DNA of 64,000 nt, from positions 1 to 64,000 of the IMG/VR virus record IMGVR_UViG_3300028400_000004. One strand, given 5' to 3'. This document shows positions 1 through 64,000 of the stretch, one piece after another. Under the pieces are notes generated by a model, which was not told the origin of the DNA, made no database searches, and was given only the letters and a program-made list of their open reading frames with translations. The position numbers and the translations under genes are program-made. Source of the DNA: a virus. Numbering within the stretch: position 1 is the first letter of the stretch; every line of letters starts with the position of its first letter.

Positions 1-188
1 CTGAAGTTTCTGCATTAGTCAAATGCCGAAAAATCCCATATTCTATATTTGTTGTAAGGGTAAATAGTAAAGGGGAATTGCGACTAGCAAAACCTTGTGA
101 ATCTTGTATGCTTGCCTTGGAACAGGTAAATATAAAAAATATTTATTATAGTGATAATAATGGTAATATACAACATATTGCGCTATAA
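1..188 (+). CDS. Zn-dependent cytidine/dCMP deaminase-like protein, 5'-truncated by window
   Basis: Frame 3 reads (A)EVSALVKC...LAKPCESCMLAL...IKNIYYS*, matching the HxE...PCxxC deaminase signature; absent from the ORF track. Confidence 0.8.
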   Translation, partial: EVSALVKCRKIPYSIFVVRVNSKGELRLAKPCESCMLALEQVNIKNIYYSDNNGNIQHIAL

Positions 189-238
189 GCGCCTGAGAGC
201 CTTTCTCAGCTTATTTTGTATAAAACTAATGGTTCGGT

Positions 239-808
239 ATGGGTACATTAAAGAAAACGTCTCAGAAACGATCACAGGCAGTCAAGATTGTCGGTATTGA
301 TCCTGCATTACGAAATACAGGCATAGTTTCCGCTGATTTAATAAATAATGATATAAAAATAAATTATGTTAAGCTGATTGAAACGACAACATTAAATGAA
401 AAACCAAAGGCCGTTGATGATTACAAACGTATAAATTTTATTTATAATAATTTAAGGCTGATTATAGATAATCATGATCTGATTATAGCGGAGTTCCCTA
501 TAGGTTCGCAATCAAGCCGCGCCATGGTTTCCTATGCTACTTCTATTAGTATATTAGCATGTTTTAATAAACCAATTATTCCTGTCACGCCGAATGATAT
601 AAAGAAATATATTGGCATAAAAAATGCAAGTAAGTCTGATTCAATAAATTATGTCAGGCAACATTATCCTAATTTTCCATTTATATTAAAAAACAATAAA
701 ATATTAAATAAGAACGAACATTTAGCGGATGCGATGATTGCCATACTTGCAGGCATAAAAAAAGCCGACGATGAGCCGGCTTTTATTAATTTTTTTCAAT
801 TATTATAA
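239..808 (+). CDS. ruvC: RuvC-like Holliday junction resolvase
   Basis: IVGIDPALRNTG, IIAE and EHLADAMIA acidic RNase H-fold motifs. Confidence 0.88.
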   Translation: MGTLKKTSQKRSQAVKIVGIDPALRNTGIVSADLINNDIKINYVKLIETTTLNEKPKAVDDYKRINFIYNNLRLIIDNHDLIIAEFPIGSQSSRAMVSYATSISILACFNKPIIPVTPNDIKKYIGIKNASKSDSINYVRQHYPNFPFILKNNKILNKNEHLADAMIAILAGIKKADDEPAFINFFQLL

Positions 809-1104
809 TTTTTCCAATATTTTTCCGCATTTTTCATTGCTAATATTATTCTATCACGTCCAATTGGATTTGCGGAATGTACTTGCCAGTTTATCTTGCT
901 TATTTCATTATTAAATGCCTTTTCTTCTATCCATCTCGCTATATCATATCCTGATTTTTCTTCCCCTAGATCATGGTCAAAAGAAATAAAAGTAACTTTG
1001 TATTTTCTTAATAATTTAATAGCATGGGCAAATGTTTTTGCCTCTAAGTCGAAGTCATCAGGTTTTGGTCTAACATCGTCTATCCATAGTTTCATATTTT
1101 TCAC
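796..1104 (-). CDS. cyclic-phosphate-processing receiver-like (cREC) domain protein
   Basis: LWIDDVR, ISFDHDLG, SGYDIARWI and VHSANPIG motifs typical of this phage family. Confidence 0.75.
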   Translation of the reverse strand: MKNMKLWIDDVRPKPDDFDLEAKTFAHAIKLLRKYKVTFISFDHDLGEEKSGYDIARWIEEKAFNNEISKINWQVHSANPIGRDRIILAMKNAEKYWKNYNN

Positions 1105-1419
1105 CTAGTGTAGTGTTTTGTTTTTATTTATTACGGCAATGTTATTATTCAAAATCAAAAAGTTTAGTGTTTTAGTCTGATTTTTCAATGCCTCAAAGTC
1201 TTCAGGCATTAAGGTTTTTTCTATTTCTGGCCCCGGCATAGGTATTTCTTTTAATGGTGTAATGCCGAAGTTATCTAGCAATGCTTTCGTGGCATCGTCC
1301 AATTGTATCCTAAGCTGGACGTACATATTGCGTTTATAGATTTTTTCAATATCCTTGTTTGATAGTTTTTCCATGTCATCAATTCCTAGCATAGCCTTTA
1401 GGGTTTTCAAAATATTCAT
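1105..1419 (-). CDS. hypothetical protein
   Basis: 104 aa ORF tightly packed in a leftward operon. Confidence 0.6.
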   Translation of the reverse strand: MNILKTLKAMLGIDDMEKLSNKDIEKIYKRNMYVQLRIQLDDATKALLDNFGITPLKEIPMPGPEIEKTLMPEDFEALKNQTKTLNFLILNNNIAVINKNKTLH

Positions 1420-1607
1420 CGCATGGACACCAAAATTAAGGCTAGTTTCAGCTTTAATTCACAATAAGAAATGTCTGTATGATTATCAAATTTTTTAATA
1501 ATATATTCTTTTTGTTGTATAGATAAATTTTCCCATTTAAGCATTTCATGATTAACCAAATTGTTCCATTGATTATTGATTGCCTTGATTAGGTTTTTGG
1601 TTTGCAT
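1416..1607 (-). CDS. hypothetical protein
   Basis: 63 aa ORF, GGAGA RBS, 4-nt overlap with the next gene. Confidence 0.6.
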   Translation of the reverse strand: MQTKNLIKAINNQWNNLVNHEMLKWENLSIQQKEYIIKKFDNHTDISYCELKLKLALILVSMR

Positions 1608-1627
1608 GTTTATTCTCCCATGGAAAA

Positions 1628-1661
1628 CAAGGTGCTAGTGCTATCATGCACTAGCACCTTG
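1628..1661 (-). terminator. intrinsic terminator-like hairpin
   Basis: 14-bp perfect inverted repeat CAAGGTGCTAGTGC/GCACTAGCACCTTG followed by a T-run on the minus strand. Confidence 0.65.
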
Positions 1662-1665
1662 CTAG

Positions 1666-1842
1666 TTAGATCATTCCCAAGTAAAGCAACCAAGACGGAT
1701 AACCGTGTTCACAGACGCCATCAGGTTCGACGATGCATCCGTCTGTTGCCTCACAAATGCCCTCATATACCCATTCCTTTAGAGTTTCAATGTTGGGCTC
1801 GTCTGTAGTTGGTTCAGGGTAAGTAAGATTCCGGTTTTCCAT
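1666..1842 (-). CDS. small phage protein (CEATDGCIVEPDGVCEHG motif, probably metal-binding)
   Basis: ATG at 1842 with GAGGA RBS; Cys/His motif. Confidence 0.7.
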   Translation of the reverse strand: MENRNLTYPEPTTDEPNIETLKEWVYEGICEATDGCIVEPDGVCEHGYPSWLLYLGMI

Positions 1843-1846
1843 TGTC

Positions 1847-2524
1847 TTAATCCTCTTTTGGTCCACGTATCGGCATGATAATAGCAAACGCTTTATTTGA
1901 CTCAAGATAATCCGTTTCTACTTTAATTTGTGCATCAGGTTCATTCCAATACATTTGGAACAAGGTTTCGCTATTCAAGGCATCGTCTAGATAAGCCTTG
2001 TTAATATAAATGAAGTTTTCATCATCAATTTTTATTTTATAAGCAAAATATTTGCCTACTTTTACAGTCTCAAAATCGCTAACATTAAAAACCTTAATGT
2101 TTTCGTAGGTTTTGTTAATGATTTGCAGAAAGCTGTTATTCCAATTAAATTGCAAGTTTTCACGGGTTACCCGATTGTATGCTTTATCATAGGTACCAGG
2201 ATCAATTGATGGAATCTTTTTTACATGCAGTCTATACCCGTCTGTGGCAAACATTAAATTATGAACGTCTGAAACCTGAATATAATTAGTCCACCCACGA
2301 ACGTCATAAGATTTAGGCAATGCTTTTTTGATCCAATCTTCGGCTGATTTTGCTTTTTTAGGAACGCTTGGCATGAAATATGTATAAAGTTTGGCTAGTT
2401 CATATTCTGATGGAACATGGCCGCTTTCGATCATATTTTCGACGATTGAAAAACATTCCTTTTTGGTCGGCTTTTTTGAGAGCAATTGATATGCAGCAAG
2501 ATTAATAATGTTTTGTTTGTCCAT
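1847..2524 (-). CDS. hypothetical protein with a beta-clamp-like segment
   Basis: FATDGYRLH resembles the clamp VATDGHRL motif; C-terminal AIIMPIR resembles the clamp terminus. Confidence 0.55.
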   Translation of the reverse strand: MDKQNIINLAAYQLLSKKPTKKECFSIVENMIESGHVPSEYELAKLYTYFMPSVPKKAKSAEDWIKKALPKSYDVRGWTNYIQVSDVHNLMFATDGYRLHVKKIPSIDPGTYDKAYNRVTRENLQFNWNNSFLQIINKTYENIKVFNVSDFETVKVGKYFAYKIKIDDENFIYINKAYLDDALNSETLFQMYWNEPDAQIKVETDYLESNKAFAIIMPIRGPKED

Positions 2525-2557
2525 GATTTTCCCCTTTTAGATTTAATTAATCTTGCT

Positions 2558-2585
2558 ATTAATGGGGGAACATTCCCCCATTAAT
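2558..2585. terminator. palindromic hairpin, possibly a bidirectional terminator
   Basis: ATTAATGGGGGAA-CA-TTCCCCCATTAAT perfect inverted repeat between genes. Confidence 0.55.
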
Positions 2586-2971
2586 TAGATAGAAATATCC
2601 CCATGGAAAAATTCGTTTTCCTGAAGATTTTTCAAAAAAGCATACAGGTGTTTCCGCGCAGTTTTTGCAGTTTTGTATGCTTGGTCGGAATCAGGGCGAT
2701 AAATAGTCCGGCCTTCCTTATCAAATACAACGCCCCGATAAATCCGTTCACCTTCCCAAGCGAACGGCAGGGATTCGACGATATAGAAAAAATCGCCGTA
2801 ATGTTCTGATTTTTGGTCGGCAGGAAAGATTCCTGCCTCAAGGATACGCGCATTAAAGAATTTTAGCGTATCGTCATCGACGTAATGGGTTCGGCCATTA
2901 AGCTGATCCTGCGCATAATCGACAGGACGGGAAAAATATTTTTCTTGATACTTTGTTCCTTTTCTAGCCAT
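2585..2971 (-). CDS. hypothetical early protein
   Basis: 128 aa ORF, GAGGA RBS. Confidence 0.7.
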   Translation of the reverse strand: MARKGTKYQEKYFSRPVDYAQDQLNGRTHYVDDDTLKFFNARILEAGIFPADQKSEHYGDFFYIVESLPFAWEGERIYRGVVFDKEGRTIYRPDSDQAYKTAKTARKHLYAFLKNLQENEFFHGDISI

Positions 2972-3076
2972 GGTTTTGATCCTCTTGGTTGGTTAATGAC
3001 TTTCCCTAATGGGCCATTATATGTTAGCAAGTTTCATGTTCGAATACAACATAAAAATTTTTATAAGGTTATAAAT

Positions 3077-3340
3077 TTATTTTCTATGTCGTCTTAAATA
3101 TCTGCGCCACGCTTTTCCATAGGGATATCGAACGCGGACTTGTACTTTCTTTTTAGTTTTTCTTGCAAGCTTTGCAGTTTCAATTAAATCTTTATGATAA
3201 TTCATTAGTTTTTCTTTAATTGTTTTGCCTTTATAATGTCGTAAATAGTGTTCCAACGCGGCATGATTATTTGGAGGGTTTTTAAGTAAATTTCTAACCC
3301 AAGCTGCATCTTGCAGTAGGATATGCATGGAACGGTTCAT
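3077..3340 (-). CDS. basic hypothetical protein
   Basis: 87 aa ORF, GGAGA RBS. Confidence 0.6.
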   Translation of the reverse strand: MNRSMHILLQDAAWVRNLLKNPPNNHAALEHYLRHYKGKTIKEKLMNYHKDLIETAKLARKTKKKVQVRVRYPYGKAWRRYLRRHRK

Positions 3341-3358
3341 TGCATTATTCTCCGTTAT

Positions 3359-3697
3359 TTATATTAAGTTTAGTTTGAATTGCCCGTGATTTTCCAGAAT
3401 GATTTTATGCACAATGGGCATAATTGTTTCATCATCCCATTCAATGGGTTTATCCTTGTTAGTCAATCCTAAATATTTCCATGCTTGGCGTAATAAATTT
3501 GCTTTTTCTAATATTTCATTATCTACTAATATTCTGGTACTGAATTGCGCCAGACAAGAATATTCAGGAATTCCGTTAAACATTGCAAACGTTACGATCC
3601 AGTCGCTATTGTAATATTCGGCGACGATGCTAGTATCTTCAGAATCAATAATTTCTAGCTGATTGCCTTGCGGCTTAATGTTCATGATTTTTCCCAT
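3359..3697 (-). CDS. hypothetical protein
   Basis: 112 aa ORF in operon. Confidence 0.6.
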   Translation of the reverse strand: MGKIMNIKPQGNQLEIIDSEDTSIVAEYYNSDWIVTFAMFNGIPEYSCLAQFSTRILVDNEILEKANLLRQAWKYLGLTNKDKPIEWDDETIMPIVHKIILENHGQFKLNLI

Positions 3698-3708
3698 AAC
3701 GACAGGTT

Positions 3709-4008
3709 CTAAGAAACGATCGGTTCAATCAAACCTTGATCAATTGCTTGCTTAACCGTTTCTTGAAACGCTTTTTCATAATTGAAGGATGCACCGTTTT
3801 CTACCAAAAAATCAAGCATTTCTTCGATATAATCGGTGCCTGATTGGCTAATAAATTCATCGCTATCAAGCAAAATCCATTGCGCGATGAAGTTTTCAAC
3901 GGTTTCAGTATAATATCCATTAGAATATATAAATGAACCGTTATCATTAAGGTTATTAATAGCAGTTACAACGTCATCGATTGTATTCATGTCGGCAAAG
4001 TATTCCAT
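3709..4008 (-). CDS. highly acidic small protein (DNA-mimic candidate)
   Basis: 99 aa with about 19 D/E versus 2 K/R; GAGGA RBS. Confidence 0.65.
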   Translation of the reverse strand: MEYFADMNTIDDVVTAINNLNDNGSFIYSNGYYTETVENFIAQWILLDSDEFISQSGTDYIEEMLDFLVENGASFNYEKAFQETVKQAIDQGLIEPIVS

Positions 4009-4025
4009 AATTATATTCCTCTATT

Positions 4026-4289
4026 TTAGTCTTCAAGATATGTTTTTGCGTCCTTTTGATCCTGAATCAGAAAAAAATCAGATGGGCCGAATATTTTTCC
4101 GTCATCGCGTACGACGCGTGCGGTTCCGATACGAACACGCGGCCCATTGGATGGAAAAAGATCGATCGGGTTATGATATTTTTTCCATATTCGCCATGCA
4201 CCGATTGGCGTGCTTGCATGGCCTTTTTCGGCCCAGAAAAGGCGACCATGCTTGTCTGCGTTAGCGACTTGGATAGTGTATTTTGCCAT
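4026..4289 (-). CDS. hypothetical protein
   Basis: ATG at 4289 (MAKYTIQV) with GAGGA RBS. Confidence 0.6.
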   Translation of the reverse strand: MAKYTIQVANADKHGRLFWAEKGHASTPIGAWRIWKKYHNPIDLFPSNGPRVRIGTARVVRDDGKIFGPSDFFLIQDQKDAKTYLED

Positions 4290-4308
4290 GGTTATTTTTT
4301 CCTCAGAT

Positions 4309-4536
4309 TTATCTAGTAAAACAAGGATCAGAATTAAAAGTGGCATCGCTCCATTTATTATTGTTTTTCAATGCCAGTTTAATTCCGGTTTCTGACAAAA
4401 TAATAATCTTCGTGTTTTTATTTTTCTGATTCACGCTAGCAATTCGTTTTGCATCATGCAACGAATTTGCCTCAATTTTATAAGCTGGTGGAAAGGTTCC
4501 AGGTTTTGATATTTCAATTATTTGATAAATAGCCAT
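4309..4536 (-). CDS. hypothetical protein
   Basis: 75 aa ORF, GAGGA RBS. Confidence 0.6.
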   Translation of the reverse strand: MAIYQIIEISKPGTFPPAYKIEANSLHDAKRIASVNQKNKNTKIIILSETGIKLALKNNNKWSDATFNSDPCFTR

Positions 4537-4560
4537 GATTTTATTCCTCTTTTTAATAAC

Positions 4561-4596
4561 TAAAACCCATGGGGGAATTTTCCCCCATGGGTTTTA
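4561..4596. terminator. bidirectional terminator-like hairpin
   Basis: 16-bp perfect inverted repeat TAAAACCCATGGGGGA/TCCCCCATGGGTTTTA. Confidence 0.65.
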
Positions 4597-4977
4597 TTCG
4601 GTATCGCGTTCAATTTTGATTCCCGTTTCCTGTTCAAGGGAATCATAAAATTCTTTATCATAGGCCAGTTTGTGAGCGTACCATTCGACGGCCGTCCACA
4701 ATAATTCCCCTAAAGAGCGCGCGGGATATGCTTCCCCCGTAGTGTCTTCATATTCCGCCAAAAAATCGTCGATGGCGGACAGGTGGCGGGGAAGATAAAT
4801 AGAAAAGTCCATATGATGAATAAGGTTATAATCGAGCGGGAGACTGCAATTCGGCCCGTTGGCCGAATCCAGATAATAGGCGATAGCGGACTGCTTTGGT
4901 CTTTCACCGAAATAATTTTCTTCGAGTAGTTCGACAATATGCTCAAAAATATCATTAATGATAGTGTTTTTCTGCAT
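4594..4977 (-). CDS. acidic early protein (anti-restriction/DNA-mimic candidate)
   Basis: 127 aa, about 25 D/E versus 9 K/R; first gene after the leftward promoter. Confidence 0.6.
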   Translation of the reverse strand: MQKNTIINDIFEHIVELLEENYFGERPKQSAIAYYLDSANGPNCSLPLDYNLIHHMDFSIYLPRHLSAIDDFLAEYEDTTGEAYPARSLGELLWTAVEWYAHKLAYDKEFYDSLEQETGIKIERDTE

Positions 4978-5013
4978 TATCTTAATCCCCTTTTTGGTTT
5001 GCCTGTGGTCCTA

Positions 5014-5043
5014 ATAGTAGGACCGCCTTTTGAATCATGTCAA
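5014..5043 (-). promoter_or_regulatory. sigma70-type leftward early promoter
   Basis: TTGACA-N18-TACTAT on the minus strand upstream of 4977. Confidence 0.6.
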
Positions 5044-5472
5044 GCCTTTTTGTCATGCTCGACACGATTATATCTAAGCATCGACAAGCCTAGACAATGC
5101 TATAGCCAAATACAAGTAAAAAGATTTTATGATGACGATTAAATTTATTTATGATCTGATTATTAAATAATCTGGCATGATTATTGTATAACATGCCTGG
5201 TTGGCATGATTGTATGACATGCCTAACTGGCATGATTAATGCATTATATATTAGAATTTGATAACATAATGTTACCCTGATTCGCCTGATTGTTATATAA
5301 TTATTTTATTATATAATTATTTTATTATATAAGAATTTTATTAATTACTAATTGGCATGCTTGTTGCAATTCATTACATATAAGGAGAAACCGGCTTTGG
5401 GCTTATTTGGTATGCTTTTTGTAAGCAAACTATTCAATAATTTTGTTTATACCCTTATAAAAAATTTTAGCA

Positions 5473-5511
5473 TTTACAAAGACCATGTTTGTGATATTCT
5501 AGGCTTGCCAA
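5473..5511 (+). promoter_or_regulatory. cassette 1 promoter (extended -10)
   Basis: TTTACA-N16-TATTCT with TG; the TGnTATyCTAnrCTkGCCAA motif is shared with cassettes 2-4. Confidence 0.6.
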
Positions 5512-5544
5512 ACGTGGCAATAACCAGAACCAGGAGACAATATC

Positions 5545-5916
5545 ATGGAAAATTTAATTTTTTATAAGATTGACCAAATTCCTGAGGTTTTCGCCCCCGA
5601 AGCGGCTTATCTTGATGCCTCGGGATATGCCTTCGTCGGGGTCCTGAAGGGCTCTGATGGCATCATCAAGGCGGCAATATGGTTAGGCCGCCCGCCTACG
5701 CAATCAACCCACATCTTAACTGGCCCCGAGCCGGTTCGGTTCCCTACACGAGAGGGTGTACTTATCCCCATCTCGACGGGGGATACCGGCTGGAATCAAA
5801 TTCCCGCCTTAGTACTACCTGCCCGGTACGGGGCGACTATCGCCCCAGAATATAAGGTAGCCGCTCCGTATCAGGCTGCGCTCATCGAGGCATTTGAGCT
5901 TGGGGAGTTAGCTTAG
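5545..5916 (+). CDS. cassette 1 hypothetical protein
   Basis: 123 aa, AGGAG RBS, own promoter and terminator, GC above flanks. Confidence 0.75.
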   Translation: MENLIFYKIDQIPEVFAPEAAYLDASGYAFVGVLKGSDGIIKAAIWLGRPPTQSTHILTGPEPVRFPTREGVLIPISTGDTGWNQIPALVLPARYGATIAPEYKVAAPYQAALIEAFELGELA

Positions 5917-5922
5917 TGCAGT

Positions 5923-5961
5923 AAACAACCCCTCGACGCTATTTTGTCGAGGGGTTGTTTT
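5923..5961 (+). terminator. intrinsic terminator
   Basis: AAACAACCCCTCGAC/GTCGAGGGGTTGTTT stem with T tail. Confidence 0.8.
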
Positions 5962-6170
5962 ATGTCAGTATATTAGAGTTTAATAATATAATGTTAGTCT
6001 GATTTGCCTGATTGTTATATAATAATTTTATTATATAATAATTTTATTAATTACTAATTGGCATGTTTGTTGCAATTCATTATATATAAGGCTGATTGTC
6101 TTTAACATTAATTGGCATAATTATTGCATTATAAATTAGTCTTATTTATGGCATTATAAAAAATTTAATG

Positions 6171-6210
6171 TTTGTGTTGGTGGATTTTGTGATATTCTAC
6201 ACTTGCCAAT
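6171..6210 (+). promoter_or_regulatory. cassette 2 promoter (extended -10)
   Basis: TGATATTCTACACTTGCCAAT, same motif as cassettes 1, 3 and 4. Confidence 0.55.
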
Positions 6211-6241
6211 TCTGGAAATAGATAATTTGGGGGATAAGACA

Positions 6242-6460
6242 ATGGAAAATTCGCAAGTTAATGCTGCTATTCTTTCTGCGGAAGAAGCGGGGCGCGCCGT
6301 TGTTCGCTTCGGCGCCAATTTCTCGACAATCAAAGAAATATCCGAGTATTTCTACCATGAACTTGCTTATGGATATTGGGATGACATTATCCCAACAATA
6401 TCCGTAGAGCAAGCGCGTGATGCCTTTATCCAAGGCGTGATCGCCGAACAAAACAAATAA
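6242..6460 (+). CDS. cassette 2 small hypothetical protein
   Basis: ATG at 6242 after GGGGGA RBS; 72 aa; followed by a terminator. Confidence 0.7.
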   Translation: MENSQVNAAILSAEEAGRAVVRFGANFSTIKEISEYFYHELAYGYWDDIIPTISVEQARDAFIQGVIAEQNK

Positions 6461-6465
6461 CATAC

Positions 6466-6495
6466 ATTCCCCCACAGATTTTGTGGGGGAATTTT
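6466..6495 (+). terminator. intrinsic terminator
   Basis: ATTCCCCCACA/TGTGGGGGAAT stem with T tail. Confidence 0.75.
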
Positions 6496-7107
6496 AATGC
6501 ATTATATATTAGAATTTAATAATATAATATTAATCTGATTCGCTTGATTACATGCTATGTCATACATGGCATGATTAATGCATGATACATTGATTTAATT
6601 AAATAATTATATAAGTATATTTTTATTTAATCATGGTCTGATTTATGCCTGATTGTTATATAGTTATATAGTAATATAATGCTGATCTGATTCATCTGAT
6701 TGAATATAATTATTTTATTATACGTTGATTAGCTAATACGCCTGATTAAATATTAGAATATAATAATGTAATTGATTCCTGATTCGCCTGATTGGCTATT
6801 AGCATTTAATTATATACTGATTAACTGATTAACTAACACGCCTGATTGGCTATTAGCGTTTTATTATATTTTAATAAAATAATATTATTAAATAATTATA
6901 TTAGAATATAAGAATAAACTTAAGTAACAATATTAGAATATAAAAGAATTTAGGCTCGAGTACATTCTAAAATAAGAATATGATAAAATTCTAATATAGT
7001 TTATTAATTAAATAGGCCAATTTTAGAGTTTGGCATGGGTTTTGCAATTCTTTATATAAGGGATTGCATAAGGATAAGATTAAGTTATGTGGCTATAGAA
7101 TTTTTTA

Positions 7108-7173
7108 GTGTTGCGTTGGTGGGCGAGTATGTTATCCTAGACTGGCCAATGTAGGATCACACTAAGAGGAGGA
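7108..7173 (+). repeat. 66-bp promoter/leader/RBS unit, copy 1
   Basis: Identical to 8068-8133; contains TTGCGT-N16-TATCCT with extended TG and AGGAGGA RBS. Confidence 0.9.
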
Positions 7174-7177
7174 GGTC

Positions 7178-7675
7178 ATGATCTATCCCGCTACTGATCG
7201 TCACTTTGTGATCTTCGGCGGGTACTCGCCCGCCGTCATCTACGTCACCCCCGCGTGGGGTGACGACCTGGACCGCTTTTTTGCGCTCCAGTTCATCCCC
7301 GCTTGGGCGGTCCCCGCCCAGGTGGACCGCTACGGGAAGGTCCAGGCGGCCTTCCCTGACCCGGAGGGCCTACGACTGGCCTTCCGGTCGGCCCCTTACG
7401 GCCGGGGGCCGGAACGGGTCTCGGTCTTTTCGCCAGAGGGGGATCATCCCCTCTGGCGGGTTTTCGAATTGGACGGGGTCAATCCCCGTCCAATTCGCCA
7501 ATGGGTGGTCCGGGGACCCCGGACCACCCCCATGGCCCACCCCGAACCTCAGTCGGGGTGGGTCCCACCCACCGAATGGGGGCGCTCGACCCCCTATTGG
7601 GTCAGCCCGTCAGGGCTGACTTTCCCCCAAGACGTGCCCGACCACCGGCGGCCACATTGGTGGCCGCCGGTTTGA
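7178..7675 (+). CDS. cassette 3 GC-rich, Pro/Trp-rich hypothetical protein
   Basis: 165 aa, strong RBS, promoter and terminator; GC far above the genome average. Confidence 0.7.
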   Translation: MIYPATDRHFVIFGGYSPAVIYVTPAWGDDLDRFFALQFIPAWAVPAQVDRYGKVQAAFPDPEGLRLAFRSAPYGRGPERVSVFSPEGDHPLWRVFELDGVNPRPIRQWVVRGPRTTPMAHPEPQSGWVPPTEWGRSTPYWVSPSGLTFPQDVPDHRRPHWWPPV

Positions 7676-7680
7676 CCCGC

Positions 7681-7716
7681 ACCCCGCCCCACCAGATTGG
7701 TGGGGCTGGGTTTTCT
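7681..7716 (+). terminator. intrinsic terminator
   Basis: GCCCCACCA/TGGTGGGGC stem with T tail. Confidence 0.75.
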
Positions 7717-7947
7717 ATTGGCCAGAATATTAGAATATGATAATATAATTGCAAATTTATGTATATTTTTAATTATATTATTATATTCTGATTAGTGCCT
7801 GATTGGCATGACTGATGCATAACATGCCTGATTGGCCTGATTGCGAAGCAACATGGCCATGATTGGCCTATATCTTGCATGGCCTGCTGGCTAGAATGGG
7901 TCTTAGAATCAGTCTAATAATCATTACTGCTATGCAGTAATGTTAAC

Positions 7948-7966
7948 AATAATCATTATCATTATC
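7948..7966. promoter_or_regulatory. Fur box
   Basis: Minus strand GATAATGATAATGATTATT, 17/19 match to GATAATGATAATCATTATC. Confidence 0.65.
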
Positions 7967-8067
7967 ATTGGCACGCATTGTGCATACATGCACGAATTGT
8001 GCCATGCTGAGGATGGCATGGTGTTTGCTAAAAATAATATGAGTTTATGGCAGGATAAGAAATTTAT

Positions 8068-8133
8068 GTGTTGCGTTGGTGGGCGAGTATGTTATCCTAG
8101 ACTGGCCAATGTAGGATCACACTAAGAGGAGGA
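8068..8133 (+). repeat. 66-bp promoter/leader/RBS unit, copy 2
   Basis: Identical to 7108-7173, offset 960 bp. Confidence 0.9.
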
Positions 8134-8139
8134 TTCGTT

Positions 8140-8532
8140 ATGACCCGCCCCACTACCAAAATTCGTACCACCACCATCTCCACCAAGCTTGTCGTGCAGG
8201 AAATATTCCTGCACGACACAGGGGAGCGTCACGTCAAGGGCCGTTGGGCCCAGGTCGGCACATGGAAGTGCCGGCATATCTACGTCCGCCACGACGTGTG
8301 GCGGACCCTCCAAGGCCGCCCAAACCCCCCAACCCTCGTCCTTGAGGTCTTGGACCTCAGGGACGAAATCCTCAGGGCGTCCCTCTCAGGGGACGTGGGC
8401 CCCCTGACAGTCACCCGCAGGTCCGAGCGACGGCACATCGGTGGGCCGTCCTCCATGGCCACCGCCCAGGTCCAATGGTGGGACCTGGGCGGGGTCGTCG
8501 GGATCGGAGGGATACCGCCGTCCGATCCCTAA
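8140..8532 (+). CDS. cassette 4 GC-rich hypothetical protein
   Basis: 130 aa, GAGGAGG RBS, promoter and terminator. Confidence 0.7.
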   Translation: MTRPTTKIRTTTISTKLVVQEIFLHDTGERHVKGRWAQVGTWKCRHIYVRHDVWRTLQGRPNPPTLVLEVLDLRDEILRASLSGDVGPLTVTRRSERRHIGGPSSMATAQVQWWDLGGVVGIGGIPPSDP

Positions 8533-8537
8533 CCAGC

Positions 8538-8573
8538 ACCCCACCATGCCGAGCAGGCATGGTGGGGTTTCTT
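8538..8573 (+). terminator. intrinsic terminator
   Basis: ACCCCACCATGCC/GGCATGGTGGGGT stem with T tail. Confidence 0.8.
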
Positions 8574-9156
8574 ATTGCCCACACTATCACCATATCCTTA
8601 TATTATTATATACTAATACCTAACCAATTCTTAGACTCATTCTAATTCTCACCTAAAATTCCCCCATATTTTACCCTATTTTTGTATTTTATAACTCCAT
8701 AAAATCCAGTAATAATGCGGCTTCCAGCATTATTATTTGCTTATTTTTTAATATTTTTCTATATACGCGCTTAACGCGCAATAATAATAAATCACCAAAA
8801 ACCCAACTTTCCTATATACGAAAAAACTCGGCTGTTGGATTTTTAACTTATCTTTTTGGATGGCCAAGAATCGCATAAAAATGCGCCTTTCAGCGCGCAT
8901 AACTTTCCATTTTTGCGCTTTATTGCGCATCAATGCGCGTATGCACTAAAAACACAAAAAAGCATAATGGCACAGAACGTGCAATATGCATGAATCGTAC
9001 CAGCATAATATGCCGATATGCTAATATAGCGCCTCAGATAACGCCTGAGCGCCAAAGGCGCGCAACATGGCATACCCTATGCATACATGCATGAAATGCG
9101 CCAGAATCGCACCACAGGCGCGTGTAGGACCATATAATAATATAATGGTATGCTAA

Positions 9157-9172
9157 TGTTTCACGTGGAACA
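9157..9172. promoter_or_regulatory. parS: parS site (chromosomal ParB-binding consensus)
   Basis: TGTTTCACGTGGAACA, matching the 16-bp bacterial parS consensus TGTTNCACGTGAAACA on the reverse strand. Confidence 0.8.
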
Positions 9173-9194
9173 AGAGAAGGGGAGAGAATGGTGT

Positions 9195-9228
9195 CTAGTG
9201 TGGCCAGGTGGCTAGTGTGGCCAGGTGG
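9195..9228 (+). repeat. 17-bp perfect tandem duplication
   Basis: CTAGTGTGGCCAGGTGG x2, just before a G10 run at 9248-9257. Confidence 0.85.
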
Positions 9229-9566
9229 CGAGCGCCTACACGTCCCAGGGGGGGGGGCAATCGGCGCGTGTGGGGTGGCGCGGAAATTGCAATATAAGGA
9301 CAAATATTCTGGCCTCATTTTTTCATTTGAAAATATATTAAGTATTAATATTCTAATCTAATATGGCCAAAATATCATGACATCATTTTTTCATTTGGAA
9401 TTATAAAGAATTTCTTGGTCTTGTTTTTTCATTTGGGATTTACTGGCTTACTATAGGCTGGTTTTTAATTAAGCCAATGTATTCCATCCTTATTATTTTG
9501 TAATAGTTTGTTACTTATCTAATCTAAAATAAGATATTATTATACCTTTTATTTGAGTTAATATAC

Positions 9567-10082
9567 TTATATATTCAATTCTTCCATTTTATTTTTTATT
9601 TGTTTAGCTAGATATAAAAAGTGATTAGTGCTTATACATGGTTTTTTGTTTTCAAAAATGAAATTGAATAAAACATTTATAGCTACCGTTTTATGATAGC
9701 CTATACCATTACTACAGTTATTTATGTTTAATAAACTGAGTGTTGTTATGAGGACGTTATATTTGTCTATTTAGCTGAGTTTAATATCGCGATATAGTTT
9801 ATGCGTATATAATTTTATGTAGGTCCCTACTTACATATTATTTATTTTTATGTAATTGTTTTTGCCATAGGTAGGGCAGAAGCTAATAAAAGTATTTCGG
9901 TTGATAAGTATTTTCTGTGGTAAAGTGCTATTTAATATAGTAATTTCCTTTGTTATACTGTTCAATATAGTAGGCTCTGTTCTATCTAACAATACTTTAT
10001 AATAATATAAGTCTTTGTATAGATTGTAAATAGTATTTAGACTGGTTTTATTTAGGTTTGGTATGAAAAGATTTGTATCCAT
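9567..10082 (-). pseudogene. paralog-family member 1, broken by two in-frame TAA
   Basis: Frame continues past TAA at 9831-9833 and 9771-9773 with family C-terminal motifs (LITTLSLLNI, IKNKMEELNI) to TAA at 9567. Confidence 0.7.
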
Positions 10083-10084
10083 TG

Positions 10085-10567
10085 TTAGCTGATTAATGGC
10101 TTTCCATACATTATAGTGTGTAGGGTGTTTATTTTTTGTTTGAAGGATTCAGCCGCAAATATATAATAAGATGAGGTCGGAGGCATTTTGGTTAAATAGA
10201 TATATAATAGTAATGAAGATAATGGATAATAACGAAAAGTCTTATCTTGTTTAAGATTAAGCAATGATATGCTTATTATATAAAGAAATGCAAATCTGTT
10301 TGGTTTTGTAAATATCTCAAATGTATCTATAGAATAATTATATAATTCTGTGTATATAAAACACAAAGAAGGCACTATATGTAATCTGCCGTCACTTACA
10401 TAATAAGAAATGTTTTTATCATAAGATAGTGTCCTCAATTTTTTGATGAATAATGTGGTTAAGGGCCTTGGAAAATTGTCTGTTAATTCTTGGTAGTTAT
10501 TTATGTCATTATATAATTCGTATAACTCATGTAGTTCTGATTTGGTAGGTGTATAGTCAATAAACAT
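10085..10567 (-). CDS. paralog-family member 2 (unknown function)
   Basis: MFID...LYELYNDINNY...ISISLLNLK...KQKINTLHTI. Confidence 0.75.
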   Translation of the reverse strand: MFIDYTPTKSELHELYELYNDINNYQELTDNFPRPLTTLFIKKLRTLSYDKNISYYVSDGRLHIVPSLCFIYTELYNYSIDTFEIFTKPNRFAFLYIISISLLNLKQDKTFRYYPLSSLLLYIYLTKMPPTSSYYIFAAESFKQKINTLHTIMYGKPLIS

Positions 10568-11075
10568 TTAATGTCTCATTAAATAATAAATTTAGCTGAC
10601 GGATTTTGTTTTTAAATGCATTAAATATTATACTAGTACAAGTAGATTGCCTTATACTATAATTTATGTTGTTTGCTTTATATGTTCTTTCTAATAAAGC
10701 GTACTCATTAAATATGATAACATCGTTTGCTATTTTACTTTGGGTATGGGTATATTCAAACAAACAAGTTGTAAGCATGTATAAAAATTGGAATTTTAAA
10801 TCTTTTTCATGTGAAAGCCTTTCCCAATTTATAATTGTATAAGCATTTAATTCTTTTATGTATATAAAATTTCTATGATAAAGATTGAAAACTATAATGT
10901 CATCCCTTAAATATAAAGGATCGCCATGCATTGTAGTATTTAATTGTTTTAGCTTGTTTGATAGAATTTTGATGAGTTTTTCATTATAAGTGTCCATAAG
11001 ATAATAGTATTTAAATATATCATTATAAATACTATAAATTTTAGGTATGTCGTCCTTATTGAAATCCACGAACAT
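10557..11075 (-). CDS. paralog-family member 3
   Basis: MFVD...IYSIYNDIFKYYYL...LTTCLF...KNKIRQL. Confidence 0.75.
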   Translation of the reverse strand: MFVDFNKDDIPKIYSIYNDIFKYYYLMDTYNEKLIKILSNKLKQLNTTMHGDPLYLRDDIIVFNLYHRNFIYIKELNAYTIINWERLSHEKDLKFQFLYMLTTCLFEYTHTQSKIANDVIIFNEYALLERTYKANNINYSIRQSTCTSIIFNAFKNKIRQLNLLFNETLNVY

Positions 11076-11076
11076 T

Positions 11077-11307
11077 TTATTTGTTGAACGACAATGTAAC
11101 GCAAATTACACCACAATTTGTGGCAACCGTATGAATCCTAGAGACGCCGAATACGACGAAATCTCGTTTTTCCCTAGAATTTTCAGTGCAATAACAACTA
11201 TTTACCATGTCATAATAAAAAAGTTTGTTGCCGTAACCAACAAAATCACAAAAAGGATCGCGATCATTACAGGCAAATTCTGTATAAATCTGTAATGGAA
11301 ATAACAT
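11077..11307 (-). CDS. hypothetical protein
   Basis: 76 aa, AGGA RBS, fills the operon gap. Confidence 0.5.
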   Translation of the reverse strand: MLFPLQIYTEFACNDRDPFCDFVGYGNKLFYYDMVNSCYCTENSREKRDFVVFGVSRIHTVATNCGVICVTLSFNK

Positions 11308-11325
11308 AACTTCCTTTTTGAAACC

Positions 11326-11559
11326 TTAAATTCCTATAAACCACGCATCATCATGAGCACCTATCCCGAATAGAAACTTATGTATTATAACTTCCTTTAC
11401 GTTAAATTGTTTGTTCAATTCTAAAAGAAAAGTATCAGAAAAATCTAAAACACTGATGGCAGGATTATCTTGAAATGGCTTTTTGTGTGTCCGTAATTGT
11501 ATTTCTGTGTCTGACAAGTAATCAACTAGGGCTTGGTAAATATCTTTATAGTTTTCCAT
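11326..11559 (-). CDS. hypothetical protein
   Basis: 77 aa, AGGAG RBS. Confidence 0.65.
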   Translation of the reverse strand: MENYKDIYQALVDYLSDTEIQLRTHKKPFQDNPAISVLDFSDTFLLELNKQFNVKEVIIHKFLFGIGAHDDAWFIGI

Positions 11560-11588
11560 ATATTGGCTCCTAAAGAAGTAATAAGAAA

Positions 11589-12131
11589 TTATTTACTGTA
11601 CATGATTGATTTTAATTCGGTTATTTTTCTTTTTATATTTTTATACATGAAATCGTAATAAACATCAGCCGGCATAGTTAAATAATGATCAAAAACAATT
11701 TTATATAACCTATAAGAATCTACTGGATAAAATTCTTTTTTTGGATACTCTGAATCTTTTTTTATATCAAGTAAGCACATTGATAATATAAAGAAGAAAT
11801 AATTATCAAGTTCACTTTTATTTATACTTGTAAATAAATAATGGCCATCTATTCTTATACCAGTATCGTAGTATTCTACATGTTTTGAAAGGAAAGTTGG
11901 CGCAAAATAGACACTATCATTCGATATTATTAGTATATCACGATGCAAATTTGCATTTAATGTGGTAATATCTGTTAATAGTGTATCCACCAACACTCTA
12001 TTTTGTCCGTTAAGTAGGGTTTGGTAATTATATAAATCTATAAATTTGTTATATAACTCAATAATTTGTTTTTTCGTCGGTAATGTGTCTATAAAAATGT
12101 CTTTAGGGGTCATTGGTTTAATCCTAAACAA
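11589..12131 (-). CDS. paralog-family member 4
   Basis: FIDTLPTK...LYNKFIDLYNY...YFAPT...LSMCLLDIK...KRKITELKSI. Confidence 0.75.
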   Translation of the reverse strand: MFRIKPMTPKDIFIDTLPTKKQIIELYNKFIDLYNYQTLLNGQNRVLVDTLLTDITTLNANLHRDILIISNDSVYFAPTFLSKHVEYYDTGIRIDGHYLFTSINKSELDNYFFFILSMCLLDIKKDSEYPKKEFYPVDSYRLYKIVFDHYLTMPADVYYDFMYKNIKRKITELKSIMYSK

Positions 12132-12808
12132 TCAATCACTGAACGCAAGTGTGATAAGTGCCGTTGCCGCCACAATTGGAACTTGTCCGTTTCCAATGCA
12201 GCGAAATCTATCCATCCTATGGGCCATCCCATTAACCATTCTTCCGTTTCTGGGATTCTCCGCCCAAACACTTTGGTATGATTTTTGCAACTTTTCCATT
12301 TCTGCATAGATGGTGCATTGTAATTTGCTTTTGTCGTCGGCGTATGCAAGTAACCAATATCTTCTCCGAACGTGGTCACTACCCAAGTCTTTCGCGGAAA
12401 GGGAAATACCTTGGACTTTGTAACCCAGCCCAGCCAAATCCCTTCCTGCATGTTCAATCGCGTTCTTGCTGACATTTTCAGCAAAGACATACCATGGGGC
12501 GACTTCTCGTACGATTCGGAGCATTTCTGGCCACAAGTCTTCTGCAACTTTTCTGCCTCTACTTGCACTAGAAAATGCCTGGCACGGATAACCGCCCGAA
12601 ATGATATCCACAAGTCCTTCCCAACGTCTTCCATCAAATTCTTTGACATTTTCAAAGATTGGGAAAGGTGGCAAATGGCCTTCGTTTTGCCGCATAAGCA
12701 CAATGTTCCTGGCGTATTCGTTGATTTCAACACCGCATACTGGATGGATACCGACCAATGTGGAGGCCAAAATGCCTCCACCGCAGCCTGTGAAAAGTGA
12801 TAGTTCAT
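12110..12808 (-). CDS. overlapping alternative-frame C5-MTase beta polypeptide (M.EcoHK31I-type); true start probably internal (about 12634-12649)
   Basis: Open frame across the whole MTase encodes motif IX-like RIPETEEWLMGWPIGW, which is missing from alpha. Confidence 0.65.
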   Translation of the reverse strand: MNYHFSQAAVEAFWPPHWSVSIQYAVLKSTNTPGTLCLCGKTKAICHLSQSLKMSKNLMEDVGKDLWISFRAVIRARHFLVQVEAEKLQKTCGQKCSESYEKSPHGMSLLKMSARTRLNMQEGIWLGWVTKSKVFPFPRKTWVVTTFGEDIGYLHTPTTKANYNAPSMQKWKSCKNHTKVFGRRIPETEEWLMGWPIGWIDFAALETDKFQLWRQRHLSHLRSVIDCLGLNQ

Positions 12809-12812
12809 TCAT
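12132..12812 (-). CDS. DNA (cytosine-5) methyltransferase, alpha polypeptide lacking motif IX
   Basis: Motifs I (LFTGCGG), IV (GGYPCQ), VI (ENV), VIII (HVRRR) and X (GNGQVP); only 226 aa. Confidence 0.88.
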   Translation of the reverse strand: MNELSLFTGCGGGILASTLVGIHPVCGVEINEYARNIVLMRQNEGHLPPFPIFENVKEFDGRRWEGLVDIISGGYPCQAFSSASRGRKVAEDLWPEMLRIVREVAPWYVFAENVSKNAIEHAGRDLAGLGYKVQGISLSAKDLGSDHVRRRYWLLAYADDKSKLQCTIYAEMEKLQKSYQSVWAENPRNGRMVNGMAHRMDRFRCIGNGQVPIVAATALITLAFSD

Positions 12813-12827
12813 TTGCTCTCCTTTATC

Positions 12828-13616
12828 TTATATAAATAATTTTTTCATCGCAGCTTGTTGCTGTCTTTTAGTCAAATCATCGATAGAGACTAAGCTTGAA
12901 CCATTATTATATAGAATATAACGCAAGGAAGGTTTTACATACTTTATATCATATTCCCCATATAAAAACTTACAATTATCAACTACATAATGGTCTAGGT
13001 TTACTTTAGATTTTTTTATTAAAGTATTTAATTGCCTTTTGTAAAAATCATTAAAAAATGAGGGGCTATAATGCGAAGATAATAATTCTTCATTATCCAA
13101 AATACTTAAATAATAAGTACTAGTATAAACCTTTCTATATATATTTTTATCAGCCAAACTTAAGAATAAAAATGTATATAAGTCATATTTATTTATTTTA
13201 TTATCAAAAAACGAATAAGAAAAAGCTGTTGTATTTACCAGACAAACAAAAAATGCTTTTCTCATTTTTTGCTTTTTTAACAAGTCTTTATATCTATTTT
13301 TATTATAAAACAGTGCATACAAAAGTAATATATACTTATTATACTCAGAATACATTTTAACTTTATTAGAAATTATAAGCCTCAAATACATCTCCAAATC
13401 AAAAGTATTCAAAAATTCAACAAATATTTCATAATATTCTTGTTTATTGTATCCATCCCTGTATAAAATGCAAAAAGGCTCATTTTTAATTGTTTTTTTA
13501 AACTCAAAAATGTCTAGTTTGTTCGTATTTAAACAAAAATGCATCTTCGCGATTTCTTTACGAACGTTTCTATCATTCACACAAAATAAAAAATTTGATA
13601 GTCTGAAAGTACACAT
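12828..13616 (-). CDS. hypothetical protein
   Basis: 262 aa AT-rich ORF in operon. Confidence 0.6.
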   Translation of the reverse strand: MCTFRLSNFLFCVNDRNVRKEIAKMHFCLNTNKLDIFEFKKTIKNEPFCILYRDGYNKQEYYEIFVEFLNTFDLEMYLRLIISNKVKMYSEYNKYILLLYALFYNKNRYKDLLKKQKMRKAFFVCLVNTTAFSYSFFDNKINKYDLYTFLFLSLADKNIYRKVYTSTYYLSILDNEELLSSHYSPSFFNDFYKRQLNTLIKKSKVNLDHYVVDNCKFLYGEYDIKYVKPSLRYILYNNGSSLVSIDDLTKRQQQAAMKKLFI

Positions 13617-13641
13617 AAAAGCTCCTTAAAATATTGTCACA

Positions 13642-14139
13642 TCAACTAACAACAATCGAATGTAATTGCTCTATTTTATATTTTATCAACTCAGCAAACC
13701 CCGTATAGTAACTGTTTTTATCATTCATAAATATAATTAGATAAATAAGATTAAAAGAAGTGGGGCGGGCAACTTGAACACCTTTCTCTGATTTTATATC
13801 CAATAAACAAATGGAAGTCAATAGAAGAAAAGTGTTGATATAAGGCTGGCTAAAACGTTCATTATAATAATATAAATTTGTATAAAGTATGCTTGAATAC
13901 TTATTACCATTATATACAATAAGATTAAGCCCAATGGTAGGGCTAAAATATAATATGTTGTTCTGGATTATTAAAACGTTTTTTGGTAATTTATTATTTA
14001 TGCTTCTTAAAGAAGCAATTAAATCATCTACTAAGCCTTTGTTATACACCCCTACAAGTAAATAATATTCATAAATATTAACAAATAGCTGGTATGCAAA
14101 GTCTAAGTGTTCTTTGTCTGGCAACTTATCCATAAACAT
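13642..14139 (-). CDS. paralog-family member 5
   Basis: MFMDKLPDK...AYQLFVNIYEYYLL...YFSPT...TSICLLDIK...KYKIEQLHSI. Confidence 0.75.
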   Translation of the reverse strand: MFMDKLPDKEHLDFAYQLFVNIYEYYLLVGVYNKGLVDDLIASLRSINNKLPKNVLIIQNNILYFSPTIGLNLIVYNGNKYSSILYTNLYYYNERFSQPYINTFLLLTSICLLDIKSEKGVQVARPTSFNLIYLIIFMNDKNSYYTGFAELIKYKIEQLHSIVVS

Positions 14140-14660
14140 TATAAAAGTTCATTATAAATTTTATATATTTTAGGTTTTACTATATTAACTATTTTATGGT
14201 ATAATGTGTTGCTACAACTAGTAACTTTAGTTAAATGATCTATCAAAAAACTAATACTTATAATTTTATAATCAACATTTTTATTTCTAATAACCATACA
14301 AGACGAAAAATAAAGTAATATTGCGAACTCAAGTTTTATATCTTTACAGCGAAATCCTTGACAAAAATAATCAGAAAACGCTATATAAATATTATCCTCT
14401 TTTAGATTTACATAAGCATTACCATCAAAAGTTATATTGAAAAAGAGATTATTATTGGATTCATATAATACAAAAGGAGAAATTATAGAATCATTCATTT
14501 CCATTAGTATTTTATTAAACTTTAATAATAGTTCTGATGAATAAACTTCAAGTATTTCCCGATATTTATGAATATCAACATACAGCTTGCATAATTCCTC
14601 TATATAATAGTTATTTACATCAATATTCGAACTCATAATAAAATCTCTATAAAAAATCAA
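14139..14660 (-). CDS. paralog-family member 6
   Basis: LCKLYVDIHKYREIL...FFNIT...FSSCMVI...KPKIYKI. Confidence 0.7.
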   Translation of the reverse strand: MIFYRDFIMSSNIDVNNYYIEELCKLYVDIHKYREILEVYSSELLLKFNKILMEMNDSIISPFVLYESNNNLFFNITFDGNAYVNLKEDNIYIAFSDYFCQGFRCKDIKLEFAILLYFSSCMVIRNKNVDYKIISISFLIDHLTKVTSCSNTLYHKIVNIVKPKIYKIYNELL

Positions 14661-14661
14661 A

Positions 14662-15228
14662 TCAAAAATACTTTGTTATATTGAACAAACATTTATACAT
14701 ATGAGTAAATTCCCTCAATATTTCTTTAGGAATATATCTATCATATTGTTTATTAAAAACGATTGACTTATATATAAGATTAAAAAATAACTCTCCTTCT
14801 CCAAATATAATATCTCTTTTAAGTGTTTTTCTTTCTTTATAATACTTACATAAAGATATGACCAAAATAAACGGAAATTCATATACAATGTCTCTTATTT
14901 TTCCTTGTTCATATACAATAGTACTATATCCATAAACTTTATAATATGTAGCATCGTACCTAAAAAGACTATAAAGAATTTTAGTGGAAAGACTTAAACA
15001 ATTAATCCCATTTGTCTCATAAGTAACACATTCCATACCAAACACATTATTGTAATAATTAAAACTGTCCAACAACTTATTATCTACATCATTCGTTAAA
15101 ATATAATAATTATACAACGCTAGATAAGCATTATACATTTCCTTTATAAAGGAAATGTCTTCAACAAGTTCTATCTTTTTCTTATCAATCCAATCATTTT
15201 CTGCCAGTCGATCCAAATCCATTTTCAT
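14662..15228 (-). CDS. paralog-family member 7 (divergent)
   Basis: MYNAYLALYNYYIL...NKLL...FILVISLC. Confidence 0.65.
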   Translation of the reverse strand: MKMDLDRLAENDWIDKKKIELVEDISFIKEMYNAYLALYNYYILTNDVDNKLLDSFNYYNNVFGMECVTYETNGINCLSLSTKILYSLFRYDATYYKVYGYSTIVYEQGKIRDIVYEFPFILVISLCKYYKERKTLKRDIIFGEGELFFNLIYKSIVFNKQYDRYIPKEILREFTHMYKCLFNITKYF

Positions 15229-15670
15229 TCCTTCCAGTTTTGATACCCTTAGCCATGTTTTTCAAAATTTTAATTTCTGGGATAATAACAGGCATAAATA
15301 AAATTTGACAAACGCGCTCATTATGCTCCAATTCATATGCCTTATCACTTGTATTTACTAATGTAACATACACAACGCCATGATAGTCACTATCAATAAC
15401 ACCAATTTGGTTTCTTAGTTGAATACCATGCTTAGCGCTAATACCAGAACGCATGGTAACAATACCGACGATATTTGGGTTTCTAATATAAAACTTCCAA
15501 CCAGTAGAAAATTTTTTAACTTCTCCAGGCTCTAAATAGTACTTAAATAAACCTTCTCTCAGTAAATCCACCCTAAGGTCAAATCCTGCGGACCCATCCG
15601 TAGCCCGCTTTGGCATAGAAGTATCTCCATCTTTCTGAATATGAACGACTGCCTGTAAATCTTCTAACAT
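15194..15670 (-). CDS. dut: trimeric dUTPase
   Basis: GSAGFDL, RSG, GVIDSDYHG, RVCQ and RNENGFGSTG (motifs I-V). Confidence 0.95.
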   Translation of the reverse strand: MLEDLQAVVHIQKDGDTSMPKRATDGSAGFDLRVDLLREGLFKYYLEPGEVKKFSTGWKFYIRNPNIVGIVTMRSGISAKHGIQLRNQIGVIDSDYHGVVYVTLVNTSDKAYELEHNERVCQILFMPVIIPEIKILKNMAKGIKTGRNENGFGSTGRK

Positions 15671-15680
15671 TTTTACCTCT

Positions 15681-16172
15681 TTATTGAATCAATTTATCTT
15701 TTAACAGAATATAAATAGGAATATCCGCTTCTTTACATATTTTATATGTTTTTTGCAAGGATTCATTCCATCTGGAAAACCTTTTATTCATAACAATGAA
15801 GTCTTGATGCACTACTATACCAGAAATTCCGGCAGTAATCAACTGTACACAGCACCTAATGCACGGCGGCATTGGGTATAAATAAAGCCAAGTACTCCTA
15901 ACATCTTTATGGGCATTGAGTACAGCATTGATTTCTGCATGTATAATTAAATCATATTTAACACTTCGATCATTATATCTATCATCATCTTTTATATTTG
16001 GGGGAAACCCATTATATCCAAACGAATAGAACTCTTTGCCTTTGGCTAATACTGCACCTACTTGCGTACTGGGGTCTTTAGACCAGCTTGACACATGCTT
16101 TGCTAATTCAACCCATCTACTATGCCATTTTATTTCGTTTGACAAGACAATGGTCTCCGTGATTTTTGCCAA
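15681..16172 (-). CDS. dCMP deaminase
   Basis: SKDPSTQVGA, GYNGFP, HAEINA, PCIRC. Confidence 0.93.
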   Translation of the reverse strand: MAKITETIVLSNEIKWHSRWVELAKHVSSWSKDPSTQVGAVLAKGKEFYSFGYNGFPPNIKDDDRYNDRSVKYDLIIHAEINAVLNAHKDVRSTWLYLYPMPPCIRCCVQLITAGISGIVVHQDFIVMNKRFSRWNESLQKTYKICKEADIPIYILLKDKLIQ

Positions 16173-16954
16173 TTTTTTATAATACTATCCCATTCTTTTA
16201 ATGTAGTGTCTCTATTCGATTTCCAAATAAAAGGATTATTCCAATTAAAATAAACAAACATAATTACGACTTCCTCCATCTCTGGCTGACCTACTACTTT
16301 ATAATACCAAATCATTTCGTCAAGTACGCAAATACGGGTCATTTTATCTATATTACATAACTTGCGTCGGCATTGTGCTATATATTTATCCGTATTTTTT
16401 ATATAATTGTGCATATACAATTCAACTTCTAAACCGTTCTTTATTACTATATCATCATTAATAGTTTTTAATTTTTCTACAATACTATCCATGTTGAAAT
16501 TTGTTAAATAATATTCTCGCATTAACTTAGTCTTCGTATATCCAACATATAGTAAACAAGCAAAATATTCTATTTCTTTTTCTTCTAATATAAATGTCTT
16601 GTGTAAATGCTGGTTAAAGAACTCTATTAGTATGTCTATTGTCCCTTCCGCTAATCCTTCTTCTTTCTCTATAATGTCATTATCTTCTTTTTTATTATAT
16701 ATACGATAGGCTATTCTTCTTATCTGTAAATTAGATAAAGATAGATTATTTACTAATTTTTTAGTTTCTGGATCATTCAAATCTATATGCGTCTTTACCT
16801 TATAATTTGGATCAATACTTTTTATTTTCTGCTGTACATAAGGTCTATTTATGTTCAAGGCTTTGGCAATATAACTGTATGGATATTTTTTTTGCATTAA
16901 CTGTTTTAGTAATATATATTTCTTATCGTCCCAAATAATACGTTTTTTTGTCAT
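16130..16954 (-). CDS. protein with N-terminal GcrA/Myb-like HTH
   Basis: WDDKKYILLKQL...YSYIAKAL-NINRPYVQQKI resembles WTDERVETLKKL...ASQIAKQLG-VTRNAVIGKV. Confidence 0.55.
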   Translation of the reverse strand: MTKKRIIWDDKKYILLKQLMQKKYPYSYIAKALNINRPYVQQKIKSIDPNYKVKTHIDLNDPETKKLVNNLSLSNLQIRRIAYRIYNKKEDNDIIEKEEGLAEGTIDILIEFFNQHLHKTFILEEKEIEYFACLLYVGYTKTKLMREYYLTNFNMDSIVEKLKTINDDIVIKNGLEVELYMHNYIKNTDKYIAQCRRKLCNIDKMTRICVLDEMIWYYKVVGQPEMEEVVIMFVYFNWNNPFIWKSNRDTTLKEWDSIIKNWQKSRRPLSCQTK

Positions 16955-16981
16955 ATAGACACCGTTAGTTTATTAACAAGT

Positions 16982-17010
16982 TTGACATTAAATAATTTTA
17001 CTGATAAAAC
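16982..17010 (+). promoter_or_regulatory. putative promoter of the head operon
   Basis: TTGACA-N17-TAAAAC with extended TG. Confidence 0.45.
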
Positions 17011-17039
17011 CTTTTTATAAAACCCTAGGGCATAGTATA

Positions 17040-18491
17040 GTGTTTTTTCGCAAAAAAAGTAAAGACCGCAAACAAATAGAATCGTCTCCTACAGAGATTT
17101 TAGGTTATAAGAAAAGTTCGCCACCCTCTTATGGGTCTGTAGAATTACTAGATGCGTACAACAAAATGCCATGGCTTCGTGCTGTGGTGGGAAAAATAGG
17201 CCAAGCTGTAGGTACTACAGAATGGCATGTATATAAAGCAACAGATCAAAATAATAAGTCAAGAAAAATAAAAAATTTAACTGTAACTTCAAAGGAAAAA
17301 CGCAACAAAGTATACGAGCAAGGCTTCTATAAAAGCGGAAAGTCTATTTATCCGGTAGAGGAAGTTTTAGACCATCCTATTCTAGACTTGCTTTATAAAG
17401 GAAATGAGTATTTTATAGGAAGCGTTGTTTTACAAATTACCCAAATACATTTAGATTTGGTTGGCGAAGCATTTTGGCTATTAGAGAAAAATAAATTGGG
17501 CCAACCCATCGGTATTTGGCCATTACCTCCTACCTGGATCAAAGATTTACCAACTAATGAGCATCCTTTCTATAAAATACAGTTTGGCAATTCTGCAGCT
17601 CAACGAGAAATACCAGTAACAGAAATTATAAAATTTGTTGATCCTAACCCATTAAACCCCTATGGCCGTGGTAGTGGTATTTCAAGAGCATTAGGTGACG
17701 AATTAGAAACGGACGAGTATTCTGCTAAGTTTTTGAAAACATTTTTCTATAACAAAGCCACGCCTGACGTTATCATTTCAGCAGAAGGTTTACAAAGAGA
17801 GGATACCGAAAGACTAGAAGCTAATTGGTTAGCAAAACACCAAGGATTCTTCAAAGCATTTAAGCCCTATTTTATAAATAGAAAACTTGATATAAAAACC
17901 ATAGGATATGACATGCGTGCCCTTCAAATGACTGAACTAAGAAAAGTCGAAAGGGATATTATTATGCAAGTATTCGGTATCCCGCCAGAAAAATTAGGGC
18001 AAAACTCTGCTTCTAATAGATCAACGATCACTGCCGCAGATTTATTCTGGACAAAAGACATATTAATGCCACGGATTGAAAATATTAGAAGAACATTACA
18101 GCTTCAATTAGTGCCCTTGTTTGATGAGACACTAATTTTAGATTTTGACTCACCTATTGTAGAAGATAAAGAATTAGAATTACAAATAATGCGAGCAATG
18201 CCGGGTGCCTTTACAAAAAATGAATGGCGTGCCGCAGCAAATAAACCATCATTAGGAGAAGCCGGCGACGTATTTATTTTACGAGCAGGGGAAATGGAAG
18301 TATCCATAGATAATAACCAAACTGAAAATCAACAAACTACGGATACACAAAATGCTTCTTATGAATTATTTAATGAATTAAAAAATAAAATAGTATCTAA
18401 TTTAACAAAAGAACAAATTAAAAAAATAGAAAAATCCATAGGAATAGATGAGTTTGTAAAACAAGCATTACAACATTACGAGGGTAAATAA
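17040..18491 (+). CDS. HK97-family portal protein
   Basis: HPILDLL, GEAFW, IWPLPP, GRGSG, FFYNKATP, IMQVFGIPP, TKNEWR. Confidence 0.92.
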   Translation: MFFRKKSKDRKQIESSPTEILGYKKSSPPSYGSVELLDAYNKMPWLRAVVGKIGQAVGTTEWHVYKATDQNNKSRKIKNLTVTSKEKRNKVYEQGFYKSGKSIYPVEEVLDHPILDLLYKGNEYFIGSVVLQITQIHLDLVGEAFWLLEKNKLGQPIGIWPLPPTWIKDLPTNEHPFYKIQFGNSAAQREIPVTEIIKFVDPNPLNPYGRGSGISRALGDELETDEYSAKFLKTFFYNKATPDVIISAEGLQREDTERLEANWLAKHQGFFKAFKPYFINRKLDIKTIGYDMRALQMTELRKVERDIIMQVFGIPPEKLGQNSASNRSTITAADLFWTKDILMPRIENIRRTLQLQLVPLFDETLILDFDSPIVEDKELELQIMRAMPGAFTKNEWRAAANKPSLGEAGDVFILRAGEMEVSIDNNQTENQQTTDTQNASYELFNELKNKIVSNLTKEQIKKIEKSIGIDEFVKQALQHYEGK

Positions 18492-18493
18492 TA

Positions 18494-20011
18494 ATGCGTA
18501 GAAAACGTAAACAAATTAAGAAAGAATTACTTAGGAAAACGATCAATCCTAGTGAAATTAAAGCCATGGATGGAAAAGATAATAATAGACGTATGAAATT
18601 TATTATTTCCACAAGTTCTCCCGACCGTGACGGAGATATTATTGAAGCATCTGGATGGGATTTAACTAATTACAAGAAAAACCCCGTCGTATTGTTTGCC
18701 CACGATAGTTGGCGTCCGCCCGTGGGTAAAGGAGTTTCTGTGGAAGTTGATGGAGACAAACTGATCGCAGAAGCGGAATTCATGGATGAATCTATTGATA
18801 AAACAGGATTTTCAGAAACTATTTATCAAATGCTAAAACACGGATTTTTGAACGCCACTTCTATTGGAATGATTCCGCATGAATGGGAAGAACTAACCGA
18901 TGAGAGAGGTAATATCAAAGGATTCCACTTCAAAAAACAAGAACTTTTAGAATTTTCAATTGTGCCTGTCCCAGCAAATCCAGAGGCATTATCTTTAGCA
19001 CAAGAAAAAGGAATCAACATTGATCCTTTAGAAGATTGGTTTGAAGAAGCCCTAGATTGTTGGACAGAATATAAGAATATTCTAATATTACCAAAGAAAG
19101 ATATTGAAACTTTATATAGAAAAGCCAAAAAATTAACTAAAGGTTCTAAACAAATGGCAAAAGAAACTGATGCTAAAGAAAAAATGGTAATTACCTATGA
19201 TATGGCTCATCCAAACGGTACACCAAAGGAGCCTAAAGAATCCGATTGGGACGGTCCTTATGAAGTAACGCAGGCTACTGTAGAAGACCTTATGGTGATG
19301 TGTGCTTGGCATGAAGACAAGCCGGAAGAAGACCTAGTAAAAGTGGACTTCAAACTACCTCACCATCGAGCAGAAGGAGATCATGCACTTGTATGGCGTG
19401 GCGTTGTAGCTGCCATGGCGGCTCTTATGGGGGCCAGAGGCGGTGTTGATGTTCCTGAAGAAGACAGACGGGGTATTTATGACCATTTAGCAAAACACTA
19501 TGCGGATTTTGAAGAAACACCACCAGAATTTAAGCATGTAGAGGAACAAACACTAAAGTCTGATGAATTTTACATGGACACTATTACAGGACAAATTAAG
19601 CAAAAAGAAGAAAAAACAATTAGGGATAAGGATACCAATGTAGAAAACGAGACTAAAAAAGAAAAAACAGACGAAAAAGATGAAAAAATTGATGAAAATA
19701 TTATGTCAAAAGAAGATAAAAATACTGAAATTTGCAAAGAAAATAAAGAATATTATGTTGCTATCAAACAGGCTGATTTGTCTGTAGAAATTAAGGCAAA
19801 TTCTTTTGAGGAAGCGAAAGAATTGCTTAAAGAAGTAAAAGATTTGGTAAATACTAATAAGGAAATGGTTGAAAATAAAGAGGAAAACAAGGACGTGAAA
19901 AAAGCTGAAGAAAAAGAGGTGGATGATAATATAGACACTTTATTAAAATCCGTAATAGATGATTTACCAAAACTAATTGATGAAACTTTGAAAGAAAAAC
20001 TAGGCAATTGA
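18494..20011 (+). CDS. HK97-type prohead protease with long C-terminal extension
   Basis: DRDGDII, NPVVLFAHD, SIG, LLEFSIVPVPANPEA; extra KLPHH...GARGG domain and charged tail. Confidence 0.9.
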   Translation: MRRKRKQIKKELLRKTINPSEIKAMDGKDNNRRMKFIISTSSPDRDGDIIEASGWDLTNYKKNPVVLFAHDSWRPPVGKGVSVEVDGDKLIAEAEFMDESIDKTGFSETIYQMLKHGFLNATSIGMIPHEWEELTDERGNIKGFHFKKQELLEFSIVPVPANPEALSLAQEKGINIDPLEDWFEEALDCWTEYKNILILPKKDIETLYRKAKKLTKGSKQMAKETDAKEKMVITYDMAHPNGTPKEPKESDWDGPYEVTQATVEDLMVMCAWHEDKPEEDLVKVDFKLPHHRAEGDHALVWRGVVAAMAALMGARGGVDVPEEDRRGIYDHLAKHYADFEETPPEFKHVEEQTLKSDEFYMDTITGQIKQKEEKTIRDKDTNVENETKKEKTDEKDEKIDENIMSKEDKNTEICKENKEYYVAIKQADLSVEIKANSFEEAKELLKEVKDLVNTNKEMVENKEENKDVKKAEEKEVDDNIDTLLKSVIDDLPKLIDETLKEKLGN

Positions 20012-20023
20012 GGTAGAAAATAA

Positions 20024-21211
20024 ATGTCTGATAAACAAGAACTTCTAAACCAGATTAAGGAAATGATCGCCGCTAAGGTGGATGAGGCGGTAAAACCTTT
20101 GAAAGAGGCTTCCACTGCCGATTGGAAGAAAGATATTTACGGAGCCGACAAGGTACAGAATAAAGCTGTTCCTGCCGCTCGTATTGTTCGCGCCCTGGCA
20201 GCTGCTCGTGGTGACATTGAAAAGGCTGCTCGTTTCGCCAAGCGTGCTTGGGATGACGAAGTAGGCAAAGCCATCAGTGCCACTTTTGAAAAAGCCCTAG
20301 ATGCCGGCGTTCCTACTTCTGGCGGATTTATGATCCCCGAGGATATGGTATCCGATATTATTGATCTTCTGCGTCCTCGGTCTGTAGTCCGTGCTGCTGG
20401 TGCTCCTACCGTACCTATGCCTCGTGGTACTCTTACTCTGCCCAAGCAGACCGGAGACGTAACCGCCAGCTATGTTGGTGAGTCCACCGATATTACTAGC
20501 TCCACCCCTGCTGGTGACCAGATTGTATTGTCCGCTAAAAAGCTGGCGGCTCTTGTTCCTGTATCAAATGACCTGCTAACTTATGATGTTGGCGACAGTG
20601 CTGATCGGTTTGTCCGAGATTCTCTTGTTCGTCGTATCGCTGTCCGCGAAGATGCTGCCTTCCTGCGCGACGATGGTACTGCCAATACTCCTACTGGCCT
20701 TCGCTACCAAGCTGCCGCTGGTAATGTAATTGCTTCTGCCGCTACTAGCGCCACCGATGCTGCTAATATTGAAGTCGATCTTATCGGTGCCATCAATGCC
20801 CTTGAAAGTTCCAATGTTGATATGAGTGGCCCCGCTTGGTTCATTTCTCCCCGAACCAAGAATAACCTGATGAAACTTCGGGATGCCAACGGCAACCTTA
20901 TTTATCCTGAGCTTCGCAGTGATACGCCAACTCTATATACCTTCCCTGTGTTTGTAACTACAAACATTCCTACCAACCTAGGCACCGGCACTAACGAATC
21001 AGAAATTTATCTAGCCAATATGCCTGACACTCTTATTGCAGAAACCGGAGGTCTTGAAATCACTGCCGATCCTTCTGCTGCGTATATTGAGGGTGGTACT
21101 CTTGTATCTTCCTTCTCTCGTGACCAGACTGTAGTTCGTGCCATTGTACGCCACGACTTCACCGTGCTTTATCCTGAGTCTGTGGCTGTACTCACTGGCG
21201 TCCTATACTAA
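20024..21211 (+). CDS. HK97-fold major capsid protein
   Basis: GGFMIPE, YVGE, KKLAALVPVSNDLL, LRDANGNLIY; strongly biased codon usage. Confidence 0.95.
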   Translation: MSDKQELLNQIKEMIAAKVDEAVKPLKEASTADWKKDIYGADKVQNKAVPAARIVRALAAARGDIEKAARFAKRAWDDEVGKAISATFEKALDAGVPTSGGFMIPEDMVSDIIDLLRPRSVVRAAGAPTVPMPRGTLTLPKQTGDVTASYVGESTDITSSTPAGDQIVLSAKKLAALVPVSNDLLTYDVGDSADRFVRDSLVRRIAVREDAAFLRDDGTANTPTGLRYQAAAGNVIASAATSATDAANIEVDLIGAINALESSNVDMSGPAWFISPRTKNNLMKLRDANGNLIYPELRSDTPTLYTFPVFVTTNIPTNLGTGTNESEIYLANMPDTLIAETGGLEITADPSAAYIEGGTLVSSFSRDQTVVRAIVRHDFTVLYPESVAVLTGVLY

Positions 21212-21232
21212 TAATAATATAATGACGATATT

Positions 21233-21261
21233 GGCCCTGTACTAAGTACAGGGCCTTTTTT
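21233..21261 (+). terminator. intrinsic terminator after the capsid gene
   Basis: GGCCCTGTAC/GTACAGGGCC followed by T6. Confidence 0.88.
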
Positions 21262-21338
21262 ATTGAAATCAAACTTTGCATAAATTAGACTTTCATATAT
21301 AATATGTTAATACTCATTTATACTTTTTGGAGGTATTT

Positions 21339-21536
21339 ATGAAAACAGTAAAATTTAATTACAAATCTGGTATTTATAATCCCGGCGATATTGCTACTTT
21401 TGAAGATGATGTGGCTGAAAAAATCGTAGAACGAAACTATGGGGAATATGTTGAACTACCTAAAGAAACTGTAGTATCAAATAAAAAGCAAATGAAACCT
21501 AAGTCTAATAGACGTAAAGGTTACATTACCAAATGA
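21339..21536 (+). CDS. small virion-associated protein
   Basis: GGAGG RBS; YNPGDIATF...AEKIVE type small gene after the capsid gene. Confidence 0.65.
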   Translation: MKTVKFNYKSGIYNPGDIATFEDDVAEKIVERNYGEYVELPKETVVSNKKQMKPKSNRRKGYITK

Positions 21537-22168
21537 TTGATATAACTCCCATAGAAGGAAATAATATGACAACTATTGATTTAGTGTCTAAAGCACTAAA
21601 TCTAACTAATGATGAATTATTAGAAAATAAACAATATATAGATTTATTGATAAAAGGAGCATCTAATTATATTGAACAATATACAGGTAGAGTTTATAAT
21701 TATTCAGATGTTATAGAAAAATTACCTGGAAATGGTCAACTAAATATATATGTCAGTGTCAGACCTATAAAAGAATTGGTAGAAATAAAAATCTTTGATA
21801 CGGTAATTGATCCAAGTTTATATGAAATAGACAATCCAAATACAGGTTCTATCTACAAAGAGACTGTATGGGTTGATTACACAAAATACCATGGATATAT
21901 AGAAAAACAACCAGCCATGTCTAAACATGCTTATACAATTACTTATAAAGCTGGTTATTATATGCCAGGGTCTAACCAAAGGGACTTTCCTTATGATTTA
22001 GAAATTGCATGTATAGAATTAGTTAAGCATTTATACCATAGTAAAGATAGGAACTATCTAGTATCTAGAGAAGTAATTGGGGACGCGCAAAGAACTTTCG
22101 CTACAATTGGAAGTGTAGGCGTGCCAGATATGGTAACAGAAATACTAGATAAATGGAAGGCATTTTGA
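21533..22168 (+). CDS. head-tail adaptor (gp6/gp15-like)
   Basis: IKGASNYIEQYTGR, ITYKAGY, PYDLEIACIELV; position. Confidence 0.8.
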   Translation: MIDITPIEGNNMTTIDLVSKALNLTNDELLENKQYIDLLIKGASNYIEQYTGRVYNYSDVIEKLPGNGQLNIYVSVRPIKELVEIKIFDTVIDPSLYEIDNPNTGSIYKETVWVDYTKYHGYIEKQPAMSKHAYTITYKAGYYMPGSNQRDFPYDLEIACIELVKHLYHSKDRNYLVSREVIGDAQRTFATIGSVGVPDMVTEILDKWKAF

Positions 22169-22500
22169 TGGATATTAGTTTTGCATTAAATCAAAAAGCC
22201 ACTTATTGGGAAAAAAATGGTATTGATGGTTTTGGTAAACCTGTATTTTCAACACCAAAACAAATAAAAGTTAGATGGGAAACAAAAGAAAGATTAAAAA
22301 TAACACCTGCCGGTGAAGTTTATGATTATAGAATAGAAGTTTGGTTTTCTTTTGAGCCAAAAAAAGGAAGTTACATAGCTAAAGGAGTTTATACAAATAC
22401 CGACCCAAACACTATTACAGATGAAGTGTACATAATTGAAAATATATTATCTACCCCGTCTGTGGACGGTAAAACATTTGTATATAAGGCAATACTGTAA
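22168..22500 (+). CDS. head closure protein
   Basis: NQKATYW...DGFGKP...VRWE; position. Confidence 0.7.
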   Translation: MDISFALNQKATYWEKNGIDGFGKPVFSTPKQIKVRWETKERLKITPAGEVYDYRIEVWFSFEPKKGSYIAKGVYTNTDPNTITDEVYIIENILSTPSVDGKTFVYKAIL

Positions 22501-22892
22501 TGAAAATTACCTTATCAGATGACTTCAATAAAATAGTAGAAAAAGAAATAAAAAATAAAATAGAAAAAGAATTATTACATATGGGAACCATAATTGTCGA
22601 GGAAACAAATCCTGTGACTCCCCTTGAGTACGGAAGTTTACGTTCTACTATAAGGGCAGAAACAGAAAGTTCTTCAAAAATGATTAAAATGCAAGTGGGT
22701 GTGGCTGGAAATTATAAAGGAAAAGAATCACCTAACGCACCTACAGGTTATGTAGATTATGCTATCGTTATGCATGAAGACTTAACTTATACACCACATA
22801 CACCGGGCACCGGTCCTAAATATTTAGAAAAAACTGTTAACTCTTTAGAAACCAAATTGCACGATGAGTTCATAAAAAGAATTAAGTTATGA
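22500..22892 (+). CDS. tail completion/neck protein (HK97 gp10-like)
   Basis: TPLEYGSLRST, YAIVMHE, GPKYLE. Confidence 0.75.
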   Translation: MKITLSDDFNKIVEKEIKNKIEKELLHMGTIIVEETNPVTPLEYGSLRSTIRAETESSSKMIKMQVGVAGNYKGKESPNAPTGYVDYAIVMHEDLTYTPHTPGTGPKYLEKTVNSLETKLHDEFIKRIKL

Positions 22893-23311
22893 ATCCTGTA
22901 ACCATTGACCTAAAAGATATATTAGAAGCAAATGGTGTTGGAACTTTTGGTGCTACCAATGGTTGGGGAATCTACATAGGCTTTGAGCCTGAAACACCTG
23001 ATACTACAATAACATTGTATGATACTGGCGGTGGCAGTCCTTTACCTAATTTATTACTAGATTTTCCTACTATACAAACAAGAATAAGAGGCTCTGTAGG
23101 AGATTATGAAGCAACCTACCAAAAAGCATTAGAGGTTAGGGATGTTTTACTAGGTTTGCCATCACAAACAATAAATGGAACTTTATATGATGGTGTGTGG
23201 GCTAATTCAGATATTATTTATTTGACAAGAACAAAAGACAGGCCGGTTTTTGTTATAAATTGGCGTATTGCTAGAGAACCGGCTACAGGTAATAATAGAA
23301 ATCCACTATGA
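22889..23311 (+). CDS. tail terminator / minor capsid-family protein
   Basis: EPETPDTTITLYDTGG, PTIQTRIRG; position before the tail tube gene. Confidence 0.75.
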   Translation: MNPVTIDLKDILEANGVGTFGATNGWGIYIGFEPETPDTTITLYDTGGGSPLPNLLLDFPTIQTRIRGSVGDYEATYQKALEVRDVLLGLPSQTINGTLYDGVWANSDIIYLTRTKDRPVFVINWRIAREPATGNNRNPL

Positions 23312-23323
23312 GGTTAAAATAAA

Positions 23324-24343
23324 ATGGCAAAAAAAATTAATGTATATGATGGTACTAACTGGTTAACACTTCCAGGTTCATCCGGCGAATATACCGAGGA
23401 AGCTGCGACTACTGACGATACTGTATTTGGTGCTACTTTTAGTTCTAATGAGTCAACACTTATTACTTGGTCTGTGAGTGCTAATGCATACTTCAAAGGT
23501 TTTGCAGGTTATAAGGCCAAGCTATTAAAGTTCTCTGCTAGTGCTGCCAATACCGGGGTTGCAATGACACAGGAAACCGGTCAGATTTATACTTTAGGTA
23601 CCGGGCAGGCCTTTGACCGTAATTTTCCCGTTACTGTTTATGATGGTGCTACAGATGTAACTGCACAAGTAGAATGGATTGATTATTTATTTGGTCGTAT
23701 TAAATTTGTTGATACCTATACTGTAACAGGTTCCGTTACTGTTGATGCCTATATCATTAGTTTTACTACCGTCGGTACTGCTTCTTCTTTTACACTAACT
23801 CAAAATGCCGACGCAATCCAAACCACCGATTTTGCCACTGCACAGGGCAATAATGGTTTCCATACTTATAATCCAGGCCTTCGTACTGTAAGTTTAGACC
23901 TTACCGGATTTTATACAGTTTCAAACGACTTCAGTAATATTTTACAAGGCCGTCAAGAAATTATGATTGAGGTAAATCCTGATGGAAACAGTAAGAGCAT
24001 TGCTCGTGGCTACTTTAAGGCGGCCTCTCATGGGCAGAGCGGTGATGTAGGTGCTTTAGAAGAAGAAACTATTACTTTCAATCTAAATGTGCCTGACGAC
24101 CAAAAGCTATATTTGCCTTTCTCTTGGCAACATGCTTCCGATACTACACTATCTCCAGCAGTAAAAGTTGTCCTCGATAACTGGCTGTCTGAAACCAAGA
24201 CTAATGTTCAGTACCTATATAATGGTACAAATGGTTATCAGGGTACTAGCGTTATTACTGATGTTAGTTTAGAATCTTCATTGGAAGGTATGAACACTTT
24301 TAGTGTTTCCTTCCAAGGCGACGGTGCTCCAACAGCTATCTAA
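23324..24343 (+). CDS. major tail tube protein
   Basis: Position; C-terminal TFSVSFQGDGAP; internal duplication. Confidence 0.82.
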   Translation: MAKKINVYDGTNWLTLPGSSGEYTEEAATTDDTVFGATFSSNESTLITWSVSANAYFKGFAGYKAKLLKFSASAANTGVAMTQETGQIYTLGTGQAFDRNFPVTVYDGATDVTAQVEWIDYLFGRIKFVDTYTVTGSVTVDAYIISFTTVGTASSFTLTQNADAIQTTDFATAQGNNGFHTYNPGLRTVSLDLTGFYTVSNDFSNILQGRQEIMIEVNPDGNSKSIARGYFKAASHGQSGDVGALEEETITFNLNVPDDQKLYLPFSWQHASDTTLSPAVKVVLDNWLSETKTNVQYLYNGTNGYQGTSVITDVSLESSLEGMNTFSVSFQGDGAPTAI

Positions 24344-24351
24344 GGTGATCT

Positions 24352-24666
24352 ATGAGTAACGATATTCGTAATAAACTTCTAACTGATATTAAACCGGAAC
24401 GTGTAAAAATTAACCTACGTGGTGTTGAAGTAGAAGTACAACAGCCAGTAGTTAAGGATATTCTTAATGCCGATACAGAGGACACGACCTTTATTATTGA
24501 TATGATGGTAAGATATTGTTATGTGCCTGGAACAAATGAACGTGTGTTTGAAGAATCAGACAAGGAAATTATCCTGCAATGGCCTATGGGGGATTGGTTT
24601 ACTACATTCGGCGAAGCATTTAATAAATTAGCTTCAGTAGGAAAAGACGAGGCCAAAAAAAAGTAA
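24352..24666 (+). CDS. tail assembly chaperone (gpG-like)
   Basis: Between tail tube and tape measure genes; ends in A AAA AAG TAA slippery site. Confidence 0.82.
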   Translation: MSNDIRNKLLTDIKPERVKINLRGVEVEVQQPVVKDILNADTEDTTFIIDMMVRYCYVPGTNERVFEESDKEIILQWPMGDWFTTFGEAFNKLASVGKDEAKKK

Positions 24667-24863
24667 AAGAGAACCCCCTACTGCAAATGGTACTTGCAGT
24701 AGGGGAACTTTTACACTTAACAATAAAAGAAGTTATAGAACTAGATTATAATGAATTTTTAACTTGGGTAAGCTGGATTGAGTTTAAAAACGAGGAAGAA
24801 GAAAAGGCCATTAAAAAACAAAACAATACAAAAAGTAACAAAAAAGTAGTAAGAAGAATATAA
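24657..24863 (+). CDS. -1 frameshift extension of the tail chaperone (gpT-like part)
   Basis: -1 frame open: KVKENPLLQMVLAVGELLHLTIKEVIELDYNEFLTWVSW...; hairpin 24675-24705 downstream of the slip site. Confidence 0.8.
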   Translation, partial: KKVKENPLLQMVLAVGELLHLTIKEVIELDYNEFLTWVSWIEFKNEEEEKAIKKQNNTKSNKKVVRRI

Positions 24864-24901
24864 TTACCCCAAATAATAAATAATATTTGGGGTAATTTTT
24901 T
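24862..24901 (+). terminator. hairpin/terminator overlapping the tape measure RBS
   Basis: 14-bp stem AATTACCCCAAATA/TATTTGGGGTAATT plus T run, directly before the GTG start. Confidence 0.6.
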
Positions 24902-27900
24902 GTGACTATTTCAGTAGGTGACATTACCTATACTGTAAATGTAGATATTAGTGGTGTCTTAAAGGCACAAAAAGCAATAAAGGATTTTGAAAAAAGTCTA
25001 AAGTCCTTAAAGCAATTATCAAACAATATTAATATAAAAATAAATTTATCTGGATATGGGCAGGCAGCAAAAAACCTGAGAGAGCTTAGTAAGCTAGCTA
25101 AAGATAAAACTATAAATATAAAAGTAAACAATGCTGATATAAAAAACGTAAATGATAACTTAAAAAAGGTACGACAAAAATCAAAAACAAGTCTTAATAT
25201 AAAAGTAAATAATGCTGCAAAAGTAAAAAAAGATTTAAGAGAAATAGATAGATTATTAGCCAATATAAAACAAAACAAAAATATACAAATAATAGCAGCA
25301 ACTGATGTTGTAAGTCGCGGTAAATCAAGTGGTAATAGTAAGACAGCCGCTAGGGACAGTAGTGAAATAAGGAAATTACGACAAGAAGAAACAATACAAC
25401 GATTACTTTTACAAAATAGAAAATTATTACAATCAGCTAGACAGTTTTCTGGGTTAGCATCTCAAAGAATAAAGGAACCTCTATTAGAAGCGAGAAAGGA
25501 ATTATTATCTCTTAATAGGGCATTTAGGTCTGGAAAATTAGATTATGCTGACTATGTAGAAAGTGTAGGCAATGTAAGATTAGAACTTAAAAAAGCATCA
25601 GATCAGCTTACCAATTACAAACTAAATGTAAGGGAAACAGGTAGGCTTATGAAACAAATGGAATTAATGCAAACCAGATATTCATCCGCTTTAGAAAAAA
25701 TAAAAACTGCTGGAATTTCAGATTATAAATCAAATTTTGAAGAAAAGTTTATATCAGCGCAACAGATTTTACGATCAAAAACCACACCTATTTCTCAAAA
25801 AACAAAAGCCGTAGCGGAACTAGATAGAGAGCTACAAAAAGTAATAAGAGACCAACAACGATTTACACAGGAAGTTAAACGAGTTAAAGGTCTAGCTGGA
25901 CTATTTGGAAAACTATCAGATGCTATTAAGAGTGTAGGTGCAGCTTACGCAGCCTTCTTAATATTCAGTGGTATAGAAAAATTAATAAAAACTACTGTAA
26001 CATTAGCCGATGAAACTAAAGGGCTTAGAGGACAACTAAAATTATTAGTAAAAAATCAAAAAGAATTAGATAAAACTTGGAATGACTTAATAAAAGTAGC
26101 CATACAAACCAGGACAGATTTAGCACCTACAGTAAAATTATATACAAAGGTAGCGGCTGCATTATTAAACTTAGGATATAGCAGCGAAGTAGCATTAAAA
26201 ACAGTAAAAGCTATAAACACATCACTTGTTCTTAGTGGATCAAGTGCACAAGAAGCTGCATCAACAGTTATACAGCTGTCTCAGGCTTTCTCAAAAGGCA
26301 AACTAGATGGTGAAGAACTAAGATCAGTATTAGAAAATAATCAAGTCTATGCACTAGCATTGGCTAAAGCCCTAAAAGTTGCAGGCGATAATACCGCCGT
26401 TACCACTAGAAACGTGCTAATGGCAAGCCGTGCAGGGAAAATAACACTCGATGTTATGGTTAAAGCTGGCCAAGCTATAAATAAAGAATTGGGGGATTCT
26501 TTAAACAATATTCCAATACGACTAGGACAAGCTGTCTCTATTCTGAAAACCCGGTTCATGGAAGTTATTTCTGCGATACAGTCAGCGGTAGATTATACTG
26601 CAATGTTATCTAAAGTTGTTTTAGGTTTAGCAAATAATATAAAAATAGTTACAGTAACCATTGTTAGCTTAATAGGCGCTTTAGGAAGTATGGGAACTGG
26701 AGCACTAATAAGTAAAGTATTTAAGTATCTTAGTAAGAATATGTTTGTGTCTTCAGCCAAAGGAATCATGAAGATAGTAAAATCATTTAAGACACTAAGA
26801 GGCGCTTTTGGTTGGATAGGATTGGCTTTAACAGGAGTTAGCGCAGCTATAGCTGTATATAAAAACGATTTAATAAGTATAAAAGGAGAAACTTATACTG
26901 TAGGGGAAGTACTACAGGCAGTTTGGCTAGCAATAAAAGATGTAATAAGTAAAGTAGTAGATAGGGTAAAAACAAAGCTAAAAAATTACATAGAATTTTT
27001 CAAGGCATATAAAAAGCTAACAGTGGAAATATTTAGGGTTATAAAGAAAAATCTAATTGATTTTTATAATTCTGTAAGTAAAACATTAAATAAATTAAGT
27101 GGTCCATTTGTTGCTTTTGCTAAAGTAATAAAACATTCACTTATTACTGGCCTGGCTGCTATTAAAACATTTAGGGAGGCTTTGGGGAAGGCATGGGAAG
27201 AGAAATCACTATCTGCTGGTATTGAGTATTTTAAGAAGAATATAAATAAAAATATTAAGGAGGCACAAGATCAAACATTTATTACAAACCTTTTAGAAGC
27301 ATTTTTGCCAGACAATGCCGCAAAACAGGTTGATGAAAAAGTAATAAAACCTATAGGAAATGCAATTGATTTTATTAAGGATAAAACAGAAAATGTTAGA
27401 AAAATGCTTGAAAAAGTTGGTTGGCTATTTTCCCCACAAGGATTTAAGGAAAGTTTAGAACTGGCCAATAAGTACTTTGATGAATTTGCATATAAATATC
27501 TAAAGAAATCAAAACAACTATCAGAACGTCAAGCAGGCTTTGGCGCGCTCCGTTTTGGTGGGGAAATAGTACCAAATAATGTATTAGATGATATTGATAG
27601 ATTTAACTCTGCTATGGATAAATATGTTGCAATTAGTATGAATATAACAAAGCTACAAAAAGCATTAAGTACGGATATTGGTGTTAAATTTGTTGCTTTT
27701 GGAAATGAAGGTCTAATGAATAATTATTTGTCTGCTTTACAAAAGGCAGCTGACTATACCAGAGCATTATCCAATGAGACACTAAAATTCTATAACTTCT
27801 ATATAGGAAAACCACTGGGTTTTCAAGCAAAAACAACTGAAGAATTTATTGCAAAACTAGCAGAACAAATAGTAAAACAAAAACAATTAAATACACAAAC

Positions 27901-29095
27901 AAAAGCTACAATTTCTATAATCAATAAGTTGAACAGTAGCTATTATGATCTAAATACCGCTTTAGAAGAAATAACTGCTTATAAGAAGAATAATCCATTT
28001 GATTCTGAATTTGTTAAGGAATTAAAAAATCTTAATGTAGAACTTAATTCTATGGAATTTAATTTAGAACTTATAAATGCCGTACAGGAAAAAATGGGCA
28101 GAAGAAAGTTTGCTAATTTGGATGAGTTCAAAAAATATTTACTAAACGTTCAATCAATGACTAAGTATGCTAAGGATTATGCTGAAGCACTAAGACTAAT
28201 GAATGAGACAAATCGTTATGACAGTGCCTTCAATAATAAACGAGATTTAGAATTATTCTACAAAAATTCATACATAGCGATTAAAAATATAATAAAAACT
28301 AAGGAAGAACAACAACGAGCGCTAAACCAGCTGTATGAATTTTACAGGCAACAGTATAAAATAATTACAGGATATACAATTTTAAGGACTGAATCGGACA
28401 CTACTTATAGAGGTATAATTGATAACTCCAAAAAAGCAAATAGATCAATTGGCGCATCAGCAAAGCAAATGTTAAATGGGATTTCTGATGGGCTTGTTAA
28501 ATTTTATAATGGACTTATTAATCTAAGAAAACATGCTTTGAGAATAAAAACGGCATTGTTAGAAGTGTCTGATGCCTTTAAGTATAATGCGAAAAATATA
28601 ATGAAAGACTTAGCCAGTCTTATCGACAACTGGGTGGATCAGATGTCTGATAGATTGGCAGAATTTGTAGCCAAAGGAAAGGCTGACTTTAGATCATTAT
28701 TGCAAGATATGAACAGACAATTAACATCATTAATACTAAGGCAGGCTATTGTACAACCATTTATGGAAGGTATAAAATCATTAGTGATAAATACCTCGGC
28801 AGCCAATGCAGTACCTACTGTAGATGCTAACCAAATAGGAATAGGACAATCAGTAGATTTATCACAACCTGCCGGCGTTGTTAGTGCAAGATCAAGAACA
28901 AAAACCGCAAGCCCGGTTACTGTTAATGTGATTAACAAGACAAGCCAAGAAGTTACTGCAAATGCTACTGTAGAATATAATGACGCCGGAATGAGTATAA
29001 ATGTTATAGTAGAAGCTGCTGTAGCGGAAATGGCTGCTAATGGCAAGCTAGACAGAATAATGGCACAATATGGCGCTAGACGTAGAGGTGTTTAA
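24902..29095 (+). CDS. tape measure protein
   Basis: 1397 aa helical protein; QLSQAFSKGKLDGEELRSVLEN tape-measure motif. Confidence 0.93.
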   Translation: MTISVGDITYTVNVDISGVLKAQKAIKDFEKSLKSLKQLSNNINIKINLSGYGQAAKNLRELSKLAKDKTINIKVNNADIKNVNDNLKKVRQKSKTSLNIKVNNAAKVKKDLREIDRLLANIKQNKNIQIIAATDVVSRGKSSGNSKTAARDSSEIRKLRQEETIQRLLLQNRKLLQSARQFSGLASQRIKEPLLEARKELLSLNRAFRSGKLDYADYVESVGNVRLELKKASDQLTNYKLNVRETGRLMKQMELMQTRYSSALEKIKTAGISDYKSNFEEKFISAQQILRSKTTPISQKTKAVAELDRELQKVIRDQQRFTQEVKRVKGLAGLFGKLSDAIKSVGAAYAAFLIFSGIEKLIKTTVTLADETKGLRGQLKLLVKNQKELDKTWNDLIKVAIQTRTDLAPTVKLYTKVAAALLNLGYSSEVALKTVKAINTSLVLSGSSAQEAASTVIQLSQAFSKGKLDGEELRSVLENNQVYALALAKALKVAGDNTAVTTRNVLMASRAGKITLDVMVKAGQAINKELGDSLNNIPIRLGQAVSILKTRFMEVISAIQSAVDYTAMLSKVVLGLANNIKIVTVTIVSLIGALGSMGTGALISKVFKYLSKNMFVSSAKGIMKIVKSFKTLRGAFGWIGLALTGVSAAIAVYKNDLISIKGETYTVGEVLQAVWLAIKDVISKVVDRVKTKLKNYIEFFKAYKKLTVEIFRVIKKNLIDFYNSVSKTLNKLSGPFVAFAKVIKHSLITGLAAIKTFREALGKAWEEKSLSAGIEYFKKNINKNIKEAQDQTFITNLLEAFLPDNAAKQVDEKVIKPIGNAIDFIKDKTENVRKMLEKVGWLFSPQGFKESLELANKYFDEFAYKYLKKSKQLSERQAGFGALRFGGEIVPNNVLDDIDRFNSAMDKYVAISMNITKLQKALSTDIGVKFVAFGNEGLMNNYLSALQKAADYTRALSNETLKFYNFYIGKPLGFQAKTTEEFIAKLAEQIVKQKQLNTQTKATISIINKLNSSYYDLNTALEEITAYKKNNPFDSEFVKELKNLNVELNSMEFNLELINAVQEKMGRRKFANLDEFKKYLLNVQSMTKYAKDYAEALRLMNETNRYDSAFNNKRDLELFYKNSYIAIKNIIKTKEEQQRALNQLYEFYRQQYKIITGYTILRTESDTTYRGIIDNSKKANRSIGASAKQMLNGISDGLVKFYNGLINLRKHALRIKTALLEVSDAFKYNAKNIMKDLASLIDNWVDQMSDRLAEFVAKGKADFRSLLQDMNRQLTSLILRQAIVQPFMEGIKSLVINTSAANAVPTVDANQIGIGQSVDLSQPAGVVSARSRTKTASPVTVNVINKTSQEVTANATVEYNDAGMSINVIVEAAVAEMAANGKLDRIMAQYGARRRGV

Positions 29096-29445
29096 TGGCA
29101 ACAATAAACTGGCCTAGTAGTTTACCTAGTCCTTTACTGGAAGGATACAAAAAAGATATTGTGGAGTCTGTATTAAGACAAAACCCCGATAGCGGTCCAC
29201 CAATAGCAAGACGAAGATTTACTTCTAGCGGGGAAACTATTGTATTCAAAATTTTAGTAGATGATGTACAGTTGAATACATTAGAAAATTTTTATTACAA
29301 TACAACGAATTACGGTGTTGAACTGTTTAATTTTACAGACCCATTAACGAACACAAATAAAGAGTGCCAATTTATGGCGCCACCATCTTATGAAGTAGTC
29401 AGTCAAAATCAAATAAAAGCGACCATACAGGTAAGAGCACGATGA
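29095..29445 (+). CDS. distal tail protein (gpM/Dit-like)
   Basis: WPSSLP, RRRFT, FYYNT...FNFTDP; position. Confidence 0.75.
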   Translation: MATINWPSSLPSPLLEGYKKDIVESVLRQNPDSGPPIARRRFTSSGETIVFKILVDDVQLNTLENFYYNTTNYGVELFNFTDPLTNTNKECQFMAPPSYEVVSQNQIKATIQVRAR

Positions 29446-29939
29446 CTAGGGTTATAGACTCTAATAGACTTGCAGATTTATTATCTAGTACGCCTGATGA
29501 TATTATATTGCAAACCGTTACATATAGCGATACTAATGGCAACTTATACAGATTCGTAAGTAATCTAGAAGATATTACGGTAGGAGCAGACACCTATAAA
29601 GCATTACCATTTCAAATTACGTTACCAAAAGAAAGTTATAATAATTATGTAAACAAAGCATCATTATCTTTTGATAATATATCTCAAGATTTGACTACTT
29701 ATTTACGGCAAAACGCTAGGGGAGCTTCTATAGATTTAGGATTAGTGGCAAAAGATACCAATGGTAACTTTTCATTTATATATGGTCCCGTAAGATTTGA
29801 TGTATTAAGTGTTTCATATAGGTTGGGATTACTGGCGATTGAATTAGGCTTTAGAACTATTAACATAAACTCTGCATTTATTCGCCATAAATTAGATACT
29901 ACTATTGCACCCGGTATATGGCTAGATAACAAACTATGA
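29442..29939 (+). CDS. tail tip protein (gpL/DUF1833-like)
   Basis: YRFVSN, YKALPFQITLP, LSFDNI, APGIW. Confidence 0.72.
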   Translation: MTRVIDSNRLADLLSSTPDDIILQTVTYSDTNGNLYRFVSNLEDITVGADTYKALPFQITLPKESYNNYVNKASLSFDNISQDLTTYLRQNARGASIDLGLVAKDTNGNFSFIYGPVRFDVLSVSYRLGLLAIELGFRTININSAFIRHKLDTTIAPGIWLDNKL

Positions 29940-30292
29940 TGACAAAAGAAGAATGGCTACAACAAGCATTATATACACCATATATCCATAACAAAGAACA
30001 ATTAAGGATAGGCTTTGACTGCTTTGGATTAATAAAAAATTATTACAAGAATGTTCTTGGAATTAAATTAAATAATGATTTATTGAAAATGAAAAATATG
30101 TTTATAAAAAAGTTTGCCCCAAAAAACAATGGAGATATACTAATACTACATGGAAAACCAACACATGCAGTATTATATTGGGGTGAAGGACTATGTTTAC
30201 ACATAACAAGTAGTACTATTTATCCTGTATTTGAAAGACTGACAAATCCAGAAATAAAAAATTACAGAGCAGTATATGCGAAAAAACACTAA
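29936..30292 (+). CDS. NlpC/P60-family tail protein (gpK-like)
   Basis: GFDCFGLI...THAVLY...CLH. Confidence 0.78.
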   Translation: MMTKEEWLQQALYTPYIHNKEQLRIGFDCFGLIKNYYKNVLGIKLNNDLLKMKNMFIKKFAPKNNGDILILHGKPTHAVLYWGEGLCLHITSSTIYPVFERLTNPEIKNYRAVYAKKH

Positions 30293-33200
30293 AGTTTTAA
30301 TTTATAATAATCCACTAGAAAAGGTTACAGACACAGTCATATACTGCAAGCCTGGATTTTGTATTAATGATCTTAATATAAATAAAGATAATTATATTTT
30401 CTATGTTAATGGGAAGCCTTGTGACTTTGACTACAAATTGAAAGCTGAAGACATTTTATCAATTTATGTATTACCTAAAGATACAAATAATACTTATGTA
30501 AGGCAAGGTATTAAATTAGCTGCTGTATTGGCCGTTGCATCTTTAACCCAAAATTGGGTCGCCGGATGGAAAATGGCCGCATTATTATCAACCAATTTAA
30601 TAGCAAATTATTTACTGCCAGATTTGCCATTAGATGAAACAACACCGGAAGAGTTACTTAGTGGAACACTAACAGAGCCAAAAGAAGGTCTTAGGATTCC
30701 AAAAATATTTGGAAATGTTCATTTCACACCGCCAATGGCTGCACGTCCTCATTTGAACCCTGGATCAGGAAATGACGCTAGTATTGTATACTGCGTAGCT
30801 TTAGGATATGGGCCACTAGACTTAGTAGGAACATCCACTAGCCTGCAGCTTAGTGGTACTAGAACGACTCCACATACTATAAACGATATACCGGATGGAT
30901 CAATTACACTGGGTGGTACAGATATAAAGCAAGCTAAAGGTGTGGAAATAGAAATAGGTGATCCAAACACTTTTTCTATCTATGATGAATTAGTATATGA
31001 CCAAGTAGTCAATTTTTCATATACAAGAACGAACGGTGTTGAAGATAATTGGACACCGGATAATGTAGAGCATATACAAACTATGGGGGTAGCTGGTAAA
31101 AATATCACTATAAATATACACTTTCCTAGTGGATTATACACAAAAGGCGGAGATAATAAAGTAAATAAGCGGTTCCAAGATATAGTTGAGTTTCAAATTC
31201 AATATAAAAAATCAACAGACACTACTTGGACTTCATTTAACTTACCCTCTAAATTTTTAGATTATAGTTATCCAGACTCAACAAAAGGATGGATATATGG
31301 AGGAAAAACAAAACCATTTTGGGTTAAAATAAATTTAGAATTACCTACAGAAGATATTTATGACATAAAATTAGTAAGAATAAGAACTCACACAGGAGAT
31401 AGTGAAGTAGTACGCGCTACATTCGTATGGGAAACCTTGGTAATAACTAAGTCCGGACAACCAATAAAACAATTATATTCCCCTAAAGTTGATAGTGGTG
31501 AAGAACCAATATGGATGGCTATCAAAGTAAAAGGAAAAGATAGAATAAAATCAGCTTATGATCTAAAGGTTAATCTAGGCGGTTACTGCTTTAATGGAGC
31601 AACAAAAGTAAGAACCCAATCTCCTGCCTTAGCAGCTTTAGAAATATTAACAACGTCTGTCAATAAGAATAGAGTTGACCCTTCAAAAATAGACATAAAT
31701 AGTTTTACTTCCTGGGATAGTTGGTGCTCGTCAGTAGGATATACATTTAATACTGCATATTATAAAGACGAAACACTAAAGTCTGTATTGGATGACGCCA
31801 GCCGTGCTGGATTAGGGCGGGTAATCATTACTGACCAAGGATTCAGGGCTGTATATGATGCGGGTGCTGCAAATGCTACGCCAACCCAAATATTCACACC
31901 TCGTAATTCTTGGAACTTTTCTGCTACACAATCAGCAGATAAAATTCCTGATGCCGTAAAATTAATGTATCTAAATGAGGATACTGCAACCCAAGATTCT
32001 GTCATTGTTTATAATACTGGATATGACGAGAGTACAGCTTTTGATATAACCGATTATAGTTTTAGAGGTATTACTACCCATGATCATGCCGCTAGTATTG
32101 CTTCATTTTTATTAAATACCGCCAATTTACGACCTACTACATATAAATTTATAACCACAATTGAAGCGTTACGCAGTATTGTTGGTGACAAAGTTAAATT
32201 ACAACATGATAGCATTGCAGTAGGATATGGATCGGGTCGTGTAATAGAAACAACCACATCAGCAGGAAATATTACTGCTGTTAGACTGGATGAACGCATT
32301 GTATTAGGGGGCGCCACTTCTGGAGACAATTCTATTCTATTTAGAGCTAGTGACGGCGTAGTTTATATTTCCCAAATACAAGAATTTAATGTAGAAACAG
32401 ATACTTTTACATTATCTAATCCTATAAGTGATACTGTTAACTTATTAGATGCTATAGCTACTGTAGGAAAAACATCGCAAGAAACTATAGATTTAGTTAT
32501 AAGCGATATTGAATATTCTAACGACTTTTCAGCTACAATTACTGGATTTGATGCTGCACCTGAAGTACATAATCATACAGGCAGAATACCACCTTATACA
32601 CCGCCAGCATATTTACCTCCAAATATAGAACAACTAACTCCACCAACGCCAAGTATTGTTAGTGCCTTTGCTTCAATAGAAGATAGTGACGTATTGCCGG
32701 ATGGAACACCTTTAGCAGAGCTAAAAGCATTATTCAAGTCAGCAGACAATTCTGTACCTGTTGAAAAAATAGAAGTACAGGTTTGGGCAGATTCTTCTGT
32801 AGATAGCCAAGCACAACCTATTACTTATGTAATTGATCCATGGGAAGGTTTAAGTGTAAAAGTAAACTTCGATGATAATATTTATTTAAGGGCTAGAAGC
32901 GTAAGTCCGTACGGTAAAACTTCTGATTGGACGGATTTACAAACAATTACCCCTACATGGACATGGCCGCCAGGTGCTGTTACTAATTTACAAATTGAAA
33001 ATTTTGATGACAAAATAAAACTATCATGGGATAAGCACGAAAGACCTTCTGTAAAAGAATATGAAATAAGACGTGGAACATCTTGGTCAACTGCTACAGT
33101 TTTAGGCAGAACTACAGATACATTTTTTATTGATTATGCACAAGGTGTAGGAAATACTACTTATTTGGTCGCACCTATTGATAGTACAACGAATGAAGTC

Positions 33201-36200
33201 GGTGCGGTTGCTTCCGCTATTTTAACTGTTACTAATCCTATTGTGTCTGGATTAACAGCTACAATAATACAAAATAGGGTTAAATTATCATGGGGAACTT
33301 CACCCGGCACATGGCCTATTGATAGACACGAAATAGTTATAGATGGAGATGAAGCGAACAAAATAAAAATAAATGGCAATAATAATGCCTATTGGCTAAA
33401 TGACTTATCATTAGGAACACATACTGTTATTGTTAGGGTTGTATCCATTGTTGGCGCATCCCATGAGCAATCAACAACTTTTGACATTATAGACCGGCCT
33501 GTAGGTACAGTAGATGATAGTGGTGTCTTTGTTAGAAATTGGGAAACAGATGCACAAATAAATGAATTACAAAGTACTACTTATACCTTATTAGCAAAAA
33601 GCAATTTAGGTCGTAATGGCGGTAATTGTTTAGATATTACTCCAGATAGTTCAGGCAAACATTCACATTATACATCCACATGGGCAACTTCTTTATTACC
33701 TGATAAAGTACAAACTGCGTTATTAGCAAAACGAGTAAGGTTTCAATCTTACATAAAATCAAAAGATGGAACAACCCCTCCGAGTGCTGGAAATATTATT
33801 TACTGGGATGCTAATTTTAATGATGACATAATGACAACGGGGAATCAAGAACATAGTGGTAATGGTTACCCATTTTTTAGTGAAATTATTTATGATGCCA
33901 CCGATCCAGATAATTATATTGTTAGACCCGGAGATGTTTTAAGAGTACAAGCAGAATTAAAGGTTGACAGTGTTGCTCAAGCTGCTGGAGTGAATTCTCG
34001 TCTATTTGTATATATTGTAGGGAAAAATAAAAATGATAATACAACACTATGGTTAGATTCAGTAAGCATTTCTTCCAATTCTACTACTTATCAATTATTA
34101 GATACAGAATTTGTAATAGCTAATGATGTAGCGATAAATGATTATACAATATATAAAGTAGGTATAGATGTTTATCACTTTCCTTCATCAATAACTGATG
34201 GAATAGCCTATGCTAGAAACATAAAAGCCACAATACATGGAAAAGCATTTTCAATATCAACACAAAATTCAGTTATAACAGACGATTGGATTAATATAGG
34301 TGCTATAGTTAAAATTCCTTCATATGCAACAAATATCCGATATGGTGTAGCTCCTTCGCATGATCGCGCAGATGGAAATGGATGTTTATTGGATGACTTT
34401 TCCATATTCCCAGTACCTGACAAAATAGATTCAAATAATATTGAACAATGGATTTCAAAGGCTGCAATTGGCGATGCGTACATTAATAGTTTAATTGCAG
34501 ATAAGATTAAAAGCGGAACAATATCATCAGAAGTTATTTATGTAGGCGATCAATCTATACAAATAGATGGGGCAAATAATTGGATTTTAATAAAAGACAA
34601 ACAGGGGACTCCTAAAAGCAGGGTAGTATTAGGTAAAACGGGACCTAATGCTACCGATTATGGTATTACAATATATGATGAAAATGGTAATGTATTATTA
34701 GGAACAAACAGATCTTTTGATAGTAGTTTAGTTGATGCTTTAAGTACGCAAAATGCACCGAAAGAAGCCGGAGCCACCGCTACTGACCCAGCAAACATGG
34801 TCCGCAACGGCTCTCTGATAGCAGACAATGACAACTTCTCGACTTGGGGCTATGATTCTGACGACGGCGATCAGACGAAAGGCTGCGTGTACCAGGTCGG
34901 GAAATACTGGAAATATTCGGATCAGTACATCCCCGTTGATCTCAACAAGGCTTATGAGCTTTCTGCCAGCTTCCGCACCTTGCTTCCTAACACAACGCTG
35001 TATGCGGGTTTTTCGTGCTACGACAAGAACAAGAAAAACATTTTGTTCCGGCATTGTTGGCGTTACGCCGGGCGCGACACGACCCTATATGCAGCCGCGA
35101 ATGTAGGCGACACGGCGGTTCAGATTGTGCCGCCGCCTACCGCGTGGGACGCGCCTGGAAATTCATACATTGTTTTCGCAGTACAACCCGACTATTCGGA
35201 CCTGCCAAATTTCAACGACTACAAGATCACAAACATAGACACGTCCACGGAAGCAAGCGGGTATTGGATCATCACGTTGGATACCGCGCTGACCGACAGC
35301 TACGCGGCCGGGACCAGTGTCGGCAACGTGCGCGGCGGCAATACATGGCAGTATGCTCTACTTGCGAATCAAGTCGTCGGCACTTCATGGGTCCGTAAGC
35401 AGGCCAAAATAGCAGGCGTCAATGATCCTACCTCGCCGGCAGGATATACGCAGTTTCGCCGTGGGACAGCGTACATCAAGTTCATGGTGTACACGAATGT
35501 AAACCAAACCGACACAACGAAAGTCGATGACGTGCTGCTCTTACCCTTGCCAGACGAGCAAAATCTGGATGCGCTGAATCTGTCAAACGCGCCGCGCGAG
35601 GCCGGAGCAGACAACACCGGCAACCGCATCTACGGCACCGGCGGACTGCTGCCGAATTGGAATCTTGACATCATCGATGGCGAAGGCAAGCCCGCTGGTA
35701 TTCAGCCTGTTGAAGGCGTCTCGGACCGAAACGGCATCGCCGCGACGGCGGACGGGCTGAAGATTCAGCACCCGTCGGATTGGAATGTTGCTTATGGCTT
35801 CCCGGCAATACCGATTGATGACAAGCAGCGATACCGCGTTGTCATCACGCACCGGAGCGGGCAGTCCACGACGACGGGGCTGTATTTGAGGTTCAACGAG
35901 CTCAACACGGCGTTGCCGCAGGGGCAGACTCACGTAACCGCCCGCACGAGCTTCAAAGACCTACTCGCCAATGGCCCGATGCCCGGCCCCGCCTGGGTCA
36001 CAGATGAGTATAACTACACCCCAACACTGGGGACGAAATTCGCTTCGTTCTCAATGTATCACTGGGGCAACGCCGTCTCGTTTGAGTACGAAATCGATCG
36101 CGTGCAAATCATCCCGATAGCAAAGACGGCAAGTGACATTGACTACAGCGATGGCACGAACGTTGATTCGTTGAAACCGAAAGAGCCGAACGCGGATACG

Positions 36201-37127
36201 ACAAAAGGCGCCATCGAATCCGTAGTCACCATCAACGACCAGGGGGCGATCCAAAATGCTTCATGGGACACCGGAACGAAGAAAATCAAGATCGACTTCG
36301 CTAATCAGCGGATTGCTATTGGCGATGATGTTTACAGAAGTAGTATTCCTCACGTCCTGCAAGAATACAACGGTGGTCAACCAAGGTTTGAAGTTTCAAA
36401 TGGAGATCAATCTTACATAAGATTCGATTCAATTAATAATTTATTAGAAATAGGTCCAGAAATAAAAACAAAAGGACTATATGGGTATTTTAATAAAAAT
36501 CCTGTATATAGATCGTTATTAATAGACACAATAGCTTCCTATGTAATTTCATCTATTACCAAAGACTACGGTAAAGGTGGACTAATAATCAATCCTTATG
36601 GATTCTTATATAGGTTTATGCCTTTCAATAAAAATGGAGATTTTTCTACATACAATATCAGGCGCTATTATTTTACTATAGATACGGATTCAAACATTAA
36701 TTACAATTTAAATTTTTATTTTGGAAGGAACACAGATGATAGCAGTTACGTTTTTCCAACAAATCCTTATATAGATATAAAAATAAGTTTAAGTTATAAT
36801 AATATATCTATAAGTTTTTTTACTGAAAACGGGGAAACTATAAGAAGTACATCTACATCCTTTGGTAGTGGTAATGATAATATTGAAATAGTTATATATT
36901 CTTACTTATCAACATCAGGATTAATAACAGAATACACAACTACCGTCGATATATATGCTTACGGATTGAAAATCTTTGGAGGAAGTATTGCAACCTCGTA
37001 TAGTCCACTACTTCCAGAATTTTTTATGATAAAAAGTACAGATTCAACTTATAACATAATTTTATATGAGTTTAATTACACAGAATACTATAAAGATATG
37101 CCTACTGATTACATAGTATTGATATAA
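30276..37127 (+). CDS. central tail fibre / host-specificity protein (gpI+gpJ-like) with FnIII-like and carbohydrate-binding-like modules
   Basis: 2283 aa; IPKIFG, IFTPRNSW, YLRARSV, KLSWD...YEIRRG, AAIGDAYINSLIADKIKSGTI. Confidence 0.9.
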   Translation: MRKNTKVLIYNNPLEKVTDTVIYCKPGFCINDLNINKDNYIFYVNGKPCDFDYKLKAEDILSIYVLPKDTNNTYVRQGIKLAAVLAVASLTQNWVAGWKMAALLSTNLIANYLLPDLPLDETTPEELLSGTLTEPKEGLRIPKIFGNVHFTPPMAARPHLNPGSGNDASIVYCVALGYGPLDLVGTSTSLQLSGTRTTPHTINDIPDGSITLGGTDIKQAKGVEIEIGDPNTFSIYDELVYDQVVNFSYTRTNGVEDNWTPDNVEHIQTMGVAGKNITINIHFPSGLYTKGGDNKVNKRFQDIVEFQIQYKKSTDTTWTSFNLPSKFLDYSYPDSTKGWIYGGKTKPFWVKINLELPTEDIYDIKLVRIRTHTGDSEVVRATFVWETLVITKSGQPIKQLYSPKVDSGEEPIWMAIKVKGKDRIKSAYDLKVNLGGYCFNGATKVRTQSPALAALEILTTSVNKNRVDPSKIDINSFTSWDSWCSSVGYTFNTAYYKDETLKSVLDDASRAGLGRVIITDQGFRAVYDAGAANATPTQIFTPRNSWNFSATQSADKIPDAVKLMYLNEDTATQDSVIVYNTGYDESTAFDITDYSFRGITTHDHAASIASFLLNTANLRPTTYKFITTIEALRSIVGDKVKLQHDSIAVGYGSGRVIETTTSAGNITAVRLDERIVLGGATSGDNSILFRASDGVVYISQIQEFNVETDTFTLSNPISDTVNLLDAIATVGKTSQETIDLVISDIEYSNDFSATITGFDAAPEVHNHTGRIPPYTPPAYLPPNIEQLTPPTPSIVSAFASIEDSDVLPDGTPLAELKALFKSADNSVPVEKIEVQVWADSSVDSQAQPITYVIDPWEGLSVKVNFDDNIYLRARSVSPYGKTSDWTDLQTITPTWTWPPGAVTNLQIENFDDKIKLSWDKHERPSVKEYEIRRGTSWSTATVLGRTTDTFFIDYAQGVGNTTYLVAPIDSTTNEVGAVASAILTVTNPIVSGLTATIIQNRVKLSWGTSPGTWPIDRHEIVIDGDEANKIKINGNNNAYWLNDLSLGTHTVIVRVVSIVGASHEQSTTFDIIDRPVGTVDDSGVFVRNWETDAQINELQSTTYTLLAKSNLGRNGGNCLDITPDSSGKHSHYTSTWATSLLPDKVQTALLAKRVRFQSYIKSKDGTTPPSAGNIIYWDANFNDDIMTTGNQEHSGNGYPFFSEIIYDATDPDNYIVRPGDVLRVQAELKVDSVAQAAGVNSRLFVYIVGKNKNDNTTLWLDSVSISSNSTTYQLLDTEFVIANDVAINDYTIYKVGIDVYHFPSSITDGIAYARNIKATIHGKAFSISTQNSVITDDWINIGAIVKIPSYATNIRYGVAPSHDRADGNGCLLDDFSIFPVPDKIDSNNIEQWISKAAIGDAYINSLIADKIKSGTISSEVIYVGDQSIQIDGANNWILIKDKQGTPKSRVVLGKTGPNATDYGITIYDENGNVLLGTNRSFDSSLVDALSTQNAPKEAGATATDPANMVRNGSLIADNDNFSTWGYDSDDGDQTKGCVYQVGKYWKYSDQYIPVDLNKAYELSASFRTLLPNTTLYAGFSCYDKNKKNILFRHCWRYAGRDTTLYAAANVGDTAVQIVPPPTAWDAPGNSYIVFAVQPDYSDLPNFNDYKITNIDTSTEASGYWIITLDTALTDSYAAGTSVGNVRGGNTWQYALLANQVVGTSWVRKQAKIAGVNDPTSPAGYTQFRRGTAYIKFMVYTNVNQTDTTKVDDVLLLPLPDEQNLDALNLSNAPREAGADNTGNRIYGTGGLLPNWNLDIIDGEGKPAGIQPVEGVSDRNGIAATADGLKIQHPSDWNVAYGFPAIPIDDKQRYRVVITHRSGQSTTTGLYLRFNELNTALPQGQTHVTARTSFKDLLANGPMPGPAWVTDEYNYTPTLGTKFASFSMYHWGNAVSFEYEIDRVQIIPIAKTASDIDYSDGTNVDSLKPKEPNADTTKGAIESVVTINDQGAIQNASWDTGTKKIKIDFANQRIAIGDDVYRSSIPHVLQEYNGGQPRFEVSNGDQSYIRFDSINNLLEIGPEIKTKGLYGYFNKNPVYRSLLIDTIASYVISSITKDYGKGGLIINPYGFLYRFMPFNKNGDFSTYNIRRYYFTIDTDSNINYNLNFYFGRNTDDSSYVFPTNPYIDIKISLSYNNISISFFTENGETIRSTSTSFGSGNDNIEIVIYSYLSTSGLITEYTTTVDIYAYGLKIFGGSIATSYSPLLPEFFMIKSTDSTYNIILYEFNYTEYYKDMPTDYIVLI

Positions 37128-37157
37128 AGATAAAGTTATAACTATGAATATATTTTA

Positions 37158-37382
37158 TCACAAAAATAAACGAATACCACAATCAGGGTAGTCAGCGCTC
37201 TCTGCCAACAACTCTATCGTAAAAAGTTCGCGTTCTTTTTTAAATCCAATTTTATTTTTATCAAGAAAACTTCTTAATTTGTTATATGCTTCTGTAGGAT
37301 CATTAGCAACTACATAAGCAACTCCATTAATATTAGATTGTCTCATTCCACGACATTTTACTAAACATAGTTTATTGCTCAT
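37158..37382 (-). CDS. hypothetical protein
   Basis: 74 aa, operon packing. Confidence 0.6.
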   Translation of the reverse strand: MSNKLCLVKCRGMRQSNINGVAYVVANDPTEAYNKLRSFLDKNKIGFKKERELFTIELLAESADYPDCGIRLFL

Positions 37383-37698
37383 TTTTCAAACCCTCTTTAT
37401 ACAAAGAATATTTATACCCATAACCCAGTAAAGCAAAAAATTCATCTACATTTATTTCGTTATACCAATCCTTCCATCTGCTAATATATATCTTAGGATT
37501 TTGGTTTGTTACAATATCCATCAAATGTAATAAAACATTTTCATCTAATTTTTCATTACTGAATGAAATTAGCCTTTGTAATTCTTCTAATTGCTCACCG
37601 TTTTCATCAAAAAATAATGCGTTTCTATTAGTGAATATCCAAATACTTTGTATTTTTACATTTTTCATCACAAAATCTCCATATAATTGTAAAGCCAA
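37372..37698 (-). CDS. hypothetical protein
   Basis: 108 aa ORF, overlaps the next gene. Confidence 0.6.
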   Translation of the reverse strand: MALQLYGDFVMKNVKIQSIWIFTNRNALFFDENGEQLEELQRLISFSNEKLDENVLLHLMDIVTNQNPKIYISRWKDWYNEINVDEFFALLGYGYKYSLYKEGLKNEQ

Positions 37699-37719
37699 AC
37701 AAACCCATATCGCTTATTG

Positions 37720-38082
37720 TTATGTATGGTACTGTTTTAATGTAACCTCCGCCGCAGTTAATTTTGCTTTTGCTTCTTCTAATCGACGTTCACAATGTTT
37801 AGTATAACACTTCATTCTAGCAACAAGACTCTCAACAGCCTCCTTTTCAGTAGGCCACGCAAATCGCTTTTTCGCATCATTTCTAATAAAATGCATAGGG
37901 CAGTAAGGCCCTCTAGCTACCCAATAACCTTTTTTTGTGTATTTAACAGCATAATATTTTGTTATTTGCACAGAAACTCTATATCCAGAAACGTTCCCAT
38001 ACTCATCCAATGTACCAAATAAATAAGATTCGGCTCTATATAATATTTTAGCATTTTTTGGGATGTAGTCTTTGAAAATCAT
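37720..38082 (-). CDS. phage hypothetical protein
   Basis: VKYTKKGYWV...KKRFAWPTEKEA motif. Confidence 0.7.
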   Translation of the reverse strand: MIFKDYIPKNAKILYRAESYLFGTLDEYGNVSGYRVSVQITKYYAVKYTKKGYWVARGPYCPMHFIRNDAKKRFAWPTEKEAVESLVARMKCYTKHCERRLEEAKAKLTAAEVTLKQYHT

Positions 38083-38109
38083 TTTTTAGTCAAACAATTT
38101 GTAAATATA

Positions 38110-38260
38110 GGCGGCGATCCACAGACTGGTCGGTCGCTACTCCGGCTACGTAGTACAGTTGGCCGACTGTACAAGGAGCATCGAGCTTCGCCTTGCTCAA
38201 GGACTACACACCCTAGCGTGTCTGCGATTTTCCACGCCGCAGCCAGCTTCACGCCATTAC
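38110..38260 (-). ncRNA. tRNA-like structured ncRNA (non-canonical)
   Basis: GC-rich island behind a consensus promoter; acceptor-like, D-like and T-like stems plus two extra hairpins. Confidence 0.6.
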
Positions 38261-38267
38261 ACTAACT

Positions 38268-38296
38268 ATTATACAATTCAAGTTTCTATAAGTCAA
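38268..38296 (-). promoter_or_regulatory. sigma70 promoter
   Basis: TTGACT-N17-TATAAT. Confidence 0.8.
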
Positions 38297-38354
38297 CCCC
38301 AGAACATGGCTCCTTAAAACAAATTAATAATACCTAAATATTACTTTTTTAATT

Positions 38355-38666
38355 TTATATCCTGCATCCACAATGTTTACATAATTTATGCACTTTAGCA
38401 CAATCATCACATAAAATATCAACGTTAGTATTCCCAAATAATAACTCTTTACCGCACGCAGCACATTCTGTTTCTGTGACGGCACTGCCTCCAGCCAGTG
38501 GTCCATAATAGCATAATACACATAAGTTTTTAGACTTTCTTATGTTCTTATCAGGATCATTTTTTAGTTTATCAGCAAACTCTATATAATTTCTAATTCT
38601 GCTTCTAGTGGTGTTAGTCCACAACTCAATATTACCTTTATTGAACTTTTTTCTAGGAACTTTCAT
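38355..38666 (-). CDS. Cys-rich zinc-finger protein
   Basis: Four CxxC pairs (CVLC, CAAC, CDDC, CKHC). Confidence 0.7.
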   Translation of the reverse strand: MKVPRKKFNKGNIELWTNTTRSRIRNYIEFADKLKNDPDKNIRKSKNLCVLCYYGPLAGGSAVTETECAACGKELLFGNTNVDILCDDCAKVHKLCKHCGCRI

Positions 38667-38689
38667 AAAAATTACCTATTATAAATATT

Positions 38690-38851
38690 TTATACAATTT
38701 CCCAAGCGCCTGTTGTTTTATAAATTAATACTGGTTCGTTAGACTTTCTTGCCCTTTTATGTCTTAACCTTTTTAGAAGTCTTTTATCATTTATTAATGC
38801 CTTTTTAGGCTTACGCATTGCACAAGATTTCTGCCAGCTTTTCTTTTTCAT
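38690..38851 (-). CDS. small basic protein (53 aa, below ORF-track cutoff)
   Basis: MKKKSWQKSCAMRKPKK...AWEIV*; AGGT RBS; fills the operon gap. Confidence 0.5.
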   Translation of the reverse strand: MKKKSWQKSCAMRKPKKALINDKRLLKRLRHKRARKSNEPVLIYKTTGAWEIV

Positions 38852-38853
38852 AA

Positions 38854-39093
38854 TTAATACCTATTAAATTTTAGTTTATATATTCTTGATATATTCTTTA
38901 TTTTATTACGTTTATTCCTAAATACCAAACATTCTCTTTCCTCATACTTAGACTTCCTAGTATTTACCATTACTAATTTTTTGAACTCTCTATAATCACG
39001 CTTACCCTGCCAGAAATATTTAATATGTTTTTTCCTGTGTGATCTAATTAAATCGTAAAACCTACTTCCAAATACATTTTTAGTATCAAACAC
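38854..39093 (-). CDS. basic hypothetical protein
   Basis: 79 aa, GAGG RBS; has a tandem paralog upstream. Confidence 0.65.
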   Translation of the reverse strand: MFDTKNVFGSRFYDLIRSHRKKHIKYFWQGKRDYREFKKLVMVNTRKSKYEERECLVFRNKRNKIKNISRIYKLKFNRY

Positions 39094-39095
39094 AA

Positions 39096-39328
39096 TTAAG
39101 CCTCACAAACATAATAATTTATAATAAATTGATATATAATTTTTACATTACCTATTTCATTATATTTATTTCAAAAACTGATTTAGGTCTTCTACTATTC
39201 AAAATAAGTAACTTCTTATACTTTCTATATTCCCGCTTGACATGCCATCTATATTTAATATTACTTTTTTTATAATTATTGATTAAATTATAAAACCTAT
39301 AACCAATCATTTTATTATAGTTAAACAT
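39096..39328 (-). pseudogene. frameshifted tandem paralog of 38854-39093
   Basis: RFYNLINNYKKSNIKYRWHVKREYRKYKKL aligns with RFYDLIRSHRKKHIKYFWQGKRDYREFKKL; stop at 39152, similarity resumes in another frame. Confidence 0.6.
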
Positions 39329-39337
39329 TATTAAACC

Positions 39338-39940
39338 TCACAAACATAGTAACTCATAATAACTCAATATATCTTTATAAATATTTTTAATTAAATCATT
39401 ACTTATGCTTTTCAAAGTTCTATTACAAAAGCCTATGGTACTATCCACAGGATAACCGCACATTTCCACATTTTCTATGAAATAAGAAACATATTGACCT
39501 TTATTATCAATAAACAAATGCTCATAATTTCTAATTACATAAAAATCATCAGATAATAAATCAATTGTATTGATTAATGTTGTTTTTGTAAAACTTACCT
39601 TTAATAACAAATTATATAACGATAAATAATTATCCTTTATATATGAATCAAAATTACCGTTATCTACTATTTCAAATAATCTAATAAACTTATTAGTATC
39701 TTTATTAGTAAATTTTTTGAACTCTGCAATACACTTGTAATTTCCAACTTTATTATACCAATAAATTAAACTTATTAAGTGATGCTTTATCTCATCATCG
39801 CTAATAAAAGGATTTTGTACTATAAAATCATGTAGTAATTGTATATTCTTAACAGAAAAATTTTCTTTTGCTAAACTATCTAACTCCAGTTCTACTTTTA
39901 AGAACGTGTCTGAAAAAAGTATTCCTTCTTCATATAGCAT
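39338..39940 (-). CDS. hypothetical protein
   Basis: 200 aa ORF, AGGA RBS. Confidence 0.65.
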   Translation of the reverse strand: MLYEEGILFSDTFLKVELELDSLAKENFSVKNIQLLHDFIVQNPFISDDEIKHHLISLIYWYNKVGNYKCIAEFKKFTNKDTNKFIRLFEIVDNGNFDSYIKDNYLSLYNLLLKVSFTKTTLINTIDLLSDDFYVIRNYEHLFIDNKGQYVSYFIENVEMCGYPVDSTIGFCNRTLKSISNDLIKNIYKDILSYYELLCL

Positions 39941-39955
39941 AATTAAAACATCCTG

Positions 39956-40624
39956 CTATGTTAAATTTAAGTTTAGGCCATAATCATTAACAAACTTATT
40001 CACTCTTTTATATACTTTTATCCTATCGATACCTGTCTCTGTCCATAGTAATAATTTGTTAATAATACTATATAAGCAAAAATTTAAAGCATGTAAAGAA
40101 TCGCCATAGTAGCAAAAGCAGCAATGGTAAAAATCAAAGTGTTTTTCAAGTACGTTTACAACCGACTCTCCATTATTAATATTCTTAAATATCTTGTTTA
40201 ATTCCTTATTAAAAATAACCTGAACACCATTGCTCAGTTTAATTAAAAAATACTTATCATTTTTATCTGTATAAAGATAATCTACATATCCATAATAATC
40301 TATAACATCTTTTATATATAAATCAAAATCTTTAGGATTAAAAACTACAAATAAATCTATGTCTGTAAATTTTCCAAAATAAAATAACGTATATAGGCTG
40401 CTACCGCTAATAAAACAATTATTAGCATTAAGCACTTCCTTTCCATAATATCTATTTACTATCTTTATAGTTTCTTCTAATTTGCCTTTATATAAATTTT
40501 TAATGTTTAATAGTTTATCTTTATAATCATCAATCCATTTATTATAATCATAACCTCTATCAGAAATATATATTTTAAGAGGAACCAAATTACCTTTCCC
40601 GGTATAAATATTAATCATATCCAT
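39956..40624 (-). CDS. Pol-beta superfamily nucleotidyltransferase-like protein
   Basis: FISGS...TDIDLF...VQVI...FDFYHC motif series. Confidence 0.72.
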   Translation of the reverse strand: MDMINIYTGKGNLVPLKIYISDRGYDYNKWIDDYKDKLLNIKNLYKGKLEETIKIVNRYYGKEVLNANNCFISGSSLYTLFYFGKFTDIDLFVVFNPKDFDLYIKDVIDYYGYVDYLYTDKNDKYFLIKLSNGVQVIFNKELNKIFKNINNGESVVNVLEKHFDFYHCCFCYYGDSLHALNFCLYSIINKLLLWTETGIDRIKVYKRVNKFVNDYGLNLNLT

Positions 40625-40643
40625 TATAGCTCCTTAAACATTT

Positions 40644-40826
40644 TTACTTTAACCTGTACTTATCTCTACATCTCGCACAAACACCATCTACCAGTCTAGG
40701 GCTTTCTTTATCACAATAATCGCATACTCCAGGTTCTCCTTTAGGAATTTCTCTATTAACTCTACTAAGGTTGTCCTTCAACCAACGCTCATAATATTCA
40801 TTTGCAACGTCAATTTTGTCTGCCAT
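40644..40826 (-). CDS. TraR/DksA-like C4 zinc-finger protein
   Basis: MADKIDVA (DxxDxA) N-terminal helix, CDYC...CARC. Confidence 0.8.
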   Translation of the reverse strand: MADKIDVANEYYERWLKDNLSRVNREIPKGEPGVCDYCDKESPRLVDGVCARCRDKYRLK

Positions 40827-40856
40827 TAAAATACCTTTTTAATTTGAATTTTCCAT

Positions 40857-40886
40857 ATTATAACATGACGCAAAACATCATGTCAA
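40857..40886 (-). promoter_or_regulatory. sigma70 promoter
   Basis: TTGACA-N18-TATAAT with extended TG. Confidence 0.7.
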
Positions 40887-40955
40887 CCTATAAAATATAC
40901 ATAAACTTAATAATAAATATAATATTATTTATATTTATTATGGAGGTACACTTTA

Positions 40956-41258
40956 ATGATAGACAAAATAAAATACATAATTGAAAACATACCAAGAGAT
41001 AAAATCCTACACTTCTCTGTAGGTATTTTATTATGTATAAATATAACAACTATATTTTCTATAGTGTTTAATCATGTCAACAAAATAACAGTTTCAATAA
41101 CCGCTTTCGTAATTACCTTTATTATACTTTATATAGATGAATATTTTATACAAGCACGTAAGCCTAACAGAAATGCAAAGGATTATAAAGATTTACTAGC
41201 AGGAACTTTGGGGGCACTGTCAATAACATCATTTGTTATTTTAATGATATTACTATGA
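40956..41258 (+). CDS. VanZ-like membrane protein
   Basis: DKILHF...DEYFIQ...R...DLLAGTLG; three TM segments. Confidence 0.7.
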   Translation: MIDKIKYIIENIPRDKILHFSVGILLCINITTIFSIVFNHVNKITVSITAFVITFIILYIDEYFIQARKPNRNAKDYKDLLAGTLGALSITSFVILMILL

Positions 41259-41488
41259 ACCTAGACAAAAACGAAATGATAAAATTAGTCATATCATCAG
41301 TTTTTATAGCAGGGTATTTTATTGTTACTTATATGTTTTTAATAGGTAAAGTATCAGTCAAAGAGGAACTAATACCTACATTACAAATAATCATAGGTGT
41401 ACTTACTGGCGGTGTAGTGCAAGTATTAAATTATTGGATAGGATCGAGTAATGGTAGTGCGGTAAAAACTAATATGATGAAAAAATAA
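41255..41488 (+). CDS. two-TM holin-like protein
   Basis: Two TM helices ending VLNYWIGSSNGS, basic C-terminus. Confidence 0.65.
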   Translation: MNLDKNEMIKLVISSVFIAGYFIVTYMFLIGKVSVKEELIPTLQIIIGVLTGGVVQVLNYWIGSSNGSAVKTNMMKK

Positions 41489-42271
41489 TTACACAAAGTT
41501 TCTCATTTTATTATAAGAAATAAATTGAAAATCTAATCCTTCGTCTTTATATAACATAACTACGCCAGTCCACCAGTCTCCTATACCTGCACTGTTTTTT
41601 GCATACTCTGGAATATAATCAAAATAGTTTCCAACATTTATGGCTATTTTTTGTTTATAACCATATTCTGTTTTAGTTGACATAATATCTACTCCAATCC
41701 TATGTGTGTGTCCAAATACAATATGCGTATTATAAAGTTCTAAGGCTCGTCTACAAACATACTTTCCGCTAATAGGTTGGTTAGCTCCATTCATTGGTAT
41801 ATGCGTAAAACCGACATCTTGTATATAATAAGTGTCCCGGTATCCTACAATCTTCCACCCTTTTTTTCTACAATCCAAGATATCATCTGAATCTATAATA
41901 CCTTCTATTTGCGGATTTTCATGGATGTATGAAACTAACCTATCCTCATGATTACCATAAATATAAACTTTAATAGGGTCATAGATACGTTTCTTGAGTT
42001 TCCTTTTCTTTTTATTGTAACTATCAATATAACTATCTATTATATCTAATGACTCTTTTCCACTTTCTATTTCAATCATTAATCTTTTTCCCTCTGCTAA
42101 TAATGGCTTTCCCTTATTATGCCTGCTAACTGAATCTAATGTTAAAAAATCTCCCATCAATACAATATAATCCGGCTTTTCTTTTATTATAAATTTTCCT
42201 AAAACATGGAATCTATCCTTACTGCAACCAACATCATCATGCACGTCGCCTACAACTAAAATTTTACTCAT
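41489..42271 (-). CDS. calcineurin-like metallophosphoesterase
   Basis: GDVH, MGDF..D, GNHE, GFTH, FGHTH. Confidence 0.9.
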   Translation of the reverse strand: MSKILVVGDVHDDVGCSKDRFHVLGKFIIKEKPDYIVLMGDFLTLDSVSRHNKGKPLLAEGKRLMIEIESGKESLDIIDSYIDSYNKKKRKLKKRIYDPIKVYIYGNHEDRLVSYIHENPQIEGIIDSDDILDCRKKGWKIVGYRDTYYIQDVGFTHIPMNGANQPISGKYVCRRALELYNTHIVFGHTHRIGVDIMSTKTEYGYKQKIAINVGNYFDYIPEYAKNSAGIGDWWTGVVMLYKDEGLDFQFISYNKMRNFV

Positions 42272-42503
42272 TCTTATACCATTCTTTTATGGTATTTAAG
42301 TTACTTATACATTGTTTCAAATCATTTTGAATATTTAGTGTATATTCTACCAAATCCCTATAAGTTGTTCCATTAAATTCTTTATATTCAATTGAATTTA
42401 TATCTGGAAATTTGACCTGCCTATCCTCATAAGACTTTACTAAAACCCTATTTGAGCAGCCTAACAACATCAGCAGGAATAGGACTATCAAGGCATTTTT
42501 CAT
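42264..42503 (-). CDS. o-spanin (Rz1-like lipoprotein)
   Basis: Lipobox LLGC; overlaps the i-spanin. Confidence 0.75.
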   Translation of the reverse strand: MKNALIVLFLLMLLGCSNRVLVKSYEDRQVKFPDINSIEYKEFNGTTYRDLVEYTLNIQNDLKQCISNLNTIKEWYKNE

Positions 42504-42846
42504 TTGGAATCGCCTTTAGACTTTGTAATTTGTTATCCAGTTCCTTATTTTGTTTTAATATATATTTTATTCTTTTCTCCAATAAAGCATTTCTTCTTTG
42601 AAAATCACTTTCAATATTAGATATAGTTAAAGCTAATTCTTTATTGGCTTCTTCATATAAAGCTAATGATTTTTCTGCATCTATTAATTTAGATTGTAGC
42701 CTAAAATAATTTATTATAGTAAAAACAAAAAATATAATAACAAATACCAATGCTAACTCTTTTTTATTGTTTCTTATTTTAGTTATTATATTTTTTGCTT
42801 TCAATAGTAACAATATATTCATTTTATTGTTCTGATAGCATCCCAA
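42448..42846 (-). CDS. i-spanin (Rz-like)
   Basis: N-terminal TM, coiled coil, CLDSPIPADVVRLL end. Confidence 0.75.
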   Translation of the reverse strand: MGCYQNNKMNILLLLKAKNIITKIRNNKKELALVFVIIFFVFTIINYFRLQSKLIDAEKSLALYEEANKELALTISNIESDFQRRNALLEKRIKYILKQNKELDNKLQSLKAIPNEKCLDSPIPADVVRLLK

Positions 42847-43121
42847 ACCACCCTAGCAATTCCAGCAGTAATCATGGTAATCAATGTTATAATCAAAATA
42901 GTAACAGACTTTTCTGATAATTTTCTCCACTTCCTTAATGTTATGAAATCAGTTTGTAACTCTTTTACATTATCAGTATCAAAGCCCAGCTTTTTTAACA
43001 CTTCGTCAACGGCTTCCTCTGCGGCTTTTTTAGCTAAAGATTCCAACTCAGGTTTGGATGCTTGAATCGATTTTTCTACAATCGTTTCAATTAAAATGAT
43101 TTGTTCTTTCTCGTTATTCAT
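42819..43121 (-). CDS. membrane protein, possible holin/antiholin
   Basis: Single C-terminal TM; between endolysin and spanins. Confidence 0.55.
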   Translation of the reverse strand: MNNEKEQIILIETIVEKSIQASKPELESLAKKAAEEAVDEVLKKLGFDTDNVKELQTDFITLRKWRKLSEKSVTILIITLITMITAGIARVVWDAIRTIK

Positions 43122-43560
43122 TTTTGAATATTTCGTTTATTGTCACATATATTTGTTTATTATTTTTATTAATACCAGCCCAAGCGGCGGGCTTTCCAAT
43201 TACCTTATCTTCCCTTACATCTAAATGAAGACCAGGATAAGGTTTCCAATCAGGATAAACACCAATACCAGTAAATCCTAAACTTCTTGCTAGTATAAAC
43301 GCTTGCTTCAATTGGGGAATACTTAATCCTACGCCATTTTCATTTACAGGCATAATATCTATAGCATTAACTTTTCCCCATTTATTTATATTGTGCTGTG
43401 ATTCTGAATTATCATTTCTTCCTATAGCACCTTCTGCTGGACTTATAATTATTCGTTTATGTAAGTGCATCCTATAAATATCTAATAACTTTAATAATAT
43501 TGGATTTATTTGCTCATACCACCCTCTAAACTCCTCCTCTATAAAATATCTAAGTTTCAT
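43114..43560 (-). CDS. endolysin, peptidase M15-like
   Basis: SQH...AIDI...GFTGIGVY...LHLDVR zinc peptidase motifs. Confidence 0.8.
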   Translation of the reverse strand: MKLRYFIEEEFRGWYEQINPILLKLLDIYRMHLHKRIIISPAEGAIGRNDNSESQHNINKWGKVNAIDIMPVNENGVGLSIPQLKQAFILARSLGFTGIGVYPDWKPYPGLHLDVREDKVIGKPAAWAGINKNNKQIYVTINEIFKNE

Positions 43561-43793
43561 AGTTCCATGCCTGCAAATCTATATCTTACAGGCCAGTTAT
43601 CCCACAACTTGTATAAAAAGCAATCATCTGGATGATATATTTTTGGTGTTTTTATTTTTACTTCTTTAACGCTTATAAGTATCATATCTTCTAATGGATT
43701 AGAAAAATCAACCAACATACCTGCCAACGGACCGTCTATCAAAATAGCTTTTCTCATTTTTATAATATTAGCAATATCTAATTTATTTGACAT
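43557..43793 (-). CDS. hypothetical protein
   Basis: 78 aa, coupled overlaps. Confidence 0.55.
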   Translation of the reverse strand: MSNKLDIANIIKMRKAILIDGPLAGMLVDFSNPLEDMILISVKEVKIKTPKIYHPDDCFLYKLWDNWPVRYRFAGMEL

Positions 43794-44094
43794 GTAAATT
43801 CACTATTTCAGAAAGAAGCTCATCATCTGTCGTTGGTGCTATAATTTCTATCTTATAAAACCCTTTAGACATTCCGTTACTCAAAATAATTTGTACTTTT
43901 GTTTGATCACTAGACAAAGTAGGATTACCAACAATGGCACTTGAAGTTATATCTGTACCAGTATCGTCAAATACTTTAACAGATAAATTTCCTTTATTAT
44001 TAGAAGTAGTTAAATTTTCATTAACATTAAGTGGCCATGTGGAAAAATCTACTTCAAACAAGAAAAGATCATTTATTAATTTCCACATGGCCAC
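43783..44094 (-). CDS. putative virion fibre adaptor (beta-sandwich)
   Basis: FEVDFSTW...KVQIILSNG...YKIEI; within the structural module. Confidence 0.5.
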   Translation of the reverse strand: MAMWKLINDLFLFEVDFSTWPLNVNENLTTSNNKGNLSVKVFDDTGTDITSSAIVGNPTLSSDQTKVQIILSNGMSKGFYKIEIIAPTTDDELLSEIVNLHVK

Positions 44095-44099
44095 ACCTA

Positions 44100-44576
44100 T
44101 TATGCGTACTCAACATTCAAAGTGGCTTGGTCATTTGCCAAGTTAGTAGCACCTGCATTGACAATACGTTTTACCCAAACTCTGACATAACTACCAGCAG
44201 CTACATCAGGCAAGGATAACTTAGTCGTAGCATTGTAATGACCAAAAGTAATTCCAGTAGGTGCAGTGCTTTCGTCTGCAATTGAAAGGGTACTTCCTAC
44301 TGAATCTGGCCCCAAATCAAGTTGGGTATCTACGCTAGTAGTTTCTGGGTCAACATAAATACTAATTGCAGTAGCAGTAGCATCTCCAGAATTATAAATA
44401 TCAATGGCACGATATTCTGTATCACCTGCACTTGCTTCAGCGGGGGAAACATCATCAAAAAGATTGTTAAGCGCAGTAGTGCTTAATTGTACGCTAGAAG
44501 AAGTACCGCCCAAGGAAAGATTGGGGTCTGAATTAGAAGCCCCGCCAGTATAACGAAATTCTAGGACAGCAGCCAT
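44100..44576 (-). CDS. virion structural protein
   Basis: SNSDPNLSLGG, NNLFDDVS.AEA.AGDTEYR, VWVKRIV. Confidence 0.7.
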   Translation of the reverse strand: MAAVLEFRYTGGASNSDPNLSLGGTSSSVQLSTTALNNLFDDVSPAEASAGDTEYRAIDIYNSGDATATAISIYVDPETTSVDTQLDLGPDSVGSTLSIADESTAPTGITFGHYNATTKLSLPDVAAGSYVRVWVKRIVNAGATNLANDQATLNVEYA

Positions 44577-44649
44577 TTATTTATTACCTCTTAATTGTAT
44601 ATTTTTGTTTATTTTATGTCACTAAAAAACTACAACAAAATAAAAGTAT

Positions 44650-45954
44650 TTATGATCGTTGTTTTGCATAAAAAATTCTATCCCTAGTTTTACTAAAAAT
44701 CAATCTTTCTCTCGTTGAAGCGTTTATAGTAACCGCAGGTTTCAATTCTAATATACCTAGCTTCCAAGCAGTTACTAATAAAGTATTCTTAAATACTTTC
44801 CAGGCTATGTTTTTTGTAATCAATGATTTTATATTCCAAGACAAACTTGCTACTTTATTTGTTAATATATTCCAAGATGTTGTATTTTTTATTTTATTAA
44901 ATACCTTCCAATAAGATAAAGCTGTTTTTATTGTAAGTATATTCCAAGACACTTCATTATAAAAAGTATTTAAAAGTCTCCAAGCAGTAGTTTGTGTTAT
45001 TTTTGTTTTTACATTCCAACTAGAATTAGAATTATTTGATATTAGTATTTTCCAAGATGTATCTAAAGAATTATCAGTCTTTATATGCCAAGCAGTGTTT
45101 GCTGAAGATGTATTAAATATTTTCCAAGCAGTGTTTATAGAGACTAACCCAGAAGTAAGTATTCTCCAAGCAGTATCAACAGGCTTCTTTATAAATACTT
45201 TCCAAGCAGTGTTATTTGTTATTATATTTTTAATGTTCCAAGCAGTTACTAATGTTTTAGCAATAAAAACATTCCATGAAGTATTAATGTAACTTCTATT
45301 TTTTATGTACCAAGAAGTTAATACATTTTTTATGGTTCTAATGTTATAAGAGGTGTTTCTGCTAAATTTTGTTTTTATGTTATAAGATATATCTATTAGC
45401 TTATTCCCTAATAAGTTCCATGAAGTGCTTGTGTTTAATCTACTTAATAAATTCCATGATGTTTGTTTAACATTTTTAGTTAAAATATTCCAAGCAGTAT
45501 TAATGCTAGAAATAGCAGTAGTTAATATTCTCCAAGAAGTATCTTGCGATTTCTTCGTAAATATTTTCCAAGAAGTATTGTAATTATTTAAGGTTTGTAT
45601 ATTCCATGAAGAATTAATACTATTTAATGTTTGTATATTCCAAGACGTATTACTGTCAACAAAGTTTAATATATTCCAAGAAGTATTATTAACATTTACA
45701 TTTTTAATATTGTATGAGATGCTAACATTATCTATAGTTTTGAGAAGCCATCCAATATCAGTTTTGTTTGATGATAATATATTCCAAGAAGTTGCTTTTG
45801 AATATAATGTAAATAATTTCCATGATGTAACAGTCGTTAATAAATTATAAATCGAGCTTGGTTGTTCAGTTAATGGCCCTAAAAATGGCCTTATTTTCCA
45901 TATACCAGAATTTGAATCTGTCCAAGGTCCCCAAGTATCTAAACGCCAAGCCAT
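44650..45954 (-). CDS. 11-residue Trp-repeat fibre-like protein
   Basis: About 30 repeats of (N/D)T(S/A)W(N/K)I with period 11. Confidence 0.75.
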   Translation of the reverse strand: MAWRLDTWGPWTDSNSGIWKIRPFLGPLTEQPSSIYNLLTTVTSWKLFTLYSKATSWNILSSNKTDIGWLLKTIDNVSISYNIKNVNVNNTSWNILNFVDSNTSWNIQTLNSINSSWNIQTLNNYNTSWKIFTKKSQDTSWRILTTAISSINTAWNILTKNVKQTSWNLLSRLNTSTSWNLLGNKLIDISYNIKTKFSRNTSYNIRTIKNVLTSWYIKNRSYINTSWNVFIAKTLVTAWNIKNIITNNTAWKVFIKKPVDTAWRILTSGLVSINTAWKIFNTSSANTAWHIKTDNSLDTSWKILISNNSNSSWNVKTKITQTTAWRLLNTFYNEVSWNILTIKTALSYWKVFNKIKNTTSWNILTNKVASLSWNIKSLITKNIAWKVFKNTLLVTAWKLGILELKPAVTINASTRERLIFSKTRDRIFYAKQRS

Positions 45955-47240
45955 TAAATCACCTCAACGGCTGGGTCAACATAAACTGTGATATTAGGTG
46001 AGGCTACATGAAAAACAATTTCTGCATGGGCATCTCCTGCTACATCGGCTGGGATGGAAATATCAATATATTGTGCATTTGGCGTTGTTAGTCCAGTCCA
46101 AGAACTCGTTGTATCTATGGGTAATGTTGTCCCTGCGATATGCGGAGAAACTGGATGCGTCTCAACAACAACTCCAAGACCAGTAGAAGGTTTGCGATAT
46201 TTGGCGACTGCCCAAATATCTTGATCCGTTAAAGTCGCACCACCATCTTGAGAAAAATAAATGCGAAGCGTTTTCGCAGTAGATAAGTCAAGAATTTTGC
46301 GATCGATAGGAATAGCAAAACTTTTAACACCAGTCTTAGTTACTGATGTAGTAGCTATTGTAATTGATATTGGTGAACCACCTACAACAGCACCACCAGA
46401 ACGGTAAACAGCGGTCGTAATACTTGCCATACCTTCTGCCCAAACCACATCATAACTTCCAGAAGCATTACTATATAAAACTTCACATCCAGATAGAAAA
46501 TCAGCGCCAGGACTTGTGGTTGAGAATAAAGATACTCCATTAGGTATTGGAGTATTTCTAACGATAAGTTTTCCATTACGGGACGCATTAATTAAAGCAC
46601 CAGACGTCATTGATGAAATATCTAAACCATCTATAACAATATGACCGCCATAAGGCGCAATTACACCATCAGTTCCAGGATCAGTAGTTATAGTACACCC
46701 AATAATTTCAGCATTTGCTTCTCCCAAACATAAAATTCTATATCCAGAAGCAGGTAAAATATCACAATTTATAATACGAATCCTGGTTGAGTAGGCAGTA
46801 GAAGTATTTTGCCTTCCAACTATTTTTATATCTGTATTATTTGTTGAAATTTGACAATCATGCAAAAAAATGTCGCAATTTGAATTTGTAGAACCAACAT
46901 TCATCCAATATCCAGTAGTATTATTATGTATTACTAAACCATAAGCTGCCGCAGCACCATTAACATTCTGTCCACTGTATTTCCTAAACCCAGCCCCTCG
47001 CAGATAAGTCTCATCTCCATTGCCTGTACCTGTGGCCCAATCAACTGAAATGATTTCAATTGGAGGACCATTCAATGGATCTGGGCCACTAACTATCTCA
47101 CTTGTACTATGTGCAGAATCAACCAAAATTCTATCACCATTAGTAAAAGGAATAGCTCCTAAAGTAGCATAAGGCAATGCCTTAGTTCCGTCTGCCGTAG
47201 CATCATCTCCATTAACACTAGACAAGTAATACAAAGCCAT
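45954..47240 (-). CDS. beta-helix (pectin lyase-like) virion protein
   Basis: YYLSSVNGDD...DGT...PYATL...GDRILV N-terminus; beta-rich. Confidence 0.65.
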   Translation of the reverse strand: MALYYLSSVNGDDATADGTKALPYATLGAIPFTNGDRILVDSAHSTSEIVSGPDPLNGPPIEIISVDWATGTGNGDETYLRGAGFRKYSGQNVNGAAAAYGLVIHNNTTGYWMNVGSTNSNCDIFLHDCQISTNNTDIKIVGRQNTSTAYSTRIRIINCDILPASGYRILCLGEANAEIIGCTITTDPGTDGVIAPYGGHIVIDGLDISSMTSGALINASRNGKLIVRNTPIPNGVSLFSTTSPGADFLSGCEVLYSNASGSYDVVWAEGMASITTAVYRSGGAVVGGSPISITIATTSVTKTGVKSFAIPIDRKILDLSTAKTLRIYFSQDGGATLTDQDIWAVAKYRKPSTGLGVVVETHPVSPHIAGTTLPIDTTSSWTGLTTPNAQYIDISIPADVAGDAHAEIVFHVASPNITVYVDPAVEVI

Positions 47241-47767
47241 TAAAAGTTCCCTCCAGCTTGTTGCATCAAAAGTGATGCTTGAATCGCAGCAGACGCTTTA
47301 TCTCTCAATGCTTGTATACCTACAGAATCCAATCCTGTAATAGCCATTAATTCATTATCTGTAAGAGACTGTACAAGCCTTGCACCAATTATCTTATCTT
47401 TAGGGTCTATTGACATAGTTAACTCGTTAAATATACGACCTGCTAATTCTGCATATGTCAAGTGTTCGGTTCCTATAGTATTTCCTAAAGAGTCCCGTAA
47501 GGGGTTATCTCCCCTACGCAACGCATCTAAAACTTTTAATGTTTCTTGTTCCTGTTTTAATTTAATTTTATTTATAGCAGCTTTATTTATTAAATAATTT
47601 ACTTTAGCAGAACTCCATAAATTTGCATTTTTCGGAGCTACTATACGTTCTTTAAGCGTTTGTCCTGTAGCTACATCTTCCATTGAAAACTCTATAATAA
47701 CACCACTATTAGTAGGTATAGTTTTTATTATATTTATGTTTCCTATTAATGAAGAAGCTGGCGGCAT
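47240..47767 (-). CDS. hypothetical protein (structural module)
   Basis: 175 aa, coupled to the downstream gene. Confidence 0.6.
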   Translation of the reverse strand: MPPASSLIGNINIIKTIPTNSGVIIEFSMEDVATGQTLKERIVAPKNANLWSSAKVNYLINKAAINKIKLKQEQETLKVLDALRRGDNPLRDSLGNTIGTEHLTYAELAGRIFNELTMSIDPKDKIIGARLVQSLTDNELMAITGLDSVGIQALRDKASAAIQASLLMQQAGGNF

Positions 47768-47785
47768 TTTTTTATTATTTATTTA

Positions 47786-48025
47786 TTATTTATTAGAAAC
47801 TATAAGTACACCGACAGACCCAGTTGATGGGTCTTCACAAGTTAAATTTACTTGTACTTGTCTGCAAGCCTCTGGATCATATACATCGTTACTAGCAAGA
47901 CAATACTCTCTTAAATTAGCAATTTCATCACCATCTAAACAAACCATAACTTGAATCCCTTTATCTCCGTAGGCACATCCTACTAATAGCACAAATAAAA
48001 ACACTAAAATAATTTTATTTATCAT
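47786..48025 (-). CDS. small lipoprotein
   Basis: Signal peptide with lipobox LVGC and four further Cys. Confidence 0.7.
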   Translation of the reverse strand: MINKIILVFLFVLLVGCAYGDKGIQVMVCLDGDEIANLREYCLASNDVYDPEACRQVQVNLTCEDPSTGSVGVLIVSNK

Positions 48026-48035
48026 TACAATACCC

Positions 48036-48230
48036 TCATAAAATACTATTTAAGTAGTCTATAAATTCTACTGAAAACTCATTCTCAACCAAATCCATTG
48101 CTACTTTTGCAATCTGTTCTAATTTTTCATTCTCAAAATCTGATTTAATTAATACTTTATTAATAAGATAAAAAAGTTCTGTAGAATTTAATGATAATAA
48201 ATAATCTTCAATTTCTGTATATTTATTCAT
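48036..48230 (-). CDS. small acidic hypothetical protein
   Basis: 64 aa, first gene of the leftward block. Confidence 0.55.
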   Translation of the reverse strand: MNKYTEIEDYLLSLNSTELFYLINKVLIKSDFENEKLEQIAKVAMDLVENEFSVEFIDYLNSIL

Positions 48231-48335
48231 ATAACCACACCTAATATAAAACTCAAATTTTAGTTAATAAAGAAAACTTATCATATATGTCAAGACAATT
48301 CAAGAAAGGAGAAGTTGATACTGATGCTTGTAAAT

Positions 48336-48358
48336 GAAAATGAGAATCATTCTCATTT
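48336..48358. promoter_or_regulatory. Fur box
   Basis: Palindrome AAATGAGAATCATTCTCATTT; 16/19 match to the Fur consensus. Confidence 0.65.
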
Positions 48359-48456
48359 GGCGGCATAAAAATAAACACCAAGCCACTTTTCAATTACTAC
48401 TATACTTGCAAAATGCCAATGCTTATTTATTAAGCAAGGGCAATCTTGCCTTTAAT

Positions 48457-49039
48457 CCTGCAAGGAGACCACCACCTCTGGTATCTAAAAATTAAATATA
48501 TAAATATAAACGTTAGATTCGTCCTACTTCGTAGGACTCATCTTGTAACAAAATATAAATATAAAAATTACCTACAAGGAGAATCTACCTACTTAATTAC
48601 TTTTAATTATTTAATATATTGTAACGCTAGATTCGTATCACTTCGTGATACTCATCTTTTAGCTAAAACAAATTATTATAATTTAATACAAGGAGAACTT
48701 AACCACTATTTTCTTATTTATTTCTTATTTAATTAGTATTGTTATCCTCGTATCACTTCGTGATACTCGTCTAGTAACTTTACTATAAAATAAAATTTAA
48801 TTTTTTCCTACAAGGAGATTCTATCCTCTATTAATTTTCTTACTTTGGTTTTAATACCTAGTATTGTTAGATTCGTCCTACTTCGTAGGACTCATCTTGT
48901 AACTATTACTAATTTATTAAAATTAAAATAATTTATTTTCCTATAAGGAGATACATACACTTAGAAATTTTAAATTAAATTTTATTATTTTATATAGAAT
49001 TGTTATCCTCGCACTACTTCGTAGTGCTCGTCTAGTAAC
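48457..49039. repeat. array of five 38-nt hairpin repeats, each preceded by a YAAGGAGA motif
   Basis: Units at 48512, 48626, 48741, 48866 and 49002; compensatory changes in inner and outer stems. Confidence 0.9.
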
Positions 49040-49050
49040 TTTTCTAATAA

Positions 49051-49063
49051 AATCAATAACTTA
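49051..49063 (+). promoter_or_regulatory. IHF-binding consensus
   Basis: AATCAATAACTTA fits WATCAANNNNTTR with an upstream AT tract. Confidence 0.45.
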
Positions 49064-49129
49064 TGGTTTTGAGTTTACTCAAACTCAAGACACACTTATC
49101 CTTAAATCCCTTTAACTCTGGCCACGTAG

Positions 49130-49310
49130 CCATTTTATTTCTTTATTTAACTTCTTTATTCTTTTAATTTCTTTATTTTCTTATTTTTTCTTAATTTCTT
49201 TATTTAATCCTTTATTTTTAATTCTTTTAATTCTATCTTTTTAGATACTTCTTATTTAATTCTTTATATTTGATTCTTTTAATTTCTTTATTTTATTTTT
49301 TTTATCATAT
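49130..49310. other. T-rich low-complexity tract (possible DNA-unwinding element)
   Basis: About 180 nt of TTTA/TTCT repeats, almost no G. Confidence 0.55.
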
Positions 49311-49319
49311 GTCACTCCG

Positions 49320-49865
49320 TTCTTGCGGATTCTTTCATCCTCGTCGGGCTGTTCGCCCGACTCGTTTCAAGCATCCGCATGTTCGAACTTACATTCATAT
49401 TTCAGTTTGTTTAACTTTATGGCTGGCGCGTGGGAAAAAGGCACAATTTGGCCTAGCAGACCAAAGTTGTACCTGCCAAAAATTTGGCTTTTTTCTTGAA
49501 AAAATTAATGAAAAGGCACCTTACCAATGGTTACGTTTTTACACGCGGGGACGGGAGGCCCGTGTCGCCCCTCTTACACATACTTGGGTATCGCTACGCC
49601 TCGGCAGACACATACGACCTGGTAAGTAGCCGTATGGTTCACACCCCTTAATTCTATGGGGTCTCTTGTAGATTCTTTGCCCTCCGGGCGGCCCGCGGCG
49701 ATCTACTTACCGCTAGCCTTGTTGCCTCACCCAACCTGCGCAGCATTACCTGCGCCAGGAATCTAGGCATCTGGATATTCACAAGACCCGTCCAGACCGC
49801 GGTATATCAAATTGTAGGGAGAGCACCCGTAACGAAACTCAGCTAGTGCTTGGTTTCATTACGCT
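49320..49865 (-). ncRNA. GC-rich structured non-coding RNA candidate
   Basis: Downstream of a consensus promoter; multiple stems, no credible ORF. Confidence 0.5.
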
Positions 49866-49869
49866 AGCA

Positions 49870-49898
49870 ACAATAGCACATGCAAATACGCTTGTCAA
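49870..49898 (-). promoter_or_regulatory. sigma70 promoter firing into the non-coding region
   Basis: TTGACA-N17-TATTGT with extended TG. Confidence 0.7.
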
Positions 49899-50074
49899 CT
49901 ATGTTGCAAAATCAGCATCAACACGTTTATTGAAAAATGCGTGCTGAGAACCGTTACACATATATTATCGGCATGACCCCTCAATAGTTTAACTATCCTA
50001 GTAGCTTATCTGCTTGGTTGTTTTGTCTCCTATAACGTGCTAACATAATTGATAAAAATTAATGGTATATAGGT

Positions 50075-50794
50075 ATGAAAAAGGACTTTTACAAAAAATA
50101 TTTTGGATTTATAAATTCAATAATAGAAAAGACGGTTTGTGATCCTTATAATCCAGAACGTAGAGATGATTATCTACAGGAATGTTATTTGGCATTGCTT
50201 GAGGCTAAAGAGAAGTATGATGACAAAAAATCGTCATTCTCTAATTATGCCTACATCGTTGTTAGAGGACGATTGCTTGACTACATAAGAAAGCAAACTT
50301 CTTTATCTAGAGAAGATTACAAGATAGTAAATACGATTCAAAATTTGATTAGTGAGAAAGGTATAGTACGCTATGAGGATATAAGTAAGAATTTTAACGT
50401 AAGTAAAGAAAGGTTTTATAGATTGTTGTCTTTAAGTAAAAATAGTAATTACAAAGATTTATTATATTTTAATTATGATTATTATAGTAATGATGATTTT
50501 GAAGTGGTTGTAGAAGATAAGAAAGAATTAAAAATGCAGTTATATATAAAACCGACACAAGTACATAGGATTGATAATAATAAATTTAGAAAAAAATTAG
50601 ATATTTATTTAGATAGGTTGACTGCTAAGGAGCGTACAGTTATAAAACTGAAATATTATCACGATAAAAGTATTAGTGAGATAGCTTCAATATTTAATGT
50701 TTCGGTAGCTGCGGTTAGTCATATGCATAAAAAGGCAATTAAAAAATTAAAGTCATATATTGGTGATAACGTAAATGAATACCTACATGATTAA
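50075..50794 (+). CDS. sigma70-family sigma factor, FliA/WhiG-like
   Basis: Region 2 DDYLQE...FSNYA...RGRLLDYIRK; region 4 LTAKERTVIKLKYY...SEIA...VSHMHKKAIKKLK. Confidence 0.85.
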   Translation: MKKDFYKKYFGFINSIIEKTVCDPYNPERRDDYLQECYLALLEAKEKYDDKKSSFSNYAYIVVRGRLLDYIRKQTSLSREDYKIVNTIQNLISEKGIVRYEDISKNFNVSKERFYRLLSLSKNSNYKDLLYFNYDYYSNDDFEVVVEDKKELKMQLYIKPTQVHRIDNNKFRKKLDIYLDRLTAKERTVIKLKYYHDKSISEIASIFNVSVAAVSHMHKKAIKKLKSYIGDNVNEYLHD

Positions 50795-50963
50795 AATAGT
50801 TAAGTCAGAATCAGCAGATGATTGGTATCATGACCTTATAGGATACCTACTTCCATTAGTAAGAGAAGAATCCGATTGTTATCTTAGCCGAGATGTAGCA
50901 GGTTACATTAGAAAAGTAAATAAAGAAGATGCAGAGGTTGTATATGATGAAGCGCCCTGGTGA
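50775..50963 (+). CDS. hypothetical protein
   Basis: 62 aa, overlaps both neighbours. Confidence 0.55.
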   Translation: MNTYMIKIVKSESADDWYHDLIGYLLPLVREESDCYLSRDVAGYIRKVNKEDAEVVYDEAPW

Positions 50964-51177
50964 CGTTGTATATGAAAAGATGAGCGCTCTTGGTATGTCG
51001 GTAGATGAACTTGCAAAGGCCCTGGGATTGACGTATAGGCGTTTTGAGGAGCTGCTAGACTCAGAGCTTGTCATTACGCCAGAATTGGCTGAGAAGCTGT
51101 CTAAGGCGCTTGGTGGATGTTCTAAGTATTGGATGGATTTGGAAAATAAATATGTCAGAGATTACAACGGGTTTTGA
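50944..51177 (+). CDS. HigA-like XRE HTH protein (orphan antitoxin-like)
   Basis: RPGDVV.E...GMS...LAKALG...ITPELAEKLSKALG...YWMDLE..Y. Confidence 0.78.
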   Translation: MMKRPGDVVYEKMSALGMSVDELAKALGLTYRRFEELLDSELVITPELAEKLSKALGGCSKYWMDLENKYVRDYNGF

Positions 51178-51183
51178 TATTAT

Positions 51184-52260
51184 ATGTCTGTGAAAGTATT
51201 TAATATAAAGAAAGCTGTTGTTCCTGTAGAAGCGCAAAAATTGTTTTTGGGCGAATATTCTGGTTTTCAGCGTTATGATATTTATCGGTATCCTCAATTA
51301 AGAAAAATTGAGGAAACTATGCGTAATAATTTTTGGAATCCAGAAGAAATCAGTCTTACAGAAGATGCCTTGAAGTTTCAAGAGCTTGATGATGCAATCA
51401 AGGAAGTGTTTACGCAGAATCTTTTGTATCAAACTACTATGGATTCTGTTCAAACAAGAGGACTTCAGGCTGCACTATTAAAAGTTACTTCAATGCCTGA
51501 ATTGGAAAGTTGTTTTAACACACAGGCATATTTTGAGCAGATACATAGTACAAGCTATTCTCATATTGTTCGTTCATTATTTTCTAATGGAACCGAAATT
51601 TTCGATAAAATTGATGATATTCCTGCTATAAAAAATAGGATGGAAGTCGAGGTTTATAATTATAATTTTATAGCATCAAATGATTTTGATGGTTTGAGCA
51701 TCAGCACCAAGCGTAAGTATGTGTTTGAAATGCTTATTCATATTTATGCTATGGAAAGTGTAAAATTTTATTTGTCTTTCTTGATTACATACATGTTGAA
51801 TGATGTTACCAGCAACAGCTTGCAGAGGACTTCTCGCATTATCAAAATGATCCAGTTCGATGAGAATTTACATGTAACTTTGTTTAGGCATCTATTCAAC
51901 ATATTAAAGAAAGAAACTAGAGAGGGGTTTACAAATTATTTTGACAATGAAAAATTTATTTCAATTTTTAATAAAGTAAAGGAAGATGAAATTAATTGGG
52001 GTAAATATTTATTAACTATTTATAATATCCCAGGATTGTCAGAAAAATCTATTGAAAATTTTGTATCATACCATGTTGATAGGGCACTATATACTTTGAA
52101 TATTACAAATAAGAAGCCCGTTAAGGATGATTTGATTAATTGGTTTAATATGGTTTCTAATATTGATAGTGAGAATGTAGCCCAACAAGAAGCCGAGTCT
52201 GTAGCATACCAGATTGGTATTCTTAAAAATGATTTTGAACCTGGTCCCTTGAAGATTTGA
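51184..52260 (+). CDS. nrdB: ribonucleotide reductase class Ia beta subunit
   Basis: FWNPEEI, MDSVQ, EQIHSTSY (radical Tyr), ESVKFY, DENLH. Confidence 0.95.
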   Translation: MSVKVFNIKKAVVPVEAQKLFLGEYSGFQRYDIYRYPQLRKIEETMRNNFWNPEEISLTEDALKFQELDDAIKEVFTQNLLYQTTMDSVQTRGLQAALLKVTSMPELESCFNTQAYFEQIHSTSYSHIVRSLFSNGTEIFDKIDDIPAIKNRMEVEVYNYNFIASNDFDGLSISTKRKYVFEMLIHIYAMESVKFYLSFLITYMLNDVTSNSLQRTSRIIKMIQFDENLHVTLFRHLFNILKKETREGFTNYFDNEKFISIFNKVKEDEINWGKYLLTIYNIPGLSEKSIENFVSYHVDRALYTLNITNKKPVKDDLINWFNMVSNIDSENVAQQEAESVAYQIGILKNDFEPGPLKI

Positions 52261-54596
52261 TAAACATGAAAAATAAAAATATTGTAAATCTTTCTCAGTT
52301 TGAGAAAGCATTAGAGTCTAATACTCAGTTAAATAATATAGATGTTCCTAATATTGTAGTCATTAAAAGAGATGGAAGGGAGGAACCTTATTCAATTAAA
52401 AAAATGCATAAGGTTCTTTCCTGGGCTTGCGAAGGTAATGATTTTTTTGTAAAGGAAATTTTGGAAGGAGTGCAGTTCAAGTTAAAGGATAAAATAAAGA
52501 TTACTGATTTGTATGATGAGGTTATTAAAACTGCTGCACAGAAAATATCTATGTTATATCCGCAGTATGAATATATTGCGGCTAAGCTATTTTTATTGAA
52601 AATTTATAAAGAATCTGGATGTAAGGTCGGCTTTTATCCGAAACTAGGTGACGTTTTGTCTAAGGGAGTTCATTACAAGGTTTATGACAAAGAGGTTGTT
52701 TTGTCATTTACAAGTGATGAGCTAGAAAAGTTAGATGCAGCGATAGATCATACTAGAGATTTTTTATTTAATTACAAAGCATTAACCACTTTTTATAATA
52801 AGTATTGTATTAATTATAGAAAAAATAAGAAATTAGAGTTACCTCAACATGCATATATGCGTGTTGCTATTTTCTTGAATTGGAAAGAAGAAGAAAATCG
52901 TATTGATAAAATAATCGAGACTTATAATCATTTATCTACACATAAGTATGCAGTAGCTACGCCTATTATGCTGCGTAGTTTAACGAATAAACCACAAACG
53001 GCTTCTTGTGTTCTTACTGTAATGCCAGATGATACTGATGGCATTATGGATACTGTTCATAACCTAGCTTTGTACAGTAAGTACAATGGTGGTACTGCTA
53101 CAGATATTTCCGAAGTAAGAGCCAGTGGTTCTTACATCAAAGGCAATAATGGGTATAGCAGTGGTCCTGTAGCCTATTTGAAAATAATAGAATCTGTTAT
53201 GAAGGGGTTTAACCAAGGATCATTAAGAAGTGGCGCCAATTGTAGTTATTTTCCATTCTGGCATTATGATTGGGATAAGCTAATTGTGTTAAAGTCAAAT
53301 GGTGGGACTAGCGAAACACGCTGTCGCACATTAAAGTATGCTGTCAAATTGAGTAATTTTTATTTTGACAGAGTAAAAGAAGATAAAGAAATCACGTTGT
53401 TTGATCCAAAGGATGTTCCTGAACTTTTAACATCTTTTGGTGATGAATTTGTAAAATGGTATGAATACTATGAAAATAAAACGGGAATAAGAAAAAAGAA
53501 GACTAGTGCTAGGGAACACTTTTATCAGTTAATGAAAGAACGTACTGAGACTGGAAACATTTATATATTTTTTACTGATAATGTTAATGAAAACAATATT
53601 TTAGGTAGATACATAAATTCAAGTAATTTGTGCACTGAGGTTTTGATTCCCGCACGTCCTAGTACAGTTAAATTTGAAAAGTTAGTTACTTATGAGGACG
53701 GTCATACTAATACAATTATAGAAAAGGAGACTGGTGAAATAGGTCTATGTAATTTGGCAAGCGTTAATCTTGTAGAATGGTATAACAAGGATGATATTGA
53801 TAGATTTTATTATATTTATAACCTTGTAAGAATCATGGATAACACAATTGATTATGCTTATTATCCTGTAAAAGATGCAAAGTATAGTAATATAAATTAT
53901 CGTTATTTAGGTATTGGTGTTAATAATTATGCTAATTTATTGGCCAGTTTAGGGATCAAATTTGATTCTCAGGAGTCACTAGAGTTTACAGATGAGTTGT
54001 TTTATAAGTTATCTTATAATCTAATTAAGGCAAGTGTAGAATTAGCAAAACAAAGAGGAAGGTTCAAAGCATTTAATACTACTTTATGGTCAAAAGGAAA
54101 ATTGCCAGTAGATTTTGCAAACAAAAATGCAATTAAATTAACAAAAAATAAATATCACGATGATTTTTATTGGAAAGATTTGCGAGATGATATTAGTAAA
54201 TACGGAATTAGAAATGCTTATTTAATGGCTATCATGCCAACGGCTACTTCTGGTAAAGCATTAAATGCTACAGAATCCATAGAACCTGTTTTGGATTTAG
54301 CTTATAAAGAGGAAGGTACGTTCAGCGTTACAACCTTAGCGCCTAATTTTAGAAAGAATAGTACTAAGTATGTAAAGGCTTTTGATTGCGATCCATATAA
54401 GCTAATAGAACTAGCTGCTGTTAGACAGAAATATATAGATCAGACACAATCATTAAATATGTATATAACAAAACCTGATAGCTTGACAGAGTTATTCAAA
54501 TTACATTACTATGCTATGAATCTTGGAATTAAGACTTTGTACTACTTAAAGCAACGTAAAGACACTTCTGAATATGTTTGTGAGTCTTGTACATGA
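52257..54596 (+). CDS. nrdA: ribonucleotide reductase class Ia alpha subunit with ATP cone
   Basis: VIKRDG, ATP..., SC, SNLCTE, CNLAS, MPTATS, KTLYY, CESC. Confidence 0.96.
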   Translation: MINMKNKNIVNLSQFEKALESNTQLNNIDVPNIVVIKRDGREEPYSIKKMHKVLSWACEGNDFFVKEILEGVQFKLKDKIKITDLYDEVIKTAAQKISMLYPQYEYIAAKLFLLKIYKESGCKVGFYPKLGDVLSKGVHYKVYDKEVVLSFTSDELEKLDAAIDHTRDFLFNYKALTTFYNKYCINYRKNKKLELPQHAYMRVAIFLNWKEEENRIDKIIETYNHLSTHKYAVATPIMLRSLTNKPQTASCVLTVMPDDTDGIMDTVHNLALYSKYNGGTATDISEVRASGSYIKGNNGYSSGPVAYLKIIESVMKGFNQGSLRSGANCSYFPFWHYDWDKLIVLKSNGGTSETRCRTLKYAVKLSNFYFDRVKEDKEITLFDPKDVPELLTSFGDEFVKWYEYYENKTGIRKKKTSAREHFYQLMKERTETGNIYIFFTDNVNENNILGRYINSSNLCTEVLIPARPSTVKFEKLVTYEDGHTNTIIEKETGEIGLCNLASVNLVEWYNKDDIDRFYYIYNLVRIMDNTIDYAYYPVKDAKYSNINYRYLGIGVNNYANLLASLGIKFDSQESLEFTDELFYKLSYNLIKASVELAKQRGRFKAFNTTLWSKGKLPVDFANKNAIKLTKNKYHDDFYWKDLRDDISKYGIRNAYLMAIMPTATSGKALNATESIEPVLDLAYKEEGTFSVTTLAPNFRKNSTKYVKAFDCDPYKLIELAAVRQKYIDQTQSLNMYITKPDSLTELFKLHYYAMNLGIKTLYYLKQRKDTSEYVCESCT

Positions 54597-54922
54597 AAAA
54601 AGAAGAGCTTGGTAAAAGATTTAATAATGGAAAGCTAAAGATGTCATTATTATTAGAGTGTGATGATGCATTAGATGGGGCTGTTAGATGTTTGATGCAT
54701 GGAGAAAAAAAGTACGGCAGAAATAATTGGAAGAAAGGATTAAAATACACAGAAATTATTGATAGTTTACTTAGACACTTAAACCAATTTATGCGAGGGC
54801 AAGATGTTGATTTAGAAAGCAATTCAGAGTATAATCACGTTGACGCTATTGTAGTTAATGCGTTGTTTTTGTCTTACATGTTTTATAAACGAAAAGATTT
54901 AGATGACAGGGGTGCAAAATAA
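54587..54922 (+). CDS. DUF5664-type dATP/dGTP diphosphohydrolase domain protein
   Basis: GKRFNNGK, GEKKYGRNNWKKG, SLLRHL, DLES...H...NALFL. Confidence 0.8.
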   Translation: MYMKKEELGKRFNNGKLKMSLLLECDDALDGAVRCLMHGEKKYGRNNWKKGLKYTEIIDSLLRHLNQFMRGQDVDLESNSEYNHVDAIVVNALFLSYMFYKRKDLDDRGAK

Positions 54923-55287
54923 TGGCATTGATTTTATATGCTAGAAAAGGTGATGTTTTTTACATTGATGATGTAAAGCTAAAAGTTGAGAAGTTAATTT
55001 TTGAACCTACTAAGACAAAGAATCCAATTGTAAAAAAGAGTTTTCCATATTCTATGGTTTTGTCTGTTTTTACAGATAAAGGCATGGAAAAATTTTTGAT
55101 TACTAAGGAATGTTTTACTAGTGTACCTGGTTATCCAGACTGGTTACTTGCAGTAGGTTCTCGACACAAAGAAGATAGTAGAAGTTTGTCATTAATGTTT
55201 GAAGTTCCTAAAGAAAATAAGATTTATCGAAAGAAGATTTACGATAAGATTAAGAAGCAAGAGGTGGAAAATCAAAATGGATGCTAA
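54922..55287 (+). CDS. double-length CsrA/RsmA-like protein
   Basis: N-terminal ALILYARKGDVFYIDD resembles MLILTRRVGETLMIGD; C-terminal VPKENKIYRKKIYDKI resembles APKEVSVHREEIYQRI. Confidence 0.6.
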   Translation: MALILYARKGDVFYIDDVKLKVEKLIFEPTKTKNPIVKKSFPYSMVLSVFTDKGMEKFLITKECFTSVPGYPDWLLAVGSRHKEDSRSLSLMFEVPKENKIYRKKIYDKIKKQEVENQNGC

Positions 55288-55648
55288 GAATATGTTTATT
55301 GCTAAAGAAGCCTATGAAGATATGGAAGTATTAGGGCTAAAGGAAGATACTGTTCGTGATATGGTTAAATTGTCTGTTCCGTATAATCATGTAATGGGAA
55401 ATCGCAGGTATAAGCAATTTATTTTCGATTATGATCCAGACAATAACACTTTAAATACTATTGCCCTTCGTGTCCTTAAAATTTATGGCAAAGATGCTGA
55501 GAATGTTTGTAAGACATGTTATGGCGAACGCTATGTAACTATTATCAAACATTATAAGGAACATGATGTGCCTTATGTTGGCAGAGTAAAGTGTAATGAT
55601 GATCACTGCGTTAATGGCCTCTATGTAACTTCAACGAGGGATTACTGA
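55277..55648 (+). CDS. hypothetical protein with C-terminal Zn-ribbon
   Basis: GAGG RBS; CKTC...C...C. Confidence 0.65.
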   Translation: MDAKNMFIAKEAYEDMEVLGLKEDTVRDMVKLSVPYNHVMGNRRYKQFIFDYDPDNNTLNTIALRVLKIYGKDAENVCKTCYGERYVTIIKHYKEHDVPYVGRVKCNDDHCVNGLYVTSTRDY

Positions 55649-55649
55649 T

Positions 55650-56495
55650 ATGAGCAAAGAATCCGTATTAAAAGGATATTCGGAGCCTTATAAAATCCAT
55701 AATGATGGATTTGTGCGTGTTGTTGATGTTATGGGTGATGACGATGCGGTAGTTCAGATGGCCAGAACAAGCTATGGAAAAGGAACAAAAACGGTAAATG
55801 AGGATGCTAATTTAATTAGATATTTAATGCGTCATCGGCATACTTCTCCGTTTGAAGGTGCTGAAATCAAACTTCATATCCGTTGTCCTATTTTTGTTGC
55901 TAGGCAATGGTTGCGCCATAGAACTGCTAGTGTTAATGAATTATCAGCAAGATACTCAGAAATGGAAGATTCTTTTTACGTTCCTGAATTGGATTATGTT
56001 GCTGCGCAAAGTTCCGAAAACAAACAGGTAAGTGGTAATCCAGTAAATGTAGAAGATGCAAGTATTTACAGGGAAAAGTTAACTGAGATACAAAAAATAA
56101 CCTATAATATTTATAAGCAAGCGTTAGAGGTAGGCATTTCCAGAGAACGTGCTCGTGAACTATTACCAGTAGGTATTTATACTGAGTTTTATTGGAAAAT
56201 TGATTTGCATAATCTTTTACATTTTCTTGAATTGCGTATGCATCCACACGCGCAGAGAGAAATTAGGGATTATGCTAATGTTATTGGCAATGAGATTGTA
56301 GCAGAATGGGTACCTATTACTTGGAAGGCTTTTTTAGATTATAGATATAATGCAAAAACTTTTTCTAAAAAGGCATTTGATACATTAAAAGAATTGCTAG
56401 GAACTGGTGGTGTGGAATCCTTCTTAGAAGGTCTGAAGGACAAAGGGCTTACTAAACGAGAAATAAAAGAATACGAAAATATGTTTTTACAATGA
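55650..56495 (+). CDS. thyX: flavin-dependent thymidylate synthase
   Basis: HTSPFE, RQWLRHRTASVNELSARY, NLLHFLELR, HAQREIR. Confidence 0.97.
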   Translation: MSKESVLKGYSEPYKIHNDGFVRVVDVMGDDDAVVQMARTSYGKGTKTVNEDANLIRYLMRHRHTSPFEGAEIKLHIRCPIFVARQWLRHRTASVNELSARYSEMEDSFYVPELDYVAAQSSENKQVSGNPVNVEDASIYREKLTEIQKITYNIYKQALEVGISRERARELLPVGIYTEFYWKIDLHNLLHFLELRMHPHAQREIRDYANVIGNEIVAEWVPITWKAFLDYRYNAKTFSKKAFDTLKELLGTGGVESFLEGLKDKGLTKREIKEYENMFLQ

Positions 56496-56989
56496 AAAAT
56501 AAAAGAATTTCTACGAGAACATACAAATTTCTCATAAAAGATGAGAATAATGTCTATGCAAAATTAGAGAATTTATTTAGGGTAATTGTTTTGCTAAGGA
56601 GAATTTTGATTGAGGATCGGAGACGTGTCCAGGCGAGTTCCGATAGAATTATGGGTACAAATGAGCAGGTTTCTAGGTTTATTGATATTAAAGACGAGAC
56701 ACCATTAAATTTAATACCATATGATACTGCATTGGCAATTATAAAAGATATTTCTGCTTATCATAATAAGAATAAACATGTTCCTAATATTGGTGAATTT
56801 TATAACATAAAAGTGCCATTTTATTGTTCAGTATCATATAGATATGATGAGATGAATGTGCCTGGCATTGGAGTCATCAAAATTAAAAGAGATAAGCCTA
56901 TTCCTAGAGATAGGAGTGTCATTGTTTCTAATATTTATAAAAAAGGCAAATCATGGTACGCAGACTTAGTGACGAAAAAGAAGGAATAG
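56492..56989 (+). CDS. TnpB/OrfB-derived protein, WED+REC only (no RuvC)
   Basis: RTYKFLI, KLENLF, DIKDE.PL, VPGIGVIKIKRDKPIP and KGKSWYADL match the TnpB N-half pattern; ends before RuvC-I. Confidence 0.65.
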   Translation: MKNKRISTRTYKFLIKDENNVYAKLENLFRVIVLLRRILIEDRRRVQASSDRIMGTNEQVSRFIDIKDETPLNLIPYDTALAIIKDISAYHNKNKHVPNIGEFYNIKVPFYCSVSYRYDEMNVPGIGVIKIKRDKPIPRDRSVIVSNIYKKGKSWYADLVTKKKE

Positions 56990-57585
56990 TATTATTAGAA
57001 GTAATAAGGACATTAGACTTATTTTCAGAAAAAAGCCTAAAGATACTCAAGAATAAAATAAATAAAAAGTTAGGGACGAATATAGAAGAAAAGGACCATT
57101 TAATATTTCTTACATATTTATTAGATGAATTAAAATCTATCGGAATAGTTTTAGGTGATGGTAATGTTTATTACGATTTATCACGATATAATCTGGATAA
57201 AGATTTGTTTATAAAGGCATTTGAAACCCTACAGACATCAGCCGCAACATTTAATGTAAAATCACGGGTTGATTTTTATAATTATATAAAATTTGTAATA
57301 CATTTAACTGTAAAATATATATCTAATAATTATATAAATAATGATTTTACGGATACGATTCGCATTTTAATAAAAAATGGATTGGAAAATAATTTAATAG
57401 ATAAAGAAACTGCAAAGAAGTTGCGGGGAAAGTTAAAGCATTTTAATAGTAGATCATTGTCATTGAATAATATATGCCACGTTATTTCTGAGGAGCTGTA
57501 TTACGTCTTTGATTATTCATTTCCCGGTTATTCTAATTCCGAATTTTTTGTAAAGGCAGCTTTGAAAAGGTTTAATAATAAATGA
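56953..57585 (+). CDS. hypothetical protein upstream of the helicase
   Basis: 210 aa, coupled overlaps. Confidence 0.65.
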   Translation: MVRRLSDEKEGIVLLEVIRTLDLFSEKSLKILKNKINKKLGTNIEEKDHLIFLTYLLDELKSIGIVLGDGNVYYDLSRYNLDKDLFIKAFETLQTSAATFNVKSRVDFYNYIKFVIHLTVKYISNNYINNDFTDTIRILIKNGLENNLIDKETAKKLRGKLKHFNSRSLSLNNICHVISEELYYVFDYSFPGYSNSEFFVKAALKRFNNK

Positions 57586-58952
57586 ATTTATCAAAATCTA
57601 TCCAAGAGAACATTCTCCGTATTATTTCATTTGATGATGAGAATTATAAGATTTTCCGGGGATTAGTACCATTGCGGGTTTATGATTCAAAGTATAAGCC
57701 TATTGTAAAGCGGGTTTATAATTATATTGATGAATTTGATGAACCGCCGAAAGCACATTTAGTAGATATTACTGAGGATTTGTTGAAGGAAGATAAATCA
57801 TATTTATCGGTTATTGAAGGTGTTTATGAATTAGAAGATGTAAATGTAGAATATACATTAAAAAAAGTTAGAGCCTTTATTAGGTTACAGGAAATAAAGT
57901 TAGGCATATTAAAAGCTGCCGAAGTTTTAGATACGGCAGATGATGAGGAGTCTTTAGAAGAAGCCGAAGATATTATATTAAAATCAATAAAGAATACACA
58001 TAAAACCTTTGATCCAGGTTTAGAGTTTTCCATAGATGCTTTAGATTCTTTAGATCAAGAAGCTATTGAGTATTTTAGAACTGGTATTAAGTTTTTAGAT
58101 ACTCATAATTTGGGACCTGCACGAAAGAAGTTACACCTATTTATGGCTCCTGCCAAGTTCGGGAAAACTTGGTGGCTTATTCATTTAGGAAAAGAAAATG
58201 TTATGGATGGCAAAAAAGTATTACATTTAACATTAGAAATGAGTCAGTCTAGTGTTGCTAGGCGTTACTTGCAGTCATTCTTCTCTATATCTAATAGAAA
58301 TGAATTGTATAACATATATAAATTTATTCACGATTTAGATGGAAAGATGAGTGATCTTGAGGAATATGAGTTATACCCTAAACACACATTTGAAGAAGGC
58401 AGCTTGAAAGAAAAATTAAAAAATAAAATAGAGAAAGGTAAAAGATATTTTGATAATTTAATAATAAAAGAGTTCCCCACAAGTTCTTTAGCTGTCAGAG
58501 AATTGGACAGTTATTTGGACATGCTGGAGCGTGTAAAAGGTTTTATTCCTGATATTATTATAGTTGATTATGCAGATTTGTTACGCTTAGAAGGCAATGA
58601 TAAACGTATTGCTACTGGAGAGATTTATAAGAATCTACGGGGGCTTGCCATGTCACGAAATGTGGCTATTGCTACAGCCACCCAAACTAATAGGGGGGCA
58701 TTGAACAAGCGCCTTGTTAGTGAGATAGATGTAGCAGAGGATTATTCTAAGATACAGACGGCAGACTGTGTTATTACGTTGAATAAGACAGAAGCAGAAC
58801 GTGAACTAGGTCTTGCCAGGTTATATGTAACTGCTGCGCGTGATGACGTAGATAAAATGGAGATTTGCATTTCACAGGCTTATGGGATTGGCCAATTTGC
58901 GTTAGATAGTGCTTTAACACCTAAAGATTATGAAACATTTATAAACAAGTAA
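57582..58952 (+). CDS. DnaB-like replicative helicase
   Basis: Walker A APAKFGKT, TLEMS, IIVDYADL, TATQTNR, AEDYSK. Confidence 0.9.
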   Translation: MNLSKSIQENILRIISFDDENYKIFRGLVPLRVYDSKYKPIVKRVYNYIDEFDEPPKAHLVDITEDLLKEDKSYLSVIEGVYELEDVNVEYTLKKVRAFIRLQEIKLGILKAAEVLDTADDEESLEEAEDIILKSIKNTHKTFDPGLEFSIDALDSLDQEAIEYFRTGIKFLDTHNLGPARKKLHLFMAPAKFGKTWWLIHLGKENVMDGKKVLHLTLEMSQSSVARRYLQSFFSISNRNELYNIYKFIHDLDGKMSDLEEYELYPKHTFEEGSLKEKLKNKIEKGKRYFDNLIIKEFPTSSLAVRELDSYLDMLERVKGFIPDIIIVDYADLLRLEGNDKRIATGEIYKNLRGLAMSRNVAIATATQTNRGALNKRLVSEIDVAEDYSKIQTADCVITLNKTEAERELGLARLYVTAARDDVDKMEICISQAYGIGQFALDSALTPKDYETFINK

Positions 58953-58953
58953 G

Positions 58954-60462
58954 ATGGGTTATATATCAAAACAATATAAATACGATTATTTCAATAGAGA
59001 CTTTAATGATTGGAGAGGGCTCAAAAAATTAAAAGAAGATAAAATTGATCTATTGTATAAGGAAACTGTAGGTAATTTAGAGCTTAAATACCAATTAAGG
59101 AAGCATCAGAAAATAGGTGTTATTTTAGGCTGTATGCTTGAAAAGTTTTTATTAGGATATGATATGGGGTTAGGAAAAACCTATATGTCATTGGTCATAT
59201 TGAAGAAGAAATTTGATGAAAAAAGGATAAATAAATGTTTGTTTTTAGTACAAAATTTATCAAATATTTATAATATATCAGATGAAATAGATAAATTTGA
59301 ATTAGGAATGTCCTATGTTTCATTAGATGGAGGCAGCCAAAGTAGAAAGGAACTCTTTAATAAAGATTATCAAATATATATATTAAATTACCAAGGATTT
59401 ACTGCTTATATAAAGAGATTCGGTTATAAGGATTTGTTAGGCAAGTTCGATGCTTTTATTTTTGATGAAATGCATAATTTAAAAAATAAAAAAACAAAGT
59501 TATATAAATATTGTAAGCTGTTATCTAAAGATTCAGTAGTAAAGATTGGATTAACCGGTACCCCTTTTGACAGAAACCCATTAGATTTTTGGACGCAGTT
59601 GGATATATTAGATGGTGGACAAACATTAGGAAGTTATAATACATTCTTAAATATGTTTTTTATAAAGAAATATAATTATATGGGTTATCCAGAATGGAAG
59701 TTTGATAAAAGAAAAGTAAACAAGTTTTTATCGATATTATCTAATAGATTTATTTATTATGGCACAGAAGAATGTAATGATCTACCTAAAAAAGTTTACA
59801 ATACTATAAGGTTTAAGTTGCCAGATAATGTATATAAAGAATACAGAAAGATGTATAACGAGTTTAAGAAACAGTTTAAGGGGGACGAGAATGATTTAGA
59901 TAAACTGTCATTAGATGTTAATTACATAAAGTTAAAACAATTATCTTCTGGGTTTGTTAACTTGACTGAGCGGTTGGATGATTATAAAGTAAGCAAGATA
60001 GTAGAATTTGATAATCCAAAGTTGGACTTGTTGGTTGATAATTTGCGAGCCATACCTAAAGGAAAAAAGTCAATAGTATTTGTTAATTTTATACATTCAG
60101 GTAAAACTATATTTAAGAGATTAAACAAGGAAAAGATAGGATGTGTTCTTATTGATGGCGATACTAAAGATTTAAGAAAATCTTTTTATGAATACAAAAC
60201 TTCAAAAACAAAAAATGTTTTGATTATAAATGCTATCAGAGGAGGTACTGGACTTAATTTACAATTTGCCAATTATTGCTTTTTCTATGAGACGCCTATA
60301 ACTGTAAGACACAGAAAGCAGGCAGAAAAAAGAATACATAGGGATGGCCAGGTTAATACTTGTTATTATTATGATTTTGTTGCATTAAACACTTACGATG
60401 AGCGTGATTTGGTGAACCTAAAAATTGGCATAGAGACTTTTGATAAAATGATGAAAAAATGA
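58954..60462 (+). CDS. SNF2-family SF2 helicase
   Basis: DMGLGKT, DEMH, LTGTP, GGTGLNLQ, QAEKRIHRDGQ. Confidence 0.92.
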   Translation: MGYISKQYKYDYFNRDFNDWRGLKKLKEDKIDLLYKETVGNLELKYQLRKHQKIGVILGCMLEKFLLGYDMGLGKTYMSLVILKKKFDEKRINKCLFLVQNLSNIYNISDEIDKFELGMSYVSLDGGSQSRKELFNKDYQIYILNYQGFTAYIKRFGYKDLLGKFDAFIFDEMHNLKNKKTKLYKYCKLLSKDSVVKIGLTGTPFDRNPLDFWTQLDILDGGQTLGSYNTFLNMFFIKKYNYMGYPEWKFDKRKVNKFLSILSNRFIYYGTEECNDLPKKVYNTIRFKLPDNVYKEYRKMYNEFKKQFKGDENDLDKLSLDVNYIKLKQLSSGFVNLTERLDDYKVSKIVEFDNPKLDLLVDNLRAIPKGKKSIVFVNFIHSGKTIFKRLNKEKIGCVLIDGDTKDLRKSFYEYKTSKTKNVLIINAIRGGTGLNLQFANYCFFYETPITVRHRKQAEKRIHRDGQVNTCYYYDFVALNTYDERDLVNLKIGIETFDKMMKK

Positions 60463-61433
60463 GCTTTGATATAATAAAGTTTTTAGAAGAAAATAAAATA
60501 GACTATGCAAGTGATGGGAAGAATTGTGCCCAGGGAAACGTTGTAATAAAGTGTCCTTGGTGTAGCGATGATCCTTCAAAACATTTAGGTATTAGGGTCA
60601 ATGGAAAGTTTGCATATGGATGTTGGAGAAACCCTATGCATAGGGGAACTAAGCCTTATAAGTTGGTGGCAAAGTTACTTAATGTTTCAAACAAAAAGGC
60701 TAAGGAAATAGTTGGAAATATTATAGATTATAAGGTTGATGATTTTATGGATGTAATAAATAGTTTAAAAGGCTACGCAAATAAAGAGATTGAAGATAAT
60801 AACGTAACTCCTATTAGATTGTATAAGTTACAAAATAACACTTTAATGGGAAAGATTGTTTTTGGATATTTAGAGACTAGAATTAATAATGAAATTGATA
60901 TATATGAATTTATAGATATGTTTAATTTATGTTATTCTGATGGGAAAGGGGCTTATAGGGTTTTCATGCCAGTTAAGTTTGGCGGAAAGTTCGTGTCTTT
61001 TGTTGGAAGAAGTGTTAGTGATAGTAAGATGCCAAGATATTTAAGTGGTTCTAAAAAATTTGGAGTAGGTAACTTAAAAGATTATATATATGAACATGAT
61101 GATAAATCAGATTTTTTGTTTATAACTGAAGGCCCATTTGATATGATGCGCTTTCATTATTTATTAAAAAAGAATAATATAAATGCAGATGCTACTTGTT
61201 TATTTGGTATAAATGCAAGCAAGAAGCAAAAAATAATTATTGATGAATTATCTAAAAAATATAAAAAGATATTTATACTTTTTGACGATGGGTTTGATAT
61301 GACAGCAGCCCAATTGAAATTGTCATTGACTTGTGATAACGTATTTGTTAGTAAAATACCTAATGGTTATAAAGACCCAGGCGAATTAGACACTAAAGGT
61401 GTGTATGAAATTATCCAATCTGTCGGATTGTGA
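60459..61433 (+). CDS. DNA primase (Zn-binding + TOPRIM)
   Basis: CPWC...H...CW, FVGR, ITEGPFD, LFDDG, KDPGE. Confidence 0.88.
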   Translation: MSFDIIKFLEENKIDYASDGKNCAQGNVVIKCPWCSDDPSKHLGIRVNGKFAYGCWRNPMHRGTKPYKLVAKLLNVSNKKAKEIVGNIIDYKVDDFMDVINSLKGYANKEIEDNNVTPIRLYKLQNNTLMGKIVFGYLETRINNEIDIYEFIDMFNLCYSDGKGAYRVFMPVKFGGKFVSFVGRSVSDSKMPRYLSGSKKFGVGNLKDYIYEHDDKSDFLFITEGPFDMMRFHYLLKKNNINADATCLFGINASKKQKIIIDELSKKYKKIFILFDDGFDMTAAQLKLSLTCDNVFVSKIPNGYKDPGELDTKGVYEIIQSVGL

Positions 61434-62205
61434 CGTTATTATATTAGATGACTATACTAAGTTTGTAAAAGAGAAATGTAAAGCATCATCATTTTCTTAT
61501 ATATTACCTGATTTTTATCTTACTAGAAGGGAATATATAAAAGCTCTATTTTTATCTATTATAAATAAATGCATTTATTATAAAGTAAAATTAGATGATA
61601 TAGGAGGTAAGTTGGGTGAGTGGGTTGTTTATGTTTTAGAAAATATATTAAATATAAGGGATTTTACAGACAGCAGAAATGTTGAATATCTTTTTGATGG
61701 ATTACCGTATGAAATACCAGATTATCAATACATAGATGATGATGGTAATTTGGTATTTTATGTTGATTATATAAAAAGTAAAGAATTTAATTTTGACTTA
61801 AAGAAGGGAATGGAAGATTTTGCTATAAAAGAAAAACAGTCTATAAAAGGTAATAAAAAGTTATATGATGTGTATGGGATTGATCCAGAAGATTTTGAAT
61901 CTATATATTATCCGTTCCTTAGAGAAGTTTTTAAGTCTTTTCCTAAGAAAAGAAAACAAGGTATTGTAGTGCGTCCTTCTAAATATTTAGTTTTTTATTT
62001 AATTTTCTTGTATGGCACCAAAACAAGTATGGATTTATTGTTAAGGGCACTTCGAGAAATGAATATTCCAGTATCAAGATATACATATCAGGAATATAAA
62101 AGGGCTTATATATTTATTGTGAGGTTGCTTAAAGCAAAGGGAGTTATTGATAAAGATTTTGACCATAGAGAAGGCTATTTTAATTATAAAAATAGGAGAA
62201 AATGA
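61399..62205 (+). CDS. hypothetical protein
   Basis: 268 aa in the replication operon. Confidence 0.6.
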   Translation: MCMKLSNLSDCDVIILDDYTKFVKEKCKASSFSYILPDFYLTRREYIKALFLSIINKCIYYKVKLDDIGGKLGEWVVYVLENILNIRDFTDSRNVEYLFDGLPYEIPDYQYIDDDGNLVFYVDYIKSKEFNFDLKKGMEDFAIKEKQSIKGNKKLYDVYGIDPEDFESIYYPFLREVFKSFPKKRKQGIVVRPSKYLVFYLIFLYGTKTSMDLLLRALREMNIPVSRYTYQEYKRAYIFIVRLLKAKGVIDKDFDHREGYFNYKNRRK

Positions 62206-63200
62206 TGGATGCTAGGATTTTAAAGTCTGTGGTAGAGTTTAATAAAAAATTGAATCCTTATGGGTTTGAAGTAAACAATGGTATTAAGTTTTGTAATGAT
62301 AGGATAGAAAATATAGGTAATAATTACTTTTTTATTTATAATACAGATTGTAATGTAAATGGTTCTATTAACTCTTCAAAACTAGACAAGTTTTTACGAA
62401 GTATTAAATCAAAGGAAGTTTCAATTGAACAGAAAGAAGATTCCTTGTTATTTAATTCCGGTCGTGTTGGTTTACAGATTGGTAAGTTTCCCACTATTGA
62501 TTATGATGGCAGCATTGGTGGTGATTTATTATGTACTTTTACTAAAAAAGAAAGAAAACATTTAGAATTATTACTATCTATTATATCAAAGGATAAGGCA
62601 ATAAACCCTTCTTTTTCTGGCATTACCATTACAAGCAATAACGGAAACTTATCATTATACACTACGGATGCTATAAGGCTTGCAAGATATATAAAGGATG
62701 GGGTTTCTTTAGATATTGAACTGGTTATTTCCAAGTTCTTTTTTGAGGCGTTGATTTACTCGTTACGAGTATTTGATTATATAGATATTTTGTGGAATGA
62801 CGGATTAATTATAGCTAAGAATGACGGTGTTATTTTTGGAACTTCCGCTATGGCGGTAGATATTTTTGATTTTGATGAGCATTTTAGTTCCTTTGAATCT
62901 TATGTAGATGTAGTATTAGATGATAACAATAAAGATGTCATATCTACCATTTCTAAGTATTCAAACGGAGTTTTACATTTTATAGCGAATGATGTTTTAA
63001 CTGTAGCTTCACATAATGATACGAATCCAACAGATATAATGACCGGAGAATGTAGTGCTATTGTAAATGACCCTTATAGTAAAGTTTTTAATTTACAGGG
63101 GATAGTAAAATATTTAGATTTATTTAATAATTTGATCTTGTCTGATCATTTAATTCTAGATAGTGATAACTTAACTGTACTATTGACTGAACAAGAATAA
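62202..63200 (+). CDS. sliding clamp (DnaN-like)
   Basis: 332 aa; FSGI...LYTTDAIRLA resembles clamp LNGV...VATDGHRLA; next to the polymerase. Confidence 0.65.
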   Translation: MMDARILKSVVEFNKKLNPYGFEVNNGIKFCNDRIENIGNNYFFIYNTDCNVNGSINSSKLDKFLRSIKSKEVSIEQKEDSLLFNSGRVGLQIGKFPTIDYDGSIGGDLLCTFTKKERKHLELLLSIISKDKAINPSFSGITITSNNGNLSLYTTDAIRLARYIKDGVSLDIELVISKFFFEALIYSLRVFDYIDILWNDGLIIAKNDGVIFGTSAMAVDIFDFDEHFSSFESYVDVVLDDNNKDVISTISKYSNGVLHFIANDVLTVASHNDTNPTDIMTGECSAIVNDPYSKVFNLQGIVKYLDLFNNLILSDHLILDSDNLTVLLTEQE

Positions 63201-64000
63201 TGGCATTTTTACTTAAAAAGAAATCAAAAAACAGCCACACTAATAAGTTTTTTAATGATATAGTATCCAAAGGGTGTGCTTATTGTCCATTGAGTGTTGA
63301 GGAGGATCATAGATTTGATCCCATAGGGACAGACAGACCATTGTTTTATGTTGTTATGGATAAGCCAGTTGAACAAGATTACAGGCTTAAAAAATCTTAT
63401 GGATCATTCCTTGGAAGAAAAGTAATAAAAGTAATAGCAGATGCCTTTACTGCATATAAAAAAGAAATTGTTTCTTCTTCTGATGTTTTGTCTTATGTAC
63501 GGTTTGGATATTTATTAAGGACTTTTACAAAAAATAAAAAATTAGATTCAAGTTATGCTTTTTGTATTAATAAATTTATAGAAGACGTTAGACAAACAGA
63601 CCCAAGGTTTATAGTTGTTTTTGGAGCAGGTGCTTTAGGCCGGATAGCCAACATAACGAATATAAGAAATATTAGGGGAAAACCTTTTCCTTATCATATA
63701 GGTGGTAAAACACGTTGGGTCATTGGGTTTGATGATCCATATAAAATGTTAGATGATAATAACAACTATTGGGGAAAGACTTTTTCTGGACAGTTGGTTC
63801 GTTCTTTTGATTTTGGAACTCCACCTGACATAGATAAATACAAAAAAATAGAATCAAAGAAAGTCCTTCCTGGTGAATATGTAACTGTTACGCATGAGCA
63901 AGATTTTGAAAAAGTTATTCATTCTTTCTCCGTCTTGGAGAAGTCAAATACCGTTGGATTCGATATAGAAACTACGTCTAAGGAGACTGTGCAATCTAGG
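63200..64000 (+). CDS. DNA polymerase with N-terminal UDG-like domain, 3'-truncated by window
   Basis: CAYCPL...DPRFIVVFGAGA...RG family-4 UDG-like pattern, then ExoI motif VGFDIETT. Confidence 0.75.
   Translation, partial: MAFLLKKKSKNSHTNKFFNDIVSKGCAYCPLSVEEDHRFDPIGTDRPLFYVVMDKPVEQDYRLKKSYGSFLGRKVIKVIADAFTAYKKEIVSSSDVLSYVRFGYLLRTFTKNKKLDSSYAFCINKFIEDVRQTDPRFIVVFGAGALGRIANITNIRNIRGKPFPYHIGGKTRWVIGFDDPYKMLDDNNNYWGKTFSGQLVRSFDFGTPPDIDKYKKIESKKVLPGEYVTVTHEQDFEKVIHSFSVLEKSNTVGFDIETTSKETVQSR

Follow-up and report, generated by a model that had tools for sequence, protein, structure and literature searches.

A dense array of conserved sigma-54-type boxes with head-to-head pairs in an uncultured hydrothermal-vent phage

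What purpose do sixteen boxes with the geometry of a sigma-54 promoter serve within about 4 kb of a phage genome? Sigma-54 is regarded as a means by which hosts keep stress, nitrogen and flagellar genes tightly gated, and phages are said to use it rarely, YuA being the example. The phage considered here is uncultured and AT-rich, originates from a hydrothermal-vent metagenome and is probably a virulent siphovirus. Its record is linear, 83.7 kb in length and roughly 79% complete; the window denotes its first 64 kb. Our answer, which we hold tentatively and at somewhat less than even confidence, is that the boxes are genuine host RpoN sites under selection and would act as enhancer-dependent promoters of an early or accessory region.

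Composition and enrichment of the array

The boxes place GG (-24) and GC (-12) exactly ten bases apart, as in TGGCAC-N5-TTGCW. For the strict pattern TGGCAYRNNNNDTGCW (TGGCAYR-N4-DTGCW) the window has 13 matches, where dinucleotide-preserving shuffles give 0.20 +/- 0.40, and 12 of these matches are concentrated in 5228-9083; the other 20 kb of the record add none (13 in the whole record, 0.2 expected), and the reversed pattern, used as a control, yields 0 matches. The looser TGGC-N8-TGC gives 22 matches where 4.2 are expected, 15 of which lie inside the 4.1-kb region (binomial p 1.5e-13). Counted loosely, the array comprises 16 boxes, 13 forward and three reverse (Table 1). The first-pass annotation had proposed about 16 RpoN-consensus boxes with three head-to-head pairs, and this description stands: the four boxes it quoted (5353, 6059, 7031, 9276) and all three pairs were recovered at the same positions, the enrichment over shuffles is strong, the motif is the RpoN consensus, its clustering is far above chance, and the sites are retained in a relative.

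Six boxes miss the consensus at one of the 12 positions scored, two are weak (7864 and 8987), and ten of the 16 carry ATGCA, GTGCA or TTGCT instead of TTGCA. Boxes 5228, 6113 and 6567 have the spacer ATTA and their flanks in common and are therefore copies of a repeat. The units at 5173 and 5203 were rejected as boxes because they have no -12 GC.

Table 1. Features of the array region, from left to right; boxes are numbered by start
Feature	Position	Strand	Remarks
Three tandem TGGCATGATT units	5173..5243	+	from sequence and repeat families; two of the three form GGCATG-N9/12-CATGCC inverted repeats
Box 1, TGGCATGATTAATGCA	5228-5243	+	full -24/-12 box, third TGGCATGATT unit; pattern match
CTGATT-N3-CTGATT direct repeat	5277..5317	+	overlaps sigma-70-like promoter
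Sigma-70-like promoter TTGTTA-16-TATAAT	5290-5317	+	followed by 16-bp AT-rich tandem repeats
Box 2, TGGCATGcttgTTGCA	5353..5368	+	cassette 1; 192 bp before ORF1 start; predicted start near 5379, within conserved ATATAAGG
Cassette 1	5473..5962	+	promoter, ORF1, terminator
Cassette 1 promoter	5473-5500	+	sigma-70-like TTTACA-16-TATTCT with TG
ORF1	5545-5916	+	123 aa, 54% GC; no family assigned
Cassette 1 hairpin terminator	~5927-5962		read from sequence
Upstream module of cassette 2	5999..6128	+
CTGATT x2	5999, 6008		in module of cassette 2
TTGTTA-16-TATAAT	6012-6039	+	in module of cassette 2
Box 3, TGGCATGtttgTTGCA	6059-6074	+	in module of cassette 2
Box 4, TGGCATAattaTTGCA	6113-6128	+	second box in module of cassette 2
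Cassette 2	6190..6492	+	extended -10 TGaTATTCT at 6190-6198
ORF2	6242-6460	+	72 aa, in cassette 2
Cassette 2 hairpin	6466-6492
AT-rich block	6535..6847	+	26% GC, 11 same-strand CTGATT copies
Box 5	6567-6582	+	inside AT-rich block
Box 6, TGGCATGggttTTGCA	7031..7046	+	cassette 3
Cassette 3	7069..7706	+	leader, ORF3, terminator; 105-bp leader common to cassette 4 (84% identical), with TGtTATCCT at 7129-7137
ORF3	7178-7675	+	165 aa, 67% GC
Cassette 3 terminator	7686-7706
CTGATT x4 and two boxes	7788..7879	+
Box 7	7804-7819	+
Box 8	7864-7879	+	weak (TGGCCT)
Head-to-head pair 1 (boxes 9, 10), TGGCACgcattGTGCA-TACA-TGCACgaattGTGCCA	7969-7984, 7989-8004	+, -	gap 4 bp; predicted starts near 7995 (rightward) and 7978 (leftward)
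Box 11, TGGCATGgtgtTTGCT	8014..8029	+	cassette 4; 9 bp past pair 1
Cassette 4	8029..8568	+	leader common with cassette 3
ORF4	8140-8532	+	130 aa, 65% GC
Cassette 4 terminator	8538-8568
Head-to-head pair 2 (boxes 12, 13)	8968-8983, 8987-9002	+, -	gap 3 bp; forward box TGGCACAGAACGTGCA, reverse box degenerate (TGGTAC)
Head-to-head pair 3 (boxes 14, 15), TGGCATaccctATGCA-TACA-TGCATgaaatGCGCCA	9068-9083, 9088-9103	+, -	gap 4 bp
17-bp tandem repeat GGTGkCTAGTGTGGCCA x2, G10 run, box 16	9190..9291	+
Box 16, TGGCGCGgaaaTTGCA	9276-9291	+
ORF-less segment	9292..9472	+	behind box 16; three TTTTTTCATTTGRRA repeats; may be a short transcript; fold not significant
Terminator-like hairpin	9442-9462		in ORF-less segment

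The ten boxes without TTGCA could speak for another reader, phage-encoded or a different host factor, of a motif that only resembles the sigma-54 signal; a regulator binding GGCAY and TGCA one helical turn apart, plus the GGCATG...CATGCC and CCTGATTG repeats, would be an example. Several boxes belong to a broader set of repeats (TGGCATGATT units, GGCATG-N9/12-CATGCC inverted repeats, 21 same-strand CTGATT copies), and the phage encodes its own sigma-70-family sigma factor. Such a factor, however, needs about 17 bp between its elements rather than 10-11 centre to centre, and of the neighbouring genes scanned, ten on the left (1-5000) and ten on the right (10085-16954), none was named as DNA-binding by PHROGs or by Pfam, the latter covering only three of the right-hand genes. 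The same geometry moreover recurs in more than 100 unrelated viral contigs of 33-65% GC, which points to a universal host reader, and there the extended sigma-54 consensus appears at positions that the search had not fixed. We consider another reader improbable.

Even less credible, and in our judgement very unlikely, is that the boxes are, or double as, sigma-70 promoters with TTGGCA as the -35 element and TAYATA 17 bp downstream, their number being inflated by duplication of one promoter module. Boxes 5353, 6059 and 7031 do have TACATA or TATATA at a spacing of exactly 17 bp behind TTGGCA, and the upstream modules of cassettes 1 and 2 are 94% identical over 80 bp. Yet this leaves unexplained why TTGCA should be conserved inside the 'spacer' while the four preceding bases vary (cttg, tttg, ggtt); ten or more boxes without such a -10, and the pairs, are not covered, and outside the ATTA-spacer repeat copies both spacers and flanks differ among the boxes.

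Cassettes and conservation in a related contig

The array contains four promoter-ORF-terminator cassettes, and all 13 forward boxes are co-oriented with them. Each of the four start codons is preceded at 126-192 bp by one or two forward boxes, five in all (5353, 6059/6113, 7031 and 8014), a sixth (9276) precedes the ORF-less segment, and all three reverse boxes are partners in head-to-head pairs. The first-pass annotation had read the array as a landing pad rather than a set of promoters, one that could sequester sigma-54 holoenzyme, ratchet the entering genome end into the cell or shield that end. Nothing places the region at a genome end; the array is 5-9 kb into the record, which terminates at assembly breaks. 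The landing pad in place of promoters is not supported, given that the unpaired boxes follow the direction of the cassettes, each of which has one upstream. Its observation that the nearby genes already possess sigma-70-type promoters is borne out; these are of the extended -10 type TGnTAnnCT and occur in every cassette, which counts against a reading of the boxes as sigma-54 promoters.

Conservation was assessed against one related metagenome contig, L025, the only relative available. The consensus positions of the boxes are identical at 106 of 110 sites, compared to 1161 of 1389 (84%) in the other non-coding DNA (p 9e-5); if the degenerate box at 8987 is left out, the figure rises to 98 of 99 (p 2e-6), and the sole other consensus change, at 9276 (TGGCACG), goes towards the consensus. 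Most substitutions inside the boxes fall in the spacers, which hold five of them. Conserved boxes with divergent spacers are what the first-pass annotation had looked to related phages for, and because the consensus is kept above its surroundings and the changes are mostly confined to spacers, the boxes are under purifying selection. Box 7031 is identical although its flanks differ, box 8014 forms a conservation island with one spacer change between diverged flanks, pair 1 differs at two spacer bases only and pair 3 retains every consensus position; pair 2 has kept its forward box and lost the reverse one (TTGTCT). The 17-bp tandem repeat ahead of 9276 is present in more copies in L025. Part of the AT-rich block containing box 6567 and a 50-bp stretch containing box 7804 are absent from L025; these two boxes are dispensable in the relative, which counts against the promoter reading. 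In cassette 4 the promoter and terminator are kept and the cargo is unrelated to ORF4, and such a conserved frame with exchangeable GC-rich cargo provides a clean example of modular phage gene exchange.

Under the enhancer-dependent promoter reading each cassette would be subject to dual control, by the sigma-70-type promoter near the gene and by a sigma-54 box about 100-170 nt further upstream whose firing would require an active host AAA+ activator (bEBP), none being encoded by the phage. That sigma-54 reads the boxes, that the sites fire and which activator acts on them is what we infer. As candidate sites for the activator we regard the CTGATT repeats, all on one strand, and the GC-rich tandem repeats that precede box 9276; alternatively, the activator might act from solution. 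Between cassettes 1 and 2 the spacing of CTGATT repeats and box shifts by 16 bp, which puts them out of phase by half a turn of the helix and is awkward for an enhancer that depends on the face of the helix. The array region contains no IHF consensus. The search of the record for a bEBP returned PF00158 matches only to a MoxR-like AAA+ protein and the clamp loader, the GAFTGA motif is absent from the record and from 1.65 Mb around 193 other viral loci, and the phage record contains no sigma-54 gene.

Because no activator gene was found, sequestration or roadblocking stays a live rival. Here, sigma-54 polymerase would form stable closed complexes on the boxes that are never or rarely activated, either as a sponge that drains the small host sigma-54 pool and silences Psp-, Rtc- or flagellar-type responses, or as orientation-independent roadblocks or insulators between the cassettes and at the edge of the region. 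We regard this non-productive docking as somewhat unlikely. It fits the lack of an activator gene in the phage and beside the 193 other arrays, the genes' possession of sigma-70 promoters of their own, and the occupancy by sigma-54 of many sites without transcription that PMC4591121 describes. The roadblock form in particular agrees with the placement of boxes 5353 and 6059, approximately 13-45 bp past the points where transcription from the strong sigma-70-like promoters at 5290 and 6012 is predicted to begin. A sponge, by contrast, would not require strict co-orientation or a regularly spaced box for every cassette, and the loss of two boxes tolerated in L025 also weighs against docking.

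Head-to-head pairs within and beyond the window

The geometry of the pairs, with -12 ends 2-5 bp apart, was found in at least 119 stretches of IMG/VR, compared to only 72 in 596 Gb of bacterial genomes, which is about chance level; the viral contigs show a sharp peak of this gap at 2-5 bp. The suspicion that the pairs are unlike ordinary single promoters was thus well founded, in that they represent a special, virus-enriched architecture. Among the pair sites in the retrieved viral loci, 120 of 134 differ in sequence, and their free positions carry T before TGGCA (56%), a purine after TGGCAY (96%) and T before TGCA (73%), which reproduces the extended sigma-54 consensus and counts in favour of sigma-54 as the reader. 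The half-spacers are not complementary (identity 0.18-0.31; at most one of five positions agrees in the window pairs), indicative of two protein sites rather than a hairpin. Further boxes lie within 400 bp in 97 of the 134 viral loci, as box 8014 does beside pair 1.

With respect to the genes around them (ORFs >=150 aa), 29 of 57 pairs reside between divergent genes, compared to a background of 85 of 473 (p 2e-8), and 4 of 57 between convergent genes, against 53 of 473. This preference fits two-way promoters and argues against both the landing pad and non-productive docking. The pairs would then be interdigitated promoters, in which the 3-4 bp between the TGCA elements put the predicted starts 17-18 bp apart and pointing away from each other; the melted regions would overlap, so that each pair could serve one polymerase at a time. 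In the window itself, no credible gene flanks pair 2, pair 3 or box 9276 on either side, and leftward firing of pair 1 would run antisense to ORF3, which counts against the promoter reading; that pairs 2 and 3 occupy a 1.25-kb gene-free stretch and face convergent genes, and that palindromic pairs would bind polymerase either way round, suits non-productive docking.

The presence of the face-to-face design in this window and in more than 100 unrelated viral contigs suggests that many uncultured phages possess a dedicated sigma-54 architecture hardly used by bacteria. That phages in general, and this one in its early or accessory region, employ the host sigma-54 polymerase as a DNA-bound device rather than a transcribing enzyme is a broader proposition that we hold to be unlikely; closed complexes on the arrays, palindromic double sites included, would then block or insulate transcription from both sides, or would form a sponge that turns off sigma-54-dependent stress and defence responses of the host. 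If the sites fire, part of the phage programme would be tied to a host activator and so to a signal of stress or infection in the host, and we would know of no two-way promoters more compact than the pairs; if they do not, they would represent a new kind of decoy or roadblock.

Comparison with known systems

The cassettes resemble the promoter-early stem-loop (PeSL) cassettes of T4-type phages, in which small early genes lie between a conserved promoter and terminator and the cargo is swapped among relatives, as ORF4 is for the unrelated cargo of L025. PeSLs use sigma-70 early promoters only, and we know of no sigma-54 component in them.

The Pseudomonas phage YuA relies on the sigma-54 of its host for development (Ceyssens et al. 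2008, as cited in PMC5053324), and one of its mapped start sites, P015, is sigma-54-like (bioRxiv 10.1101/2023.10.13.562163). YuA uses the host sigma-54 polymerase alongside sigma-70, a use that is predicted here, and this precedent counts for the promoter reading; YuA is reported with single promoter regions and is unrelated in sequence and host, and in the literature searched we found no report of arrays or head-to-head pairs in it. Nor did the literature searched yield a paper describing such phage sigma-54 arrays. E. coli and Salmonella have transcriptionally silent and intragenic sites for sigma-54 (PMC4591121, PMC3844500) at which polymerase is held inactive with no evident target gene, much as pairs 2 and 3 have none, but these sites are single and scattered over the chromosome and are not clustered, paired or virus-specific.

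Bacterial sigma-54 promoters (consensus TGGCAC-N5-7-TTGCT; PMC12316311) such as glnAp2 and pspA share with the array the GG and GC ten bases apart, the extended consensus and upstream repeats, and five of the boxes here have a correctly oriented downstream gene as they do. The literature searched offered no bacterial example of such head-to-head pairs. In contrast to the bacterial promoters, the array comprises 16 sites in 4 kb of a phage without an activator gene, has boxes arranged in tandem with sigma-70-type promoters, and includes interdigitated face-to-face pairs.

The box array and the phage that carries it

Matches to the –24/–12 consensus of sigma-54 (RpoN), here called boxes and named by their start coordinates, are concentrated in a 4.1-kb region of the window. 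A scan by consensus score recovers 16 of them, 13 forward and 3 reverse, the number put forward in the first-pass annotation, and all three reverse boxes are partners in three head-to-head pairs whose –12 ends face each other across TGCA–TGCA gaps of 4, 3 and 4 bp, as had likewise been claimed. The strict pattern TGGCAYRNNNNDTGCW yields 13 matches in the window against 0.20 expected, 12 of which lie within 5228-9083, and none in the remainder of the record beyond the window; the reversed-pattern control has no match. The looser TGGC-N8-TGC occurs 22 times against 4.2 expected, with 15 of the 22 in the 4.1-kb region (p 1.5e-13). The original observation is thus confirmed and strengthened. Two boxes are weak (7864 and 8987), and those at 5228, 6113 and 6567 are copies of a single repeated element. 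A lone strict box inside a RuvC-like ORF, distant from the array, may be a chance match. Across IMG/VR the array module TTGGCATG-N4-TTGCAATTC gives 13 single unrelated matches, about the chance level.

The source record is linear, 83,753 bp long, about 79% complete and 33% GC, the window being its first 64 kb, and a hydrothermal-vent metagenome is the sole public run that contains the stretch. Its gene content and the failure to find an integrase in the phage point to a phage of siphovirus type that encodes replication genes of its own and is probably virulent. The phage-encoded sigma factor of the sigma-70 family implies a middle or late programme apart from the array region. Megablast of 5000-9500 against cultured phages gave no match, IMG/VR scans seeded with both flanking genes and the portal protein returned no close relative, and portal identity to any cultured phage is at most 31%. 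Neither Rfam families nor tRNA genes were detected in the window. Base composition is mosaic along the genome, with two GC-rich islands that lie inside structural genes.

Features of the array region, of the related contig L025 and of the phage genome
Feature	Position	Strand	Remarks
Cassette ORF1	5545-5916	+	
Cassette ORF2	6242-6460	+	
Cassette ORF3	7178-7675	+	
Cassette ORF4	8140-8532	+	
Pair 1	7969-8004		head-to-head boxes
Pair 2	8968-9002		head-to-head boxes
Pair 3	9068-9103		head-to-head boxes
Boxes in repeat units and inverted repeats	5173-5243, 6567, 7804		second box type
Lone strict box	613-628		TGGCATAAAAAATGCA, within RuvC-like ORF 239-808
CTGATT repeats	5156-7842	+, except one copy	21 copies
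ATATAATTATTTTATT units, cassette 1	5293-5352		3 copies
ATATAATTATTTTATT units, cassette 2	6015-6058		2 copies
Common promoter and leader	7069-7173, 8029-8133		cassettes 3 and 4
17-bp tandem repeat	9190-9260		2 copies
17-bp tandem repeat, L025	2860-2960		three to four copies
ORF-less segment	9302-9472		three TTTTTTCATTTGRRA direct repeats
Terminator-like hairpin	9442-9462		
Common promoter and leader, L025	700-806, 1560-1680		
Sigma-70-family sigma factor	50075-50794		239 aa, regions 2 and 4
GC-rich island	20001-21000		49% GC, major head protein gene
GC-rich island	35001-36000		57% GC, 2,283-aa tail gene
Structural genes			portal, protease/scaffold, major head protein, tape measure
Replication and metabolism genes			NrdA/B, DnaB-type helicase, second helicase, clamp-loader-like AAA+, MoxR-like AAA+

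Cassette architecture and its conservation

The array region forms an island on the plus strand, flanked on either side by a block of minus-strand genes, and holds four self-contained cassettes, promoter–ORF–terminator units with ORF1 to ORF4 as their cargo. The 5′-most part of the cassette is an AT-rich block carrying same-strand CTGATT repeats, followed at three places by a sigma-70-like promoter (TTGTTA-16-TATAAT), then by the best-consensus forward box (5353; 6059 and 6113; 7031; 8014), 126-192 bp 5′ of the start codon, by an extended –10 type promoter (TGnTAnnCT), which bears out the claim that the nearby genes have promoters of sigma-70 type, and finally by the ORF, with a Shine-Dalgarno sequence before it and a GC-rich hairpin terminator after it. 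In three cassettes the predicted sigma-54 start, 12 nt past the GC, falls inside a conserved ATATAAGG block. Cassettes 3 and 4 have a 105-bp promoter and leader in common that is 84% identical in front of unrelated cargo ORFs. The second type of box occurs within TGGCATGATT units and GGCATG-N9/12-CATGCC inverted repeats, and the head-to-head pairs constitute the third; no IHF consensus was found in the array region. None of the four ORFs matches Pfam or PHROG, two are 65-67% GC in a phage of 33%, and an AlphaFold model of ORF3 built from three sequences reached a pLDDT of 36, too low for assigning a cargo function.

Against the 21 copies of CTGATT in this region, the remaining 79 kb contain 33; the repeat is frequently arranged as CTGATT-N3-CTGATT with a 9-bp period, and CCTGATTG occurs 8 times in the region against once in the other 79 kb. 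They may serve as enhancers or be bound by a phage regulator. Between them and the box lie the 16-bp AT-rich ATATAATTATTTTATT units, whose differing copy number in cassettes 1 and 2 shifts the CTGATT–box distance by 16 bp.

Homologues of ORF3 number only two among 5.8 billion proteins. A metagenome scan yielded the contig that carries one of the two; this contig, L025, is 3,007 bp long and colinear with window positions 6750-9295. Box conservation in related phage, which the first-pass annotation had proposed to look for, is evident in this contig: consensus positions are identical at 106/110 (98/99 without the degenerate box 8987) and box spacers at 45/50, compared with 1161/1389 plus 95 gaps for other non-coding DNA (consensus versus other non-coding, Fisher p 9e-5 for all boxes and 2e-6 without 8987). 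Box 8014 stands out as conserved where both of its flanks have diverged, two spacer bases are the sole differences in pair 1, and box 9276 reads TGGCACG in L025, nearer the consensus. Boxes 6567 and 7804 fall in segments absent from L025, where pair 2 has also lost its reverse box; some of the sites are dispensable. The CTGATT repeats are kept with variable N3. Behind box 8014, L025 has unrelated cargo with the promoter, leader start and terminator retained, its second cassette holding a 55-aa AT-rich ORF and a 129-aa GC-rich ORF; on this alignment the cassettes present themselves as a conserved regulatory frame inside which the cargo is exchanged.

On their 3′ side the four cassettes give way to 1.25 kb in which no credible gene is seen. 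The segment around pairs 2 and 3 (8750-9130) abounds in TGCGC/GCGCA words and short palindromes, for example ACGCGCTTAACGCGCA and GCGCTTTATTGCGCATCAATGCGC, and is 87-89% identical to L025. Two small minus-strand ORFs considered as targets of the reverse boxes (8930-9073 and 8748-8933) are not apparently conserved as proteins in L025 and were rejected. A GC-rich tandem repeat, GGTGkCTAGTGTGGCCA, and then a G10 run stand 20-85 bp upstream of box 9276, more copies of the repeat being present in L025. Downstream of the same box, the ORF-less segment of about 170 nt may encode a short RNA or consist of repeats that bind protein; folding of 9296-9472 scores no better than that of shuffled sequences (z –0.5).

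Head-to-head pairs in other viruses

The pair pattern TGGCAY-N6-TGCA-N3/4-TGCA-N6-RYGCCA fixes 17 positions and allows two bases at 3 more, which gives a chance rate, estimated by hand, of about 1 per 1.4e11 positions per gap length. In IMG/VR it is present in at least 119 stretches; loci retrieved among the matches listed comprise 134 sites with 120 distinct sequences, on contigs of 33-65% GC. The half-site positions left unfixed reproduce the extended sigma-54 consensus among these listed matches (T before TGGCA in 56%, a purine after TGGCAY in 96%, T before TGCA in 73%), and when TGCA–TGCA gaps from 0 to 30 bp are allowed, they peak sharply at 2-5 bp, a range into which roughly three quarters of the stretches fall; a flat distribution would put 13% there. 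Between the two halves of a pair, spacer identity is 0.18-0.31, no higher than by chance, which rules out a hairpin or cruciform. Extra boxes lie within 400 bp in 97 of the 134 viral loci among the matches listed, at 5.6 per kb compared with 0.19 per kb farther out. Searched with four gap lengths, the full set of bacterial and archaeal species genomes, 596 Gb in all, contains only 72 stretches with the pattern, where hand calculation predicts about 17, and at least one of the 72 comes from a virus, on a contig that was binned into a MAG (L246 equals L191). These counts, the consensus and the gap peak show that the sigma-54 signal is used in this design recurrently, with enrichment in viruses, and the pairs in the window are examples of it. 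In many marine-looking viral contigs (L034, L043, L045, L054, L058, L185 and others) pairs repeat with a period of 46-50 bp and about 10 bp between neighbouring –24 ends, generating strictly alternating arrays; pair 1 and box 8014 are joined by the same 9-bp back-to-back spacing. A pair array from another phage had no BLAST match among cultured phages.

The first-pass annotation had further envisaged an array at the genome end, acting in DNA entry or end protection. The array is situated 5-9 kb inside an incomplete record and not at its end, and such ideas are therefore without support here. Among the pairs on 37 whole viral contigs, 12 are no more than 500 bp from a contig end, where 4.8 would be expected (p 0.002); this excess is explained as well by repeat-induced assembly breaks as by true termini.

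By our own derivation of the geometry, with a gap g between the TGCA elements, the –12 cytosine of the reverse box would lie 3+g bases beyond that of the forward box, and the two start points would be 21–g bases apart (17-18 bp), directed away from each other and each at about –17 of the opposite promoter. The melted regions would overlap at the pair centre, so that a single polymerase could be active per pair, and the pair would operate as a compact two-way promoter. This agrees with the placement of pairs in other phages, where 29/57 lie between divergent ORFs (at least 150 aa) compared with 85/473 when all neighbouring ORF pairs of those loci are counted (p 2e-8, on crude gene calls); gaps between convergent genes in these loci show no enrichment.

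Possible roles: promoters or parked polymerase

It is very likely that the boxes are genuine sigma-54 sites. As to their function, we lean tentatively towards enhancer-dependent promoters, one-way and two-way, that would mainly serve an early or accessory cassette region. A serious rival, albeit a less likely one, is a docking role in which sigma-54 polymerase would be bound non-productively, the array acting as a sponge, as already suggested in the first-pass annotation, or as a roadblock. It draws on the search for an activator, a bEBP of the AAA+ class: PF00158 retrieved only the MoxR-like AAA+ and the clamp loader from the phage, the GAFTGA motif is absent from the record and from 1.65 Mb around other viral arrays, and neither a sigma-54 gene nor an HTH_8 domain was found in the phage. 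It also draws on the setting of the boxes, in that pairs 2 and 3 and box 9276 lack any target gene in the window, leftward firing from pair 1 would be antisense to ORF3, the cassettes possess sigma-70-type promoters of their own, and polymerase parked at boxes 5353 and 6059, just downstream of strong sigma-70-like promoters, would be a roadblock. What likelihood remains falls to another reader of the boxes or to overlapping sigma-70 promoters.

We found no literature description of clustered or face-to-face sigma-54 sites in phages, which given incomplete coverage is absence of evidence only. The promoter reading would have a precedent in phage YuA, named as the example of a sigma-54 use that is described as rare among phages (PMC5053324), and for which a sigma-54-like start site has been described (bioRxiv 10.1101/2023.10.13.562163). 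The docking role would have its nearest counterpart in the silent sigma-54 sites reported genome-wide in E. coli and Salmonella (PMC4591121, PMC3844500).

Follow-up and report, generated by a model that had tools for sequence, protein, structure and literature searches.

A covarying array of five strand-specific hairpins beside the replication genes of an uncultured hydrothermal-vent phage: candidate signals of a transcription-primed origin

Introduction

Origins of replication are unmapped in nearly all uncultured phages. In one such phage from a hydrothermal vent (IMG/VR record IMGVR_UViG_3300028400_000004; 83,753 bp, 79 % complete), a divergent gene-free gap of about 1.8 kb (48231-50074) adjoins the DNA-replication genes and contains five copies of a 38-nt hairpin, each accompanied by a short conserved box. 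What do these hairpins serve for, and in which molecule do they fold: duplex DNA, single-stranded DNA or an RNA of either strand? The window analysed is the stretch of 64,000 nt from position 1 of this record, and all coordinates refer to it. An earlier sequence-only reading of this window had proposed structure-selected signals of an origin-like divergence region or, alternatively, the modules of a non-coding RNA.

Results

Pattern scans bore out the five units of the sequence-only reading with their period of 114-136 nt (Table 1), the individual spacings being 114, 115, 125 and 136. The core hairpin pattern had five matches versus 0.14 expected and the complete 38-nt pattern five versus 0.00; neither occurred outside the array in the whole 83,753-bp record. 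A covariance model of the array recovered the same five units and nothing else. As described earlier, the inner stem varies with full compensation (GTCCTAC/GTAGGAC, GTATCAC/GTGATAC, GCACTAC/GTAGTGC) around an invariant TTC loop and between TC/TC flanks, and the outer stem was confirmed to covary as well, GTTA/TAAC versus GCTA/TAGC. Among 14 base pairs compared over the five units of this one genome, six had changes on both sides and none had a one-sided change; 94 % of the cells across the 14 pairs were paired and G.U or G.T pairs were absent from all 70 cells. The covariation score of 0.457 was reached by none of 500 shuffles, and slid controls scored 0-0.16. The double changes support the view of a structure-selected array, and the hairpin structure is clearly under selection. 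The hairpins match no described family.

The strand that folds is the minus strand, which is rich in purines. It was more stable in all five units, under RNA and DNA parameters alike, and it alone presents the GAA triloop closed by C-G together with tandem G.A pairs, a reading already made from the letters and confirmed here. In units 3 and 5 (type B) a second 5'-GA/3'-AG pair takes the place of two more Watson-Crick pairs, with the outer stem still complementary; on the plus strand these positions would be four pyrimidine mismatches. With these spacings the five hairpins all face the same side of the helix (R 0.98 at a repeat of 10.42 bp per turn, p ~0.005; post hoc and based on four spacings), and the AAGGAGA boxes are out of helical phase. 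Such phasing would matter to proteins on duplex DNA, not to hairpins in single-stranded DNA. Taken with the absence of G.U and G.T pairs, the spacing on one face hints at a constraint at the DNA level.

Table 1. Features of the gene-free gap and its surroundings, with minus-sense sequences given as RNA
Feature	Positions	Strand	Description
Unit 1	48512-48549	-	GUUA / CAA bulge / GAU / GA / GUCCUAC-GAA-GUAGGAC / GA / AUC / UAAC
Unit 2	48626-48663	-	outer stem changed to GCUA/UAGC by covariation; inner stem GUAUCAC/GUGAUAC
Unit 3, type B	48741-48778	-	lower helix GAC/GGA forms G.A, A.G and C-G immediately behind the 3-nt bulge; K-turn-like appearance
Unit 4	48866-48903	-	identical to unit 1 in all 38 nt
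Unit 5, type B	49002-49039	-	inner stem GCACUAC/GUAGUGC
Box 1	48457-48468	+	CCTGCAAGGAGA; no hairpin upstream
Box 2	48571-48582	+	CCTACAAGGAGA
Box 3	48685-48696	+	AATACAAGGAGA
Box 4	48807-48818	+	CCTACAAGGAGA
Box 5	48940-48951	+	CCTATAAGGAGA
AT tract	49131-49310		88 % AT; 78 % pyrimidine on the plus strand, 77 % purine as minus-sense RNA; degenerate TTCTTTATTT repeats
GC-rich stretch	49315-49862	-	548 nt, no credible ORF; no Rfam match
Sixth variant	49324-49379	-	7-bp stem with GA flanks and a loop of 5 nt, enclosed by UGCGGAU/AUCCGCA; 3'-terminal in the GC-rich stretch
Sigma-70-type promoter-like site	49870-49898	-	TTGACA-17-TATTGT with TG ahead of TATTGT; consensus match
Sigma-28 (FliA)-type site	49965-49991	-	perfect consensus TAAA-N15-GCCGATAA
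12-bp hairpin	48332-48358	-	z -5.0, 3' side U-rich; lies past the array and before the first leftward gene

A sixth hairpin had been assigned to the array at about 49343. Its 7-bp stem (49343-49349 / 49355-49361) and TC flanks within TGCGGAT/ATCCGCA are present, the loop however has 5 nt (TGTTC). The array model did not recover this hairpin at E <= 10, and it sits within the GC-rich structured stretch. Its membership in the array is doubtful.

YAAGGAGA motifs start at 48461, 48575, 48689, 48811 and 48944, each 51-58 nt ahead of its hairpin, and account for five of the eight copies in the 64 kb; the conserved box comprises 12 nt. No ATG, GTG or TTG stands at ribosome-binding distance after the boxes and nothing translatable follows, in agreement with the earlier description of boxes without a start codon. 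A search for tiny ORFs downstream of the boxes found none. An origin of the boxes as degenerate half-hairpins was rejected: they resemble half-hairpins only weakly (z 1.1 in direct and 2.4 in inverted orientation), with box 2 driving the signal. A role of AGGAGA as the -35 element of an SPO1-gp28-like sigma factor was rejected too, as no -10 element is conserved at a constant spacing from it. A promoter of its own within each unit was likewise dismissed, as no consistent -35/-10 pair exists on either strand.

Further elements lie upstream of the array on the minus strand. The tract at 49131-49310, located between the GC-rich stretch and the array, is the most AT-rich and the most strand-asymmetric 180-nt window of the genome (83.7 kb) and a candidate unwinding element or R-loop tract. 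The GC-rich stretch folds better in minus sense (-197 kcal/mol, z -4.9) than in plus sense (-174 kcal/mol, z -2.7). None of the 4227 Rfam families matched the window at the gathering score, and between 48200 and 50100 matches were at chance level only, with E allowed up to 10. The leftward TTGACA-17-TG-TATTGT site precedes the AT tract by 553 nt and is among 15 sites of the genome that score at least 11 of 13. The sigma-28 consensus is the sole one in the genome and adjoins the phage gene for a FliA-like sigma factor. Judged by consensus matches, the good promoter-like sites near the array point leftward only. Terminator-like sites were absent from the minus strand in 47900-50300, thus none lies between the promoter-like site and the array; the plus strand has two, at 49316-49329 and 49475-49488. 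The hairpin at 48332-48358 could mark the 3' terminus of a minus-sense RNA. On the plus strand, consensus scans upstream of 48457 detected no promoter-like site of at least 10/12 and a single one of 9/12 (48160-48187), which is within the first leftward gene.

The adjoining module of nucleotide metabolism and replication codes for a ribonucleotide reductase (RNR), a DnaB-like helicase (57582-58952) with a putative loader (56953-57585), a Toprim primase (60459-61433), a clamp-like protein, a Pol A and a clamp loader, further for gp32-like SSB, RecA/UvsX-like and Mre11/Rad50-like proteins. The cumulative GC skew reaches its minimum where the divergent promoters lie (49.9-50.1 kb), outside the array, and the skew of the array has the same sign as that of the leftward-transcribed genes. 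Since skew follows gene direction in this genome, it provides no independent evidence for an origin. As an origin-like mark, the skew is confounded by transcription direction. An origin with DnaA boxes was rejected, as these occurred at chance level without enrichment. An IHF consensus at 49051 was also at chance level.

The array recurs, in another arrangement of its units, on a contig of a second vent study. All seven listed indels of this contig fall within the spacer that separates hairpin 3 from hairpin 4, and none is in hairpins or boxes. Its spacings of approximately 117, 127 and 135, a rough reconstruction, fit the helical repeat more poorly. A blastn search with the gap found no match among 50,697 phage records. 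The hairpin patterns gave nothing in viral contigs or chance matches without complementarity, none in metagenome contigs, and in genome contigs seven single matches, which is chance level. Scans of viral and metagenome collections anchored on the sigma factor, the RNR small subunit, a beta-helix protein and the CsrA-like protein revealed no relative. The sigma factor and the CsrA-like protein have homologues in other assemblies (51-83 % identity), and tblastn against cultured phages returned distant sigma matches only.

Discussion

The array is best explained by a transcription-primed origin of the ColE1 or T4 R-loop type whose displaced strand would carry the hairpins as strand-specific signals; to this reading we assign a probability of about 40 %. 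The five units would act as hairpin signals once the purine-rich minus-sense strand becomes single-stranded. Leftward firing of the sigma-70-type site (49898-49870) would yield about 550 nt of strongly folded RNA, which would then enter the 180-bp tract and stay hybridised there. Extension to the left by the phage family-A DNA polymerase would displace the strand identical in sequence to the RNA, and this strand may form the five C-GAA-G hairpins with tandem G.A pairs. The hairpins would be repeated loading or priming sites for the DnaB-like helicase and the DnaG-like primase of the phage. Precedents for such a model are mini-hairpins of the d(GCGAAGC) type, G4-type ssi signals, ColE1 RNA II with pas, and RSF1010 ssiA/ssiB with RepB'. 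In this model the 12-nt boxes have no role. The ssDNA or origin reading made from the letters gains from the context, that is the leftward promoter-like site, the minus-folding 548 nt, the AT-rich asymmetric tract and the neighbouring replisome, whereas a minus-sense RNA role fits this context almost equally.

The promoter-like sites and the folds are just as compatible with a function at the RNA level alone, and a role as minus-sense RNA is nearly as likely as a role in starting DNA replication. This main rival, possible though not probable, places the array within a transcript of about 1.5 kb, either a non-coding RNA or a 5' leader, that would begin at 49991 and/or 49898 and either end near the hairpin at 48332-48358 or read through into the leftward genes. 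The hairpins would be repeated protein-binding or stabilising modules, K-turn-like in units 3 and 5, and the UCUCCUUGUAGG boxes pyrimidine seeds of anti-Shine-Dalgarno-like character. Both the sigma-70-type and the sigma-28-type site face leftward as this RNA demands, the GC-rich stretch folds better in its sense, no terminator-like site precedes the array on its strand and a strong hairpin stands just beyond; the skew of the array has the sign of leftward genes, and in units 3 and 5 the succession of C-stem, 3-nt bulge, G.A and A.G agrees with the K-turn consensus. Against these points, K-turn geometry is missing in units 1, 2 and 4, an L7Ae-type protein is missing in the phage record, Rfam families gave no match, G.U pairs amount to zero, and helical phasing is not predicted by an RNA function. 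Triloops are unusual among selected RNA hairpins, which also counts against it. If the array is RNA, the phage, which also has a sigma factor, a CsrA-like protein and a putative TnpB fragment, carries a modular non-coding RNA of a new kind. A sponge or decoy RNA of the plus strand is a weaker reading than these two and improbable in our view: the five UACAAGGAGA boxes would bind host CsrA or the CsrA-like phage protein P0007, and the hairpins would be spacers or stabilisers. The conserved left part of the boxes, UACAAGGA, matches the CsrA SELEX core. UACAAGGA also resembles a reported CAAGGAUG site (10.1101/2025.07.22.666180). The concentration of YAAGGAGA copies in the array, the lack of anything translatable behind them and the two terminator-like sites of the plus strand are consistent with a sponge, and the plus-strand spacers are very G-poor, so that the GGA boxes would stay exposed. 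The presumed partner P0007 (ORF 54922-55287) has CsrA-like N- and C-terminal strings and a sub-threshold match to Pfam PF02599, restricted to the C-terminal part (E 9e-5, 22.7 bits versus a cut-off of 27); its atlas neighbours include viral CsrA-bearing clusters, which is a lead only. A search of PDB sequences had no match and the AlphaFold model (pLDDT 83) did not match the CsrA fold; the protein is only putatively CsrA-like. A sponge requires a plus-strand RNA, but the upstream promoter-like site of at least 10/12 is absent. The GGA boxes are outside hairpin loops, and on the plus strand the TC/TC flanks and the lower helix of type B turn into mismatched pyrimidines, so that a kept outer stem would make no sense there. 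The CsrA consensus invoked by the sequence-only reading thus stands with its boxes and a sub-threshold gene, and falls short in the promoter-like site and in the flanks of the strand concerned.

The phasing leads to a further explanation, namely that the units are duplex DNA sites on one helix face for an oligomerising initiator, repressor or enhancer-binding protein, which would wrap or loop the DNA and so control the divergent promoters or melt the AT tract. Besides the five phased palindromes, the nearly invariant outer palindrome parts, the separate conserved 12-bp box, a nearby sigma gene and Cro/C1-type HTH gene (50929-51177) and the use of sigma-54 sites elsewhere in the phage argue for it. 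It is nevertheless unlikely: a duplex-binding protein gives no reason why an unread inner 7 bp should change and yet stay perfectly self-complementary, and leaves the G.A pairing of the non-palindromic TC/TC flanks on one strand unexplained; in addition, the boxes are out of phase. A sigma-54 enhancer array in particular was rejected, as there is no -24/-12 site near the array. Least probable is a recent tandem duplication without a function of its own, or a series of sites for recombination like integron attC or hix. The altered unit arrangement in the related contig, including a joint that 'goes back 195', and the existence of GTTRRRY-like ends would suit such an origin; however, the spacers have diverged with many indels while hairpins and boxes were kept and compensated, and the order of the R'/R''-like boxes is opposite to attC. 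Integron attC and invertase hix sites were rejected on this wrong box order and because no cognate recombinase was detected: resolvase, tyrosine recombinase and Y1 transposase (PF00239, PF00589, PF01797) had no match in the 79 %-complete record.

Two other repeat types were considered and rejected. Iteron-type origins have close direct repeats of 17-22 bp with conserved sequence that an initiator binds, whereas the units are 114-136 bp apart with varying inner arms, and an initiator gene was not found. CRISPR arrays have identical repeats of 25-40 nt and unique spacers of similar length, whereas these repeats differ by compensated changes and their spacers of 76-98 nt hold a conserved box.

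With ColE1 and the T4 origins oriF and oriG, the proposed origin would share the succession of promoter, long structured RNA (about 550 nt here) and easily unwound tract, a Pol I-family polymerase encoded by the phage, and hairpins on the would-be displaced strand of leading-strand synthesis. The ColE1 RNA II has 555 nt. There is no sequence similarity to these origins, five evenly spaced hairpins stand in the place of one pas site, and the hybrid, the start sites and any processing by RNase H are putative here. Strand-specific DNA hairpins with tips of C-GAA-G type, as on the minus strand of the array, are also characteristic of the G4-type ssi signals of G4, St-1, alpha3 and plasmids and of RSF1010 ssiA/ssiB; the presumed reader is in each case a primase encoded by phage or plasmid, RepB' for RSF1010. 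The known ssi and pas signals consist of one to three hairpins, single or two to three different ones in ssDNA phages and plasmids, whereas the array is a five-fold, evenly spaced and helically phased repeat with an AAGGAGA box in a dsDNA siphovirus of about 100 kb. The d(GCGAAGC) mini-hairpin of Hirao and colleagues has the same C-G-closed GAA triloop and helix-adjacent sheared G.A, formed by the purine strand only; in contrast, the stems of the array are 7 bp long, vary in sequence and form part of a two-tier hairpin of 38 nt, and their stability is predicted. If the origin model is true, a large dsDNA phage employs several copies of the DNA mini-hairpins known from small ssDNA phages and plasmids, and promoter, folded RNA, extremely AT-rich asymmetric tract and strand-specific GAA/G.A hairpin array would form an origin signature that could be searched for. 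A more speculative extension, in our judgement rather doubtful, is an undescribed kind of dsDNA phage origin with a pre-primer RNA of about 550 nt, an R-loop at the 180-bp tract and five displaced-strand mini-hairpins that load helicase and primase; the hybrid might be read by the putative nuclease-less TnpB recognition lobe of the replication operon, amounting to RNA-guided origin recognition.

The likeness to RNA systems is more partial. Like CsrB and RsmZ, the array has several A(N)GGA boxes in a non-coding stretch of a genome with a CsrA-like gene. Unlike them, it has one box per unit, every 115-136 nt in the G-poor spacers and never in a loop, and its hairpins fold better on the opposite strand; in consensus scans, transcription of the GGA-bearing strand found no support. 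The K-turn arrangement does not extend to the array as a whole, with units 1, 2 and 4 having G-C and A-U at 1b.1n and 2b.2n where units 3 and 5 have G.A and A.G. The PeSL cassettes of T4-type phages are likewise repeated intergenic stem-loops with conserved flanks; the array differs in having no genes between its hairpins and no consistent promoter in its units. The early promoters of the N4 virion RNA polymerase are extruded from duplex DNA, their flanking consensus differs from that of the array, and no genes follow the array hairpins. A search with PF00940 for an N4- or T7-type RNA polymerase had no match in the record, but control genomes likewise gave none. In the N4 promoters, which occur in several copies in a non-coding region, a stem of 5-7 bp carries a purine loop of 3 nt, and hairpins of this geometry are found on the minus strand of the array.

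Hairpin units and paired boxes

The array of five hairpin units lies in a 1.8-kb gap without a credible ORF (48231-50074), flanked by minus-strand genes on the left and plus-strand genes on the right. The sequence-only reading had placed five 38-nt hairpins here, and pattern searches recovered them: five matches of the core pattern were obtained against 0.14 expected, and five of the full 38-nt pattern against 0 expected. No further copies were detected in the whole record with either pattern, and a covariance model derived from the units returned these five only. The compensated stem changes of the earlier reading were confirmed as well. Across the five units 94% of the cells in the named structure were paired, and 6 of the 14 pairs had changed on both sides and none on one side only, all counts coming from five units of one genome. 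The covariation score was reached by no shuffle (n=500), slid controls collapsed, and the sole unpaired cells were G.A and A.G in units 3 and 5.

The YAAGGAGA element, here termed box, occurs eight times in 64 kb. Five copies are inside the array, each 51-58 nt 5' of a hairpin and, as had been claimed, without a start codon following; the conserved box proved longer than described, (T)TYCCTAYAAGGAGA, and a conserved C and CT come 6-10 nt beyond. Hairpins and boxes have been kept, whereas the spacers have diverged with many indels. A proposed sixth variant (49343-49361, inside a GC-rich stretch) is a true hairpin with the same flanks, but its loop has 5 nt and the covariance model of the array does not recover it.

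Scans of sequence collections for relatives were empty or at chance level. For an outside comparison, contigs of four other vent runs were aligned to the region. One contig of 1,592 nt, belonging to another study, contained segments that match units 3, 4 and 5 (identity roughly 82-95%), differently arranged and including a duplicated piece, which indicates by sequence comparison that the array is present in a related strain with another arrangement of the units. The seven indels listed for this contig all fall into the spacer that separates hairpin 3 from hairpin 4; hairpins and boxes are free of them.

Folding strand

In minus-strand order, a unit consists of an outer 4-bp stem, a 3-nt bulge, a lower helix of three positions, a tandem 5'-GA/3'-AG pair, a 7-bp stem and a triloop. 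The outer stem is GUUA/UAAC, covarying to GCUA/UAGC, and the inner stem, variable in sequence, carries a GAA triloop closed by C-G (all minus-sense). Units 1, 2 and 4 have GAU/AUC as lower helix; units 3 and 5 have GAC/GGA, where the middle pair is kept via a change from U-A to C-G and the other two pairs become a second tandem G.A/A.G. On the plus strand, four mismatched pyrimidine pairs would occupy this region of units 3 and 5 and would leave the conserved outer stem stranded across a large internal loop. Every unit was more stable on the minus strand with RNA parameters and with DNA parameters, in agreement with the earlier minus-strand reading as C-GAA-G triloops with tandem GA/GA pairs. 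We regard the fold of the minus-sense strand as the functional one.

Flanking elements

Features of the array and its surroundings
Feature	Position	Strand	Remarks
Hairpin units, 38 nt each	starts 48512, 48626, 48741, 48866, 49002		spacings 114, 115, 125, 136
Sigma-28-type consensus TAAA-N15-GCCGATAA	49991-49965	minus	perfect match; only one in the 83.7-kb record
TTGACA-17-TATTGT site with upstream TG	49898-49870	minus	one of 15 genome sites scoring at least 11/13
GC-rich stretch, 548 nt	49315-49862	minus	-197 kcal/mol (z -4.9)
AT tract	49131-49310		top 180-nt window of 83.7 kb for both AT (88%) and purine/pyrimidine asymmetry
12-bp hairpin	48358-48332	minus-sense	z -5.0; U-rich 3' side; between array and first leftward gene
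Left flank of gap		minus	64-aa acidic protein, 79-aa lipoprotein, 175-aa protein, beta-helix proteins
Right flank of gap		plus	FliA-like sigma factor, HTH protein, both RNR subunits, thymidylate synthase, DnaB-like helicase, SNF2 helicase, Toprim primase, clamp-like protein
Past window end			Pol A, clamp loader, gp32-like SSB, RecA/UvsX-like, Mre11/Rad50-like proteins, large terminase

The sigma-28/FliA-type site (49965-49991) points leftward, and the phage FliA-like sigma gene (50075-50794) starts 84 nt away from it. Behind the TTGACA-17-TATTGT site, the 548-nt stretch reaches 56% GC versus roughly 32% for the phage; its plus strand folds with -174 kcal/mol (z -2.7). It had no family match in Rfam and is a candidate large structured RNA on its own account. 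The AT tract is 78% pyrimidine on the plus strand. From the promoter-like sites to the array, a scan revealed no terminator-like site on the minus strand, and the only plus-strand promoter-like match upstream of the array is weak (9/12) and inside the first leftward gene. Within the GC-rich stretch, on the plus strand, there is also a terminator-like hairpin, GCCAAAAATTTGGC and then TTTTTTCTTG (49475-49497), which would halt any rightward array transcript before the sigma gene. The region had been called origin-like. The cumulative GC-skew minimum is at 49.9-50.1 kb; skew tracks gene direction genome-wide, with the sign over the array being that of the leftward genes, and therefore does not mark an origin by itself.

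Possible nature of the array

The absence of G.U/G.T pairs (0 in 70 cells) leans towards DNA, as does the invariant tip, C-GAA-G next to sheared G.A pairs, the classic tip of DNA mini-hairpins. With these spacings the five hairpins all face the same side of B-DNA (for a turn of 10.42 bp, R 0.98; p about 0.005 versus random spacings, the helical repeat being a free parameter), with the boxes out of phase (p 0.08). As a pointer to DNA the phasing is suggestive only: it was tested post hoc, the four spacings include two that are nearly identical, and a rough reconstruction of the related contig (spacings about 117, 127 and 135) gave a less clean fit. RNA is favoured by the good promoter-like sites upstream, by the preceding stretch behaving like structured RNA and by the K-turn consensus, matched by units 3 and 5 and unmatched by units 1, 2 and 4; an L7Ae-type protein was not found in the record.

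We propose, at a probability of about 0.4, that an origin primed by transcription lies here and that the array supplies hairpin signals specific to one strand, namely the displaced one. The promoter would drive about 550 nt of folded RNA, which would continue into the AT tract (77% purine as RNA) and form a hybrid at the origin; the hairpins would then form in DNA on the non-template, displaced strand and may be contacted by phage replication proteins. The parts needed, Pol A, a DnaB-like helicase, a putative loader, a DnaG-like primase and SSB, are phage-encoded. The AAGGAGA boxes are left without a role. In ColE1, the 555-nt RNA II forms a hybrid at the origin, Pol I extends it and a primosome assembly hairpin is located on the displaced strand, a layout paralleled here by the promoter-like site, the putative folded RNA of similar length, the AT tract and the hairpins on the non-template strand. 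The setting also parallels oriF and oriG of T4, which are R-loop origins, and the array shares hairpin tip and strand specificity with DNA mini-hairpins and G4/ssi-type signals. Rfam and literature searches returned nothing comparable to the phased occurrence of the hairpin in five copies, to its two-tier build, in which Watson-Crick and G.A lower helices can replace one another, or to the paired AAGGAGA box.

Most evidence for the origin model is common to a placement of the array within a minus-sense RNA or leader, which we consider nearly as likely. A plus-sense CsrA sponge, also suggested earlier, appears improbable: the box core UACAAGGA does fit the CsrA consensus, viral CsrA clusters are among the Atlas neighbours and ORF 54922-55287 is CsrA-like at both ends, but the required plus strand has no convincing promoter site and folds worse, and neither PDB sequence search nor fold search supported the CsrA nature of the ORF. 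Duplex DNA sites for a protein would account for the helical phasing and leave the self-complementarity of the unread inner arms unexplained; we assign them a low probability. Recombination sites or neutral duplication are very improbable, given the very unequal divergence of spacers versus hairpins and the lack of a recombinase in the 79% complete record.

CsrA-like ORF and genome content

The ORF 54922-55287 (+) encodes 121 aa with CsrA-like ends (MALILYARKGD...; ...IYRKKIYDKI) around an insert of about 55 aa. Its Pfam CsrA match (E 9e-5) is below the cut-off, homologues in other assemblies share 75-83% identity, and the AlphaFold model (pLDDT 83) had no CsrA fold match. According to a recent preprint, nuclease-dead TnpB relatives, CsrA and FliA-dependent promoters are connected in flagellin control (10.1101/2025.07.22.666180). 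The phage holds both a FliA-like sigma factor and the CsrA-like ORF, a co-occurrence that invites comparison with that system; any link to the array would be speculative.

The 83,753-bp IMG/VR virus record, of which the window is the first 64 kb, is linear, has an estimated completeness of 79% and derives from hydrothermal-vent metagenomes. Its genes are those of a large siphovirus and include portal, protease/capsid, HK97-type capsid, tape measure and a 2,283-aa tail protein. Adjoining Pol A and the clamp loader is a T4-style recombination/replication set of gp32-like SSB, RecA/UvsX-like recombinase and Mre11/Rad50-like nuclease pair (67095-72261 of the record), and a MoxR-type AAA+/vWA pair is on the minus strand at 74364-76585. 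Immediately left of the gap, the 79-aa ORF (47786-48025, minus strand) has a lipoprotein signal (…LLVGC) and may code for a superinfection-exclusion or lysis-associated lipoprotein. The major capsid gene (20024-21211, plus strand) is a GC-rich island (49% GC). Among cultured phages its product is closest to the capsids of GC-rich Burkholderia phages (43-46% identity), pointing to acquisition of the module from a different lineage. A second GC-rich island, 35001-36000, is within the tail protein gene.

Follow-up and report, generated by a model that had tools for sequence, protein, structure and literature searches.

A TnpB-like recognition lobe, probably kept without its nuclease half, in the replication operon of a hydrothermal-vent phage

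The DNA analyzed here belongs to a phage from a hydrothermal vent, the whole record of which is 83,753 bp long; by the window we mean the whole stretch under analysis, 64,000 nt in length. The gene of interest, hereafter the mini gene, is embedded in a replication operon with the following features.

50075-50794: sigma factor gene (regions 2 and 4 by Pfam), the first gene of the operon
55650-56495, plus strand: thyX, encoding flavin-dependent thymidylate synthase and coupled to the mini gene from upstream (Pfam Thy1 PF02511, E value of 1.7e-53; PHROG 85)
56492-56495, plus strand: ATGA overlap of thyX and the mini gene, with the mini gene ATG at 56492-56494 and the thyX TGA at 56493-56495 (sequence)
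56492-56989, plus strand: mini gene, encoding a probable RuvC-less TnpB recognition lobe (WED plus REC) of 165 aa (ORF list, Atlas structure match, relatives)
56953-56989, plus strand: 37-nt overlap of the mini gene and orf210, the latter read in frame -1 with respect to the former (ORF list, sequence)
56953-57585, plus strand: orf210, encoding a basic, probably helical protein of 210 aa with no family assigned by Pfam, PHROGs, NCBIfam, or PADLOC
57582-58952, plus strand: DnaB-like replicative helicase gene (PF03796, E value of 3.1e-13; tblastn matches to phage helicases)

The original prediction had placed a 165-aa ORF at this locus that overlaps thyX by ATGA as well as the next gene, and the ORF list and the sequence bear out the ORF and both overlaps. 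The ATGA would couple translation of the mini gene to that of thyX. At the other end, ATG 56953 is the sole start available to orf210, with no other ATG, GTG, or TTG downstream in frame, and the two genes therefore overlap by the full 37 nt; orf210 in turn overlaps the helicase gene by ATGA (57582-57585). An overlapping, coupled chain thus comprises thyX, the mini gene, orf210, and the DnaB-like helicase, SNF2, and primase genes, after which a full replisome follows. Between positions 56247 and 57824, the ORF list contains no opposite-strand ORF of at least 50 aa, and the GC and GC3 contents of the mini gene are those of the neighboring genes. A sigma factor gene does lie in the same operon, as had been claimed, 5.7 kb upstream of the mini gene with seven ORFs between them. 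The CsrA-like neighbor claimed along with it amounts to a partial match below threshold (22.7 bits against a cutoff of 27, residues 89 to 111).

A Pfam scan of 25 ORFs of the operon recognized no initiator and no helicase loader. The GC skew switches at about 50 kb, and the switch, together with an origin-like region (48.4 to 49.9 kb), lies about 6.5 kb upstream of the mini gene. Origins can reside inside initiator genes, as in the lambda O gene. Here, an origin within the mini gene has no support, given the position of the skew switch and the lack of iterons within or beside the gene, where only chance-level two-copy repeats occur. By tblastn, the GenBank phages closest to this one have the same helicase-SNF2 order and lack the mini gene, which thus does not belong to the core replication factors of the larger group. 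The RNR large subunit gave two 25% matches, to Flavobacteriia MAGs, from which the host is not placeable.

The mini protein has a pI of 9.85, with Lys and Arg together making up 20% of its residues. Its predicted layout is as follows.

56492-56539, plus strand: residues 1 to 16, basic N-terminal tail and predicted first WED strand (T-Y-K-F-x-I-K), boundary approximate (hhalign, ISDra2 WED)
56540-56791, plus strand: residues 17 to 100 (approximately), predicted helical REC domain inserted in WED, boundaries approximate (colinear hhalign extension, ISDra2 REC)
56792-56986, plus strand: residues 101 to 165, second part of the WED barrel (BLASTP, hhalign)

In ISDra2 TnpB, according to passages of PMC10097598, WED is formed by residues 1 to 12 and 117 to 176 and REC by residues 13 to 116, while RuvC begins at residue 185. 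By this comparison, the mini protein stops where RuvC starts, which agrees with the boundary originally predicted. Only 3 of the first 16 positions are invariant in the family, and a low-stringency hhalign extension aligns residues 10 to 17 with the first strand of cyanobacterial TnpB. Conserved blocks of REC are residues 36 to 59 (15 of 24 positions invariant) and 75 to 87 (10 of 13); for the second block, a low-confidence hhalign extension and a by-eye reading point to different REC helices of ISDra2 TnpB. Only in residues 101 to 165 is similarity to TnpB detectable at the sequence level, and they end with the W-Y strand, the one that lies before RuvC in TnpB. Within this part, chained alignments lead from the invariant V-P-F-Y-C block (residues 108 to 112) to the ISDra2 strand T120-N125, which includes the contacts Q121, T123, and N124.

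The fold points to TnpB. The ESM Atlas holds the exact protein sequence (model pTM of 0.81 and pLDDT of 0.82), and in a comparison of predicted models on both sides, this model matches full-length TnpB clusters with a query-normalized TM score of 0.85 over 162 residues (1 to 164). The matched clusters, one of 382 aa and one of 410 aa, mostly Deinococcota, have PF01385, PF07282, and PF12323 in 99 to 100% of their members. Other Atlas matches are PF12323 clusters of 184 and 233 aa (TM scores of 0.83 and 0.81), and wherever a family set is displayed for the 30 nearest models, four times in all, it includes TnpB Pfam domains. The look-alikes also include many unannotated clusters of 140 to 190 aa.

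Sequence similarity is weak and falls in the corresponding position of TnpB. In tblastn searches of 2.3 Gb of phage records (E value of ≤1) and 7.3 Gb of plasmids (E value of ≤10), the sole matches were TnpB genes at the homologous position, with query residues 101 to 162 aligned to TnpB residues 122 to 183 and query residues 112 to 159 to approximately 148 to 195. BLASTP aligned residues 101 to 162 with residues 122 to 183 of a Nodularia-phage TnpB, in which PF01385 begins at residue 189, and a Chondrocystis TnpB provided another sequence match to the WED part (residues 101 to 165). Comparison with a TnpB alignment by hhalign gave P values of 1.4e-4 and 9.8e-5 with residues 116 to 160 covered, at a probability of 53 to 58% (1.3% in global mode, with a P value of 0.016), and a low-stringency run was colinear from residues 2 to 165 against TnpB residues 1 to 183. 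None of 353 column shuffles attained the hhalign score (maximum of 24.9 versus 34.5), and the reversed alignment reached 11.1. The TnpB profile scored 14.6, 6.7, and 0.5 bits on the three family proteins. This profile represents one narrow cyanobacterial family (111 of 120 listed proteins, 18 in alignment A2), and because a viral scan with A2 yielded just seven loci, all of the same cyanobacterial family, the profile comparisons rest on that narrow family.

Family models are silent on the mini protein. None of Pfam, NCBIfam, PHROGs, and PADLOC holds a family that matches it, the TnpB Pfam models, including PF12323 (HTH_OrfB_IS605), match none of three family members at an E value of ≤10, and PDB sequence searches with the protein or a three-sequence profile found no TnpB. 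The relative P0003, used alone, showed no likeness to TnpB, with no tblastn match and 0 of 123 in BLASTP. The original prediction had read a TnpB N-half pattern from RTYKF to WY; the pattern as such goes beyond chance by tblastn, hhalign, and the Atlas, but its RTYKF start is not kept in P0003.

The nuclease half and the mobile-element context of TnpB are missing. Six-frame searches of the record at an E value of ≤10 found no RuvC domain (PF01385), no PF12323, and no tnpA (PF01797, the one TnpA family covered). The TNB zinc ribbon (PF07282) is likewise absent from the record at an E value of ≤10, while its positive control was found in 14 of 14 named genomes. There are no IS ends, and neither flank of the mini gene has intergenic space; the flanks are coding on both sides and leave no room for an adjacent omegaRNA. 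Rfam gave no match at gathering thresholds over the window and three chance-level matches at an E value of ≤5 over positions 47000 to 58500, and the fold z-score for 56880-57180 was 0.18, with no excess structure beside the gene. An adjacent omegaRNA was rejected on these grounds (coding flanks, z-score, and Rfam), and a recent IS insertion was rejected given the lack of TnpA, IS ends, and intergenic space and a composition that is the operon's. The original prediction was therefore right in reporting that tnpA, IS ends, and room for an omegaRNA are all lacking. The idea of a full-length TnpB that is split or frameshifted (165 plus 210, or 375 aa) was also rejected, as orf210 shows neither a RuvC nor a zinc-ribbon signal; its Atlas model is poor (pTM of 0.31), and the listed look-alike clusters are helical, none with a TnpB or RuvC family.

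Relatives of the mini protein are few and nearly constant in length. Among 1.84 billion representatives, phmmer found only two, one of 165 aa with 76% identity and one of 167 aa with 48% identity (P0003), and no full-length TnpB came within its reach. No longer or fused relative was present among 8,000 longer candidates scored. The family consists of five sequences in three clusters, the relatives measuring 165 aa in three cases, at 76% identity, and 167 aa in the fourth, and the single indel of its alignment is N-terminal and two residues long. In a simulation of neutral drift, limited to substitutions, none of 1,000 genes was free of stops once identity had fallen to 48%, compared with 39 of 1,000 at 76%. 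Conservation is patchy: three blocks have 10 of 13, 15 of 24, and 18 of 31 positions invariant, and two further blocks have 1 of 15 and 2 of 20. The marks of a decaying fragment, namely, a close full-length parent and variable length, are not seen in this family. The DNA of the relatives had no match in viral_contigs, metagenome_contigs, or genome_contigs with the protein or alignment A1 as query, nor did a helicase query have one in viral_contigs.

Given the Atlas fold, the weak but position-correct similarity, the absence of RuvC, the constant length, and the outcome of the simulation, we conclude that the mini gene very probably encodes a lobe-only TnpB derivative, the length of which is kept under selection in a small lineage of uncultured phages and which has become coupled into a long operon of replication and nucleotide-metabolism genes. 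With similar confidence, we regard the nuclease lobe (RuvC, zinc-ribbon TNB, and C-terminal tail), the omegaRNA gene, and the transposon ends as lost and the gene as something other than a fresh remnant. The earlier reading of an exapted, reduced TnpB is thereby supported on both points that could have told against it: a structural match to TnpB is present, among predicted models, and the relatives, nearly constant in length, are not decaying remnants.

Two other accounts of the origin of the gene were weighed. It could be inert, the first half of a TnpB left from an old IS insertion, open by chance and retained as a passenger of the operon. N-terminal TnpB fragments are indeed common, including PF12323 pieces of 230 to 261 aa with or without PF01385 (e.g., P0036, P0042, P0118, and P0064), and the 184-aa and 233-aa PF12323 clusters of the Atlas may be counted with them. 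However, those pieces of 230 to 261 aa are 69 to 83% identical to full-length TnpB, whereas the mini protein has no full-length relative in reach; moreover, the near-constant length of the relatives, the loss of every open frame in the simulation at 48% identity, the patchy conservation, the overlap of both gene ends with neighbors, and the operon-like composition make an inert remnant hardly credible. The protein might instead owe nothing to TnpB, being either a convergent OB fold joined to a helical bundle or an ancestor of the lobe that survived as a stand-alone protein, which would accord with the failure of TnpB family models to match, the nonsignificant global hhalign result, and the lack of TnpB sequence similarity in P0003. 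We consider this very improbable, since the predicted fold agrees with TnpB over 162 of 165 residues (TM score of 0.85), including the unusual insertion of REC after the first WED strand, each family set displayed for the 30 nearest models is that of TnpB, and independent searches return only TnpB, always at the homologous position, in a match that the shuffle control supports.

As to function, passages of PMC10097598 describe the TAM duplex cleft of TnpB as made of WED and REC alone, the omegaRNA scaffold as bound by WED and RuvC, and the heteroduplex as bound by REC and RuvC. In TldR, the guide RNA runs along a surface spanning RuvC, according to the accessible part of PMC13622181. Because the cleft needs only WED and REC while the scaffold and the heteroduplex channel need RuvC, guide-free action appears to be the most likely mode for the mini protein. 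We propose that this small, very basic protein would read a short double-stranded DNA motif or a DNA structure without a guide and that such reading would serve replication of the phage DNA, for example, in origin marking or helicase loading; a use in the regulation of replication is possible as an alternative. Taken by itself, this mechanism of a guide-independent DNA reader is tentative. The statement as a whole, a selected RuvC-less TnpB lobe that binds DNA for replication without a guide, is one that we regard as plausible, short of probable. No result ties the mini protein to the origin-like region at 48.4 to 49.9 kb.

Gene orders of initiator, loader, and helicase are familiar from lambda O-P and from SPP1 genes 38-39-40 (G38P-G39P-G40P). 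By analogy, the mini gene would occupy the place of the origin-binding protein in such an order: it is the first of a coupled trio that ends with a DnaB-type helicase, and its product is small and basic. Unlike the lambda and SPP1 initiators, the mini protein has no homology to any initiator family and no iterons in or next to its gene. That the lobe is a protein-only replication initiator or helicase-loading adaptor, acting with orf210 and the DnaB-like helicase, is favored by gene order alone and seems unlikely as a specific proposal.

Other functions are conceivable for the lobe. Cas protein fragments or homologues occur in phages, where they act as inhibitors, and an antidefense decoy might block TAM/PAM sites or soak up part of the guide RNA of a host TnpB or Cas12 and so protect replicating DNA. 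This role would suit a phage-borne gene that is coexpressed with replication genes and keeps the TAM-reading half of the fold. Yet no full-length TnpB or Cas12 came within phmmer reach (1.84 billion representatives) or appeared among the 8,000 longer candidates, and nothing consequently indicates that any one host protein is being mimicked; PADLOC gave no match, and early and antidefense genes usually lie outside tightly coupled replisome operons, so that we judge a decoy improbable. A translational regulator on the model of T4 RegA, in which the WED OB fold and the basic REC helices would bind mRNA leaders or the putative RNA at 49.3 to 49.9 kb and tune the replication genes, is doubtful too. 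It is favored by the pI of 9.85 and by the TnpB WED domain itself, an OB fold that touches omegaRNA stem 4 and the pseudoknot (PMC10097598, in part); however, most RNA contacts of TnpB need RuvC, according to passages of the same paper, Rfam supplied no partner RNA (in the window or at 47000 to 58500), and the z-score beside the gene was 0.18. Finally, the mini protein might be guided in trans, as a smaller TldR or dCas12f that uses a guide from 48.4 to 49.9 kb, perhaps with the sigma factor of the operon. Nuclease-dead derivatives of TnpB and Cas12f act as RNA-guided transcription factors, some of them paired with sigma-E (PMC10691335, PMC13472631, and PMC13622181, each in its accessible part), stand-alone omegaRNAs acting in trans are known (PMC10691335, in part), and a sigma factor gene heads the same operon. 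Nevertheless, the exapted forms described in the accessible parts of those three papers all retain the RuvC scaffold, whereas here neither the WED/RuvC scaffold site nor the REC/RuvC heteroduplex site is complete, the sigma gene lies 5.7 kb off rather than adjacent, and no omegaRNA-like Rfam match exists. Guidance in trans is the least favored of the three options originally offered, because the RuvC lobe, the main holder of the guide scaffold in TnpB and TldR, is absent, and it is very unlikely.

The preferred reading, a guide-free TnpB lobe, can be set against known systems. The predicted fold of the whole mini protein corresponds to the WED plus REC lobe of ISDra2 TnpB (PDB 8H1J, 8EXA, and 8BF8) with a colinear order of elements, and the weak sequence likeness concerns the final strands of WED, as far as the W-Y strand. 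Whereas TnpB is a mobile protein of about 400 aa with a RuvC D-E-D triad, TNB, omegaRNA, and TnpA, the mini protein has 165 aa, is embedded in an operon, and has none of these. Wiegand et al. are said to have described TldRs, in 2024, as TnpB-like nuclease-dead repressors. Like the mini protein, TldR derives from TnpB, is immobilized, no longer cleaves, and is retained for binding in a host or phage genome, some TldRs being phage-borne; unlike it, TldR is bilobed, with a degenerate RuvC and an adjacent guide RNA, while the mini gene has lost that lobe and has no RNA gene (structural preprint PMC13622181, accessible part). The sigma-E-associated dCas12f and Sigma-TnpB systems resemble the present case in having a nuclease-less member of the TnpB/Cas12 superfamily in a segment that carries an ECF-like sigma gene as well (passages of PMC13472631 and PMC10691335). 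They differ from it in that only part of the RuvC site is lost, the Cas12f-like fold is kept, and the genes are adjacent to rpoE and guide RNAs (PMC13472631, in part).

The exaptations TldR, sigma-associated dCas12f, Cas12k, and Cas12m all keep a RuvC scaffold and a guide RNA, as far as the accessible text of PMC10691335, PMC13472631, and PMC13622181 extends. We found no description in the literature of a TnpB derivative made of WED and REC alone, with the proviso that supplementary clade lists (e.g., those of PMC10691335, accessible in part) may hold such forms. If the mini gene is indeed a selected lobe-only derivative, the TAM-reading half of TnpB folds and is useful on its own, and the known evolutionary plasticity of TnpB would extend to a guide-free form. 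The protein would then offer a natural module of 165 aa in which TAM/PAM-type DNA recognition could be studied or from which it could be borrowed. Its position among replisome genes suggests that DNA readers of transposon origin may be linked to the control of replication, and if the initiator or adaptor reading were true, a transposon nuclease would have given rise to a new class of replication factors. On that reading, the mini gene, along with the unannotated Atlas clusters of 140 to 190 aa, would be one case of a widespread, so far undescribed exaptation of TnpB as a lobe alone.

The exact 165-aa protein encoded by the gene at positions 56492 to 56989 (here, the mini gene) is present in the ESM Atlas with a confident model (pTM 0.81, pLDDT 0.82). 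The structural match to TnpB that was looked for was found by comparing this predicted model with other predicted models: it aligns with two full-length TnpB clusters at a query-normalised TM of 0.85 over 162 residues (1 to 164). These clusters, of 382 aa and 410 aa (the latter mostly Deinococcota), carry PF01385, PF07282, and PF12323 in 99 to 100% of their members. PF12323-bearing clusters of 184 aa (TM 0.83) and 233 aa (TM 0.81) are fitted as well, and no family set other than that of TnpB occurs among the matches listed from the 30 nearest Atlas models. In the available text of the cryo-EM study of ISDra2 TnpB, the model TnpB of IS200/IS605 (PMC10097598), WED comprises residues 1 to 12 and 117 to 176, REC residues 13 to 116, and RuvC starts at residue 185. 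Because the protein aligns end to end with the WED and REC stretch, it is predicted to be a REC lobe and nothing else, which agrees with the original prediction of a TnpB N-terminal half that ends where RuvC would begin.

An exhaustive phmmer search of 1.84 billion representatives returned only two relatives, P0002 (165 aa, 76%) and P0003 (167 aa, 48%). Neither the protein nor its relatives matched PHROGs, NCBIfam, or PADLOC; Pfam gave only PMBR for the protein, below threshold, and PDB sequence searches with the protein or the three-sequence profile gave only designed armadillo repeats at chance level. Among GenBank phages (2.3 Gb, tblastn, E ≤ 1), there were only four matching records (three Nodularia phages, one TnpB gene, E 0.3), in which TnpB residues 122 to 183 pair with query residues 101 to 162 and the RuvC model PF01385 begins at residue 189. 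The sole match among plasmids (7.3 Gb, tblastn, E ≤ 10) is a Chondrocystis TnpB adjoining an IS200-like tnpA, with residues of about 148 to 195 paired with query residues 112 to 159. Aligned by hhalign with a cyanobacterial TnpB alignment, the three-sequence family alignment gave P values of 1.4e-4 and 9.8e-5 (probability 53 to 58%); the real score of 34.5 was reached by none of 353 column shuffles (best, 24.9), and the reversed alignment scored 11.1. At low stringency, the alignment is colinear (residues 2 to 165 with TnpB 1 to 183) and pairs the T-Y-K-F start with the T-Y-E-F first strand of TnpB. Against a TnpB origin, the global mode was not significant (P 0.016, probability 1.3%), TnpB HMM scores of the three family proteins are only 14.6, 6.7, and 0.5 bits, and P0003, the most distant member, shows no TnpB similarity when searched alone. 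The sequence evidence points weakly to a TnpB origin, all of it at one homologous place. Together, the predicted structure, the weak sequence evidence, and the maintained reading frame (see below) support the proposal of a domesticated, RuvC-less recognition lobe that is like, and descended from, the TnpB REC lobe. An unrelated fold, or a stand-alone ancestor of the lobe, appears very unlikely.

Other parts of a TnpB element were not detected. Six-frame searches of the whole 83,753-bp record (E ≤ 10), with models that matched in 10 to 14 of 14 control genomes, found no RuvC (PF01385), TNB (PF07282), PF12323, or Y1 transposase (PF01797). Both flanks of the mini gene are coding and leave no room for an omegaRNA, and the 300 nt around its 3′ end are no more strongly folded than shuffled sequence (z 0.18); the earlier claims of a missing tnpA and of no room for an omegaRNA therefore hold. 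Rfam gave no match over positions 1 to 64000 at gathering thresholds and only three chance-level matches over positions 47000 to 58500 at E ≤ 5. Five of the six TnpB defining features tested fail (RuvC, TNB, omegaRNA, IS context, and family signature), and thus we do not file the protein as a TnpB.

The window is the first 64 kb of the phage record, which has an estimated completeness of 79% (CheckV). One very compact operon occupies the plus strand between about 50 and 73.6 kb.

Features of the replication operon
50075 to 50794, plus: sigma factor (regions 2 and 4, ECF-like), which opens the operon
Plus: class I RNR small and large subunits, assigned by position and size
54587 to 54922, plus: 111-aa dATP/dGTP diphosphohydrolase-like protein (N-terminal domain PF18909, E 1.1e-21; PHROG 801)
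54922 to 55287, plus: 121-aa protein, CsrA-like at its tail (below threshold)
55199 to 55648, plus: 149-aa ORF
Directly 5′ of the mini gene, plus: thyX
56492 to 56989, plus: mini gene (165 aa)
56953 to 57585, plus: orf210 (210 aa, family-less)
3′ of orf210, plus: DnaB-like helicase, then SNF2 helicase, then Toprim primase
Farther 3′, plus: weak beta-clamp-like protein
63754 to 73654 of the record (continuing past the window): family A DNA polymerase, clamp-loader-like AAA+ ATPase, gp32-like SSB, RNase H, RecA, Mre11-like phosphoesterase, Rad50/SbcC-like ATPase, and terminase large subunit

A near-complete replisome is thus self-encoded by this 84-kb phage. As originally described, the mini gene overlaps both neighbors: its ATG overlaps the thyX stop (ATGA), and its 3′ end reaches 37 nt into orf210, for which the ATG at 56953 is the sole available start. 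No ORF of at least 50 aa lies on the opposite strand under the mini gene, and its GC content (0.307; GC3, 0.271) is similar to that of its neighbors. Between 49.5 and 59 kb, shuffled sequence has promoter-like and terminator-like sites just as often, and ARAGORN found no tRNA or tmRNA genes in the window. Of the two nearby genes highlighted earlier, the sigma factor stands within the operon, whereas the CsrA-like gene falls short, as the match of the 121-aa protein covers residues 89 to 111 only, at 22.7 bits against a cut-off of 27 (NCBIfam E 0.004 to 0.009). Its ORF overlaps the 149-aa ORF by 89 nt, so that the start of one or the other has probably been misassigned. The location of the diphosphohydrolase-like gene next to RNR and thyX is a hint at remodeling of the dNTP pool by the phage, perhaps for a modified base; in a distant relative, Edwardsiella phage ZHS, 7-deazaguanine genes lie close to the replication module.

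The orf210 protein is basic (pI 9.16), has a poor Atlas model (pTM 0.31), and belongs to no family in four libraries. Because 165 and 210 aa together come near to TnpB size, a frameshifted full-length TnpB was considered; it was rejected, as no family matches orf210 and the Atlas look-alikes of its protein are helical and carry no TnpB domains. The orf210 frame is −1 relative to the mini gene and opens right after its own TAA (56938 to 56940), and an A6G run (56939 to 56945, within 56936 to 56956) lies by the overlap, so that a −1 slip on two AAA codons would join lobe residues 1 to 151 to the whole of orf210. Since A-runs are common at 33% GC, this slip site may be meaningless.

In the available text on ISDra2 TnpB (PMC10097598), the cleft for the TAM duplex is formed by WED and REC only, the omegaRNA scaffold lies on WED and RuvC with its pseudoknot sandwiched between both, and the guide-target heteroduplex runs between REC and RuvC. 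As the RNA and heteroduplex sites need RuvC, the sole complete nucleic-acid site of a lobe-only protein would be the duplex-DNA (TAM) cleft, and the most economical function would be guide-independent reading of a short duplex-DNA motif. When the BLASTP alignment of the query with Nodularia TnpB is chained to an alignment of that TnpB with ISDra2, the invariant V-P-F-Y-C (residues 108 to 112) falls on ISDra2 strand T120-N125, whose Q121, T123, and N124 are described as contacting the TAM as well as the first phosphate of the target strand (PMC10097598). Judged by this pairing of sequences, the placement is consistent with duplex-DNA reading.

Such DNA reading may serve origin marking or helicase loading. 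The small basic protein, orf210, and the DnaB-type helicase follow each other in this order, and overlaps couple all three (ATGA between orf210 and the helicase gene, which makes orf210 a candidate helicase loader without recognizable homology). Phages lambda and SPP1 have initiator-loader-helicase modules, which this order recalls. None of the 25 operon ORFs scanned matches a Pfam initiator or loader family. Because of this and the coupled gene order, a role in marking the origin or loading the helicase is tentatively ranked first, by analogy, as a possible function. Several observations count against it: no iterons occur in or beside the mini gene; the GC skew switches from about −0.2 to about +0.3 near 50 kb, where the transcription direction also flips, about 6.5 kb upstream of the mini gene; and ZHS (36%) and Vibrio phage MAR10 (30%), whose helicases are the closest among GenBank phages, share the helicase-SNF2 order with this phage but lack the mini gene.

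Other functions are less favored. The protein is the most basic of 12 operon gene products computed (pI 9.85; Lys plus Arg, 20%). We regard an RNA-binding regulator as unlikely; an anti-defense decoy, or a TAM/PAM shield, is equally so. A trans-guided mini-TldR seems quite improbable. In the accessible parts of the literature (PMC10691335, PMC13472631, and PMC13622181), TldR and dCas12f, the nuclease-dead derivatives of TnpB and Cas12, by definition keep a degenerate RuvC and have a guide RNA encoded next to them, and the guide RNA of TldR follows a surface that spans RuvC (PMC13622181); the mini-gene protein has neither RuvC nor an adjacent guide RNA and thus fits neither definition. All TnpB/Cas12 exaptations described in the literature searched retain the RuvC scaffold, and no lobe-only form was found there; supplementary lists may hold some.

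An inert remnant is the least probable alternative. The relatives looked for are of nearly the same length: the P0002 cluster has three members of 165 aa each, from ENA contigs of 35 to 50 kb, and P0003 (167 aa) comes from a contig of 828 bp. Their DNA was not found in scans of three contig collections. The family alignment has one 2-residue, N-terminal indel and 65 invariant positions of 165, dense at residues 36 to 59 (15/24), 75 to 87 (10/13), and 97 to 127 (18/31) and sparse at residues 60 to 74 (1/15) and 128 to 147 (2/20). When neutral drift of the mini-gene DNA was simulated (substitutions only, genome base composition), 39 of 1,000 runs were stop-free at 76% protein identity and none of 1,000 at 48% (mean, 7.1 stops). 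The ORF is clearly maintained. Ordinary TnpB fragments from the TnpB search (230 to 261 aa) are 69 to 83% identical to full-length TnpB, and no full-length relative of the mini-gene protein was found near its own length or among 8,000 longer candidates scored. By Atlas language-model features, 21 of the 30 nearest clusters have no common Pfam family, and many unannotated clusters of 140 to 190 aa score 0.95 to 0.96. The three listed of the 21 (60 to 111 members; scores, 0.96) consist of hypothetical proteins, 156, 171, and 166 aa long, from Bacillota, Cyanobacteriota, and Actinomycetota. Such clusters may represent further lobe-only TnpB-like proteins, and proteins of this kind may be common.
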